A DNA stretch of 64,000 nt from Podarcis muralis (GCF_964188315.1 NC_135660.1:84754001-84818000); one strand, 5' to 3'. Shown: positions 1 to 64,000, numbered from the stretch's first letter. Notes: generated by a model not told the origin, from the letters alone. Made by a program: numbers and translations.

Positions 1-2696
1 TACAACAAATAAGAAAATCAAGAGGACAAGTATCTAAAAAGAGCTGAATAGTAATGTGGATTTTCCAAGGAAGATGAATATTATGCTGATGTGAACAAGG
101 TAATTTACATTGGAAATGTTCCATTCACACCAGAAATTTTTTGATGCCCTAGAAAGTGATCCAATCCAACATACAGTATTTTACTTCCATTCAGAAAAAA
201 GCTAAGCTTTGAAACAGCTAAGCTTGTTCAATATTGTATTTGTCATTGACATTCATTCATTTTTATGAATATAATTACTAAACGGAACATCACTGGGTCC
301 AACTAACAGGACCACTAAACAGAAAGTCACCGGTAGCACAAAACTAGAATCAAGTTCTGAACTCTGAGAAGACAAGGAAGTTTTTGCCTGGTATCAGAAG
401 GAGATAAATAGCACCAGGCAAAGCTCCCAGGGAGAACACTCCACAAGCGGGATGCCAAAACTGAGGAGGCTCTGCCCTCAGATACCACCTCCTTACCACC
501 CACGGCTAGGGCATCCAGACAAGAGCAGCCAAACTTGACATCTGCATGGGCAGTCACACACAGAAACAAGTAACCCTTCAAATATCCGGATCCCAAGCCA
601 TGTCAAAGATAAGCATGAGCACTCTGAATTGTGTGCAGAAACAGAACAGGAGCCTGTGAAGCACCCTTGTTCCACTTTAAGCAGCCAATTCCAATTAGCA
701 GTTCCCAATCAGCCTTCAAAGGCAGCCCCGCATGTAATGTGTTATGGCAGCTTACTCTGGAGGTCACCAGAGCATGGATAACTTTGGCCAGGCTCTGGAG
801 AAGTGTGCGTGACACAAAGTGGGGAGGGGGCTCACTTAACACTTTCGGCAGTGGGGTGCTCCCCCCACTTCTCCCAGTTCCTTCCTCTCAAGCTTTCTGC
901 CTTCTGCTAGCAGGATGAAATCAAATAAAGAGTGAAGCTTATTGTCCTTCAGCCACATAGGACTTAGGAAGAGCAGGTACAACTACTTACCTAGATAAAA
1001 TCTACAGCCTTTCAATACTGGTAAATTGACAACAAAAAGGTTTTTTTAAGACAACACCCAGATAAGGACTGTGCATTCTAGAAAAGCTTTAAGATAAAAC
1101 CCAAGCAACGTGGTGACTGTGGGCTGTAAAAGAACACTTAATTTTTCAAACACTGCCAGTAAACATTTCAAAATGCTCTTAACTGTCCTTTCCGTAAAAA
1201 TTGCTTTTTAAAAAGCACAGAATGGAACAGATACCAATGCATCACTGAAAACATCCTCCGATCACAAAAAGGAACATTGCAAAGGAATGAGAGCCAAGAG
1301 ATAAGTTTAACACCTAAAATCTGAGCTACTGATGACCTAATCTGCAATAATAGCTCCTCTTCTATTCAGCCACTTGCCCTCTTGTTATCCCATCTACTAT
1401 TCAGCAAATGGTTTAGGCTTTTTTGCTGGCCGATGAAGTCTATGTGTTAACCTTTTAGCCTTGTTTTCAAGTGCTTCTGCAATCACTGCCCACAACCCAT
1501 ACTTCTTAGAGACAGAATATGTGCACTCCAACACCACAACAATATGCAATTGCTTCAGTCGAAGCTATTCTGCAGTCACATGCCTTTGCTGCTAAAAGGG
1601 TAATAACAAAGGCCAGTCACTAAGACGACTATTGTAATCGTCTGACCTTGTTTTCCTGATTACTGTTCCTACTCTGAATCCTTCCTTGGTGCCCTGATGA
1701 CAGTAATTCTATTCTAAAACAATATCTAGCATTCAATAGTTTCTCTTTTTGCTCCCTGCAGGGATTTTTTTTTAAAAGCAGTTCTTAAAACAAACAATGC
1801 CTGCATTTAGTATCAAATTTTGTAAATGTTACATTTCTTGACCGAAAGTCAATAATAATGCGCCGTGTCTACAGAAAGGACAATTTCACCCCAACCACCA
1901 GTTAAGAGGACCAAGGACTGTTGCTGACAGATTGCATTCTTCCCTCCCAGCAGGAAAATGCATAAGATTTCCCAGCAGCTCTTGAGATCACTGCTGTAGG
2001 GCAGCTCAGTGTTTTGGAGGCATTTATAAAATTGTTTTGGAAAACTCCACTTTCTTCTTCTTGCGGTGTAATCTTAAAATGGACGGTGGTTTGTTTGTTT
2101 CAGACAAGCCACGCATGATGAGACAGAAATAAAGCAAGGGCAAACTTTGGTTTATTTGTTGCTTACCTTTCATGGCTTCTCTGAAACAAGCCAACAAATC
2201 ATGCTATGGGTTCAGGTGAAACAATAAACCATAGTACAGCTTCAGTGACTGGGTCTGAGTCTGGAGGGTGTTGTGGGTGCAAGGCCAATGCATGTTCTCA
2301 TTTAATTAAACCATTCTTTTAAGATGAACTGTGGCTTATCATGATGTGCCAATCAGGCCACAGACAGTTATGTCATGCATCATGGCTAGTCACTGCATTC
2401 TCAAAGAACTGGGGACAAGTCCACTATGAGCCTCTGAATCCAGGGAGAGGAAAAGCAGTGCAGATGTTGTGATCTAGCCATTTCCCATATTTCATGGATT
2501 TGCGTAGACCTTGAGGTATTTTCACAAAACAGTGGGAAAGAGCTGGTCAATGAATTCCCCAAAGGTGGTGGGGGTTGCCATAAAGGTGCTGACAGCACAT
2601 ACTTTCATGAAAAAGAAAAAAAAACCTAGGAGAATTATTTTATAAATTCTTATTTTGCAAAATAAAGATATATTTTTTAAAAAATTAAGAATGGGA

Positions 2697-3273
2697 AGAC
2701 ACAAGATCTACCCACCAGGGAGGAATGGCAGATGAAGCTGATGGACTACATGGAACTGGCGGAAATGACTGGCAGAATCCGAGACCAGGGAAAAGAGTCG
2801 GTGGAAGAAGATTGGAAAAAAATCAAAGTATATTTACAAAAATATAGTAAAATTAATGAATGTTAGAAGGATGCTGGAATGAAGTTACATGGTTTTAGCA
2901 GAAATGTTATAAAGAATAAAGTAAAAATGGATTGTTAACGGGCCAAAGTGTAAAATTTAAAGTCAGATTGGGTTAAGGTAAATTATAGAACAAAAATTGA
3001 GAAAGATGGAAAGAATTTGCTGAAATAGTAAATTGAACTAGAATACAAAAAGGGAGGTGTGAGAAGGTCGAGGAAATAAGTAAATGAAAGGTAAAGTTAT
3101 GAAATATTGGATGTGTTTTAATGTTGTTGGTTTTTTTTTTCTCTTTTTGCTGTTTTGTTTATGTTTTTTTTCTTTATTTTAGATGTACTGTAATGTATGT
3201 CTGTTAATTTTTATTGGGTTTTCTTTTTATGTTTTTTGTAATTTTAAAATGCTTAATAAACATCTCTTTAAAA
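2697..3273 (+). mobile_element. 5'-truncated L1/Tx1-type LINE 3' end with target-site duplication
   Basis: PTREEWQMKLMDYMELAEMTGRIRD...EDWKK C-terminus, T-rich UTR, AATAAA and poly(A); 17-bp TSD AAAAATTAAGAATGGGA at 2680-2696 and 3274-3290. Confidence 0.85.
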
Positions 3274-3387
3274 AAAAATTAAGAATGGGAGAAGCAACAC
3301 GAAATTCTGCAAAACACCTAGTTTGGCCTCAACAGTTTAGCAATTCTGATTTTTAGCACTTTTTCCTAAGCAGGTTAAAGCACTTAC

Positions 3388-3965
3388 CTGTCTAGGAATA
3401 TGTCTGGTAGTGGTGGGTATGTCTGCATGTCAGGAACTCTCTCGTGCACGATAACCATGACAAATGATGTGAAGCCAAACACAATAAAAACATATATACA
3501 ACTCAAAGCTGTCTTCCAATACTCTGGGTTCAGTCTTCGCGTAGGATGTTTGTTTTTTCCATTTGCATACTGATCAGGGTTCAAATCGGCAACAGGCTCA
3601 CAGTCATCACAATCCCGTTGAACCTCGCCATTGCAAAACCAGTCTGTTCCTTGAAGGGAGCCAATCACAGGCGACAGGGAACCAATGGGACTATCACTGT
3701 TATAACCAAGCTCTTCCAAAACTTCAATGTGGTGCTTCTGTAACTTGCGAATTGACAACATGAGCCGCTTGATATCACCTAGAACCTTGATTTCCAGAGG
3801 AGGAGACCTCAAGTCGTATTCAGTCAGCGTCAGTAATGTAATTCCATCTAATCTGTGCTTGTCACACAAAATGTCCACATACTCACAGAAGCCTTCTTCC
3901 TTCAGCCATTTGGCTACATGCCTGGTAGACCAACGCTGAATGCAAAGCTGGCTGTTGCCTTCCAT
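3388..3965 (-). CDS. SAMD8: SAMD8/SMSr (sphingomyelin synthase-related, ceramide phosphoethanolamine synthase), first ATG-containing coding exon: SAM domain and first TM helix
   Basis: Translation MEGNSQLCIQRWSTRHVAKWLKEEGF...RLDGITLLTLTEYDLRSPPLEIKVLGDIKRL...HERVPDMQTYPPLPDIFLD matches SAMD8 as recalled. Acceptor TTTTTGGCAG|GTAGAG (exon starts 3974), donor ACAG|GTAAGT at 3387; 578 coding nt, phase 2. Later exons were not found and are presumably left of the window. Confidence 0.97.
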
Positions 3966-4927
3966 CTTCTCTACCTGCCAAAAATCAGATGTTTTAAAGA
4001 CCGAGAAGACAGTGCCCACATCATTATAGCACCAAGTTCTCAATGTTCTGGGATATAACTTTCAAATGTACTTCAGACAGACTTTCCTACGAAGTAACAA
4101 AATTACATTGTATTCAGCTGCGCATGTATACCCTTTTCAGATTTAATTTTTACAGCCCAGAGACCTAGTGCTTCCCAACTGGTGACTAGACTCTCTGCTT
4201 GGGAAGGACAAACTGTATTCCAAATCAATGTACTCGCCTACAAAAGCATTTTTTCTGGCCTGTCCAGCCACCCACACCTTTTTTAACAATGGGTGGCATA
4301 CTGATGACGTGGAAGAACTGTACTTCCCTGACTCCCACTTGAAAGGAACTTTCCCGGCCAATTAGTCACAGGACAATTATTACTCATCTTGAGCAAGTAG
4401 TTATTTCTGAAACAGATATATTACGTAAAAGTGTCAAACTCAACTCATTCTGATCCCTGGCTTCACTGAGGAAGTTGACCATGTGAGGCAATGCAGGCCA
4501 TTAAAAAGAGATGTGCCCTTTCCTCACTATGGAGGAACGGCACGTCTCCAACTAGGAGGTCCTCTGCTGTGCCGTGTTTTGCCTTTCCAGACAGCATCTC
4601 TTTCTTTCTTTTCTACCCACCCCATCTCTAATAGTTCTGTAGTATTACTATTGCTATTATTATTAATTAGAAAATTTGTATAGGCTTCATCTGAAGATCA
4701 CAGGATGGGTCACAACAGAAAAATAGAAAATTAGAACACAAAATACATAAGAAAAAAGCAAAAACAAGAAAAAGCGTCAAAAGAATTGGAAAGCCATGGT
4801 GGTAGGATAGAAAACTAAGCGCAGCCATTTCTGAGATAGCGCAAGCCTGTGTATACCCTGATTCTGGCTTCAGTGTTTGTTAACTATTAGGAAAATACGT
4901 GCCATTTTTACAGCAACGTCTCCAAGT

Positions 4928-5324
4928 CAGTGTTAGAAATTTAGATACGAAAGCCAGGCACTAAATGGCACTTTGAACCTAGGTTATGGGAGCAACAACG
5001 GAATGTCCAGGCGCATTTTTTTTAATAACAATAAAATGAAAAAGCTGAAAATGAATGAATTGCAGTGAAAATATTATGTTCATTTTTCACGAGGTCTAGT
5101 CCTTCTCCTGCCCACCCCCCAATATTCTTAAGAGGGTCTCTTCTCCAGTCTTCAGAGAGTAGCTGGAAGTGGGGAGGCAGAAAAAAGGTCCTCCTTTCCT
5201 TCCACTCTGCAGTTTTAATCTGAAATCTTAGGTGAAGTACTGCGCCCAGAGCTCAGAAACTGCTCACGCTAATGAAATTCCCTGTTGCAAAATGCGCCTG
5301 GAATAATGGGAGTTTTGAACACTG
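4928..5324. mobile_element. Non-autonomous hAT-like DNA transposon
   Basis: TIR CAGTGTT...AACACTG; 8-bp TSD CTCCAAGT/CTCTAAGT; homologous copies at 6872 and 59620. Confidence 0.8.
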
Positions 5325-5583
5325 CTCTAAGTTCAAGAGAATGAACTTTCATGGGCAGCACCAGCGTAAGGTCTGTTTCTTTTTTAGTGTGGATGATCTG
5401 CATGTGGAAACTTGTCCCTGCAGTGACAATAAACTGCCATGAAAACTTAGATGGTGCTAAGGGCAGGACAGAAATCTGTAGATTCTTACTTAAGAAACTT
5501 ACTTACTTACTTAAAAGAACAATTACAACAAAACAAAAACTCCACAATCTCAAGCCTTCAGAAGATCACTTGCACATTCATGT

Positions 5584-5896
5584 AAAGGTAAAAAAAGCCA
5601 AAGGACCACTGGACAGTTAAGTCCAGTCAAAGGCTACTATGGGGAGCAGCGCTCATCTTGCTTCAGGAGGAGGTAGCCGGCGTTTGTCCGCAGACAGCTT
5701 TCCGGGTCATGTGGCCAGCATGAGTAAACTGCTTCTGGCGCAACAGGACACTGTGACGAGTGCCAGAGTGCACAGAAACACTGTTTACCTTCCCACCGCA
5801 GCTGTACCTGTTTATCTACTCACACTGGTATGCTTTTGAACTGCTGACAGGAGCTGGGACACAGCAACAGGAGCTCACTCTGTCGGGCAGATTCAA
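5584..5896 (-). mobile_element. Sauria SINE (partial)
   Basis: Reverse complement of the SINE body and (ACCTTT)n tail seen in the other copies. Confidence 0.85.
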
Positions 5897-6007
5897 TACA
5901 TTCGTGTTTCACTTAATCAAGAATCTATTTGTCATTTTCTACTGACATTGCAAATTGAGTTTCAACATTTTCTTGCCTGAACACAGAGAAAACTGATTGT
6001 AAAAATA

Positions 6008-6224
6008 CAGTGGTACCTCAGGTTACAAACACTTTGGGTTACAAACTCCGCTAACCCGGAAGTAGTACCTCGGGTTGCGAACTTTGCCCCGGGATGAGAA
6101 CGGAAATTGACCGCCGGCGGCAGCGGGAGACCCCGTTAGTGAAAGAACACTTCAGGTTAAGAATGGTTTCAGGTTAAGAACAGACCTCCGGAACCAATTA
6201 CGTTCATAACCGGAGGTACCACTG
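6008..6224. mobile_element. Tc1/mariner-superfamily (Tigger/pogo-like) MITE
   Basis: TIR CAGTGGTACCTC...GAGGTACCACTG with TA TSD. Confidence 0.85.
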
Positions 6225-6871
6225 TATCCTAATCCTTACGTCAACCAAAGCAGACAAAAGGTTCAGAGAAAAATAAAATACAGACTCACCAGAAGATTAT
6301 TCTCAAGATTTTTCAGAAAAAATCAGAAGACAGATACCTAAAGGGTTGACCAAAGAAATGCTCTTGATGCTCAAATGCTTCAATTAGGACTCCTTTAGAA
6401 GAGATGTCAGACAACAGATTCTTTGCTTGGCAAAGCAGGAAAAAGAGCACCATCCTTCAATTTTCACACAGTATGAGTCACTCACAATGCTGATCAAGCA
6501 TACATACGCTCATACATCAAAGGTCACATGTGATAAGTCTTGTACTTGGGAGTAAGTCCACCGTGAATTCCAAACATTGGAAAGGTGGGAGGGTCAAATG
6601 ACTTAAGAAATCATGCTCTCTCAATAGACTTCCCAGATAATTTTTCATCAGTAGCTCTATACCAGGGCTTTGCTGTTTAATTTTTACCCTACATTTCTAC
6701 AAGTACATGCACCCAAAGCATATTACAAATCTTGTTTAGGGAACGGCTAACAAATATTTCATCCTGTTCCAGAGGAAACAAACACAACAGTATGTCAATC
6801 TGTACTGTAAACCAGAGACATTACAATAAACGAGGGAAACTCCTGCTCTTAGGCCCATGAGCAGTTGCAAA

Positions 6872-7251
6872 CAGTGTTAGAAACCGAGATATGAAAGCTA
6901 GGAGCTAAATGGCACCTTAAGTCTAGGTTATGGGCGCAGAAATAGAATGTCTAGGCACGCTTTTTTAATAAGAATACAAAGCTGAAAATGAATGAACGGC
7001 AGCTAAAATATTATGTTCATTTTTCACATGGTCTAGTCCTTCCCACCCCCAATATTCTTAAGAGGGTCTGTTCTCCAGTCTTCAGAGTGTAGCTGGAAGT
7101 GGGGAGGCAGAAAAAAGGTCCTCCTTTCCCTCCGCTGCAGTTTTAATTAGAAATCATAGGCGCAGTACTGCGCCCAGAGTTCAGAAACTGCTCACGCTAG
7201 TGAAATTCCCCGTCACAAAATGCGCCAAAACAAGGGGAGCTTTGAACACTG
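6872..7251. mobile_element. Non-autonomous hAT-like DNA transposon (same family)
   Basis: Same TIRs; perfect 8-bp TSD GTTGCAAA. Confidence 0.85.
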
Positions 7252-9857
7252 GTTGCAAACCAGAGAAACATGGGAAACACATGTGACCAAGCCTACACCA
7301 TAGCCTGCTCTACTGACTGCAACAGAATGCTTCTTCTAAGCCTAATTTCAGTGAGGGAAAAGGACTCTGTGGATGCCAGGGAAGCACTCTGCAGGTAGGT
7401 GTGGACCTGCTGAAACCATGTTGGTGACACTTGCAAACAAGTTTTACTTGCTGGGTTCTACAAAGGGTTAAGCCAGTACCTCAAAGTAGAACCAACTACA
7501 TCTAGACAGACATCAGAAGAAACACTGTGGTATTCATATTGGCTACTTAGATAAATACCACGGCTTTTTCAAATAAATTTTCTGGGGAGTAGGCATCCTG
7601 CCCTGCTATTTCAAGCAATACATGGCCCACCTTTCCCAAAATGATCTTCATAACTACACTTGACACAAAGCACAGGAGCAAAGAGACAAATCAGAAGAAA
7701 AAAAAGCCAAAGGAAGACAGGCACAAATGTTTTCTACTTATCATGTATTGTGAGTTTTAGCTCCTGTAAAGGTATGTGATGCCCCAGCTCTCAGACAGAA
7801 GAAACTGCAAACAGTTCCAAAGAATTTTTATCGCGTTTTGGTTTCTAATAATTAAAACTGGATTACAGTATCAGAGACAGTATCTACCAAGCTTAGTCAT
7901 CATGTGGGACTAATCACGTCTAGCAGTAAGGCTACCAATTATAATCATTTCAAATATGCAGTAGACATGTAACAGCTACAACCCAGGAAAGGTTCCTTCC
8001 AAAATGCTTCTTGTTTCCAGTTCATCCAGTACACTTCCTGAAATTCCAACCCCGTGCCTGACTAAAAATCAGTATGTAAATTGGTTCTACAACTAGAAAG
8101 TTTAGCCAACTACAGCAAAGTACAAAGACTCATTAATATATATACACTGCCAGAACATATAAAGAGCTGGACTAGAGTTATGGAAGGAATAAATACCCCT
8201 ACTTTTACAAAATACAGAAGGGATGTGAGTACTGAGAGACCACCCACCCAAGTTATTACACTGGGTCTGGTTCTTAAATAACTGTCATAGCCACTTGCTA
8301 TTCACATTCTAAGCAAGACGGAATAATTTATGCAACACCTACTGTATTAAGTTAACTGCACCTATATAAGAATTTCAACCAACTCTGTAACAACTGCACT
8401 GATATATGTCGGTGGCAACCTATGGCTTTTAACCTTATTCAGCATGGTCCAGGCCATTTGCAATGGGTACATGACTGCTGCTTTGGGTATTTTGCTTGTC
8501 TACTTATTTAAATTTCTTTTATTAACAGTGATGTTACAAGGCTAGCTTTGTTTTAATAAGATAGATATAAATAACACAAATTATACCTGAATTTCCAGGT
8601 CAGTTAAAAAGTACATACTGTGCTATAAAACTGGATTGTGTGTCTTCACTGGCTGGTTACACTGATCATTCTTTTATATTTAGTTACCAAGATATCCAAT
8701 CCGACATGGCTTTCAAGAGAAAGAAGATATTGAGCCTCCTGCAGAGGGAGAGCTTGCCAATATACTGTAGAAAGAGAGCATGTTCACACCTGAAGCTAAA
8801 TTTCAAAACTTTTCACATCCAGCTGATAAAAAAGTGGGAATGCTGCACAATACACAGAAATCCTTGGCAGGGAAACAAAGCTTGATTCCTCCAATATCTC
8901 AAAGTTAATGATACTATTTGATTTCTCACACCCGTTTGAAGCAGTAATATGCCAACTCTAGATAGCTGAATTACTCCCATGACCTTATATTAACAGAGGA
9001 CCACCATTTAACAAGCAAAATAACAGCAAGCAAGTTGAAGGATTAAGAAAAATTAAGGGCCAGGTCAAACAAAAGACACGACAAGTTAATGTCCATAATA
9101 AATGTCTACTTGGGTATACAGTATATGAAAAGCCACTTGTCCAAATGTACATAAATGTTTGTGTGTTTCATAGAGTATGTCATTTTCATGCAGTTCACTA
9201 ACCAATGCTACTCCATACTCCAAGTATGTAGAAGCTTCCATACTACTTTGCCTTCCTGGTCCTCACGACAAGTGCCAATGTGTTTACTTACTCCAGGAAG
9301 AAACATTAGCGCAGACACACATATTTCAATGAAAATTGATCTTAGAACTGCTGACTGTTGTAATGACAATCTAAGTTTACATTCTAAATGTTAAATGTTT
9401 TACGAGTGTGAATGAGTGGCATAATGCAATCTATACGTTACCAAAGAATGTGATATTGATAAGCAGCAACATCCTCAATACATTCCCCTACTCTACAAAG
9501 GGAAAAAACCAAAAACCAACTTTTAAGTAATAGCTGTGCTTTAATCATCAGCGTCCTACAGATCTACTGAATAATATATGGCAATGATTCACAGGCTGAA
9601 TCAGCTCAACAGAAAGGCAGATATACACTAGACTAGAGCAAGCAGAACTGCATGGTCTTTCCTCATTTCACACAGCAGGAAAAAGCTGGGAATGCCTCCT
9701 CGATTCTCTGCTAAGCAAGCTGCCAGAAGTTTTCCTTACATTGGCACCAGCCTTGCAGGAAATCTGAAGAGAGGAATAAAGGTTAACTCAGCAAACCTGA
9801 AGAACAAACTACAACAGTTCCAAGTAATGCAAAAGGCATCTAAAGGAAATTTATAGA

Positions 9858-10260
9858 AAGACCTACATTGGCTCCCAGTACGTTTCCGAGCACAATTCAA
9901 AGTGCTGGTGTTGACCTTTAAACGGGCTTTAAACAGCCTCGGCCCAGTATACCTGAAGGAGCGTCTCCACCCCCATCGTTCTGCCCGGACGCTGAGGTCC
10001 AGCACCGAGGGCCTTCTGGCGGTTCCCTCATTGCGAGAAGCAAAGCTACAGGGAACCAGGCAGAGGGCCTTCTCGGTAGTGGCGCCCGCCCTGTGGAACG
10101 CCCTCCCATCAGATGTCAAAGCGATAAGAAACTACCTGACATTCAGAAGACATCTTAAGGCAGCCCTGTTCAGGGAAGTTTTTAATCTGTGATATTTTAG
10201 TGTATTTTTGGTTTCTATGGAAGCCGCCCAGAGTGGCTGGGGAACAAATAATAAATTATT
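9858..10260 (+). mobile_element. L2-clade LINE 3' end
   Basis: LHWLPVRFRAQFKVLVLTFK...LGPVYLKERL motif; ends in a simple-repeat tail. Confidence 0.82.
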
Positions 10261-10300
10261 ATTGTTGTTGTTGTTGTTGTAGTAACCCAAAGCTTCTGTC

Positions 10301-10652
10301 AGGGACGCGGGTGGCGCTGTGGGTTAAACCACAGAGCCTAGGACTTGCCGATCAAATGGTCGGCAGTTCAAATCCCGCAACGGGTTGAGCTCCCATTGCT
10401 CGGTCCCAGCTCCTGCCAACCTAGCAGTTAGAAAGCACGTCAAAGTGCAAGTAGATAAATAGGTACCGCTCCGGCGGGAAGGTAAACGGCGTTTCCGTGC
10501 GCTGCTCTGGTTCGCCAGAAGCGGCTTAGTCATGCTGGCCACATGACCCGGAAGCTGTACGCCGGCTCCCTCGGCCAATAAAGCGAGATGAGCGCTGCAA
10601 CCCCAGAGTCGGTCACGACTGGACCTAATGGTCAGGAGTCCCTTTACCTTTA
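10301..10652 (+). mobile_element. Sauria SINE (full length)
   Basis: GGGACGCGGGTGGCGCTGTGGGTTAAACC head; CCTTTACCTTT tail. Confidence 0.9.
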
Positions 10653-11984
10653 AAGCTTCTGTCACCTGTTTGGTAGACACACAACAACGTAACTTGGAAA
10701 AATACATGCTTACTTTTCAAGTAATTCTAGAGTGTTCCCCAGCACATAAAATATACAAACTCAGAAAGCTAACAAAGTTATTGGAAAGGCATTTACTAGT
10801 ATTGCTACTAAAACATTACTGGGCATCAATAAAAACAAAAAAACAGATGTGACACCAACTAAAGCAGTATGGATATGATCTTGCAATTTGATCTCTCCTG
10901 CAGGAATGAGATATGAAGAATGAGGGGGAAATGGTTTCCCCCTTTTTTTTAATGGGGAAAAATTACATTGAGGAAAAGTAGAAACACTTTTACACAATAC
11001 TTTATCTCTCCTAATGAAAAGTGGAATACTTGCAAGATCAACTTGTGCAGTGAAGTATAATGCACATATTGTTCCATAAACTCTCACATTAGTTAGGAGT
11101 TGTCCCAGGACACAGCAAGACTTCTTTACAGAGAAGATGGCAGGACTCACCTGCAGGCTGCAGCCGCGTTATTCTAATTATTTTAAAGCCCTTTCACCAC
11201 CTCCCTTTACAGCAGCCTGAGAACACAGAACAAAAGCTTTTACAGCTTATGAAAATACTCCAATAAGCTACAATATTGATTGCTGGCACTACTAGCAGCT
11301 CTCCTCCCATGCCAAATAGTAGCTGGAAGGCAATTTTCCTCTAGAGCCTGGTTTAAAGCAAAAGGGTAAAACCCCTTCATATTCTCTGCCACCCCAACTC
11401 TGATTGCCTCTGCAACTGCATACTGCAGTTTAAAAGATTCCTGCAACATGAAGTTTGTCCCAAACCTACTAAACTTCAAATACCAATACAGTACATGCTG
11501 TTGTAGAGTACAAAATGCAACAGCTAGAGCACATGTTGTGAAACAGCATGTTGAACATTTAAGTTTGGGTAGGTAGAAGATCACATCAACCTGGCAGCCC
11601 TGGAAAGGCTGCTTTCCAGAGAGGACAGGGCTCTTCAGCGAGCAATTTAAAGCTGCGCCTTCTGCAAATTTTTTTTATGAAAAACAACCCTGCTGGATTA
11701 GACTTTTAAAGCTTGGGGTGGGGTTTTTTTGGGGGGGGGGGTTGTGTTATTGGGTTATTGTTGTTGCTTTGTTTCCAATTATGCATTCTGTGGTTTTATA
11801 TTCTGATTTTATTATGTGAACCGCCCCGAGACCTCCGGGTATAGGGCGGTATATAAATTCAACAAATGAAAATAAATAAATAAAAATAATAAAGTGTCAT
11901 CCGGCCTACCCATCTTGTGTCCGGAATACCCCAGGAAGCTCACAAGCAGGGCAGAGATAACCACCCCCACCAAGTGCTGGAGCA

Positions 11985-12375
11985 GGGCTGTTTTGCACCC
12001 CTAAACTAGCCTATTTTGCAGCCTTAGAGCAGGCTACTTTGCACTCTTAGACCAGGCCGTTTTGCACCCTTAAACGATGTTATTTTGATTGATTCTACTT
12101 CCATGCCACTTTTTATTCAAATCCCAAAGCGGCTTACAAATATAAGATAAAAATAACATAAAGTAACTTCACGAATACTGTACAGCATAAATGGTATAGA
12201 ATACTTAACAAATCAGTGGTAAAACAACTCCAAACCCCAAATAAAACAACTACCATCTATGTTAACAATATTAACAAAACAACTAAAAAAATAAGCTAGC
12301 AGGCTAATTTGAACCCTGAGACCAGGCTACTTTGCACCCTTTGGCTATTTTGCCCCCTTAGGCAAGGCTACCTAT
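11985..12375. repeat. Degenerate ~25-bp minisatellite (AGGCTA-TTTTGCACCC-TTAG), split by an AT-rich insert
   Basis: Repeated TTTGCAC(C/T)C units at 11990-12085 and 12297-12372. Confidence 0.55.
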
Positions 12376-12449
12376 TTAATAATAATTAAATTTCTAACTT
12401 CGTTTTTCAAAATCATATATCTTGCAGAAACGATAGCACCCTTCAAAAT

Positions 12450-13115
12450 ATAAAATTCTTCGAAACGGGAAAGCCCGCGCCCCGACAGCTAGAACCCGCC
12501 ACCCCCCTTTCTTCGGCTCCCTCGGGAGAAGCAGCAGCTGAGCCTGCGAAGGGTAGACTGCTCCCGGCTGTGGAAGCTCCCTTCGGCTCCACACAGCAGC
12601 CGTTGCTAAAGGCAGAGCCGGCCGACCGGCCAGCCAGCCAACGAACGAAACCCGCCTCCGCCGCCTCCCCTTCTTCACACACACCCCTCAGAAGCCGAAA
12701 CTCCCCTCGCAAGCGCCTTGGCGGCGGGGCCGAGCCAGCCGGAACCTACCCGCTCCCTCCTCGCCGGGCGACGCGGCCCCGCTACGTGTCGGCAGGGAGA
12801 GGCCGAGGGCTTCGCTGCTGCTTCTTCTGCCGCCGCCGGTGCGCCTTCGCCATGGCACGGAGGGGTCGCCGCTGGGACTGAGGCGGCTGGGAGGCTGCGG
12901 CGGCAGCGACGGCGGAGCAGCTCGACCCTGCCAGGCAACCGACCCACCCACTCACCAACCGGGCGCGGCCACGTAGCGGAAAGGGCGGGGCCAGGCACTG
13001 ACGCAGCTTCCGCAAGAAAAACAAACAAACAAGGGGGCGAGACGGCAAGCGGAAGCGGGCGGGGCCGGCGGGGCCACGCCCACGTCACCCTCCCGCCTCG
13101 CCTGCGCGCGGAGCA
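12450..13115. promoter_or_regulatory. CpG-island promoter of SAMD8, head-to-head with the DUSP13 cluster
   Basis: Very high GC and CpG density; GC boxes GGGCGGGG near 12984 and 13057; ETS-like CGGAAG near 13050; TGACGTGG on the minus strand at 13080-13087. Confidence 0.85.
12750..12960 (-). other. SAMD8: Probable SAMD8 exon 1 (5' boundary approximate)
   Basis: Lies in a CpG island; donor GAGCGG|GTAGGT at 12749 on the minus strand; phase 0 relative to the exon 2 frame. Confidence 0.65.
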
Positions 13116-13194
13116 TTCGCGTGCAGCCTGTAAATAGTACATATGCTTGGCTTAAAGCAAATAATCAGCAGTCTGGTGCAATGCATCTTTTTCC

Positions 13195-13990
13195 TTATTG
13201 ACAAAGTAATAATTATAAATACATAAGAATAAAAATGTGACCATTCCATGTAACCATCCAAGCTCCCAAAATATCAAGACCTCTTGCGATGGTTTGACCC
13301 CCTTTCCGTTTTAACAGTACAAATTCGACAAACACCCTCCATATCTCCTCCATATAATTTCTCCTGCATATTCCCCCTCTTACCTTAATGGCACATGTCA
13401 ATTTATCATTAATAGCTATATCCCACACCTCTTTATAGAATTTTTCCATTATATATTCCGCTTGCCCCTTTTAAATTTGTTTTCTTATTATTATTTTATT
13501 TTGACAAAGTAATAATCATAAATAATTGAGAATAAAAATGTGCCCCCCGCCCCATTCCATTGTAACTATCCAGCCTCCCAAAATTTCAATGCCTCTTGCG
13601 ATGGTTTTACCCGCTTTCCGTTTTAACAGTACAAATTCTACAAACACCTTCCAGATCTCCTCAAAATCATTTCTCCTGCATATTCCCCAGCAGTGGCGTA
13701 GCGTGGGTTGTCAGCACCCGGGGCAAGGCAAGTAATTTGCGCCCCCTAACCCGTGGATTTCAGCACTCGAGTCTCTTCCACTAGATTGCGAGTGTGAGCG
13801 CGCGCCCCCCCCCATGTTGCGGCCGGTGCGGCCGGCCCCCCCTGCACCCCCCACGCTACGCCACTGTTCTCCAGCTTACCTTAATAGCACGTGTTAATTT
13901 ATCATTAATAGCTACTGTATATCCTGCACCTCTTTATCCCATTCTTCCATTTTATATTCTGCTTGCTCCTTCCACTTCCTAGCTGTCATA
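13195..13990 (-). mobile_element. Two adjacent L1-type ORF2 3' fragments
   Basis: EVWDIAINDKLTCAIKVR...FVEFVLLKRKGG; homologous to 38628-38993. Confidence 0.8.
13691..13866. mobile_element. GC-rich hAT-like MITE inside an L1 fragment
   Basis: 17-bp perfect TIR CAGTGGCGTAGCGTGGG; 8-bp TSD TTCCCCAG/TTCTCCAG. Confidence 0.82.
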
Positions 13991-16013
13991 ATTCGTGTGA
14001 TGCAATGCATATTTCTGAAGATCTTAGCATTAAATCTCAGCACGGGATACCCAAGGCATGATGAATAACAGCAACAACTAGGAAAAGGTAGAGATGACAT
14101 TTTACAAGGACAGGAAGAAACACCTTGGACAGAATTAATTGCCCCACACAGGAAGAACGAGGATATAGTTTGAATGCCTCACTTGTAGTTCTATAAATCA
14201 TTTAATGTGACAACACAAATGGAAGTTATTACTATTGCAGTTGTTGTTTCAAGGTATTATGATGATGACCAGAATGTAATGGAAATTAGTAAGATTTTGG
14301 AACGCAGAAAATAAAATCAGTCATCAATTCTCACACGTGGGTGGCCACCTAAATAGTATAATTTAGTATTTGAATGATTGGTTTTAGTAATGTTATTATA
14401 AGTTGGTATTGTTATAACGAGGCTATTATTGGAATATAACTGAAAACTAATAACAATTATTATCAAAAAATAACGTGTTTTTATTTTATGTTGTATGTTG
14501 GACTGTAAAATTTAAATCTGAAAAACAAAATAAATAAAAAATAAATAAAGAAGATTCAGTGCCTAACACTACAACATGAGGGTTTCCAACAGAAGGAAGG
14601 TGAGGACAGGTGACCTCACCTAGGCCCGAAGTCACCCCCCACCCAAGCAGGCTCAAAGCTTCTCAAAGCTTTTCAAAATCATTTTCTCAGCAGCTAAGCA
14701 TCAGAAACATTCCGCTTGCTGTAACTAAAAAGATTGCAACAAGGTAGAGAACAGAGCCCATTGTTTTCTCAGGCCTTTCTCAGAACCACATTGCAACTTG
14801 CTTTCTCTCCGGGAACCATGCCAGAACAAGAGATTGAAACATATCTGAACACACTGAAACCCCCTCACCCCCTTTCCTGCCAAGAGTCCACAATAGTCCC
14901 AATACAGCTTTCTGTACATGCTCAGGAACCTCAACATGGGGCAGGACTCTGGGAAAAGGAGGAGAAAGGAGGAGGGATCTGGAATGGGTATATATGCTTG
15001 TGCACATGATTGTGAACTCGTGCATGCTTTTTGTGACTTATCACACTTGCTCCTTCTACCAGTTCATGGATGGTAGAGATAAAAGCCTTTTCTCCGAAAC
15101 TATTCCTTGAGTGTCTGTTGACTCCCACTTCCCTTTCCCAGGCGCAATATTTTTCCCACCCGAGGGCAAAGCCTCATAAGGCTACAATAACGAGGCTATT
15201 ATAGGAATATAACTGAAAACTAATAACAATTATTATCAAAAAAGCACATGTTTTTATTTTATGTTGTATGTTGGACTGTAAAATTTAAATCTGAAAAACA
15301 AAATAAATAAAAAATAAATAAATAAGATTCAGTGCCTAACACTACAACATGGGGGTTTCCAACAAAGCTGAATGTTCAGATATTGAGGACAGGCAAAATA
15401 AAGCCTTTCGCCACACAGTACAAAGTTAAATTTTGGAATCTGCGCTAATAGAGGCAGTGACGGCATCCAACTCGAATGGCTTTAGAAGATGATCAGACAG
15501 ATGATCTCAGGACAGGGTGTTAGACTAGATGGGCCCCTGGCTTATTCCAGCAAGCTCTTCTTAGGTTCTGAATATTCCTTCCTTCCTCCTCCTCCTCTTC
15601 TTCTGAATATCGCCCTTTGCAAAAAGAAAAAAAAAGCTCCATCTTATCCTGTGTAAAGCCCACCTAAGGCTTGCAACATCTTTTCTCGCGCTGCTGCTCA
15701 ACGTGGCAGCCAGGGGTCCAGAGAAAAGAACCCTGGGGGAAAAAATGCCTGTGCAATCCATGGCAATAATGTCTGAATGAAGAGTGCTTGCTTGAGAGGG
15801 AATTAATAGCTCCTGTGCAAGAGAACGCATGAGACTGGAGAGATCATCTCTGGCAGAAGTCATGCTCCTGTGTATTTCCTCTTCTGTTCAGCAGACTTTG
15901 CCTTTCAGCTACAATGACCATTGCTGAATGCCCGTTTGCCTTCAGGGTGTGCAAAAATGGCACCTCCTTTCCAAGCTTTGATTTAACAGGTTGCATGCTT
16001 TGCTGCAGCCCAG

Positions 16014-16019
16014 CACCTG
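16014..16019 (+). promoter_or_regulatory. E-box CACCTG upstream of DUSP13A copy 1, conserved at 23132-23137 in copy 2
   Basis: Motif retained in both duplicates 105-114 bp upstream of the ATG; mammalian DUSP13A is muscle-restricted; function here is inferred. Confidence 0.3.
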
Positions 16020-16127
16020 TCCAATAAATTCAAAATGACAAGCACACAGGCTAAAAGAGCGCATTAAACAAGCAAGCCTGGACCACTTTCTCAGGTTTCA
16101 GAGGGAACAGTTGCTACTTTAATAAGG

Positions 16128-16288
16128 ATGGCTGAAGAGTGTGTCTTCCTCTCCAAAGACCCTGAGTGTTCTGGAACATCCACAGCTGAGACCCCCACTC
16201 TTAAAGATCTAGAACAGCTCCTGAATTCTGGGAGGTCTTCCTGTAACCATGTTGATGAAGTATGGCCTAACCTTTTCTTAGGAGACCA
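16128..16288 (+). CDS. DUSP13A: DUSP13A-like copy 1, coding exon 1
   Basis: [53 protein letters not shown]; donor CA|GTAAGT; 161 nt. Confidence 0.93.
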
Positions 16289-17324
16289 GTAAGTATATCT
16301 CTGTGGAACAGCTCAGCATTTTTTTGGCAGTGCTTAAGAGCTCCGCCAACGTAACTACTGCAGCCAAGTCAATGCCCCTTCCAAGGAATGTGTCGTTCTG
16401 TGATCTGGTTGGGTCCAGTACCTTGTTATGCATGACTATACCTCATTTAAACCAATGGGGCATTCTGACACATAACCGGTGGTAGGATTGCACATCATCC
16501 TGGCTTCTTTGAGAAGACAGTCTTGCAATTAATTGTTACGCACCCGTAAGCAATTTATGTATTTTATTTCATGTGCATTCAGAATGCCACACAGAATCTG
16601 GAACAAAATGTTGGATTCTTCAGTGCATCACCTTTCTTTCCACCACCTAGTCCTTTAAAAAAAAAAAATTCTAACCCTCACAGTTGCAGTGACACATGGC
16701 TGTAGGCCATGCACTTGGTATATGAAAAAGGCGAAAGAGTTCAGCCAGTGTGGCTTCCGTCCCCTTCAGAGTGACCTAGTCCTCCCTTGTGACTTCTCAT
16801 TACCTTTGCCTGACTGTTTCGGTTGCTTTAATTGTCTAGCTCTGATTCCAGTGTAAACACACATCTAGACTTGTTTATTCATTCCCGGTAACCAATTATC
16901 TGTCACATTTCCGGTGAGGCTACTGGAACCCTAAACCTGACACCACAGTTGCTTCCAAGTCCATGGATGTACCATGATTCAGTGCCTAACGTAGGATTGG
17001 AATACCACTTGTATTTTAATGGTGAATTTTGGACACAATGGAGAGGTAAACAAATTTGGACTATCATAAAATATGCAGGAGGAAATGATTAATAACAAGA
17101 CCCACAAAACAGAGGACGGAGGTCCAAGAGATTCCTTGGAATCTTGTTTTTATGTTGTATGTTGGACTGTAAAATTTTAATCTGAAAAAAAAAAATGCAG
17201 TTCCTAACACCACAACATGGGGGTTTCCAACAAAGCTGAATGTTCAAATATTGAGGACAGGCAAAATAAAGCCCTTTGCCACACAGTACAAAGTTAAATT
17301 TTGGAATCTGCGCTAATAGAGGCA

Positions 17325-17560
17325 GTGACGGCATCCAACTTGAATGGCTTTAGAAGATGATCAGACAAATTCATGGCTACGGTGTTGTGCCATCAGTCTG
17401 AGACAGTATGATTCTGAATAACAATTGCTGAAAACCACAGGAGGGGAGAATGAAGTTGAGCTCAGATCCTGTGCTTCCCACAGACATCTAAGAGGCCATT
17501 GTGAGAACAGCGTGTTGGACTAGATGGGCCAGTGCCTTATTACAGCAGGCTCTTCTTATG
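17325..17560 (+). mobile_element. CR1 3' fragment (related pieces at about 15450, 25200 and 27950)
   Basis: GATGGCTTTA...GACAAATTCATGG...GGACTAGATGG motifs. Confidence 0.6.
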
Positions 17561-18251
17561 TTCTGAATATTCATTCATTAAATCTGTAGGCGCAGACCAT
17601 CGCCCAACTCAAAATAGTCCAGCATGAAAATCCCCAAACTCGGTTCCATGGGTGACTCTGAGTCAACTCCCTGGGGTAGTTTATTGTTGCACATTGTTTC
17701 CAAATTTATTTTTGTACATTGTTTTAATTGTCTGTTTTAACCATATTTGCACATCAGTTTCTAATGCTGTGTGTCCTCTATTTCAGAGGCTTCTACTCTG
17801 CAGCCTCTTATAGTTGTTTTAACCGCGAGTCTTTTAGTTCTTATGCTCTTACAGTTGTTTTAACTGCATGTTTTTATTTGTTTTTATCTGTTTTAATTAT
17901 CAGTTTTTATCCATCCATTATCCGTGTTTAATCTTGTATTTTATTCAGATGTTTTATCCTATGCTTGTTCCTTTGTCCTTATTTGCTCCAACATTTATCA
18001 GTTAAAAAAAAAAATCCTAACTGCTATTTTATTTATATGTTTGTTTGTTTGTTTTAAATCCTGGTCTGTGACCATAATAAAGTTCATTCATTCATTAAAT
18101 CTTACTGAAATCTTTGTTCCTTAATGTGGGCTATTTTCTTCATAGAATGTGAGAGGACCCAGACCACAAGTTAGAGCGGAAAGCCTGAAAGGAAAACAGG
18201 ACCCTTCTTGTGTCTGTCTGCCTCTCACTTTCTGTTTTGTCTTTTCTTCAG

Positions 18252-18469
18252 TGTTACGGCGCACAGCAGATTTGGTTTGTGGAAAATGGGCATTAGCCAT
18301 GTTTTAAATGCTGCACATGGCAAAATATTTTGCCACGAACCCCATGATTTTTACGGCACAACGATTGAATACTATGGTGTACCGGCCGATGACCTTCCTG
18401 ATTTTGATATGACTCCATATTTTTACCCCGCGGCAGAATTTATACATAAAGCCTTGACCACACCAGGAG
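18252..18469 (+). CDS. DUSP13A: DUSP13A-like copy 1, coding exon 2
   Basis: Acceptor CTTTTCTTCAG; [35 protein letters not shown]...GVPADDLPDFD...ALTTPG; donor G|GTAGAG; 218 nt. Confidence 0.95.
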
Positions 18470-18679
18470 GTAGAGAAGCAACATTCGTCACAAATGTCAA
18501 TATTATGTTGTGTTGGCAATTTGGTACGTCACTGCTATTTCTTTCTGGAGAGCTGGAAGTTAGGGGAGGATTGGCAGCTCTGGTGTTGCTGTTGGGTTTG
18601 TACTTTATAGTCTCATGGACTTAAATAGCAGATACTTAAGGTCATGTTTAACTCTCCCAGAGCAATAAATAGAATACAA

Positions 18680-19545
18680 TAATAATAATAATAACGATAA
18701 TAATAATATTTATACCCCGCCCATCTGGCTGGGTTTCCCCAGCCACTCTGGGTGGCTTCCAACAAAATATTAAAAATACAAGAAAACATCAGACATTAAA
18801 AACTTCCCTAAAGAGGGCTGCCTTCAGATGTCTTCTAAAAGTCAGGTAGTTCTTTATTTCCTTGACATCTGATGGGAGGACATTCCACAGGGCAGGCGCC
18901 ACTACCAAGAAGGCCCTCTGCCTGGTTCCCTATAACTTTGCTTCTCGCAGTGAGGGAACCGCCAGAAGGCTCTCGGAGCTGGACCTCAGTGTCCGGGCTG
19001 AACGATGGGGGTAGAGATGCTCCTTCAGGTAAACTGGGCCGAGGCCATTTAGGGCTTTAAAGGTCAGGACCAACACTTTGAATTGTGCTTAGAAATGGAC
19101 TGGGAGACAATGTATGCCTTTCAGGACTGGTTTTATGTAGTCCCAGGGGCCACTCCCAGTCACCAGTCTAGCTGCCGCATTCTGGATTAGTTGAAGTTTC
19201 TGAGTCACCTTCAAAGGTGTAGAGCACATTGCAGTAGTCCAAGCAGGAGACAACCAGAGCCTCTAGTGAGGCAGTCTGCGGGCAGGTAAGCTTGCATACC
19301 AGATGGAGCTGGTAGACACCTGCCCTGGACACAGAATTGACCTGCACCTCCATGGACAGCTGTGAGTGCAAAATGACTCCCAAGCTGTGCACCTGGTCCT
19401 TCAGGGACACAATTACCCCATTCAAGACCCCATTCATTTCATCAATTGCAACAGTACTATCCAATTGATTCTCCCAGCTCATAGGACTCCTAAATGAGAT
19501 TATGGCTACAGTGCTGGAAGGAGGCGGCCTGGGCTCCAATCCCAA
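18680..19545 (-). mobile_element. L2-clade LINE 3' portion in DUSP13A copy 1 intron 2
   Basis: Reverse-complement homology to 9858-10260; LKDQVHSLGVILHSQLSMEVQV...LDYCN; (ATT)n tail. Confidence 0.8.
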
Positions 19546-20216
19546 CCAATTTTACCCAGTAGTAAGTAAGTGAATTCAATGCTGGTTATGCCCAGGTAAG
19601 TGGGGTAATGATTGCAACCTGTTCACCATGCCAGTTTTGTTTTTGTTTTTTTATTTAAAAAAACTGAATAAGAAAAACAAACAATACACACAGAGAAAAC
19701 GAACAAACAGTAACAGGCTAATAAAAATTCGACACAAGGAGCTTTTGATAATAAAGTCAAAAGAAACATAACAAATCAGGGAGCGAATCAAATGGGTACA
19801 ATGATAAAATTGTAAATGGAGTATAAAACACAGTTTACATTGTGCAATAAATGAGAGAAAAAAGAAAGAGGTTTTGCCTGTTTATAGACACCACCAAATG
19901 AAACCATATTTTGAAGGAATTCACCTGTGTTTTACCTTGTGTTTTTGTTTTGCGAGTGTGGATTAAGCCCAAGAAGATCTCAATTAACCAAAACTTCACA
20001 CAAACTGTGTAGAGTAGAGCGCCACAATTTAGGTATAAATGAGAATAAGCTCCCCAGTTGGAGACTAAACTTATTCAGTATTACCGTAGCTGTTGGGATT
20101 AGAGGCAACAATTGTTAAAAGTACTTATTTAGGAAACATTTGAATTCTCTTTCTTTGGTAGTTTAAAATGGCACCTTTAAAGATGCTTTAAAAAACAACG
20201 TTTTCTTCATTTGCAG

Positions 20217-20440
20217 CTAAAATCTTCGTGCACTGCGCTGTGGGGATAAGCAGGTCGTCTTCGTTGGTGCTGGCATACCTCATGATTTACCATCGCTTCT
20301 CTTTGGTTAAAGCCATTCAGGCAGTGAAAGAACATCGGTGGATTTTCCCCAATCAAGGGTTCCTGAAGCAACTGAGAAATTTGGACATTCAGCTAAACAA
20401 AAAAAGCACTAAGCAAGAAAGCAAAGAAACAAATGCCTGA
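20217..20440 (+). CDS. DUSP13A: DUSP13A-like copy 1, coding exon 3 (catalytic motif HCAVGISRS)
   Basis: Acceptor TTCATTTGCAG; [23 protein letters not shown]...[12 protein letters not shown]...ETNA*; spliced CDS 603 nt (200 aa); AATAAA at 20611. Confidence 0.95.
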
Positions 20441-21925
20441 TGATCAGAAAAGCAGGTCGTTTTCAAGCCTCAGTGTCATGGAATGTTTTCATAAAAGTGT
20501 GTTCTTTGTTGTCTTTTTCTATCATCATCGAAATATCAGTCTGTGCTCTCTCCTTTTGGCTTCGTTCTTTCTTTCTTTTTTTAATTATCAGATTTTCTAT
20601 GGTATGATGAAATAAAAATACGCAGAGAAAGAGAGAGGGGGGGTAAAGGACCTCTGGACGGTTATGTCCAGTCAAAGGTGACTATGGGGTTGCTGGGAGT
20701 CAATGTAGGTCTTTCAGGACTGGTATTAGATGGTCTCGGCATCCGCTCCCAGTTACCAGTCTACCTGTCGCATTCTGGATTAATTGTAGTTTCTGGGTCA
20801 CCTTCAAAGGTAGCCCCACGTAGAGCACATTGCAGTAGTCCAATCAGCTGAATGGCGCTGGGAGCTTACCTTCAAATGCACCTATCAGTGGTTCTAAATC
20901 AGCATCCTGTTTTGAACAGTGGTCAGCCTAATGCTTCTGGGAAGTACAGAACTGGGCCCTGAAGGAAACAGCCTTCTCCCACTTGCGGTATCCAGCAACT
21001 AGTCTTCAGAAGTAAACTTTATCTGTGGGGATTCCACTAAGCTATCATGGCTTAGTTATTGATAGACCTGTCTCATATTTAGGCAGCATGGGAGTGGGTT
21101 ATTACCCCTTTTATTTCAGAGTATGTGACATTAAACCCTTGGTTCTACAACTTGATCAGCCATTGTGCTGAAGCCACAAAATCATCGGTTTAAAAATAAA
21201 GAAATGTACAGTATCTGAGGGAGACATTTGTATTGAAAGTGTTGGTGTACTATTTTGTGTTTTTTTTAAAAAGAAAACCCACAGCAAATGCTGTTAAAAC
21301 ATTTTGCTTTTCTGCAATTTAACCTTGAATGTTTCCAAGTGTCAGCCACACATTCGGACCTTGTTGAAATCTTGATCTCTTCTGAAATCAAATTCCCCCA
21401 ACCTGCTCTAAAATATGAAATAGCGCATCAGCGTTTTAAATTGTCAGCTCAGGTGGATTCACTGATGAGCAATATAATATCGGCAAGCACAGCAGGAGTG
21501 TAGAACCCTTAATAAATAACAGTTTTGCTGCTTGTGTTGCTCAAAATCCGTAAGCCGGCTAGGAGAAGAAGTGATCTTCGGAAGCATCATAATCCACTTA
21601 CTGTTCTGCCTCGCCATTACCATGTCTTTCAGAATCTCCTGGTCCATATGTCAAGACTTAGCTCTACAATCTGGAATCAGACTTTACTTTTTGTGATTAA
21701 CAGGTTTGTCTTTGTGCATAAGACATATAAAACTCATTGCACCTTGGGCGTTCTTCCTAATCCACGATCCTTGTGTTGCTGAGCCTGGCAGCCAAGGGTC
21801 CGGAGAAAAAACCCCTCAAAAAATGCCTGTCCAATCCATGGCAATAATGTCTGAATGAAGAGTGCTTGATTGAAAGGCAGTTAGAGTTCCTGTGCAAGAG
21901 AATGCATGAGACTGGAGATATCATC

Positions 21926-22982
21926 ATATATATATATAGTTAAATTTTCTGTTTTACAATTTAAAATGCTCATTTTACATCCTTAAGATATCAATGACTT
22001 CCCTTCTTCTCTTTCCATGGTTCATTTTACATATCACAAATCCCTGCATACAGTGGTACCTTGGGTTACAGATGCTTCAGGTTACAGACTCCACTAACCC
22101 AGAAATACTACCTTGAGTTAAGAACTTTGCTTCAGGATGAGAACAGAAATCGTGTGGCGGCAGTGGGAGGCCCCGTTAGCTAAAGTGGTACCTCAGGTTA
22201 AGAACAGTTTCAGGTTAAGAACGGACCCCCAGAACGAATTAAGTTCTTAACCCGAGGTACCACTGTATTTTACAAAAAAATATACCAATCAGTATTCCAT
22301 TATTGCATCCATCAAAACTTATTTACACTGTTGAATTTATCTCAGTGCTGCCAGCGTTTTCAGCTTAATGCAATTATTCACCATATATTCAATGAATGTT
22401 TTCCAATCTTCTTTAAATGTATGTTCTTCTTGTTCTCTTATTCTATATGTTAAGTCTGCAAGTTGCGCATATTCTGTCAACTTAAGTTGCTATTCTTCTT
22501 TGGTTGGGACCTCACTCGTTTTCCATTTTGGGGCTAACAAAACACGGGCCATAGTATCAGCATACATAAATAACCTTTTTTGACAACTGGGAATTTCAGT
22601 CTGAATTATCCCCAACAAAATGGACTCTGGTTTTTTGGGAAGGTACTTCTGAACACTTCCCCCCAATTCATTATGGATCATTTCCCAATTTTCTTTTACC
22701 CTTTTATAAGTCCACCACATATGAAAGAACGTTCCCTCCACTTCTTTGCATCTCCAGCACTTCTCTGATTCAGTCTTATACATCTAAGCAAACCTACTCG
22801 GAGGCAAGGACCAGCTGTAAATCATTCTCAAGTACGGTAGTTCTCCTCCGAAGAATAACATGCTGTAAACTTAAAAGTGGCTTTTCCAGAATTTTCCCCA
22901 GAGGTTAAAATCTATATTGTGTCCTATATCTATTGCCCATTGTGTCATTAAGGCTTCAACAAGCTCGTCTTTTGTTTCCCAA
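21926..22982 (-). mobile_element. L1-type 3' fragment inserted in the DUSP13A copy 2 upstream region
   Basis: Cys-rich CWRCKEVEGTFFHMWW ORF2 C-terminus; TSD (A)CTGGAGATATCATC / (A)TTGGAGATATCATC. Confidence 0.85.
22051..22265. mobile_element. Tigger-like MITE nested in an L1 fragment
   Basis: Same TIR and TA TSD; empty site visible in the L1 copy near 35070. Confidence 0.88.
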
Positions 22983-23236
22983 GATTGGAGATATCATCTC
23001 TGGCAGAAATCATGCTCCTGTGTGTGTGACAGTGGCTGTTGCTGAATGACTGTTTGCCTTCAGGGTGTGCAAAAATGGCACCTCCTTTCCAAGCTTTGAT
23101 TTAACAGGTTGCATGCTTTGCTACTGCCCAGCACCTGTCCAATAAATTCAAAATGACAAGCACACAGGCTAAAAGAGCGCATTAAACAAGCAAGCCTGGA
23201 CCACTTTCTCAGGTTTCAGTTGCTACTTTGATAAGG

Positions 23237-23397
23237 ATGGCTGAAGAGTGTGTCTCCCTCTCCAAAGACCCTGAGTGTTCTGGAACATCCACAGCTGAGA
23301 CCCCCACTCTTAAAGATCTAGAACAGTTCCTGAATACTGGGAGGCCTTCCTGTAGCCATGTTGATGAAGTATGGCCTAACCTTTTCTTAGGAGATCT
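23237..23397 (+). CDS. DUSP13A: DUSP13A-like copy 2, coding exon 1
   Basis: 7 nt differences from copy 1 exon 1 over 161 nt; donor CT|GTAAGT. Confidence 0.93.
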
Positions 23398-23853
23398 GTA
23401 AGTATACGTCCGTGGAACGGCTCAGCATTTTTTGGGCAGTGCTTAAGAGCTCCTCCAACGCAACTACTGCAGCCAAGTCAATGCTCCTTCCAAGGAATGC
23501 GTCATTCTGTGATCTGGTTGAGTCCAGTACCTTGTTATGCATGACTGTACCTCATTTAAAGCAATGGGGCATTCTGACACATGACTGGAGGAAATTGCAC
23601 CTTAACATGTTATCTGATTTTTGCAATACAGTCTTGCAATTAATTGTTAACGAGCCTGAAGCATTTTATCTTTTTTATTTTGTGCATTCAGGATGCCACA
23701 CAGAATCTGGAACAAAATGTTGGATTCTTGAATATATCATCTTACTTTTTCTTCCAAAAAGCCATTTCTAGCCCCCACAAGTTGCGATGAGACATGGCTG
23801 AAGGCTAAAGGGGCAAAAGAGTTCAGTCAGTATGGCTTCTGTACCCTTTAGAG

Positions 23854-24004
23854 CAGTGCTTTTTTCTGGGGGGGGATGCAGGGGGACGCATACCCCTAAA
23901 TATTTTGTGAATCTAAGTTTGGCCTCATTGAGGGGCAGTATTTCAATATGAGTAGGAAAATGAGAGTACCCCTAAACAGTTTTTTTAAAGAAAAAAAAGC
24001 ACTG
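23854..24004. mobile_element. hAT-like MITE specific to DUSP13A copy 2
   Basis: TIR CAGTGCTTTTTTT; TSD CTTTAGAG/CTTCAGAG; empty site CCCCTTCAGAG near 16765. Confidence 0.82.
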
Positions 24005-24081
24005 CTTCAGAGACCTAGTCCTCCCTTGTAGCTTCTCATTGCCTTTCCCTGGCTCTCTGGGTCATTTCAATTGCCTTGCTC

Positions 24082-24393
24082 TGGTGGCGCTGTGGGTTAA
24101 ACCACAGAGCCTAGGACTTGCCGATCAGAAGGTCGGCGGTTCGAATCCCTGCAATGGGTGAGCTCCTGCCAACCTAGCAGTTCAAAAGCACGTCAAAGTG
24201 CAAGTAGATAAATAGGTACCGCTCTGGCGGGAAGGTAAACGGCATTTCCGTGCGCTGCTCTGGTTCGCCAGAAGCGGCTTAGTCATGCTGGCCACATGAC
24301 CTGGAAGCTGTACGCCGGCTCCCTTGGCCAATAAAGCAAGATGAGTAGGTCACAACTGGACCTAATGGTCAGGGGTTCCTTTACCTTTACCTT
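24082..24393 (+). mobile_element. Sauria SINE, specific to DUSP13A copy 2 intron 1
   Basis: SINE head and tail present; absent from the paralogous site near 16845. Confidence 0.88.
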
Positions 24394-24949
24394 TAACTCC
24401 AGTGTAAAACCATGTCTTTATAGATCTGTCCAGTTCTGGTGAGGCTGAGCCCACAGACGTTTTGGGAGTAAGCAAGCCCAGCGAGCATTCTCAGGCTGAT
24501 GGTATCCAGGCAGGGATGGCAGTATTTCGGTCCCAGGTCAGGAACCATGAACTGGCAAACAAGGGCAAAAGACATGGAGAGATCACTGGGAGCAAACCAG
24601 GTATTCCAACAGATTCCTTGGTCTTTTTTTAGTAGGCATAGACCTGCCTACCTCCTCCTGGCTCTACTTGCTTCCCAAGGACCATAGCAATTTAAAGGGA
24701 CTGTGCTGCAGCCTGGAATCTAGCATGCCGCCATCTCGCTTCTATTTTCTGTTGGGTCCATTGTCCGTTGTTATGATCGGGTTTTGAGGAATAGGAGGCC
24801 CTTGGTGGCGAGGGCAGTGGTACCCTGAGGTTTATCTGGGCTACCGTCTCCAGGGAAAGTGGCTCAGAGGATTCTGTACTAGGGTCTTATTTAAATATTT
24901 CATTTATACTCTGCTTCTCTTCCAAGGGGCTCAAGATGGCCTGCACGAT

Positions 24950-25098
24950 TCTTCCCACTCCCCATTTTATCCTCCCAATAACCCAGTGGGGCAGGTTAAG
25001 GTTGAGAATTGGTGAATGGCCAAAGTCACCCAGTGGGCTACATAGCTAAGTGGGGATTTGAACCCTGGTCTCCCAGGTCCTAGCCTGACCCCCTAACC
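24950..25098 (-). mobile_element. Older tRNA-derived SINE (Squam3/MIR-like)
   Basis: Reverse-complement head GGAAGCCAGTGTGGTCTAGTGGTTAG and core. Confidence 0.6.
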
Positions 25099-25649
25099 AC
25101 TAGACCACACTGGCTTCCAAGTCCATTGATGCGCTTAACGGATTTGGTGCCTAACCCTAAAATTCAGGGACATCCAAGGAAGCCAGATGATGGAAGATTC
25201 AGGACAAAGTACTTCTTCACATAATAAGACATTAAATTATGGGATGGCTTTAAAAGAGAATTGGGCAAATTCATGGAGGACAAGGCTATCAATGGCTGTT
25301 AACCCTAATGGCTATGTTCTGCCATCCCAGTATAATTCTGAATATCAGTTGCTGGAAACCACAGAGGGGAGAATGAAGTTGAGCTCAGATCCTACTTCGT
25401 GCTTTCCAGAGACATCTAAGTGGCCAATGGGAGAACAGCATGTTGGACCAGATGGACCATTGGCTTATTCCAGAATGTTCATTCATTACATCATAATTGA
25501 ATTTTCTGTTCCTTAACGTGGGAGATTTTCTCCATACAATAAGTGGATCTGAGCCACAAATCAGAGGGAGAAGCCTGAAAGCAAAACAGGATTCTTTTCC
25601 TACCTGTTAAGTCTGCCTCTCACTTTCTGTTTCATTTTTCTCTATCCAG

Positions 25650-25867
25650 CGTTATGGCCCACAACAGATTTGGTTTGTGGAAAATGGGCATCAGCCATGT
25701 TTTAAATGCTGCACACGGCAAAATATTTTGCCAAGGATCCCACGAGTTTTATGGCACAACGATCGAATACTATGGTGTACCAGCCTTTGACCTTCCTGAT
25801 TTTGATATGACTCCATATTTTTACCCTGCGGCAGAATTCATACACAAAGCCTTGAACACACCAGGAG
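25650..25867 (+). CDS. DUSP13A: DUSP13A-like copy 2, coding exon 2
   Basis: Acceptor TCTCTATCCAG; [35 protein letters not shown]...PAFDLPDFD...ALNTPG; donor G|GTAGGG; 218 nt. Confidence 0.95.
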
Positions 25868-26143
25868 GTAGGGAAGTAACATGCGTCACAAATGTTCATA
25901 TTATGTTGTGCTGTGCTGGCAATTTGGGACTTCACTGCCATTTCTTTTGGAGAGCTGGAGATTGGGGAAAGATGTTCAGCTCTCTCATTGATTTGGGGTT
26001 TACTTGATGGCTGCCCTGTAGGGATCACTGAGCAGCTTTTGCCCTGTGCCTCTTCCCCGACCTTCTCTTTGTTTCCAGGCAGAGATTATTGGCTTCTTAA
26101 ATTCTCTGCCTACCTCCTGCTTCCATTTCTCTACTCATATGTA

Positions 26144-26385
26144 CAGTGGTACCTCGGTTTACATACGCTTCAGGTTACATACGCTTCAGGTTACAGACTC
26201 CGTCAACCCAGAAATAGTGCTTCAGGTTAAGAACTTTGCTTCAGAATAAGAACAGAAATTGTGCTCCGGCGGCGCGGCAGCAGCAGGAGGCCCCATTAGC
26301 TAAAGTGGTGCTTCAGGTTAAGAACAGTTTCAGGTTAAGTACGGACCTCTGGAACGAATTAAGTACTTAACCCGAGGTACCACTG
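26144..26385. mobile_element. Tigger-like MITE
   Basis: TIR and TA TSD. Confidence 0.85.
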
Positions 26386-26598
26386 TATGCTCATCTGGTT
26401 CCCATTTCCTTGTTATTTGTACATAGCTATAACATATTGAGGTTCCAGGTGTCTCCAATGCCGGTGTGTCATTATCTACCCTCCTCTCACATTATATATA
26501 AACACTGGAGTTCCTTATCACCTTGACATCACATTGCCACGACACATTGGAAACCATGTTTAAATCTTCTGTCCTTTGTCACTGTTCTTTTTCTGGAC

Positions 26599-26970
26599 AT
26601 GGGTGGCACTGTGGTCTAAACCACAGAGCCTCCTGGACTCACCAACCAGAAGGTCAGCAGTTCTAATCTGCGCAACAGGGTGAGCTCCCATTGCTCTTTC
26701 CCAGCTCCTGCCAATCTAGCAGTTCGAAAGCACACCAGTGCAAGTAGATAAATAGGTACCACTGCAGCAGGAAGGTAAACGGCGTTTCTGTGTGCTGTGG
26801 TTTCCATCATGGTGTCCTGTTGTGCCAGAAGCGGTTTAGTCATGCCGGCCACATGACCTGGAAATCTGTCTGTGGACAAACGCTAGCTTCCTCGGACTGA
26901 AAGCAAGATGAGTGCCGCAACCCCATAGTCGCCTTTGACTGGACTTAACCGTCCAGGGGTCATTTAACTT
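26599..26970 (+). mobile_element. Sauria SINE (second subfamily)
   Basis: Similarity to the other copies. Confidence 0.85.
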
Positions 26971-27472
26971 TGCCGTTTACTGTTCTTTTATGCCCAGGTG
27001 GCAAAAGAGCTGTGAGTTTTTATCACTGCTTGAGAAAAAACAATATAAGAAACCCTGTTGCCAAAAACTACTAGATTCACTGTTCTTTCAATCTTGTCCT
27101 AAGTACATTTTGAAACTGCAGTTTATCCCAGCACTGAAAATTCATCAGAATCCAACAAAGAAAACTGTTAAACGTGCGCACACACAAATACATACATACA
27201 GTGCTTTTTCTGCCAAACATTGATTTTAGCTAAACTGTGAAGTAAGCCCAAGAAGATTTCCATTAACTTGACACAAACAATGTAAAGTAGGGCCCCACAT
27301 TTAGGCATAAATGAAGATAATATCAGAATTGGGGACTAAATTTATCCAGTATTAATGTAACTGCAGAAAGTTAAATGTACCTGTTTCAGAAATGGTTGAA
27401 TTCTGTCTTCTCTGTACTTTAAAAATGCCATCTTTTAAGATGATTAAAAAATGTGGTTTACTTCATTTTCAG

Positions 27473-27660
27473 GCAAAATCTTAGTGCACTGCGCAGTGGG
27501 GATAAGCCGATCGTCTTCGTTGGTGCTGGCATATCTCATGATCTACCATCGCTTCTCTTTGCTTAAAGCCATTCAGGCAGTGAAAGAACGTCGGTGGATT
27601 TTCCCCAACCGAGGGTTCCTGAAGCAACTGAGAAATTTGGACCTTCAGCTCAGCAAATAA
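27473..27660 (+). CDS. DUSP13A: DUSP13A-like copy 2, coding exon 3
   Basis: Acceptor TTCATTTTCAG; [14 protein letters not shown]...[21 protein letters not shown]; spliced CDS 567 nt (188 aa). Confidence 0.95.
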
Positions 27661-28058
27661 AGCACTAAGCAAGCACCCCGGAACGCAAGTTATTTTCAAG
27701 CCTCACTGTCCTGGAATATTTTCATTAAAATGTGTTCATTGTAGTATTTTTCTAATTGTAGCCATGCTCTCAGAAATAATGGCTATTTCGCGTAGTGTTA
27801 GCAGGGTCCACCCAAGAGGCAAGGCGAGCCCCCAACACCCACCAAAAGCAACCTCTACAGCGAACTCTCAGCAAACCAATGAACCCCTCTCCTCCATTAG
27901 GAAGGACTTTCTTACAAATAAGCAGTTCAATAGTGGGGAAGCTTGTCTTGGAAAGAAATGGACTCCCCTTCTTTAGAGGTTTTTAAGCAGAGGCTGGATT
28001 GCCACTTATCAGGAATGCTGCAGCAATGGGTTTCCTACATTAGCATGGGACTGAACTA

Positions 28059-28718
28059 CAGTGGTACCTTGGTTCTCAAACGCCTTGGTTCTCAAACGCC
28101 GAAAATCTGGAAGCAAGAGTTCCGGTTTTCGAATGTTTTTCAGAAGCCAAACGTCCGATGCAGCTGTCATCTATTGTTTCCGGGGCACCTGCACCAATCA
28201 GAAGCTGCACCATGGTTTTCGAACATTTTGGAAGTCAAACGTACTTCCGGAACGGATTAAGTTTGGGCTTTTGTTTTTGCTATTTATTTTGCGTTTTGGT
28301 TTCTGAGGCTTTTTTGGGTTGATTTGTTTTTGTGACTGTGTGGAACCCAGTTCAGCTACTGATTGATTGATGGTGTGACTGCAGGAATGAATAAAAGCCC
28401 CCCATCCAAACAATGACTATCATCAGTGCAGGTAAGGAAAAAAAATGTAATTTTAATTTTTATCATCTACAATATTGTCTTATTTATTTTATAGTACAGT
28501 ACATTGATTATTGCTTTCATTTTATGTGTGGATCAATGGTCTTGCTAGGTAGTGAAATCCATGTTAAATTGCTGTTTTAGGAGTTGTTTTTAAAAGTCTG
28601 GAACAGATTAATCCGTTTTGCATTACTTTCTATGGGAAAGCACGCCTTGGTTTTGGAACGCTTTGGTTTTGGAATGGACATCTGTAACTGAGTCAGTTTG
28701 AGAACCAAGGTACCACTT
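28059..28718. mobile_element. Longer Tigger-like non-autonomous element
   Basis: TIR CAGTGGTACCTTGGTTCTCAAAC...GTTTGAGAACCAAGGTACCACT. Confidence 0.8.
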
Positions 28719-29019
28719 TAGATCACTTTCCAGGACCCTTTGAACTCTATGATTCTATGATCTTCCATAACGATCTTCAGAGTACATAATAATATAATTC
28801 AACTCAAAAGAACTATTTTTTCCATTTCGAGGAAAAATAGGATGTTGATCTCCACTTGTGCTTATTGCATTTTGTGCTGCCGTGTCAGCAAAGGCTGTTC
28901 CCACATTAGGCATGGGGATGGGCAGGGGACGAAAAAGGGACATCTCTCAAAAGGCGCACCTGCTTCTCCCTGTCAAATGTCGAAAGGTAACTGGAGCTCA
29001 TTGGGGCTCTGCAACGACC

Positions 29020-29198
29020 ATGTATCATCGCATGACAACGGATGACCCCTTTCCAAAGACAACCGCCCCCTTTTGCAAAATGAACAGCCGCAGATCCGCC
29101 TCACCCTCCGTCCAAGAGTTGGAGCATGTGATGGACAGCTGCAGGATGGAATTAAATGAGATAGATGAAGTGTGGCCCAATCTTTATATAGGCAACAT
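29020..29198 (+). CDS. Third atypical DUSP paralog (DUSP13/26/29 family, CaaX-bearing), coding exon 1; start ATG uncertain (29020, 29032 or 29080)
   Basis: MYHRMTTDD...SPSVQELEHVMDSCRMELNEIDEVWPNLYIGN; donor AT|GTAAGT in phase 2, as in the paralogs. Confidence 0.88.
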
Positions 29199-30716
29199 GT
29201 AAGTGTGACCCGGAACGAAGCCGCGGCTTGAGCGTGGGGTAAAAGGTACTGTACAGCGATGTAATGTTATAACCAATGAATTCACATTGCTAACGGAGGA
29301 CAGATCTGTGCACGCTGAAGTTAAAGTCTGAAAAGAGTTTCCCTTGTTTTTCTCTGTCGTTCAACATGGGTGGGAATTCCTGGACAACCTTCCTAACAGA
29401 AAGCACATTACAAAAATCTGTATATGACTGGGGCAGGAACAGCACAGACAGTCCTATCACAGAGACACAAGATAATATATTTTATTATGTGCTAAAACTG
29501 AAAATCTAAATTCTAGCAAAGGAACCCACTTTCTTTGCCCAGAATACCTGTCCTATCTACACCCAAGTGATGCAAACCGCCCTCTGCATTTGGGGTGCCC
29601 AGTATGTCCTGTGTTAGATACAGATTTTTTAAAAAAAGAATTTACAGTTGGGTGAGAACAAGGTGTGATATCCAGACAGATGGAGAAAGATGCAAGGAAT
29701 GTAGACAAGGTATTCAAACTGAGAAATCTGCGGCCGAGTGAGGTAGCCTAGCAGAGTACAGAAATTCCAGTGGCTACTGAAACCTTATACTGGCGAATTT
29801 AAAATGCACGTCTTCAAGAAACATGAGCGGTGATGGACTTTCTAAATTGAAGGTTGAGTTTCTCAGGAACCCTAGCTGTGGGCCTGGTTACAGATTGTAT
29901 GTCTGAATATTCTATTGATTAGTTATATGTTTATGCACCAAGAATTTGCTCCTCTATCCATATGCAATTTACAAATACAGCTCATATTGTTTTATCCTGC
30001 TCTGTATTTTGAAAGTATAATCCTCTGGAGTGATTATCTGCATTTTATATTGGCAAATATACGGTGGATTAATTATACAGTTAGCATGCGCTTGTCAACC
30101 TTTGATGCATAAAAAAATCAGATCTGAACCCTGAGGTAGGAAATGGCATAGAGTATAATGTGCTCAACTGATCCCAACCTCTGCTCTTGAAAGGGATACG
30201 CAACCACTAGACTGAGCCTCTGTTTTCAAGAAAAGATGCTAGAGAGTTAAATGATTTAGATATCTGCAAGAAGTCACATGACTGAAGGCAGAAGTTCTGA
30301 GAAGCAAACACACTAGAGTCCAGTCCCGTCATGGCAACTGGCACATGTCATAATGTATCATTCTAAATTCCGGTGCAGATGGATTTCAGTTGATCCGAAG
30401 CCTACAGAAACTAAAGGGTAACTAAAGCCGTCTGCAAAAAAATAACATTCCGTGTTCTTGCAAATTGGATACAGCGTCATGTGACTGTAAGTTCTCCAAG
30501 TTACATTATCCCCTACCAAATTGTCTGGGTTGAGCAATCCTATACTCGCCGTTATCACAGAAATGCCACTGCTGCGTGCCTGTCTTTTCTGACGCCCACT
30601 CAATCCAGGATGGGAAGGCAGAGTCACCCACATGGTGAGTCAAAATGCAAGCAGCAAATGACTTTGGGATGATCAGAGCACTTCCCCAACAGCCCCGTCC
30701 AACACTGCAAAATATA

Positions 30717-31245
30717 CCGTATTTTTCGCTCTATAGGACGCACCCGACCATAGGACTCACCTTGTTTTATAGGGGGAGAACAAGAAAAAAAAATTCTCCC
30801 CTTCTCTGCTCAGCGCCCCTTCAGCAAAGCGGCAGGAGAAACGGAGCCCCTTCCACTTCTCCTCCTGCTTGGCTGAAGGGGCGCTGCACAGCTTTCCCTC
30901 TCTGCTGAAGTCAGGAGAGTCTTGCTCTCCTGGCTTCAGCAAAAGGAACCTGAAGCCTCCAGAGCGCAGCGGGAACTCGCGCTGCGCTCCGGAGGCTTCA
31001 GGCGGCTATCCCTGAAGCCTGGAGAGCGAGAGGGGTCAGTGCGCACCGACCCATCTTGCTCTCCAGGCTTCAGTGAAAGCAACGCGAAGCCCCCGGAGCG
31101 CAGAGGGAGCTCTCCCTCTGCGCTTCGGAGGCTTCGCATTGCTATCGCTGAAGCCAAGGAGCCTGCATTCGCTCCATAGGACGCACACATATTTCCCCTT
31201 CATTTTTGGAGGGGGAAAATGCGTCCTATAGAGCAAAAAATACGG
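30717..31245. mobile_element. Tc2/pogo-like non-autonomous element with internal long palindromes
   Basis: TIR CCGTATTTTTCGCTCTATAGGACGCA / TGCGTCCTATAGAGCAAAAAATACGG; TA TSD. Confidence 0.8.
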
Positions 31246-32403
31246 TACTCAATGATACTACCAGGCCCCCACTCCATCAGCTAGTATAGTACTCGACAGG
31301 ACTTGGAGCTGGGAAGCTGGAGACAATATTTCAAGCTCCAACAGTGGAAGGGAGAACTGTTAGGGCCCAAAAAGTTGGAGCACCTGGCACTCAAACCTCT
31401 GCTGCAGACGCCACAGAGGAGCTCCCTTATCACTCAAGCGCAGCAACAAACACATATGGCCATGGCGCATTAGTTCCCTATGCCCCAGTCCCATAGAATC
31501 GCAAACGTTGGAAGTTGGAAGGCACCCGAGGGTCATCTAGTCCAGCCCCCGGGCAATGCAGGAATCCCACATCATTTGGCTCCATTGTTGGCCACTTCCT
31601 GTTGCTAGCTATTAACAGCATATTTTGTATAAAGCTGTGCTATTTAAGATGTCCATGCAGCGCCTGCTATTGGTCAAAACGTCTCATGAGTGAGCAGCAA
31701 TAATTCATTAGGACCACATGTTCCAAGCTTGTTAAATAAATCATCCAGGTTCCTCTGATATTTGCCGCCTCAGCCTCTTATCGGAAAGAAGAGTTATACC
31801 CTGTCACTGAACCTTTCCCTTTGCAAGCTCCTAGACTATTTAATTCATCTGACCATTTAAAAGCTAGTGTTGGCCAGCATTCAGACAAATCCACTGTTAA
31901 TAGAATTAAGTAGATCTGACCACACTGAGGTCTACCCTATGGGATAGAAAATAGTACTTTAAAAAGAGTTATAAAAAAAAAGAAGTTTCCAAGAAGAAGC
32001 TACTGAGCTAGACTCCACTAGTTTAGCAACTAAAGGAACTCAGACTTGGTAGAGATCTGGAGTACTTGTCCCATTTGAGGGAGTTTATACTGTTTTTGCT
32101 ATACTCATTTGCAATCAGGTGCAGTCAGTTGCAGAAGAATCACACCCATTCTCTTTGAATCTCATATTCGTATGTATTTTGCATCTCCTATTATCTGTAT
32201 CTTTCCTTGGCCTTTTGTCATTGTAAAGGGTTTTTCTTGCTGCATTTTCTTGCTATATATCTTAATCTAATTTGTGTAACTTCCATTTGCCTCACTGCTT
32301 CCCTGTAGTTTACAACTGACTTGGACCAAACACAGACCCTCCAAGTGTCCCTATTTTCCAGAGACAGTCGCGGATTTACAGAATCTGTCCCAGTTTCTGA
32401 TTT

Positions 32404-32855
32404 ATAGAAATATAGAAATACTTTATTGTCACTGTACCACTTGTTTACAGTGAGATTAAACGAGCCCCCCTCCCCTCAATCTCTCAGTCCTTGTTACACT
32501 CTGTGTGCTGTCATATGACCACCAACCCCAAACGTCAGCTGCAATGTTGCTGTCTTCCATTCAGCAGCCTCACGCCCCACAGGTAGAAACTGTTCTTTAA
32601 CCTGTTGGTGCAGCTTATCATGCTTCTATATCTCCTGCCCGAGGGCAGGAGATTAAAAAGGTGCTGGCCAGGGTGTGAGTCATCCATGAGAATGTTCCCT
32701 GCGATAACATCTAGCGGACTCAGGGCACAGCCCATGATATCGTGTGCTGTCTTCACCACCCTCTGTAGGGACTTTCTGTCAAACCAGCGTACCACACCGT
32801 AATACAGTATGAGAGAACACTTTCTATTGTGGACCAATAGAAGGAAATAATCAGT
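32404..32855 (-). mobile_element. Rex1/Babar LINE 3' end inserted in a hAT-like MITE (32334-32928)
   Basis: DRKSLQRVVKTA...DDSHPGQHLFNLLPSGRRYRS...NRLKNSFY; (TTTCTA)-type tail; empty MITE site at about 62087 (TGATTT|GATCCCGG). Confidence 0.8.
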
Positions 32856-34088
32856 TGATTTGATCCCGGAATGTCCTGCTTTTCCTTAGGACATCCCTAT
32901 TTTCATCAGAGAAATGTTGGAGGGTATGTAAACAGCAATTGTGTTTTCCGTGAATTGCCGTTCGTTCCAATTCAGCGGTAAAAAGTGTGTTTTCCAGGGG
33001 AAATCAGCGGAACAATTGCAAAACTGCTCGGAACCACGTCTAGAAAGGATGGGACAAAGGGGAAACTGCTATCTAAGACCAACCGTTTCGGCATCTGAAA
33101 AAAGAACCTCTAACTACAAATCCTTCTGTCTCAATAAATCTTATTAGTGTTTACGAAGCTGCAGGACTCTCATAAGTTGCCACAAAACTGCCTCACTGGA
33201 ATACGTCAGTATTAATTTATGAAATATAGATTTCTGATTCGGTGATTCATACTACTACAGGCAGATCTGCCTTATTGGAATTTGATCCTACCCTACACTC
33301 TATTTAAACTTTCCCTGACACTATCAATAGGACAGAAAGAGATGCTGAAAGCACAACCCTTTCAGATCAGTGGCAATCATTTTGAAATAAGTATCTGATG
33401 AGATCCTGCCAGGGGAAGCTTACGCAATCCACTGGATTGTCGTAACATCAGGAACATACCCTGTCCATATGTTCAAGGAGCCACAAATGAAAGAAAGCTT
33501 TCCCCGTTATGGAAATAAAACAACAAATCCAAACAGCGATTCTGTTAGTGCAGCCTGTCTTCATTCTGAAGACGTAAACCTAGTATAAAATCGGCACATT
33601 TCACATGCAACATCTGTTTCAAAAGGAAGGATGGCGACTTTCTGTGTGTGTGCCCTTCCTGTCCAGATGAAATCATGATTACATCTCTATGAAAACATTA
33701 TCCACAGCCCTCGGCTCAGAAAACCGTTCATCTGTGCCAAGTGCAGCTCGGCAGTAGTTCACGGCAGGACACAGAGAATGCCCTGCGCTAATGAAACCAC
33801 ATGGTGATATCTGTGCCCTTCGAATGTGATTGTCCATACTGGAGGAGGTTTATCCAGATAATCGGTTCAAAGTGTGCCCTCTATTGCATCAGCCTTTACA
33901 GGAAAATCCTGCAAATCTCGATTAAGAGACCATTGTGCTATATACAAAAGATCAGTCACAGGCTTCCGAAGAAGTTGAAGCCCAGATATCTTAACATGGC
34001 TCTCTTGCCCTTTATGATTTCAGAGGGGGAAAGTCCAGTCACAGTTTCTCATCCTAACCTACCTCACAGGGTTGTTGTGAGGAGTCAA

Positions 34089-34428
34089 AGGTGACTATGG
34101 GGTGCAGCGCTCATCTCGCTTCAGGCTGAGGGAGCTGGAGTTTGTCCAAAGACAGCTTTCCGGCTCATGTGGCCAGCATGACTAAACCGCTTCTGGTGCA
34201 ACGGGACACTATGACGGAAACCAGAGCGCACAGAAACACCGTTTACCTTCCTGCCATGGCGGTACCTATTTATTTACTCGCACTAGCGTGCTTTCAAACT
34301 GCTAGGTTGGCAGGAGCTGGGAGAGAGCAACAGGAACTCACCCCATCGCAGGGATTCGAACCGCTGACCTTCCTGATCAGCAAGCCCAAGAGGTTCAGTG
34401 GTTTAGACCACAGCGCCACCCACGTCCC
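34089..34428 (-). mobile_element. Sauria SINE
   Basis: Similarity to the other copies. Confidence 0.85.
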
Positions 34429-34934
34429 ATGTGAGGATAACATGCATGGAAGAACCACATACACCACACTTAGAACATGGGACCAAAACATCAGGAGAAG
34501 CACTTAAAAAAAAGGTTGGTTGGGGGCAAGGAATTCATGTTTCAGAGGCGTATTTAAATAGCAGTTTTCTAAACAGGTATCTGAAAGTAGGCAGGGATGA
34601 TTCTTATCAAGCCTCTGCTGGCAGGCAGTTCCACAGGACAGGGCCTGCCACAGGAAAGGCTTGGCCCACCAGACCTCAGAAAAAATGAAGATGCAGCTTT
34701 GGGTCTGGGAGCTGTGGCAATAATGATAATGATATTTCTCTAGGAATTTGAAGTGGGATTAGCAGTTGCGTTGCCTCCTGAAAGGAATGCATATGCACTC
34801 ACTATGCTCTTCTTACATATTTGTTTAAATCAATAATCAATATCCAACACTTTCTCATTCATCGGAAACTAAGCCCTGTATCACTGTTTCCACCATGAGA
34901 AGATGAGCCAGTGTGGCATAATGGAGAGAGTGTT

Positions 34935-35303
34935 TTTGGTTTTGGTTTTATAATTTTTGTTAAATTTCTGTTTTACGTTTTAGGATATTCACTTAAACAA
35001 CCTTAAAATATCGATGACTTCCCTTCCTCTCTTTCCGTGGTTCATTTTGCACAACATAAATCCCTGCATATTTTACATAAAATAAACCATTCAGTATTCC
35101 ATTATCACATCCATCAAAACTTATTTACACTGTTGAATTTATCTTAATGCTGCCAGCGTTTTCAAATAGACACAATTTCCCCCCATATATTCAATAAACA
35201 TTTCCCAATCTTCTCTAAACGTATGTTCTTCTTGTTCTCTTATTCTATATGTTAGATCTGCAAGCTGCGCATATTCCATCAGTTTAAGTTGCCATTCTTC
35301 TTG
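34935..35303 (-). mobile_element. L1-type 3' fragment inserted into a tRNA-derived SINE
   Basis: EEWQLKLMEYAQLADLTYRIRE; 16-bp TSD TAATGG(A/T)GAGAGTGTT; SINE head at ~34904 and body from ~35320. Confidence 0.82.
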
Positions 35304-35481
35304 TAATGGTGAGAGTGTTGGACCTGGGAGATCAGGGTTCAAATCCCCACTCATAGCTTAACCTACCTCACAAAGTTGTTGTAAGGGTGAATCTGGGAGG
35401 AGGAGAACCCTGTAAGTCACCTGGAGATGCTTGGAAGATAAAGATGGTATAAAGGGAAACGGACCACTGACCAGTAACACT

Positions 35482-35724
35482 GAGCCAGTGTGGTGTAGTG
35501 GTTAAGAGCAGTAGTCTCGTAATCTGGGGAACCGGGTTCGCGTCTCCGCTCCTCCACATGCAGAGCTGCTGGGTGACCTTGGGCCAGTCACGCTTCTCTG
35601 AAGTCTCTCAGCCCCACTCACCTCACAGAGTGTTTGTTGTGGGGAAGGAAGGGAAAGGAGAATGTTAGCCGCTTTGAGACTCCTGAAGGGGAGTGAAAGG
35701 TGGGATATCAAATCCAAACTCTTC
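35482..35724 (+). mobile_element. tRNA-derived SINE (Squam3-like)
   Basis: GAGCCAGTGTGGTGTAGTGGTTA A-box head, GGTTCG B-box; near-identical copy at 41508. Confidence 0.8.
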
Positions 35725-35726
35725 CA

Positions 35727-36059
35727 ATCCATTCGGTCCAGTCATGACCGACTCTGGGGTTGCGGCGCTCATCTCGCTTTATTGGCCGAGGGAGCCAGCG
35801 TACAGCTTCCGGGTTATGTGGCCAGCATGACTAAGCCGCTTCTGGCGAACCAGAGCAGCACACGGAAACGCCATTTACCTTCCCACCGGAGCAGTACCTA
35901 TTTATCTACTTGCACTTTGACATGATTTCAAACTGCTAGGTTGGCAGGAGCAGGGACTGAGCAACGGGAGCTCACCCCGTCGCAGGGATTCGAACCGCCA
36001 ACCTTCTGATCGGCAAGTCCTAGGCTCTGTGGTTTAACCCACAGCGCCACCCACGTCCC
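35727..36059 (-). mobile_element. Sauria SINE
   Basis: Similarity to the other copies. Confidence 0.85.
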
Positions 36060-36146
36060 AAAGATGGTATATAAATGTAATAAATAAATAAGGGCATGGG
36101 ATTCATTTCTGCTCACCTGCCCACTTTCATATCTGTTTCCCGGCAG

Positions 36147-36364
36147 CACGGCGGCACACAACAAGGAAGAGCTAAGGAAACGGGGTATCACTCACATACT
36201 GAATGCCGCACACGCTGCCTGGGGAAGCAAAGGAAACCAAACATTCTACGGACCAGAGTTCCATTACTATGGAATAGCAGCAGAAGACTCCCCAGACTTT
36301 GACCTCAGCATACACTTCCGCCCTGCCTCCGAATTCATCACCAAAGCCCTAAGTGTACCAAATG
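36147..36364 (+). CDS. Third DUSP paralog, coding exon 2 (absent from the ORF track because it has no start codon)
   Basis: Acceptor TGTTTCCCGGCAG; [72 protein letters not shown]; donor G|GTGAGT; 218 nt, same phases as the paralogs. Confidence 0.92.
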
Positions 36365-37055
36365 GTGAGTGCCTTGGGATGGAGCAATGGGGAAGTTTCT
36401 GAAACAACAATGGGATATTAGCTCCGCCCCAGGCATGATGGAGAACAGCAACAACCGGGAAAAGGTAGACAGAACATTTTACAAGGACAGGAAGAAACAC
36501 CACGGACAGAATTGCCATACACAGGAAGAACAAGGATATAGTTTGAGTGCCTCTCTTGCAGTTTTATAAATCATTTAATGTGTCAACACAAATAGAAGTT
36601 ATTAATATTGCCGTTGTTGTATAAGGGATTATTATTTTGACCGGAATGTAATTGAAATTAATAAGATTTTAGAACGCAGAAGTAAAGAAAATCATCAAAC
36701 CATCCATTCTAGCACGTGGGGGGCCACCTAAATTATATAATTTGGTATTTGAACAATTGGTGTTCATAATTGTATTATAATTTGGCATTGTTATAATGAA
36801 GCTATTATTGGACTGCAATTGAAAACTAATAAAAAAAAACCATTATCAAATGGTGGGTGCCTGCCCTGGTGGAACCGCTGCACTGATGTTTTAGGTATTA
36901 GCAGCAGCATAGCATGGGATGCTGGTGTCCGGGGCAGACAAGCAACCATTTTGAGATAGGTCAGACTGAGAGACAAAGTGAATGAGTGGCCCAAGGTCAC
37001 CCAGTGAGCTTCAGAGCCACTTGACAATTTGGATTGCTTTAATACAAATTAAAAA

Positions 37056-37413
37056 AAGGTAAAGGTACCCCTGCCCGTACGGGCCAGTCTTGACAGACTC
37101 TAGGGTTGTGCGCCCATCTCACTTAAGAGGCTGGGGGCCAGAGCTGTCCAAAGACACTTCCGGGTCACGTGGCCAGCGTGACAAAGCTGCATCTGGCGAG
37201 CCAGCGCAGCACACGGAAACGCCGTTTACCTTCCCACCAATAAGCGGTCCCTATTTATCTACTTGCACCCGGGGGTGCTTTCGAACTGCTAGGTTGGCAG
37301 GCGCTGGGACCGAGCAGCGGGAGCGCACCCCGCCATGGGGATTCGAACCGCCGACCTTTTGATCGGCAAGCCCTAGACGCTGAGGCTTTTACCCACAGCA
37401 CCACCCGCGTCCG
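37056..37413 (-). mobile_element. Sauria SINE
   Basis: Similarity to the other copies; AAAGGTAAAGGT tail. Confidence 0.85.
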
Positions 37414-37511
37414 TATTTAATACAAATTAGGAACCCCCAAAATCCCCTACTGGAAGAGCTCAAAGGAGTTCCCAGTTGCTCTCTTCTTAAACCATTTCAT
37501 CTCCGTTCCAG

Positions 37512-37723
37512 GAAAGATCTTGGTCCACTGCATTCTAGGCAGAAGCAGATCAGCAGCCCTGGTTCTGGCTTACCTCATGATCTGTCAGAATTTCTCCCTG
37601 GCTGACGCCGTCAGAAAGGTCCTGCAGAATCGAGCCATCTCCCCGAACCGAGGGTTCCTGAAACAGCTGCAAGACTTAGATCTGGAGCTACGGTACAAGA
37701 TCAGGCTGTGTCAGCTTCTGTAA
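37512..37723 (+). CDS. Third DUSP paralog, coding exon 3 (HCILGRSRS; ends RYKIRLCQLL*)
   Basis: Acceptor CTCCGTTCCAG; GKILVHCILGRSRSAALVLAYLM...[11 protein letters not shown]...CQLL*; spliced CDS 609 nt (202 aa from 29020). Confidence 0.93.
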
Positions 37724-38146
37724 CGTGAAGAAGAAAGCAAAACGGCAAAGTGACAACATCTGACAGAGAACTCGGTTTCCGCTGCCAATCTCAGCAATTA
37801 AGCTTGAGGCTGCGTTATTAATCTTGACAGGAATTTTGAATGCTTAGTTTGGGAGCGGACCTTGACATCTAGAACATCTAGATGCTGGTTAGGTGCTTGA
37901 ATTTTCTGGATCTCTTTAAGGGAGATTGAATTTGAAGCTTATAAGATTGAGAAGGGGCCACAGTGCCCCCATAGAGCATCTCACATGCAGCTTTCAAAGT
38001 GCTTTCAGATTTTTCAGAGCGCTCACATATAGCATCTCACTAATCCTGGCTTACCACAACTTTGCAAAGATAAGTCATTATATTTAGACAGAAATGTATA
38101 AGATTCAGGTGGTGGTCGTGGTGGTCTGACGCAGTCGAAATATATA

Positions 38147-38387
38147 CACTGGTACCTTGGGTTAAGTACTTAATTTGTTCCGGAGGCCCGTTCTTAAGCT
38201 GAAACTGTTCTTAACCTGAAGCACCACTTTAGCTAATGGGGCCTCCTGCTGCCGCTGCGCCACCAGAGCACGATTTCTGTTCTCATCCTGAGCAAAGTTC
38301 TTAACCCGAGGTACTATTTCTGGGTTAGCGGAGTCTGTAACCTGAAGCATATGTAACCTGAAGTGTATGTAACCCGAGGTACCACTG
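38147..38387. mobile_element. Tigger-like MITE
   Basis: TIR and TA TSD. Confidence 0.82.
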
Positions 38388-38624
38388 TATACAAATTAAA
38401 AAATAAAAAATTGTCCAGTAGCACCTTAGAGACCAACTAAACTTGTTCTTGGTATAAGCTTTCATGTTGCTACTGAACAATTTTTTTAATGTATAAGATT
38501 GTACAAGTAAGGAGCTTTTTGAACCCTAACTGCTGGAAAGCCCTTTGCGCTGAATTAATAGTTATCTAAAGAACGGGAATGCATTTAGATCTCAAATTGT
38601 AATGTGTTACTGGGGATGGATTTT

Positions 38625-39000
38625 TTTTTAATGGACAAAATTATAATCATAAATAAATAACAGTAAAAATGTGCACCCCACCACCGAGACCGTTGTAACT
38701 ATCCAACCTCCCAAAATTTCAACACCTCTTGCGGTGGTTTTACCGCCTTTCCGTTTTAACAGTACAAATTCTACAAACACCTTCCAGATCTCCTCAAAAT
38801 CATTTCTCCTGTGTATTCCCCATCTTACCTTAATGGCACATGTTAATTTATCATTAATAGCAATATCCCACACCTCTTTATACCATTCTTCCATTTTATA
38901 TTCTCCTTGCCCCTTCCACTTCCTAGCTATCATAATTCGTGCAGCTGTCAATAAATTTGTGAGCAAGTTCTTCACAGCCTGTGAACCTTCCACCCCATCG
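38625..39000 (-). mobile_element. L1-type ORF2 3' fragment
   Basis: LLTAARIMIARKWKG...EEWYKEVWDIAIND. Confidence 0.8.
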
Positions 39001-39321
39001 TAAATTGATAATAATGCTACCTCTGGACTTTCGTCCAGCTTTCACCCAGTGATTTCTGTTATCTCCTTAAACACTTTTTTGCAATTTTTTTTTTAATGTA
39101 CATATTTACATCCCTACCACACGTGAACATAGTGCCCGGTTTCCTGGCATCCCCTCCAACACAACACTGAATATTCCTTGTCTATTTGATTTAATCTGAC
39201 TGGTGTTAAATACCGGGTGTGGGTAGATTTCTGTGGAAATACAGGGCTGGTCCTTCCATGAGGTAGTGAGGTGGCCACCCACCTCAGGTGGCATCAGTAA
39301 GATGACAGAGCTGCGAGTGTC

Positions 39322-39950
39322 ATGCAGCCTGCGTTGTGCCACCAAAGGCTAGGCACACATTCGTGGCTTAAAAGGCAGCGAGTTCATTTCCCCCTACTGC
39401 ATTTCAAGTTGCATTTGCCCTTGCTGCAAACACACACAAGAGCGGACACGAAAGTTTTCATCCAAGGCACATTACCTGCCTGGTTTCGCTGTGCCTGGCA
39501 CTGTCCCCTGTCCCAGTTGCTCCAGGAACATATCTGGGAAGAAATGGCTGCTTTGGATGCCTTCCTTTTCTATCGCATCGAAAGGGAAATCCTTCTGGAT
39601 CAAGATAAGGGAATGTCAGGGAACGTGCTGAGGAGGGCTGCACTGAGGAGGAACGGTGGGAACCTCCCCCTGCTCCTGGATCTTCCCAGGAGCAAGAGGA
39701 CAGTATAGCTTTGGAACAGTGGTTTGCAGAGGGGCATAGTTCAGAAGGCAGAAGCTGGGAAATACTGGATGGGGAACAGCTAGGTGAAGAAATACGGGGA
39801 GAGAGAGGGTTAACAGATTCACTGTCTCTGGAAAGCATTCCTCCACTCTCCCCAAGGTCAAGAAGAGCTGAGAAAGTGGCAGAACAGAAAGCACACAAAG
39901 CACAGAGGGTACAAACTCAGATTTCAACATGTAGAAGTGACGTGGATTAA
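39322..39950 (+). other. Candidate frameshifted upstream coding exon, possibly the N-terminal extension of a long DUSP13B isoform
   Basis: Two overlapping open frames (39322-39708 and 39609-39950) in non-repeat-looking sequence, joinable by one indel. Confidence 0.4.
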
Positions 39951-40718
39951 TAATAAGGGAGGTGTGATCCTTAACTGGGAGCACCGCCACACTAGGAGAT
40001 GGGTTCTTTGTTCTCTCGCTGTGATTATTAAAGTTTCTAACTGGTAAGAAGACTCCTTTTCCTTTGTTCTGCTTATCTACTGCCACGGGAGGGAGGAAGC
40101 TGATTCCCTGAAGCCTTCTGGTTTGCAGGAGAAAGGAGCCTAAAGCGCAGTGGCATAAAGTTCTTTGCCCTATTGATCAAACACAGCTCCAGTTCATTCT
40201 TGTAGTTCTCCAGAGAACTTCCCACTGGGTTTGGCCATAAGTCTTTGGATTTTTTAAAATATCGGCAGGCATATAGGTGCCCTACATCTGTTGCACAGTG
40301 CAGTCAGATGCACACAACAACTGATGGTTGGCATTATAAATATCTTCTCTGTATCACTGTGGCCCAGAGAAGCTGGAACACTTCAAAACCACTACAGAAT
40401 TAGTAGTACCCCGGCATCCTCCTTTTACTACTGGCGCGAATAGCCATTGCCTAGGGAGAAGTTATCCTCTTTACTTTCAAGGCTAAAGGATCGTTTAACA
40501 TTCGTCAAAACGCCAGAAGCTATCGTGAGATGCTTCGTCTTGTCTGCCAGAGACTTTTCCCTGCCTGGATTTTTTCAGGCTGGGAAACTTTATTAACAAC
40601 TTTAATATTTAGTAAGCAGCGTTTATATGGCACCCAGAAACAGTGTTCTCCGGCTGGCTAACACTGATGAAACATTAAGATACTGTATAATAATAATCGC
40701 AGAACAATAAAAGCAATA

Positions 40719-40944
40719 CAGTGGTACCTCGGGTTACATACGCTTCAGGTTACAGACTCCGCTAACCCAGAAATAGTGCTTCAGGTTAAGAACTTTGCTT
40801 CAGGATGAGAACAGAAATTGTGCTCTGGCGGCGCGGCAGCAACAGGAGGCCCCATTAGCTAAAGTGGTGCTTCAGGTTAAGAACAGTTTCAGGTTAAGTA
40901 CGGACCTCCGGAACGAATTAAATACTTAACCCAAGGTACCACTG
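40719..40944. mobile_element. Tigger-like MITE
   Basis: TIR and TA TSD. Confidence 0.85.
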
Positions 40945-40986
40945 TAAACAAGTCCCATCATGAGCAAAACAGCAAATAGACATATA

Positions 40987-41150
40987 CCGTATTTTTCCGT
41001 CTATAAGACGCACTCATGTATAAGACGCCCCCTATTTTGGGGGACTCAGATTTAAGAAAATGGCCTCGGCACTACCTGTGTATAAGACACCCCCTAATTT
41101 TACATAATTTATTTGGGGGGAATCCTAGTCTTATACACAGAAAAATACGA
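40987..41150. mobile_element. Short Tc2/pogo-like MITE
   Basis: CCGTATTTTT...AAAAATACGA with TA flanks. Confidence 0.7.
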
Positions 41151-41507
41151 TATATTTGAGTCTATTGTTGTTTCCAGCTTTGGGAGACTTTATAATCCAA
41201 AAAGGATTTTGACAATGTCTGCCAGATCACCCCTGCCCTACAACCTGGCTGGCACTACTCAAAGAACTCTTTAAAAAGCAACAACAACACCCTGTTTATT
41301 TCTCTTTTACAAGCACTAGAGAACTCTTAAAAGATTTGCAAGAAGATAAGGGCAGATGACTTTGCTGCAGTGACATCTCTTGCCTGCTCTTTTGGAAATA
41401 CTTGGGTTTAAAAAACCCACAACGTTAAAGACCTGCTTTCTTGATAAGGTTTGTACGGAGGCCCCAGTCATCTCACGGACTATTGACCCATACACCACTA
41501 ATCCAGG

Positions 41508-41760
41508 GAGAGAGCCAGTGTGGTGTAGTGGTTAAAAGCAGTAGTCTCGTAATCTGGTGAACCGGGTTCGCGTCTCCGCTCCTCCACATGCAGCTGCTGG
41601 GTCACCTTGGGCCAGTCACACTTCTCTGAAGTCTCTCAGCCCCACTCACCTCACAGAGTGTTTGTTGTGGGGAAGGAAGGGAAAGAAGAATGTTAGCCGC
41701 TTTGAGACTCCTGAAAGGAGTGATAAAACAGGATATCAAATCCAAACTCTTCTCTTCTTC
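41508..41760 (+). mobile_element. tRNA-derived SINE (Squam3-like)
   Basis: As above, with a (CTT)n tail. Confidence 0.8.
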
Positions 41761-41820
41761 TAATCCGCTGCCACCAACCAGGTCTTCCCCAGTAAATCAC
41801 TTAGTCTCACTCAGGTTCTC

Positions 41821-42602
41821 ACAGATAGGTAGCCGTGTTGGTCTGCCATAGTCAAAACAAAAAAAATTCCTTCCAGTAGCACCTTAAAGACCAACTAAGT
41901 TAGTTCTTGGTATGAGCTTTCGTGTGCATGCACACTTCTTCAGATACACTGAAACAGAAGTTGCCAGATCCTTCTATATAGTGAGAAGGTGGGGAGGGGG
42001 AGCTGAAGGACACTGTTGCCATCAAATGCCATCAAATGCCAACAGTGTCCTTCAGCTCTCTATATTGGACAAACAGGCCAAACCTTACGCCAAAGAATAA
42101 ACGGACATAAATCTGACATCAAGAATCACAAGACAGAGAAACCAGTAGGAGAACACTTCAATCTCCCAGGACATTCTATACAAGATCTCAAAGTAGCTGT
42201 TTTACTACAAAGGAATTTCAGAAATAGACTGGAAAGAGAAGCTGCTGAATTGCAACTCATTACGGAACTTAAAACCATGGAGAAACCTGGTCTGAACAAA
42301 GACATTGGATTCTTATCTCATTATACATGACAAAGCCATTTTTCACCTTCTCACCCCTTGCTTTTTCCTGTAAGACCTATTGCAGTCATTAAGAGTCGTC
42401 AACAGGCTCATCACAGCTATCTGCCAATCACCCATTCCCACCACCCTTCTGAGTAATACCCCTCCCCACCTTCTCACTATATAGAAGGATCTGGCAACTT
42501 CTGTTTCAGTGTATCTGAAGAAGTGTGCATGCACACGAAAGCTCATACCAAGAACTAACTTAGTTGGTCTTTAAGGTGCTACTGGAAGGAATTTTTTTTG
42601 TT
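41821..42602 (+). mobile_element. Penelope-like element (GIY-YIG C-terminus) with an inverted terminal repeat
   Basis: CQQCPSALYIGQTGQTLRQRINGHKSDI...HFNLPGHS...GLN; perfect ~143-bp inverted repeat at 41857-41999 and 42459-42602. Confidence 0.9.
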
Positions 42603-44398
42603 CAGGTTCTCACGTTAACAAAGAAGAGTGTAGTTTATTTTAGACACAAACTTTACCTGCATTCCAAACATTGTTACTCTTTACCTTCATAGTCTTATTT
42701 TATCCTGTCTCTGTCTCTTCTACCTCCCCTCACACAAGAACCCACTGCCCTAACTGTCTCTCTATTTCCAACTGCCTGCCAACTGCTTTTCCAACTGCCC
42801 TTCCCAACCAACCAACCAACCCACTAAAACCAACCAACTACCCACCACCAACTCTAACAAAACCTCAGTCTAAGCCCTTTTATAAACAGGTAGGCTCCGC
42901 CTTTGGCTTTCCTATTTTCTACATTTTTAACCCTTTCTCTCTCCCCTGTTCAAACATTTTCAAATGAATGGGCAAACGCCACAGCCTTCTCGCTGATTAA
43001 AAAGTTTTAAAATCAATCCATTTGATCAAAATAGCATTGCACTAAAAAAAGAGAGAAAAGTGAATGAACAATGAGTATGATGAGAACCCGTGGCTTTTAA
43101 AGCTGCCTGCCAATTCTGTGTCTGAGTCATGCTTTCTCTGCCCATGAACTGTTCACAATTTCCCTGCCCCACCACCCAAGCCATGCTCTCCCTCCACCAC
43201 ACCCATGTATTTGCCAGCTCTGTGGTGGCCTCCAAGCAAACACGATACGCCAGTTTCCAGTGTGTTTGGCCATCTGAGTCATTTGCAGTGCCTGCCATTA
43301 GTCACCTTTAGATAGGCATGGGTGGGGATGTAGTCATTCAGCACACATAGGCTGCAGCAAAGAGTAAAGTCTAGGAAATAGAAGGGAGATTAGGGTGGAT
43401 CTGGCACCCATCTTAACACCCTAAATCCATGACATTATATAGTGTTAAGGATAGGAAACACAGAGAGAGAGATACAGAAAAATAATCTGAAGTCATATTT
43501 CATTTAGTCCATACGGTTAAACAGTAAACACAGAAGTTTTATAGTGGTCCAATTAAATCTACGAATCCACAGAATGGGCTTCACAGCAAATGAAAGTTCA
43601 AGAATCTACGATTATGACCAGGACCCACAGAATTCTATCTTTAGTCGGGTACCGTAATTCTAATTTTCAGAACTCTGTTGATCTTACCTACATATTAACA
43701 ATGAACAGGGACACTGAACAAGGAAGGCCATGCTATCAGTGTTGAAATTGGGGAATTATCGTCGTATGAGAGAGCAGCCATTTCGGTTATTGCTTCCTCT
43801 CATTTCTTATGCGGTTGCAGAGCAACATCTAGTGGCCAAAATGCAATCTCTAGCATCTGTTCTCCACGGCTGCCTTGTAAAATGAAATATTTTTAGGCAA
43901 TGACAAGGCATTGGCAAAGCCTTATGGGATGGAGGGGAGGGGGCAGAGAGAAGAGGCTGTCAAATTTGAGATGGTCTCGAACAGCTCAGCGCATGATGCA
44001 GTAAGTCTGTCTCCTTTAAGAGTGTGGACTGGGGGACCTGGTTTAAATCTCTAGTCAATTAGGCAATATTTAGGGAAAGCCACTTTCTCCCTGCCTCAGC
44101 CCCTCTTCAGGGGCATGGGGATATTTGTATTGGCCTAATTTACCATTCTGATAAGTACCCTTACCACATGCTTTCGATCAGTCCAGGCCAAGTAGTTTGA
44201 CTTCAATGTGCTCAACCATAAGTGACTTGCCAGGAGAACATAGGTCGGGATGGCCTCATGCAGGAGGAAAATTTTATCACTGCAGACCAGGGGTTGGCTT
44301 GTTAAAGATTCACACTCTTCAGGCAGTGGGTCATGCTTAGGAAGACTAGACTGGCAAGCTGCTTCCTTGAAGCTCACTCGAGTGACAACTTTCCTCAA

Positions 44399-44755
44399 GG
44401 GATGCAGGTGGCACTGTGGGTTAAACCACAGAGCCTAGGACTTGCCGATCAGAAGGTCGGCGGTTTGAATCCCCGCGATGAGGTGAGCTCCCGTTGCTCA
44501 GTCCCTGCTCCTGCCAACCTAGCAGTTCGAAAGCATGTCAAAGTACAAGTAGATAAATAGGTACCGCTCCAGCAGGAAGGTAAACGGCGTTTCCGTGCGC
44601 TGCTCTGGTTCGCCAGAAGCGGCTTAGTCATGCTGGCCACATGACCCGGAAGCTGTACGCCGGCTCCCTCGGCCAGTAAAGAGAGATGAGCACCGCAACC
44701 CCAGAGTCGTCTGCGACTGGACCTAACAGTCAGGGATTCCTTTACCTTTACTTTT
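44399..44755 (+). mobile_element. Sauria SINE (left member of an inverted pair)
   Basis: Full head to tail. Confidence 0.88.
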
Positions 44756-44778
44756 ACTAGATAAGTTTAAAAAAAAAA

Positions 44779-45150
44779 AGGGTAAAGGACTCCTGGATGG
44801 TTAAGTCCAGTCCAAGGCGACTATGGGGTTGTGGCGCTCATCTCGCTTTCAGGCCAAGGGAGCCGGCATTTGTCCACAGACAGCTTTCCAGGTCATGTGG
44901 CCAGCAGGACTAAACCGCTTCTGACACAACGGGACACCGTGACGGACACCAGAGTGCACACAAATGCTTTTTACCTTCCTGCCGCAGCGGTACCTATTTA
45001 TCTACTTGCACTGGCGTGCTTTCAAACTGCTAGGTTGGCAGGAGCTGGGACCGAACAACGGGAGCTCACCCCGTCGCAGGAATTCAAACCGCCAACCTTC
45101 TGATCAGCAAGCCCAAGAGGCTCAGTGGTTTAGACCACAGCGCCACCAGC
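44779..45150 (-). mobile_element. Sauria SINE (right member of an inverted pair)
   Basis: Full element in reverse orientation. Confidence 0.88.
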
Positions 45151-45954
45151 ATCCTACATGTTATGGGTGGATCACATCATTTGGTAGGTACGCACACTTG
45201 AGACAAGACGCATAAACGCATGCACACAAATCATACTGCAAAAGGTAATCTGGCGTCAGCGATCCACTTTTTCTGCTCACCAGGGCTGTTAATAGCCTTT
45301 GTATTTTAGTAGCAGTGCAGAAGGCCATTTTGCAAGGAGCTCTCTTTTAACCTTCTGCAATGCCACGAAATACTTGTTGAAATTATTTTGCTAACTCAAT
45401 AGGATGCTGAGAGGCTGGCCCAATCCTGCTCTGTCTATGGATAGGAAGCCCTGGGGAGCACCTCTGCCACAAGCCGCATCCCGTGTTGAATTTTCATAAT
45501 CTTCAGTCGCCTGCAGCTGGTGTAATCTCACCCTGAAACTCCTGCAGTTACCCAGAAGGTATTCTTTCCCTCTTTCTCTTCCAATTACAGGATGCAAAGC
45601 GGCCCACGCTGCTTGAAGCGAGGCTTAAAACCGCAAGCACTTAAAATAACAGAGTATCAGCAACTTAATCCACAAGCTCGCAGAGGAGGCGCGCTGTTTA
45701 TCCCCGTGTTGGACGTCGGCGACTAAGAAAAGAAACAGAGCGAGGAGGAGGAGGAAGGCTAGGAACACATCAGTCACAGTGAACACAAGGAAGCACGGAA
45801 GAGAGTCCGAGGAACTTGCAGAAAGAAGACAGAATATTAAGTCACAAAGAGGTACAACGGTAACAAGAAGGGAGCTATGCCCACCACCTTGAAAGAGGCA
45901 GTGGTACACTCCCTCTCAAAGAGGTCCTCTCTGGAGCCAGAGGTTTTGGGAAAC

Positions 45955-46760
45955 TACCGTCCAGTCTCTAATATTGTTTTCATGGTTGTAGAAAGTCAGC
46001 TGCAGGTATGCTTGTAGAAGATCTAGGTCTCTTCCAGCCTGGTTTCAGGCCCAGTAATGGCCTTGGTCTCCCGGATTGATGATCTCTATCGGGAGAGAGA
46101 CAGGGGTGTGTGTGATCTTGTTGATTCTTCTTGCCCTCTCAAGAAGACACACCATTGACCATGGTGTTCCACTGGAGCGACTGCAGGAACTGGTAGTCCA
46201 TGGCACTTATTAAAACGGTTCTGCTCCTACCTGCATCGTCACTCCCAGGGGGTCATTGCTCGGCTCATGGCTTTTGGGCTGTGGGATCCCACAAAGGTCC
46301 ACTCTGTTTCCTATGCTATTTAATGTCTGTATCAGTGTTGGGAGCTGCCATCTGGGGATTTGAAGCATGGTGTCATCAGTATGCTGTTGATATGCAGGTC
46401 TCTCTCTCCATTTCAATGGAAACAGAAGAGGCTGTGAAAGTGTTGCACAGGTGCCTTGGGGCAGTGATGGAATGAACCGAGGACTCAATAAACAGAGGCT
46501 GAACCAAGATAGGGCAGAAGTGCTGTGAGTGGGTGGTTCATGTGTCTGAGAATTTAGGTGCACGTCCTACTCTGAGAGAGGTTATGCTCCCCTCGAAGAA
46601 TCCAGTTCATAATCTGGGAGCACACCTGGATTCAAACTTTTCACTTTTCTGTAATAGGAGTGCTTCATGGCCAACTTACGCCAGTTGGGTTCCTATTGAG
46701 GATATTCAGCGAGCCAACAGTGAAATGGGATTGAGGATTGGAGTGATCATTCTGTGATAA
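45955..46760 (+). mobile_element. Degenerate L2 RT fragment
   Basis: Frameshifted RT-like remnants (FQPGFRP, DTIDH, GIPQ-like, QYA-DMQ). Confidence 0.6.
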
Positions 46761-46800
46761 TTATGGCAGTGGACAAAGCTATATTGTAACTTTTGAATAT

Positions 46801-46859
46801 TGTTGTTGTTTAGTCGTTTAGTCGTGTCCGACTCTTCGTGACCCCATGGACCAGAGCAC
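46801..46859 (-). mobile_element. BovB (RTE) extreme 3' end
   Basis: GTGCTCTGGTCCATGGGGTCACGAAGAGTCGGACACGACTAAACGACTAAACAACAACA. Confidence 0.85.
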
Positions 46860-48583
46860 CTATTAGGCATTTCCATTCTCTTTTCTGTGCCAGGAGTTTT
46901 TTGTTTTTGATCAAAATTTTATAATTTCGTTTATCTTCAAACCAGCCCGTGGGGAGTTGGGGTAAATTGGCAGATCTATAATTCTTGTATTTTTTCAGTA
47001 AGTTTAGCTTCATGTCCTGACATTCTTGATCAAACCAGGGTTTGGAGTTTTTATATACTGAGGATTGCCTACTTGGCCTGTTCCTTTTTTCCTTCAGGGA
47101 ATCTTGAAGGAGTGAAATTAACTCCTGAAATAAATTTATCTTTAATTCATGGCTTGAGGAAGTTATAAGGTTTTCTCTCTTAGTGAGGAATTCCTTTGAG
47201 CATAGCCTACTTGAAATTTCCTTATGCAGTTCATCTGTCCATCTGATACGCGAATATCTGAGCTCCAGAGCTGTAGGGCTCGAATGCTCGATTTTCTCAG
47301 CGCAGGATAAATCCTTTCCCGCAGCTACGAGTGCACTTAATGGCAGATGGTCACTGTCTAAGCGCTCCTCCACTTTGCATTCCAGAACTTTGTTTTGAAG
47401 ATCATACGACACGATTATATAGTCAATTGTGGAGGCGCCATTGTTAGATATAAATGTGAATTCTCCGACCTTCTCCCCCTCTGTACGGCCATTTAGTATA
47501 ACCAAGTCCAACTTGTTGACCAAGTGTAATAGGCATAAGCCGGCATAATTGCAGCCTTTATCCTTTGAGATTCTAGCTGGTATTGGGTGGGTTTCCTCTA
47601 TAATGGGGACTGTTTCGTGGAAATGGGCATACAAAGCCTCATCAGATTGTCCAGTTCTGGCATTTAGGTCGCCTGCCACCACTACAGAGGCATCAGGAAA
47701 TTGATTTAATAGTTTGTCGAGATACTGTTCTAACTGAGCCCAAGTATTTCTTATCAATCTTTTCTCTCTTTGTGGGGGTAGGTATACGTTAATCAGCAGC
47801 AAGCTGTGGGTTCTCCACTGTACTTGCACAGCTGTGGCCAGATGGTCTAGTGGGTCTAGTTTTTTAAATATGGCCCTTAGCCTTGTTGAGATTAAAGTAA
47901 CTAACCCACCTTTAACTCGCCCCCCTCTAGTACTTAAAAGACCTGGGAGGGAGAACGCAGAAAAACCATTTAACTCCACTTCACTTGTGCTCCAGGTCTC
48001 CTGGAGAAACACAATGTCATGTCTCTGGATATATTTAACAAAGGATTGGTCAGAAACCCTCTTTTGCCAACCTGCAATATTCCAAGTTAGCAAGGCAAGG
48101 TTGCACGTTGTCTTGCCAAAAATTGATCTTAGTCAATTTGCCTTTGAAAGATTTTTTGGGCCTATCTTTTTATCTGTTGGTTGGATTTCATTCATTTTGG
48201 CAATATCCATAGATGTATTATCGCCCAGGTACTCAATGGAATCAGTTGAAGGGTGCAGCGTGCTAACATTAGTGATCAGTACTCCTTTTTTTGGCGAATC
48301 TACCTTGAGGTGTTCTATTTGACTGATACCAAGTTCATCCTCATCCAGGTATCTCATGCTGGTCCAAGAGCGCGTTGTGGTTGTCATAGGGATGGTTTCC
48401 TTCTTAGATGGTAGATTGTTGCTGTCCCTTACGCACTGTGTTAGATCTGTTGCTGTCAGGTTTATCTCTGCAGCTGCAGAGGTATTATAAGGGTAGTCTT
48501 TCATGGTTGCCATAAGGATGGTTTCCTTCTTAGATGGTAGTTTATCCCTTGCGCACTGTGTTAGATCTGTTGTTAACAGGTTT
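46860..48583 (-). mobile_element. Non-LTR retrotransposon internal segment (ORF1 C-terminus plus intact APE endonuclease, no RT) inserted within BovB; clade not assigned
   Basis: APE motifs WNIAG, FLQETW, NVYLP, GDLNARTG, TIDY and SDHLP in a stop-free frame of more than 420 codons. Confidence 0.88.
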
Positions 48584-48745
48584 ACGCCAGGCACTCCTGT
48601 CTTCCACTGCCTCCCACAGTTTGGTCAAACCCATGTTCGTAGCTTTGAGAACACTGTCCAACCATCTCGTCCTCTGTCGTCCCCTTCTCCTTGTGCCCTC
48701 AATCTTTCCCAACATCAGGGTCTTTTCCAGGGAGTCTTCTCTTCA
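48584..48745 (-). mobile_element. BovB 3' region (continuation of 46801-46859)
   Basis: GAAAAGACCCTGATGTTGGGAAAGATTGAGGGC...GACAGGAGTGCCTGGCGT. Confidence 0.85.
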
Positions 48746-48752
48746 TTTTGAA

Positions 48753-48799
<47 letters not shown>
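48753..48799. repeat. (TAT)n microsatellite
   Basis: Direct reading. Confidence 0.95.
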
Positions 48800-48800
<1 letters not shown>

Positions 48801-49115
48801 ATAGGCTAGTTCACCAACCACAGCCATTTCTGGACCAGGTTGCCTGACCTCAGGTGTCCATGCTCTTTTCCTGCTTGGACTACTGGAATACACTCTACCT
48901 GGGACTGCCCTTGAAGACAGGTTCCTATTCATGTGGAGGAAGCCTAAAAGGCCATTAACTTGGTATAAACAAGCTTCCAAATTGCCCCCTCTTAAAAATC
49001 AAACCCCCCCATTGGAACCTTGGTTTTAAACAAAGTTTTTAACCCCCTGCTTCTCTCTCATTTCCCAAAGGCCATTTTGGTTACATCTGAAGTTCATGAA
49101 AGCACAAAGGCAGGT

Positions 49116-49276
49116 ATGAGCCATGCTGGAAACAGCTCCTCCAAGAATCAAAACTCAGAAAGTCGAAGCCGTTATGAGACACCAGCACTTTCTGAATTGC
49201 AGAGGCTAGTTTGGAGCAGAGGAGGATCCGACAACCATGTGGATCAAGTCTGGCCCAACCTCTACCTTGGAGACGC
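49116..49276 (+). CDS. DUSP13B: DUSP13B-like (TMDP-like), coding exon 1 of the short form; exon may begin at the 49071 acceptor
   Basis: MSHAGNSS...YETPALSELQRLVWSRGGSDNHVDQVWPNLYLGDA resembles DUSP13B YQPPTLASLQRLLW...NHIDEVWP as recalled; donor GC|GTAAGG; 161 nt. Confidence 0.88.
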
Positions 49277-49554
49277 GTAAGGAAATGGAAGGATTGCATC
49301 TTGTTACTTACCAGTCAGAAGGAGAGCAGAAGGTTAAAAATCCTATAAAATAGCAGCAAACAAACTGGGATCTCAACATCCAAATCCCACAAAATAGACT
49401 AGTATAAACCGGTTCTGTAAACCAACTTTCTATCAGAAACATGGACAAATTAAAACCGACATAACCTTTAAATGCTCATTTGAGAAGGGAAAAACACAGA
49501 TCAAGCTAAGTACAACTAAAATATAATATTACAATTAAATACAATTAAAACATA

Positions 49555-49777
49555 CAGTGGTACCTCGGATTATGAACTTCTAGAGGTCCGTTCTTAACCT
49601 GAAACGGTTCTTAACCTGAGGTACCACTTTAGCTAATGGGGCCTCCCGCTGCCGCTGCACGATTTCTGTTCTCATCCTGAGGTAAAGTTCTTAACCCAAG
49701 GTCCTACTTCCAGGTTAGCGGAGTCTGTAACCCAAAGTGTGTGTAACTCAAGGTGTTTGTAACCTGAGGTACCACTG
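49555..49777. mobile_element. Tigger-like MITE
   Basis: TIR and TA TSD. Confidence 0.85.
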
Positions 49778-50295
49778 TAAAATTGCTTTACATAAAACTA
49801 TTACATTTTGTGAAATTTAAATGTTCAGATCCCAACTTGTTTGCACACACATACAAAGTCCCTCCACTGCCAAGGAAAACCTCTTTTGCTCTCTGTCGCA
49901 GACACATACATGACCTTTGGGAAGCAGGTGAGATGACTCTAGGACCCTGTCTGAACCCTCATGCCTCCTTCCCCAAATCCAGCAAACTCAGTGCCTGAGC
50001 ACCCTTTGTGCACCCCTAAATCTGCCCCTGTTGGCCTCAACATTGGGGACCCACCTGCCCTAAATATTTTACTGTATTAGGGAGGCTGTAGGGACCTGGG
50101 CGCCTCAGAGTTGGCGCCTATGCCTTGCCTTATGGGTGGGGCAGCCCTGGGTGAAAAGGGACAGTCCTGGATTTACAGAAGCCACTCCCGGTTTCTGATT
50201 TGATCCTAGAACGTCTCACCTGTCCTTAGGACGTCCCTATTTTCATTGGATAAATGTTGGAGGGTATGAGGCGATGAGGTGAGTAAGGGCAATGT

Positions 50296-50329
50296 AATAG
50301 TAATAGTAGTAGTAGTAGTAGTAGTAGTA

Positions 50330-50377
<48 letters not shown>
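50296..50377. repeat. Compound (AGT)n(AAT)n microsatellite at an L2 tail
   Basis: Direct reading. Confidence 0.95.
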
Positions 50378-50444
50378 TATTTATACCCCACCCATCTGGC
50401 TGGGTTTCCCCAGTCACTCAGAGATTTTACTAGTTGGGCCAAGG

Positions 50445-51470
50445 GCTACATTGTATAGAAACAATTTCGGATGTGCAAAGACTTTATTAAATACTTGGGT
50501 ATAATGATTTCATCAGATATAGACCAAATTGAAAAATTAAATTTGAATCAAATTATAAATGAGATTTCTTTTGATATTGAAAGGTGGGGACCTCTAAACC
50601 TTTCCCTTTGGGGAAAGGTAAATGTTCTCAAAATGAATGTTGTTCCAAAGCTTTTATACATTCTTAGAGGATTACCAATACATATTCCCAAATTTTACTT
50701 CCAAAAAATAAATCAACTACAGTGGTACCTCAGGTTAAGTACTTAATTTGTTCCGGAGGTCCCACATTAACTATTGGGGTCTCGCACTGCTGCTGCTGCC
50801 ACGCCACCGGAGCACGATTTCTGTTCTTATCCTGAAGCAAAGTTCTTAACCTGAAGCAATATTTCTGGGTTAACGGAGTCTGTAACCTGAAGCATATGTA
50901 ACCTGAGGTACCACTGTATTTAGATCGTGCCTATGGGGTACAAAGCCACCAAAAATTATCACTACATAAAATGCAACTTCCAACTCCCAAATCTGGAATT
51001 ATATCACCAGGCCTACCTGCTGAGTAAGACTAATGATTGGGGAGAAAGCAGGAATCCCAATGCGGCTACTCTCGAATATAGTTTCTTTGAACCTCTTGTA
51101 GGGTGGACTAAACTCGTCCCCAATTTTATGAAATATCCTATTATCCTGGAGACTATTAAAGCACCTATAAAAATTTGGATGAATATAAATAAAAATAATA
51201 AGAATGACCCCTATCAGCGTGAGAAATTAACAATATGGCCAACCCAAAATTAAAAATTGGAAATCAAGTAATAATTTGGCAAAATTGGATGAAAAAAGGT
51301 ATTTTGCCTTTGAATCAATTAATTGATGAAAATTACAAATTTGTGGAAGTCATAGGTATATCAGTATTCAAATCTGAATTGTCAAATTGTGTTATTAGTG
51401 TTATTATGGTTTTTGTTGTATGTGTCTTTTGCGGTTGTTGTTTGTATTGAAAAAATGATTAAATATTTTT
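50445..51470 (+). mobile_element. Degenerate L1 ORF2 (RT C-terminal region)
   Basis: IKYLGIMIS...LNLSLWGKVNVLKMNVVPKLLY; frameshifted and split by a MITE. Confidence 0.8.
50720..50916. mobile_element. Tigger-like MITE interrupting an L1 ORF2 fragment
   Basis: TIR and TA TSD; L1 coding sequence on both sides. Confidence 0.85.
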
Positions 51471-51489
51471 TTTAAAAAAACAACAACAT

Positions 51490-51838
51490 CTAGGCGGCTC
51501 CCAATGGAATATTAATATTAATAATAAAAATAAAAAAGTGATAAAACATCAAACATTAAAAACTTCCCTAAACAGGGCTGCCTTCAGATGTCTTCTAAAA
51601 GTCAGATACCGGTAGTTGTTTATTTCCTTGGCATCTGATGGGAGGGCGTCACTGCTGAGAAGGCCCTCTGCCTGGTTCCCTGCAACTTCACTTCTTGCAG
51701 TGAGGGAACCGCCAGAAGACCCTTGGCACCGGACCTCAGCATCCGGGCTGAATGATAGGGGTAGAGACGCTCCTTCAGGTATACTGGGCCGAGGCCGTTT
51801 AGGGCTTTAAAGGTCAGCACCAACACTTTGAATTGTGA
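51490..51838 (-). mobile_element. L2-clade LINE 3' end
   Basis: QFKVLVLTFKALNGLGPVYLKERL. Confidence 0.8.
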
Positions 51839-52117
51839 ACGTGACACAGAGAGACCTGTAGTCCAAAAGAAAGAGGGAGAACAGAAATTATTCCTCCAAC
51901 TCCATGGCAAGGGAGGGAAGCCCTAAAACTGATTCTGCCTGACAGAGCAGGTTGTAGGGAGCCATGGTCCGGTAAACAGGGAATGTGCTATGAATTAGAG
52001 ATGAGACGCAGGTGCTCATTGCTTCTTGCTTCCTTGAGGCTCAAGAGGCCTCTTAAATAAGCCCATGTCAACATGGAGCAGGATCAGCCGCAGCAACCCT
52101 TTATCATCTTTTGACAG

Positions 52118-52338
52118 ATGGGCAGCTCGAAGCAAAGCCATTCTGCAGAGCCTTGGCATCACCCACATCCTCAACGCAGCAGACGGGCCGTACAACATCA
52201 ACACGGGCGCTCGATATTACAGAGACCTGCCAATCGAGTACTACGGGGTGCAGGCGTTTGACGACACCTCGTTTGATATCAGCGTCTTCTTCCAGGATGC
52301 TGCGAATTTCATCCACAATGCCTTGAAGGCTACAGGAG
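52118..52338 (+). CDS. DUSP13B: DUSP13B-like, coding exon 2
   Basis: Acceptor CTTTTGACAG; [55 protein letters not shown]...ALKATG; donor G|GTAAGA; 221 nt. Confidence 0.93.
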
Positions 52339-52874
52339 GTAAGAGGGAGATAGCGGGAGGAGAAACAGCCTTCGAGATGCGAGAGGCACTCGGTTGCCAG
52401 CTGCGTGGGCCCAAAGCTGCTGCTGTTCCCTTTAATCTTGCCGCATTTAGCAAGGGGCTTAAAGCTACTTAAGGATGCTTTGCTTAATTGGTCTTTCTTG
52501 CTCAGGGATGGGCTTCCCCATACTAGATCTCCAGGAAAGGAGGAGGAGTGGCACATGTGGGGTTGTCACTCTTTAATGAACCTCTTCCTATGCGTTTGAT
52601 GGAAGCTTAGCACTGGAGCAGGTGAAACCTTTCCTAGGGTAGTGATAGTAGGTGGCATAGAAAGCATCGATTGAGTAATTTCTCCGTGTCTGGCTGAAGT
52701 TGAAGCTGCAGAAGCAAGTCTAGTTTGGAAAAAAGCAGGAAGTTATTCCCGTCTCCCAAATCCTATATAAAAAGTTATTGGGCTATATCAATCAATCTGA
52801 GAATTGTTAAAGTTGATTAACCACCTCTTTTCTCGTGGGCCAATGCTGACTTTACATAAACATGCATAGCTCAA

Positions 52875-53232
52875 CCACTGAGCCTCTTGGGCTTGCCGAT
52901 CAGAAGGTCGGCGGTTCAAATCCACAGGATGGGGTGAGCTCCCATTGCTCTGTCCCAGCTCCTGCCAACCTAGCTGTTCGAAAGCATGCCAGTGCAAGTA
53001 AATAAATACGTACTGCTGTGGCGAGAAGGTAAACAGCGTTTCCATGCACTCTAGTTTCCGTCACGGTGTTCTGTTGCACCAGAAGCGGTTTAGTCATGCT
53101 GGCCACATGACCCAGAAAGATGTCTGCGGACAAACGCTGGCTCCCTCGGCCTGAAACAAGATGAGCACCACAACTCATAGTCGCCTTGGACTGGACTTAA
53201 CCACCCAGGCGTCCTTTACCTTGATTTTTACC
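52875..53232 (+). mobile_element. Sauria SINE flanked by a ~45-bp direct duplication
   Basis: SINE body; flanks 52830-52874 and 53233-53277 match at 40/45 positions. Confidence 0.85.
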
Positions 53233-53558
53233 TTCTCATTGGCCAATGCTGACTTTACATAAACATGTGTAACTCAAGCATCTCATTGTAGGTGTCTTTT
53301 TATGATAACCCAATGCAGGGCTTCTAAAGTTCACCACCAGTACATAGAATTAGCAGAAGGAACTGCATCTCATCATTGGCCCTGGGTGTTGTATAGAGTC
53401 TCGTTCTGCCTCCGTCATGGACTCTTCAATGCTTTTCCAGGGTATCTTCAGACGGGTGTACCTTCAGGGAGAGAAATCCTTCCCACAGTTACTATTGTGT
53501 GTCAAGGCCCCAAGGCCTCCCCCTTTATGTTGAATAATTGCATCTGGACACCGTATAC

Positions 53559-54333
53559 TGTATTAGGTTAATGGGCAAAATTTAGACCACAACTTTATTG
53601 GTTACAGAATGTGAGTGGTATTGGCTTAGGCATTGGAATTGAACCGATTATATCTGACACCTGGCCGCCATGCAGGAAGTCTCACAAGGGTTAAACCACC
53701 AGTAGGGGGAGCCCTGTTGATGCACACCAACTCGGAGCTCCCCCAGGGTCACTGGAAGGTCATGCCATGGCCCTAGCCTCCACCCGGGCTTCGGACAGGA
53801 ACCACGACACCCAGATTCCTTTAACGGAATACCCTTTAAAATGGAGGGGGAGGTGATGGCCACACCTCCCCTCCCCCAAACCAGGCTTTACCAATGCCTA
53901 ACCGCCAAACCCTATAAAAGTTGTGACGATTGCTACAAGGTAGGCGAAAACCAAATGACCAGTGCCAATTTGCCAAGTGGAAAAATTCCTACCAGGCCCC
54001 TCGGAAAACCAAGGCAACCAACCGAAGTCCATAGCACGGCCAATACGACGAACACATGAAAAGAGGGCAAACCAGAAGGGAGATCCCCTGTGTGGGAATA
54101 AGGCTCTGCCTTTGCTGAGGCACACCTTGCACCCGGCATGCCACAGCATGCCAAGGAGCCTTCCACTCATGCTCCACAAACTTGTGGCCTCTTGGCTAGC
54201 AAATAGGGTTTTCCCCCTGACCATTTGTCCTCTCACAGATTTGGTTACTCGACATAATGCTTGGCTGGAGCATGACCAGGGACGCAGATGAAATCAAGTA
54301 CCGGGGGAAATTTTAGGGAAACACCTGCTAACA
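53559..54333 (-). mobile_element. Possible solo LTR
   Basis: Minus strand TGTTAG...CTAATACA with AATAAA near the 3' end; no convincing TSD. Confidence 0.35.
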
Positions 54334-54737
54334 CGTGTATTTGATAACGCTGGAAATGTGCTTAGATGGAAATACGTCATGTTCAGAGTGGTTTCACTGC
54401 TGTTTCCAATTGCTGACTTCTGTTAATAAAAGGAGCCTCTGCACAGCTAGTCAGCAGCTTGCTTGGAGCATGCTTGCCAGCTTGCTCCTGCACCGCTCAC
54501 CTGCATCCAACCTCCTGTCATCCTCCGTTATTCCTACACCCTGGCTGCGTGGCTGCTTAAAAGGGGTAAGCCACGCCCCCCATCTGACTGGATTGGCCGG
54601 CCGGGGGTCGTGATGCGGCCGGGGTCTCCCTGATGAGGTGGGGGCCTGGCCCAACCTCCGCTGTGTGTGGAAGCGCTGGTCTTAACCTTCTATGTTCCAC
54701 ACCAGTTAAATGCTGTTCTTTTGTTATTTCTTTGCAG

Positions 54738-54946
54738 GCAAGGTATTTGTCCATTGTGCCATGGGGTTAAGCCGCTCAGCCACTTTAGTACTGGCCTATT
54801 TGATGATCCATGAAAACCTGACACTCGTGGAGGCCTTAAAATCAGTGGATTCAAACCGAGGGATCTGCCCAAACACAGGGTTCCTCATCCAGCTACGAGC
54901 CCTGGACATCAGATTAAATAATGAGAGGAGAGGTGCATTGGCATAG
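54738..54946 (+). CDS. DUSP13B: DUSP13B-like, coding exon 3
   Basis: Acceptor TTTCTTTGCAG; [34 protein letters not shown]...[16 protein letters not shown]...GALA*; spliced CDS 591 nt (196 aa). Confidence 0.94.
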
Positions 54947-55174
54947 TGATGCAAGCCCTATAAAGACAGGCAATGCTGCAGCACCAACGCTCAATTTGGA
55001 ATAATTACTTCAATTTGGAATAATTACTTCAAAACTGCTAAGCTTTTACTTCAGTCCCACACAACACCCTAGATGGCCAGTGTCCTCCACTTCTAGGTAT
55101 GCATGATAAATGATGGCTCCTCGATAGAGTACAACATTGGTTTGCTGGACTTGAGTGGGATCACACTGGTTATT

Positions 55175-55502
55175 TAGGGATGCCATATTTTGAAGAGCGA
55201 AAAAGAGGACACATTTGCCGGCACCTGGGGCGAGGGGCAAGGAGTGAGGGAGCAGGTGCATTCTACAATGTCCCTTCAAAAAATACAAAAACAAGGACAT
55301 TGTCCTTTCCTGCATCATGCAAAATTCACACAGTCTGTCTATGTTTTGCACTTGGCTGTCTATTACCGCATATGTAACACAAAAAGTAGCCTGCTTCCAC
55401 AACCCCGGACATTTTGGCAAATTCAAAAAATCCATCCAGACAGAACTTTTACCCCTGAAAAAGAGGACATGTCCTGGAAAAAGAGGACGTGCGGCAACCC
55501 TA
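55175..55502. mobile_element. hAT(Tip100)-like element
   Basis: TAGGGATGCCA...GGCAACCCTA termini; repeated GAGGACA motifs. Confidence 0.55.
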
Positions 55503-56369
55503 ATTTGTATACCACCCTTCATCCGAAGATCACCGGGTGCTTCACAACAGAAACATACAAAATGAGAACACAAAATACATAATCCAAGCAAAAGCAAACC
55601 AATAACCGTCCCGTCCCACACACCTTTAAAAGGCCATAGAATAGTTATGCTATCATCACTGTCTTTTTGAGAGAGGGAGAAGCAGAAAAAGAGGGAGAAA
55701 GGCAATAGAAACAGGTCATGTGTTGCAGTTAAATATAGGCTACAGAATGGAGAACTCCAGGATTTATTACATAAATATCTTACCCTTCTTCAGGGGAGCA
55801 CAAGGTGATTTTGCCGTTCTGTTTTTGCAAGTACTCTGGGGGGTCGGTGATGCTGGGGGGTGATGACAGCCATAAGATGACCCACCGATCCTAGTGGCTG
55901 AAAAAGGAATTTTAACCTAGGTCTACCCAGACCGTTTCCAGCACATTTGCTCCCTGAATGAAGCTAATGCCTTAGCCTCCATCCAAACATGTGGTCAAAT
56001 ATGCACGGGCATCGATGTGCTGCAGGTCCCGCCCACATTTTGTCTCCCACCTAATTTGCAAGTTGATGCTGCATCCTGCAAGCATGATACAACGTTGCCC
56101 ACAATTGTGGTCACCTGTGCTGTGGCTTCACTGCCCTGGCATCTACCCGTGCCCAGCTTGGTGCCAATATTCTGCACGACCTGCAGCTAAGGATCTCAGC
56201 TATGTGCTGTGTGAAGCACTCCTGCCCATCTGTCCTGACTCTCCTGGCATTCAGCATCATTGGACGAGCCCTGACCCCAGTATTATCATAGATAGATCCA
56301 GCATCGCCTGGGCTCTGTGAGTGCAGCTTTCTCCTGACTGAAGTGCAGAGAACATTCGCAGGGAAACCA

Positions 56370-57030
56370 AAATGCTTGTTTACTATTGTACTACCAACCT
56401 TACTGTATGCTTGTGAAATGTGGACCACTTATAAACGCCATTTCCTACTCCTCAAAAGATTCAATCAACAGTGTCTCCGAAAAAATGTAGACATCACTTA
56501 GGAAGACAGGCGAACTAACGCCAGTGTACTGGAAGAAGCAAAGATCACCAGTGTCAAAGCAATGATTCTTCAACATCAACTTCGTTGGAGCGGTCATGTT
56601 GTGCGGATGCCTGATTATCGTCTTCCAAAGCAACTGCTCTATTCCAAACTTAAAAATGGAAAGCGTAATGCTGGTGGTCAACAAAGGAGGTTTAAAGACT
56701 CTCTCAAGGCAAATCTTTAAAAATGTAGTATAAATACTGACAACTGGGAAACACTGGCCTGTGAGCGCTCCAATGGGAGAACAGCCTTTACCAAAGGTGT
56801 CATGGACTTTGAAGACACTCAAACTCAGGACAAAAGGGAGAAACATGCTAAGAGGAAGGCACATTTGGCAAACCCTCACCATGATCAACTCCCACCCGGA
56901 AACCTATGTCCCCACTGTGGAAGGACGTGTGGATCCAGAACTGGCCTCGACAGTCCCTTACGGACTCACTGTTAAAACCGAGTTCATGGAAGACAAACTT
57001 ACTTGGCTATGTGTGATCATCAAAGAAGAT
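56370..57030 (+). mobile_element. RTE-clade LINE 3' portion, degenerate
   Basis: TLLYACEMW...LRWSGHVVRMPDYRLPKQLLYS...CPHCGRTCGSR. Confidence 0.82.
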
Positions 57031-57960
57031 TATCAGAGAGGCAGAAGAAACTTTTTCTACAAAAGCACACAAGGAGCATCTCCCAAGGCCCAAACTCCAG
57101 CTTGACAAGCCCTGGAGCTCCCTGGCTCTGCTTTCCTCCTCCTCGCTGTTTACTGCTTGTTCACCTGCTCTCTCCAAGCAAAAGCAGCAGTTGTTGCAGA
57201 TGAAGAGCTTCTTCTCTTCCCCAGATCTTATCACCCTGGACAAGGATTCAGATGAAGGGGCTCAGATTGTGTTTTGCAAACTGCACTGGTCAAGCAAAGG
57301 TCCAGATTCAACGCATTCAACAGATTCACATGCTAGATATCTGGTTTTCATCCATGCTCATTTTGTTTGAAAAATGTTCAAGTCGGGGGGGGTGTACTTT
57401 AACTTCAATAAAAATAGAAAGCTGGACTGAAAGGAAATTTTCTGTTTGTTTTTGATTGCCGATATACAATCTGTAAAGAGATCACAAACTATTCAATCCT
57501 CTACAGAAGTTTCCTGTAATGAGAAGTGGCCATTAAGAAAACACACCATTTAAACATTAAAACAAAATCAAATGAGGCAAAGCCAGGCAAGTGAAGGCAT
57601 ATTATGGATGAAATGAGAGTGGAATTTGCTTTTAAAAGGTTTTTGTACATGCTTTTGTATAAAACAATGTTTGTGTAGCGCTTCATGAACACTGTATAGT
57701 AATTTCTACAACCACTTAGAGGTCTTAAGTTTGAGCAAGCAGTATTTAAAATACAAAATAATATAAAAACAAATAAATGTAAATAATAAACAAGTCCTTT
57801 CCTGCAAACTCATCTTTTAATGCTGAAGTTGCAAATGTTGCTAGACTACAGATTCCATCATCCCTGATCATTGGCCATGCAGGCTGAGACTGATGGGTAT
57901 TGGAGTCCAACAACATTTGGACAGCTACACATACCCCATTCTTGATCGAATAACTTAAGA

Positions 57961-58083
57961 CAGGATTCCTCAAACTCTGCCCTCCTACAACTCCCACAAT
58001 CCCTAGCTAGCAGGACCAGTGCTCAAGGATGATGGGAATTGTAGTCTCAAAAACATCTGGAAGGCCGAGTTTGAGGAAGCCTG
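57961..58083. mobile_element. Palindromic hAT-like MITE
   Basis: CAGGATTCCTCAAACTC...GAGTTTGAGGAAGCCTG. Confidence 0.7.
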
Positions 58084-59619
58084 TTTTACAGTGTCATGTT
58101 TTTAGATAGTTATTCCCACCCTGAACCTATGACAGAGTGGATTGGCAATATGAAATATATATATAATACAGTGAGAGTTTAGTTTAGTGAAATTTGAAAT
58201 TAATCCACAATCCTAAATGAGATTTTGGCATGCGCTTAGATTCCCACACAAGAAATAAGGTAGCTTTAAAAGTATAGATATGTTCTCTTGATCCTGAATC
58301 ACTTGTTTAGAGTGCCACTTTGTTAGGCTGGAAATAATCCAGCTAAAATCCATTAGGGAAAAACAACCTTTTGGTGGATAGGGTGGGAAAACAGAAGTGT
58401 TACGATTCTCTGCACCAGCAGATGTCAGTATAAATCCAGCGATTTAGAGGAATGAAAGCCCATAGATGACCTATAAAAGATCTCATTAATTATTTTAACA
58501 GCTGTAGGCATTATTTACTTATTTCAAGGTGATCCCTCACTGGTTGGGCTATCAAGTTACGATTTTCATTGTGACATGAGCGAGCTACTCAAAATGACCC
58601 CCTTACCCCCCAAAATTATTTAACGGCCATTTCAGCTTTGATGGTCACTGCACCGGTGCCCTTCTCTGACATAGTATGACACACATTTGCCACCTGCATC
58701 TGACTTCATAAAGGATTTGTGAGGTCATATCCTTGGCATAAAATGTGGCGTAGCAAGGAGCCCACAGCAATCTCACAGTTACGGAGCTGTCTCCTCTTTC
58801 GAAGCATTTGTGGCTTTGTTCTTAATCAAATATATGACAGCAGACAGAGCATCTCGCTTTACCATCCCAGTTTCTGCTGGCATAAAAAATATGCAAGCCT
58901 TGCTATCTGTTCAGTTGCTTTCCCCACATCCTCTCACCTGGGTAGCAGGTAGCGGGCCCTCAAATAGCCTAGGATGCCCTGATGACGCTAATTGATAGCT
59001 GAGAATCTGTTCAGATCTGGGCTGCTCTCCATCGCTGCCCCAGCTGCCTGACACTCCGAAATGTTTGGGAGCCCGCTGGAAGAACACAGATCATGGTTTA
59101 TAATTAACACAATTAAAAATAGCAGTTGAATAAACTGAATGCAGCAGGACAAGGGGAGCTGTTGTGTAACCAGCAGCCTGTGAGGAAACGCCAGAAGAGT
59201 TGTCATCGTCTAAAACAGTCAAGTGCAGTCAGCGGACCTGAACCCCCCCCCCCCAAAAGGCAAGTACTTTTAAGCTTGTTGACAAACAGCTACTCGCAAA
59301 TTCAGTGCATGCATTGTGGGGTAACACAATGCTTTCAGCACGGGAGCAGTCGGACAACCGCAGCTGTGCGCCATGCCGTGTTGTTTGTTGTGAAGGGCAT
59401 TCAGATAGAGAGTTGGTTGTGGAGTTGCCACTTCTTTGCAATTTGGACCGTGCAACATGCATCGGAGCAAATATGTGGCAACCTGTCTGTGCAGAAGGGG
59501 AAACCCAGTGCAGGTTGTTTCAAGGGTATCTTTTAAATACATATATGAAGACAGAAAAGCTTTAGCCAGGCTGATTTTTGCCCCCCAAAGGCATGACCTT
59601 CTAGATACGTATCTGGAAT

Positions 59620-60137
59620 CAGTGTTAGAAACCGAGATATGAGAGCTAGGACCTAAATGGCACCTTAAAACCTAGGCTATGGGTGCAACAACAGAATGTC
59701 TAGATGCGCTTTTTTATATATAACAAGAATACAAAGCTGAAAATGAATGAACTGCAGCTAAAATATTATGTTCATTTTTCACAAGGTCTAGTTCTGCCCA
59801 CCCTCCAATATTCTTAAGAGGGTCTTTTCTCCAGTCTTCAGAGAAAGGCTGCAAGTGGGGAGGCAGGAAAAGGTCCTCCTTTCCTTCCACTCTGCAGTTT
59901 TAATCTGAAATCTTAGGAGCAGTACTGCGCCCAGAGCTTAGAAACTGCTCACGCTAATGAAATTCCCCGTCGCAAAATGCGCCTGGAATAATGGGAGTTT
60001 TGAACGCCCATTATTCCGAGTGAAAAATGTGCATCCTTCCAAACTTCAAATCCCTGATTTCAGCAGTGAGGGCACCTGGCAAATTGCTGCATACCTCGTT
60101 TATAGTTTCATAACAGGAAGAGGGTTCCAAAACACTG
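59620..60137. mobile_element. Longer copy of the same hAT-like family
   Basis: Homologous to 4928-5324 up to about 60005, then continues to AAAACACTG at 60137; no clean TSD. Confidence 0.6.
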
Positions 60138-61327
60138 TGCGAGAGCAGAGCGGGGACAGATTTTGTGGGACTTCTAATGGCGCCTTTGGCAGTGACTGGC
60201 TGAGCTGCTCTAATGTCAAAGAGGGGCAGGGCAGGCAGTCATTGGCTGAGCAGCTCAGATCCAAAAGATGGGCGGAGAAGGAATAAAAGTCTATGGAAAG
60301 GAGGGCATAGGAGGCTAGGAAAAGTGGGGACAGGGGATATATAATCAGCAGGAGGTGATAAGTTGGGAGGTTACTGAGAAAAGAAAGTTGCAGTAGGTGA
60401 TGGTCTGGAAGAATAAGGACAGAGGTGAAAGCTTGAGCGAAGAGTTTGAGAGAGGAAGGAAATCTGGGGTAGGGTGGTGGTGAAGAAACAAGAGAAATCC
60501 ATATTGCTGCAGGGAGCTGAAGTTCACATGTTGATCTGAAACAAGTCCCATATTGGGCTTGTATTCCTTGAGTAGGATGCAAATTTCAGACGCAACCGTT
60601 TTGTCTTTTAAATGCACTGTTTGTGTTTGAGCATATTCCTAAATCTGGCAATTCACTTGGAATTTAAATATCACATGTTGACATCCTGCTTTTCCATCTC
60701 AACTCTGAGATGTTTAGCAACAGATTGCTTGCCTGAAAAGCTGACATTTAAGAGCCGGAAAGATCCTATCCCAACAAATTTGCTTTAGCTTTCAGGGATT
60801 TTGTGTATGTGTGTGTTTGAGAGGGTGAGAATATCTGATGGGCAGTGTCATATCGTGAATGTTCTCAAGCAAAATGGGATTTGCAGCATTCAGTGATTTG
60901 CAACTTTGAAGGAAGTCCCGCTTATGAATTCAATTAGACTTACTCGCAGGTGTTATTTGATTGCATTTGTTTGCATCTTTACAAACGTTCTCCTAGTGAG
61001 GAAATGGGCTATCCGTAAGTCTATTTAAACAGGAAAGATGTTAAGATGTGGTATGTAAACTAAGCAAGATCATGAAACTCAAACTAATTTCTAGTAATTG
61101 TCAGCATGATGTTCACGCTTATGCAAGCATTTCACATTCTTTGCTCAAGCTATCAAAGGGTTTATTTTTAGCAAGACATATTGTAGGGTTGCATGCTCAC
61201 TCTGTACTTGACGTTCCCTGTCTCCTCAAAAGACGGCTTTGCACTTCCCACTTCTTCAAATTGCTGAAAGTTTTAAGGGCCAGCTTTTACAGGATTCTGT
61301 GGATGACTCATGTTGCCATTTCTAATA

Positions 61328-61569
61328 CAGTGGTACCTCGGGTTACAGATGCTTCAGGTTACATACGCTTCAGGTTACAGACTCCGCTCACCCAGAAACA
61401 GTAACTCGGGTTAAGAACTTTGCTTCAGAATGAGAACAGAAATTGTGCTCCGGAGGTGCGGCAGCAGCAGGAGGCCCCATTAGCTAAAATGGTGCTTCAG
61501 GTTAAGAACAGTTTCAGGTTAAGAATGGACCTCCGGAACAAATTAAGTACTTAACCTGAGGTACCACTG
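61328..61569. mobile_element. Tigger-like MITE
   Basis: TIR and TA TSD. Confidence 0.85.
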
Positions 61570-61578
61570 TATTATTAT

Positions 61579-61700
61579 TAGGTTGGCAGGAGCTGGGACA
61601 CAGCAATGGGAGCTCACCTCATCCTGTGGATTTGAACCACTGACCTTCTGACTGGCAAGCCCAAGAGGCTCAGTGGTTTAGACCACAGCACCATCCGCAT
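61579..61700 (-). mobile_element. Sauria SINE 5' fragment
   Basis: Similarity to the SINE head. Confidence 0.75.
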
Positions 61701-62024
61701 TCTATATCTGCACAACTGTGTGTCCCAATCACACAGAGCTTGTGCACTGGAGTTTTTCTTCAGATAACTGCAGGCAACTTGTTGTTCTTTGAAACAGGAG
61801 ATCTAACATCATGGTGGGTCTAAAAGTGCACTCCACTCCAAGCAAACACAGTAATGCCCAACGTGTGAGAACTGGGCTTGTGTATCTCAAACTGCAGCAG
61901 CTGGACATTACCCAGCATACAAAGACTACTAAATTAGCATGGTTATATAGGAAACTTGTTTTAAAAACAGCAGCAGCAGCAGCAGCAACTCTTAGGCAAA
62001 GGTAATTTGAATAGCAAAGAAGCA

Positions 62025-62160
62025 GACCCTCCAAGTGTCCCTATTATCCAGGGACAGTCTTGAATTTACAGAAGCTGTCCTGGTTTCTGATTTGATCCCG
62101 GAATGTCCTGCTTTTCCTTAGGAGTTCCCTATTTTCATCAGAGAAATGTTGGAGGGTATG
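62025..62160. mobile_element. hAT(Tip100)-like MITE; related pieces at 50150-50270 and 62793-62835
   Basis: TIR CAGACCCTCCAA / TTGGAGGGTATG; GGGACA/TGTCCC subterminal motifs. Confidence 0.65.
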
Positions 62161-62195
62161 GAGTTATGTCACTCCCCAAGCCAAGGAGATAAGTA

Positions 62196-62587
62196 CAGTG
62201 GTGCCCCGCAAGACGAATGCCTCGCAAAACAGAAAACCCGCTAGACGAAAGGGTTTTCCGTTTTGGAGGTGCTTCGCAAAACGAATTTCCTATGGGCTTG
62301 CTTCGCAAGACGAAAATGTCTTGCGAGTTCCTGCAGGGTTTTTTTCCTCCCCCCCCCCCCTTTCCCCAAGCCGCTAAGCCGCTTATCAGCTGATCCGCTA
62401 AGCCGCTTAACAGCTGATCACTAAACCGCTTATCAGCTGATCCGCTAAGCCGCTTATCAGCTGGCCCGCTAAGCCGCTAATAGCACTAATCCGCTAAGCC
62501 GCAAATGGGCTTGCTTCGCAAGACGAAAAAACCGCAAGACGAAAAGACTCGCGGAACAGATTCTTTACGTCTTGCAAGGCACCACTG
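62196..62587. mobile_element. Tc1/mariner-type MITE (second family) with an internal 24-bp tandem array
   Basis: TIR CAGTGGTGCC...GGCACCACTG; TA TSD; repeated AAGACGAA motifs. Confidence 0.8.
62371..62502. repeat. 24-bp tandem repeat CCGCTAAGCCGCTTATCAGCTGAT, about 5.5 units
   Basis: Direct reading. Confidence 0.9.
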
Positions 62588-62724
62588 TAACTATACAACC
62601 ATTAGAAGACATCTGAAGGCAGACCTGTATAGGGAAGTTTTTTAATGTTTAATGTTTTGTTATGTTTTTATATATTTTGGAAGCTGCCCAGAGTTGTTGG
62701 GGCAACCCAAGCAAGATAGGTGCA

Positions 62725-62788
62725 GTTCTTCTTCTTCTTCTTCTTCTTCTTCTTCTTCTTCTTCTTCTTCTTCTTCTTCTTCTTCTTC
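62725..62788. repeat. (TTC)n microsatellite
   Basis: Direct reading. Confidence 0.95.
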
Positions 62789-63608
62789 TGGAATAGGACA
62801 TCCCTATTTTCAGCCAAGAAATGTTGGAGGGTATGAAATAAGGCTGAGCCAAAAAGGCACGGTTCTTTTTGCAACCCATATTTGGTAGCTTCAAAAAGCA
62901 CTGCCCCAGTCAGTGTCATTTGGGAACTTGGCATAAAAGGGTGGGCAGAAGCATTTGCCCATTTGGTGATTTCAGAGTAAGGGTGGTTAGCTGCTGTGGC
63001 CCGAAACTCAAGCTTGGAGGTGGAGGAGGTGCTGGCCGAGTCTGGGGCTGCTGTACCACTGGGTGAGGAGCCAGACTGGGTTCCTGATACTGAGCCTGGT
63101 GGTCAGGAACCTGCTGCACCCAAGCCAGGGCCCCCAAGGGATCCTGAGCCCAAACTGTCTGAGGAGCAAAGTACGTTCCACTCCACCTTGCTTGCCCACA
63201 GGAAAGAGAAGCGCTTTCCTTCTGGTTAGATAGGGGCTAGCCCTTTAAGGACGTGCACTCTTCAGGCAAAGAGGTGGAGCTTAGGAGAGGGACTAGTGAG
63301 ACATCAATTCACCTCTGGACTTTCTTGGAGTTAGTTGCTCCCATGGAGCTCTCCGTGGTGCTGCGACCATCAGCTTGCCTTTCAGAGAGAGACCTGCTGT
63401 AGGCAGAGAGAACATCTGTGCCTTGTTTGGCTAGGATCGCCCATGTCGCCGCATAAGCCAGATGTGATTGACTACATAGTATCATTATGTCATCACATTC
63501 ACTATAGGATCCCCGAGTGATCGGGATCACATAGCAAAGGAGAAAGAAGGCTGGCTAAGAGGAGGAAAGCTTGTCAAAGTAGCAGGAGCCTGAAAGCAGA
63601 TACTAAAT

Positions 63609-63744
63609 CAGTGTTTCCCAAACTTGGGCCTCCGGCTGTTTTTGGACTACAATTCCCATCATCCTCAACCACTGATCCTGCTATCTGGGGATGACGGGAG
63701 TTGTAGTCCAAAAGCGGCTGGAGACCTAAGTTTGGGAAACCCCG
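63609..63744. mobile_element. Palindromic hAT(Charlie)-like MITE
   Basis: CAGTGTTTCCCAAACTT...AAGTTTGGGAAAC; GGACTACAATTCCC / GGGAGTTGTAGTCC. Confidence 0.7.
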
Positions 63745-64000
63745 TCCTAAACGAAGGCAAACTTTTACATTATTCGAGATGCATTGGGTTGCAAAATGTA
63801 GGCACTGCACACTCGTAGAAATTAACCTTAAATAATAACAATGCCCAGTGTTCATGTAGCATATTTAAAATGCCGACAGCACTTCACATTTTCTCAGTAC
63901 TCCTTACAAGAATCCCAAAAGGGAGGGTAGTGTTATTATCCCGCCCCCATTGCAGATGGGAAGTTGGGCCACTTAGCTAAGATCACCTAGCGAGTTCAAG

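Follow-up and report, generated by a model that had tools for sequence, protein, structure and literature searches.

What kind of phosphatase is encoded by the third DUSP13-family gene at this Podarcis muralis locus, and does the CaaX box at its end (CQLL) point to a membrane anchor? We are fairly confident that the gene, found on the + strand of the window (by which we mean the whole stretch of 64,000 nucleotides that was analysed), is a transcribed DUSP of predicted competence that belongs to an orthology group of its own and has a GGTase-I-type CaaX tail, by which it would be held at a membrane. A splice-site check and translation confirm the structure given in the initial annotation: three exons joined via GT/AG sites (donors GT at 29199 and 36365, acceptors AG at 36145-6 and 37510-1) sum to 609 nt and give an intact ORF of 202 aa for a DSPc phosphatase, ending ...RYKIRLCQLL before the stop. 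The features are as follows.

28912..29019, + strand: in-frame upstream extension of 36 codons (MGMGRGRK...), open frame, start of NCBI model XP_028584939.2
29020..29198, + strand: exon 1, coding part in the 202-aa reading, followed by the donor GT at 29199
29199..36146, + strand: intron 1, 6.9 kb, with repeats toward its 3' end and very high, repeat-typical RNA depth at 35900-36133
36147..36364, + strand: exon 2, 218 nt, encoding ...ITHILNAAH... and the general-acid Asp (AAEDSPDFD); RNA contig X1 (record 1) on 36189-36362
37512..37723, + strand: exon 3, coding part, with P-loop, C-terminal helix, RYKIR basic stretch, CaaX box and stop; RNA contig X1 on 37511-37634
37526-37552, + strand: P-loop HCILGRSRS
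37709-37720, + strand: CaaX box CQLL (Cys codon at 37709-37711)
37721-37723, + strand: stop codon
37724..37986, + strand: 3'UTR, minimum extent, from X1 records 4 and 5 and X5 record 14, which cover 37528-37986

The 202-aa ORF corresponds exactly to residues 37-238 of XP_028584939.2, a Podarcis muralis protein of 238 aa labelled "DUSP13A-like". Three candidate starts are available: the ATG at 28912 (238 aa), the Met at 29020 (202 aa) and the ATG at 29080 (182 aa, MNSRR...). The Met at 29020, from which the gene had been read initially, lies in an open frame but is not the sole possible start, since the two other ATGs exist and Zootoca has Val at this position. The start at 29080 is common to the squamates inspected (MN(T/I).. 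in Anolis, Pogona, Sceloporus, Tiliqua and Salvator), and the extension 28912..29019 is probably 5'UTR or a non-conserved start.

Transcription is seen in one spliced RNA contig that crosses the exon 2/3 junction 36364/37512 (X1: 36189-36362, then 37511-37634), and stranded reads match RNA of the + strand. RNA depth is very low (about 1-3) in the runs examined, which were mapped around exons 2 and 3, and this junction is the sole one seen, as might be expected if the lizard locus were a silent or decaying duplicate whose ORF is intact merely through recent ancestry. We consider this highly improbable: spliced RNA exists, the ORF and the catalytic residues are intact, the protein is 94% identical to its Zootoca ortholog, and orthologs are found across reptiles, amphibians and fish. 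True decay looks different. In all four birds examined the relic of this gene carries stops and frameshifts, and in the bird pseudogenes the Gly of the P-loop is gone, as is the Cys of the CaaX box (Trp in the crane).

Three paralogs surround the gene in the window.

16128..20440, + strand: g1, DUSP13A ortholog, 200 aa (XP_028584952.2), no CaaX, ends ...KETNA
23237..27660, + strand: g2, tandem duplicate of DUSP13A, 188 aa (XP_028584951.2), no CaaX, ends ...LQLSK
49116..54946, + strand: g4, DUSP13B/TMDP ortholog, 196 aa, no CaaX, ends ...RGALA

The three ends bear out the statement that the neighbouring paralogs lack a CaaX box. The middle exon of 218 nt, proposed to be common to all of them, is shared with g1 and g2 but not with g4 (221 nt), and the intron phases are also those of g1 and g2. 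Neither SAMD8, sought by tblastx with the corresponding rodent region, nor DUSP29, sought by tblastn with its proteins, was found in the 64-kb window.

The protein is a member of the VHR/DUSP13/26/29 subgroup of atypical DUSPs by its profile, its P-loop and Asp, its fold, and its exon structure and position. A profile search identifies the Pfam DSPc domain (PF00782) with E = 1e-25 and a score of 90.5 bits (cut-off 33.5). Among 43 aligned family members Cys119, Arg125, Ser126 and Asp87 are invariant and His118 is nearly so (182-aa numbering). The AlphaFold2 model (pLDDT 92.4) yields TM values of 0.78-0.95 in Foldseek to TMDP, DUSP13A, DUSP26, DUSP29 and VHR (2gwo, 5xjv, 5gtj, 2y96 and 1vhr). 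The top PDB sequence matches are DUSP13A, 26, 29, 13B and VHR, and no PRL chain occurs among the 56 matches at E <= 1e-10. Bit scores to the human paralogs 13A, 13B, 26, 29 and VHR are nearly equal (159-178); judged by these scores, none of these solved proteins is marked out as the counterpart.

Phylogenetic analysis shows that the CaaX gene forms its own orthology group, at least as old as the jawed-vertebrate ancestor. In an IQ-TREE analysis, for which the tail columns were taken out of the alignment, 26 bony-vertebrate CaaX proteins and five shark proteins form a clade with support 100/100, apart from 13A, 13B, 26 and 29, each of which forms a clade of its own. A further tree again places the gene in a clade separate from mammalian DUSP13A (support 100/99). 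Nesting of mammalian 13A among the sarcopterygian members is rejected by an AU test (delta lnL 81, p-AU 1.7e-5). Its placement as sister to the whole CaaX clade is borderline (p-AU 0.053), and such a sister position does not amount to orthology. The order 13A, CaaX gene, 13B is found in the lizard, teleosts, sturgeon and paddlefish (in fish with fused public gene models).

Two other histories were considered. Membership of the DUSP13 family, as initially annotated, stands, but the gene is an ancient paralog and not a divergent copy restricted to one lineage; a recent, lizard-specific copy of DUSP13A is ruled out by orthologs ranging from sharks to reptiles. An ortholog of mammalian DUSP13A that lost its CaaX box in mammals is ruled out by the tree, the AU test, synteny and bit scores: human 13A, 26 and 29 score 165-178 bits against the CaaX protein, against 216-251 bits for true 13A orthologs with 13A. 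Public databases do not reflect this separate identity. The initial annotation expected the gene to be recorded only under a "-like" name, and the labels indeed include DUSP13-like, 13A-like, 26-like and 29-like, besides plain 13A and even "Slingshot-like", while the models are often fused to neighbours. The inconsistent labels and fused models are an annotation problem that a proper name would fix.

The initial annotation made conservation of the terminal box in orthologs a check on its reading, and this conservation is extensive: 106 of 112 bony-vertebrate models end in C-a-a-X. The six others look like fused, extended, truncated or alternative models, including one (P0066) that continues past the motif. 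Among the 106 CaaX-ending models position a1 is free (18 residues occur there), a2 is always Leu, Ile, Met, Val or Phe (in 68, 31, 3, 2 and 2 models), and Leu stands at X in 100, the others having Ile (2), Gln (2), Val (1) or Phe (1). The Cys stands exactly 22 residues past the PN motif in 101 of them, and the eight residues preceding it contain on average 3.3 Lys/Arg (a fish ortholog, for example, ends ...KRKRRLCPLL). Both teleost duplicate lineages retain the box. With Cys at -4, an aliphatic a2, Leu at X and conservation in orthologs, the pattern is that of a predicted GGTase-I substrate.

Shark orthologs are present and have no CaaX, from which it follows that the motif is dispensable to the enzyme as such. 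It might be argued that C-x-[LI]-L is kept for a reason unrelated to lipid (helix packing, dimer contacts, a redox Cys, or a degron or binding motif) and that the protein is soluble like its paralogs. Besides the sharks, the AlphaFold2 model could be cited here: helix 159-181 extends into the tail, though confidence is lower in the last residues. Prenyltransferases bind an extended tail, so the modelled continuation of this long helix into the tail counts against a CaaX box. Nonetheless we find a non-lipid role improbable. A Cys fixed at -4, a free a1, an aliphatic a2, Leu at X and a basic stretch upstream together are what a prenyltransferase requires and are hard to account for in another way, and not one of the 106 CaaX-ending models has residues beyond the motif.

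For a prenylated protein the following course may be proposed. Cys199 (202-aa numbering) would receive an isoprenoid, most likely C20 geranylgeranyl added by GGTase-I, because X is Leu; the usual enzymes of CaaX processing would then cleave off the last three residues and methylate the new C-terminus. The lipid and the upstream basic residues could together tether the phosphatase to a membrane's inner face, most likely that of the plasma membrane, as in Rap1 and K-Ras4B, and the anchored enzyme would dephosphorylate substrates close to the membrane.

A Leu at X classically directs a CaaX box to GGTase-I, whereas Gln at this position predicts farnesyl. The box might therefore be real and the lipid be farnesyl, or a mixture of farnesyl and geranylgeranyl, for which RhoB and K-Ras under FTase inhibition are precedents; in that case the protein would bind membranes with another affinity and sit in another compartment than a Rap1-like picture suggests. 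The orthologs of the iguanians Anolis and Sceloporus end in CQLQ, with a farnesyl-type X. A CQLL reporter in yeast is prenylated by both human enzymes, fully by FTase and for about 50% by GGTase-I at low enzyme level (PMC11152559), and for this reason farnesylation or a mixture is possible. We nevertheless consider it unlikely, given Leu at X in 100 of the 106 orthologs and given Rap1B, which, as the initial annotation pointed out, shares the CQLL end and is a GGTase-I substrate (PMC7958859).

Geranylgeranylation thus remains the preferred reading. On the wider scale, it seems rather probable that the gene is a fifth member of the DUSP13A/13B/26/29 group, ancestral in vertebrates, geranylgeranylated and membrane-anchored, which has kept a CaaL end for more than 400 million years and was lost twice, in birds and in mammals. 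The CaaL end would in that case have been retained in ray-finned fish (both teleost copies), coelacanth, lungfish, amphibians and non-avian reptiles. Among the bony vertebrates sampled the gene is absent in mammals and broken in birds, and the CaaX box is kept in the rest. Loss in mammals had been suspected from the start; the mammals checked yielded no such gene, and no relic was detected in echidna or in one rodent.

The nearest paralog is the tandem neighbour DUSP13A (MDSP), with which the CaaX protein shares about 50% identity, the locus, the three exons with their phases and 218-nt middle exon, and the fold (TM about 0.9 to 5xjv). The two differ in their P-loops (HCILGRSRS against HCAVG(V/I)SRS in 13A). 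Unlike 13A, which has no CaaX box, the CaaX gene has both the box and a basic stretch, falls in a separate clade, and lacks an intact ortholog in the mammals and birds checked. DUSP26, DUSP29 (DUPD1) and DUSP13B (TMDP) have the same fold and belong to the same subfamily, but each forms a separate clade and is without CaaX.

In general layout the protein resembles the PRL phosphatases (PTP4A1-3), which are also small and Cys-based and owe their membrane attachment to a C-terminal CaaX box preceded by a polybasic stretch, as the protein here would. This resemblance is best read as convergent, there being no specific sequence relationship. PRL boxes are of the farnesyl type, with Q or M as X, and no Ser/Thr follows the Arg in the P-loops of PRLs. 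Rap1B and other CaaL small GTPases offer a second parallel (the CQLL of Rap1B is identical and basic residues stand ahead of it), but their fold and function are unrelated. Among atypical DUSPs, DUSP15 (VHY) and DUSP22 (JSP-1) are membrane-bound via an N-terminal myristate on Gly2, whereas the lipid of the CaaX protein would be a C-terminal isoprenoid. Outside the PRLs we know of no other prenylated Cys-based phosphatase. Our literature search turned up no account of a DUSP13-like gene with a CaaX end, nor is one mentioned in the main text of the PRENbase paper.

Studies of small atypical DUSPs have dealt almost entirely with human and mouse genes. The DUSP13 cluster contains an extra, unnamed member with a predicted membrane anchor, which is found widely among fish, amphibians and reptiles and has orthologs in zebrafish and Xenopus, both open to knockout. 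It provides a natural test of how membrane tethering affects an ordinary DUSP catalytic domain, and a clean example of two separate losses, in birds and mammals. If the proposed anchoring is true, membrane-proximal dephosphorylation by this enzyme may have been dispensed with or replaced in two endothermic lineages.

A wider search of the family revealed no CaaX ending in any DUSP26, DUSP29 or DUSP13B, and none in 13A in any lineage seen. Isolated CaaX-like endings do occur elsewhere in the family (P0150, P0219 and P0233); these belong to unrelated clades or odd models and were treated as chance.

A tblastn search with the protein of g3, the DUSP13-like gene with the CaaX tail CQLL, against the window yields four tandem paralogs on the plus strand, all of which were modelled:

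16128-20440, + strand: g1, 200 aa, identical to XP_028584952.2
23237-27660, + strand: g2, 188 aa, identical to XP_028584951.2
29020-29198, + strand: g3 exon 1, coding part, GT donor
36147-36364, + strand: g3 exon 2, AG acceptor and GT donor
37512-37723, + strand: g3 exon 3, coding part, AG acceptor, stop codon TAA
49116-54946, + strand: g4, 196 aa

The three g3 exons of the initial annotation are all present, and splicing them gives 609 nt with an intact 202-aa ORF ending in RYKIRLCQLL before the TAA; Pfam DSPc covers residues 55-187 (E = 1e-25). The product is identical to the last 202 residues of the Podarcis muralis RefSeq protein XP_028584939.2, which is named "dual specificity protein phosphatase 13A-like", much as the annotation had expected. 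The ORF stands, but the proposed Met1 at 29020 is one of several candidate starts: RefSeq begins at the ATG at 28912, 36 codons upstream (238 aa), Zootoca has Val at the position of this Met1, and the inspected squamates share a Met at 29080 (MN...), from which g3 measures 182 aa. The C-terminus is unaffected by this choice. Among the four models a CaaX ending is found in g3 only, as had been claimed; the 218-nt middle exon said to be common to the paralogs is shared by g1, g2 and g3, but not by g4 (221 nt). The tandem pair g1 and g2 (16128-27660) is a duplication of DUSP13A (MDSP) with 89% protein identity and both ORFs intact; the stop comes earlier in g2, and the general-acid position reads DD in g1 and FD in g2.

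RNA from two contig runs and two raw stranded RNA-seq runs was placed on 35900-39400. One spliced contig from run X1 (299 nt, depth 3) aligns to 36189-36362 and then to 37511-37634, bearing out the predicted exon 2/3 junction (36364/37512), and further contigs span the stop codon and 3'UTR to about 37986. Expression is low in the runs examined; the few raw reads on g3 exons have their first mate on the minus strand, which fits plus-strand RNA given a standard stranded library. A low signal of consistent plus-strand orientation (first mate on the minus strand) is also seen at 38591-39058, approximately 0.9-1.3 kb past the stop, and could represent a longer g3 3'UTR or a separate transcript. All four runs show enormous depth, many variants and loose ends at 35900-36133, 36953-37420 and 38123-38473; these blocks are interspersed repeats, the first situated in intron 1, the second in intron 2 and the third downstream of g3.

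The AlphaFold2 model of g3, built on a 43-sequence alignment (pLDDT 92.4, pTM 0.90), superposes with TM 0.78-0.95 on DUSP13B (TMDP), DUSP13A, DUSP26, DUSP29 and VHR. Across this alignment the catalytic His-Cys, Arg-Ser of the P-loop and the general-acid Asp show little or no variation; judged by sequence, the protein should have phosphatase activity. Its C-terminal helix (159-181 in the 182-aa form) extends to the tail, with confidence dropping at the final residues.

Homologs of g3 occur in squamates, tuatara, turtles, a crocodilian, salamanders, frogs, coelacanth, lungfish, bichir, sturgeon, gar and many teleosts. In an IQ-TREE analysis of 70 domain sequences (with tails removed, so that the CaaX trait could not drive the result) g3 falls in a clade with support 100/100, comprising 26 CaaX-ending proteins of bony vertebrates and five shark proteins that lack the box. 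DUSP13A (with g1 and g2), DUSP26, DUSP13B (with g4) and DUSP29 form separate groups. After addition of five further mammalian DUSP13A proteins the g3 clade is retained (100/99) and all 21 DUSP13A proteins form one clade (90/85); a tree constrained to nest the mammalian ones with the CaaX proteins of lobe-finned fishes and tetrapods is worse by 81 log-likelihood units (p-AU 1.7e-5). Bit scores to solved human structures are consistent with this placement: sauropsid DUSP13A proteins match DUSP13A at 216-251 bits (next best 183-201), whereas CaaX-clade proteins match DUSP13A, DUSP26 and DUSP29 about equally (165-178 bits). Fused public models of teleosts, sturgeon and paddlefish show the order DUSP13A, CaaX gene, DUSP13B, identical to that of the window. 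Public annotation already includes the gene; its standing as an ancient paralog in its own right appears to be new. Across public records its naming is inconsistent (13-like, 13A, 26-like, 29-like, 'Slingshot homolog 2-like') and fusions with DUSP13A and DUSP13B are frequent (among the collected homologs P0002, P0005, P0006, P0008, P0009, P0035, P0121, P0385 and others).

A wider FastTree places 118 rows in the clade, 112 of them from bony vertebrates, and the terminal CaaX whose conservation was to be checked is present in 106 of these 112. The six exceptions are two fusions to a neighbouring gene, one model running past an intact LCPIL, one in which the usual tail is missing and two Ensembl alternatives, one of them from a species that also has a CaaX-ending model. 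Within the 106 rows the residue pattern obeys the prenylation rule: position a1 is occupied by 18 different residues, position a2 by L (68), I (31), M (3), V (2) or F (2) and nothing else, and X by L in 100 rows, with I, V, F or Q in the remainder. The CaaX Cys lies exactly 22 residues after the conserved PN motif in 101, the eight residues upstream of it hold on average 3.3 Lys/Arg and almost no acidic residues, and 99 have no nearby second Cys available for palmitoylation. Both teleost duplicate lineages retain the box. Such strict conservation of a CaaL box appears to be new, and full-text literature searches returned no description of a CaaX on a DUSP13-like protein and no name for this orthology group.

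Some variation was observed within lizards: P. raffonei (P0381) ends in CQLV, and two P. muralis record versions (P0382 and P0386) disagree (CQLL against CRLL). Shark orthologs (P0042, P0049, P0051, P0061, P0065, P0004) have longer tails without the box, five of the six with a Cys at or beside the end (...YCSTCC, ...TFC, ...SYC, ...SDC). A final Cys is also seen in bird, crocodilian and turtle DUSP13A (...KDC, ...IGC, ...RGC; P0268, P0300, P0293, P0318), and is absent from lizard, amphibian, fish and mammalian DUSP13A.

To our knowledge, lipid anchoring among atypical DUSPs is limited to N-myristoylation (DUSP15, DUSP22). Given its residue pattern and two precedents, the g3 tail is read as a predicted functional CaaL box in which a polybasic stretch provides the second signal: Rap1B, the parallel drawn initially, shares the terminal CQLL and serves as a substrate of GGTase-I (PMC7958859), and in a yeast system human FTase prenylates a CQLL reporter, human GGTase-I about half of it (PMC11152559). 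The lipid would most likely be geranylgeranyl, with some room for farnesyl, the lipid expected for the farnesyl-type X of CQLQ in Anolis and Sceloporus (P0011, P0013). The interpretation of g3 as a membrane-anchored atypical DUSP is thereby supported and extended, prenylation and membrane location being predictions. PRL phosphatases follow the same principle, being small Cys-based enzymes whose anchor consists of a polybasic stretch plus a CaaX lipid, but g3 is not a PRL by sequence, so the likeness would be convergent.

Neither the homolog search nor the wider FastTree places any bird or mammal protein in the CaaX clade. A loss in mammals, proposed at the outset, is further borne out by the lack of a recognisable CaaX gene within 10 kb downstream of DUSP13A in echidna and between DUSP13A and DUSP13B in a rodent; in opossum the next called gene after DUSP13A is a DSPc gene of 204 aa at a distance of 5.5 kb. 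For birds we inspected the region that follows DUSP13A in four species, which between them sample all three main lineages of living birds, and found relics in each:

L001 15861-19680: crane, all three exons, between DUSP13A and DUSP13B
L003 17073-21388: rhea
L004 17720-18841: pheasant
L005 15285-18948: passerine

In crane a stop replaces the Trp of DEVWP, exon 2 carries an insertion, the P-loop Gly is changed to Arg, and exon 3 has two stops, a frameshift and Trp for the CaaX Cys. The other three relics show differing stops, frameshifts and active-site damage, and on these grounds the gene is a pseudogene in all four birds. Lesions are mostly lineage-specific; the P-loop Gly to Arg change is common to crane and passerine, and DEVW to (x)EEW to three of the four. 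Crocodilians and turtles retain the gene, so birds and mammals lost it independently of each other; this double loss appears to be new. In a blackbird model (P0100), relic exon 1 is spliced onto DUSP13A.
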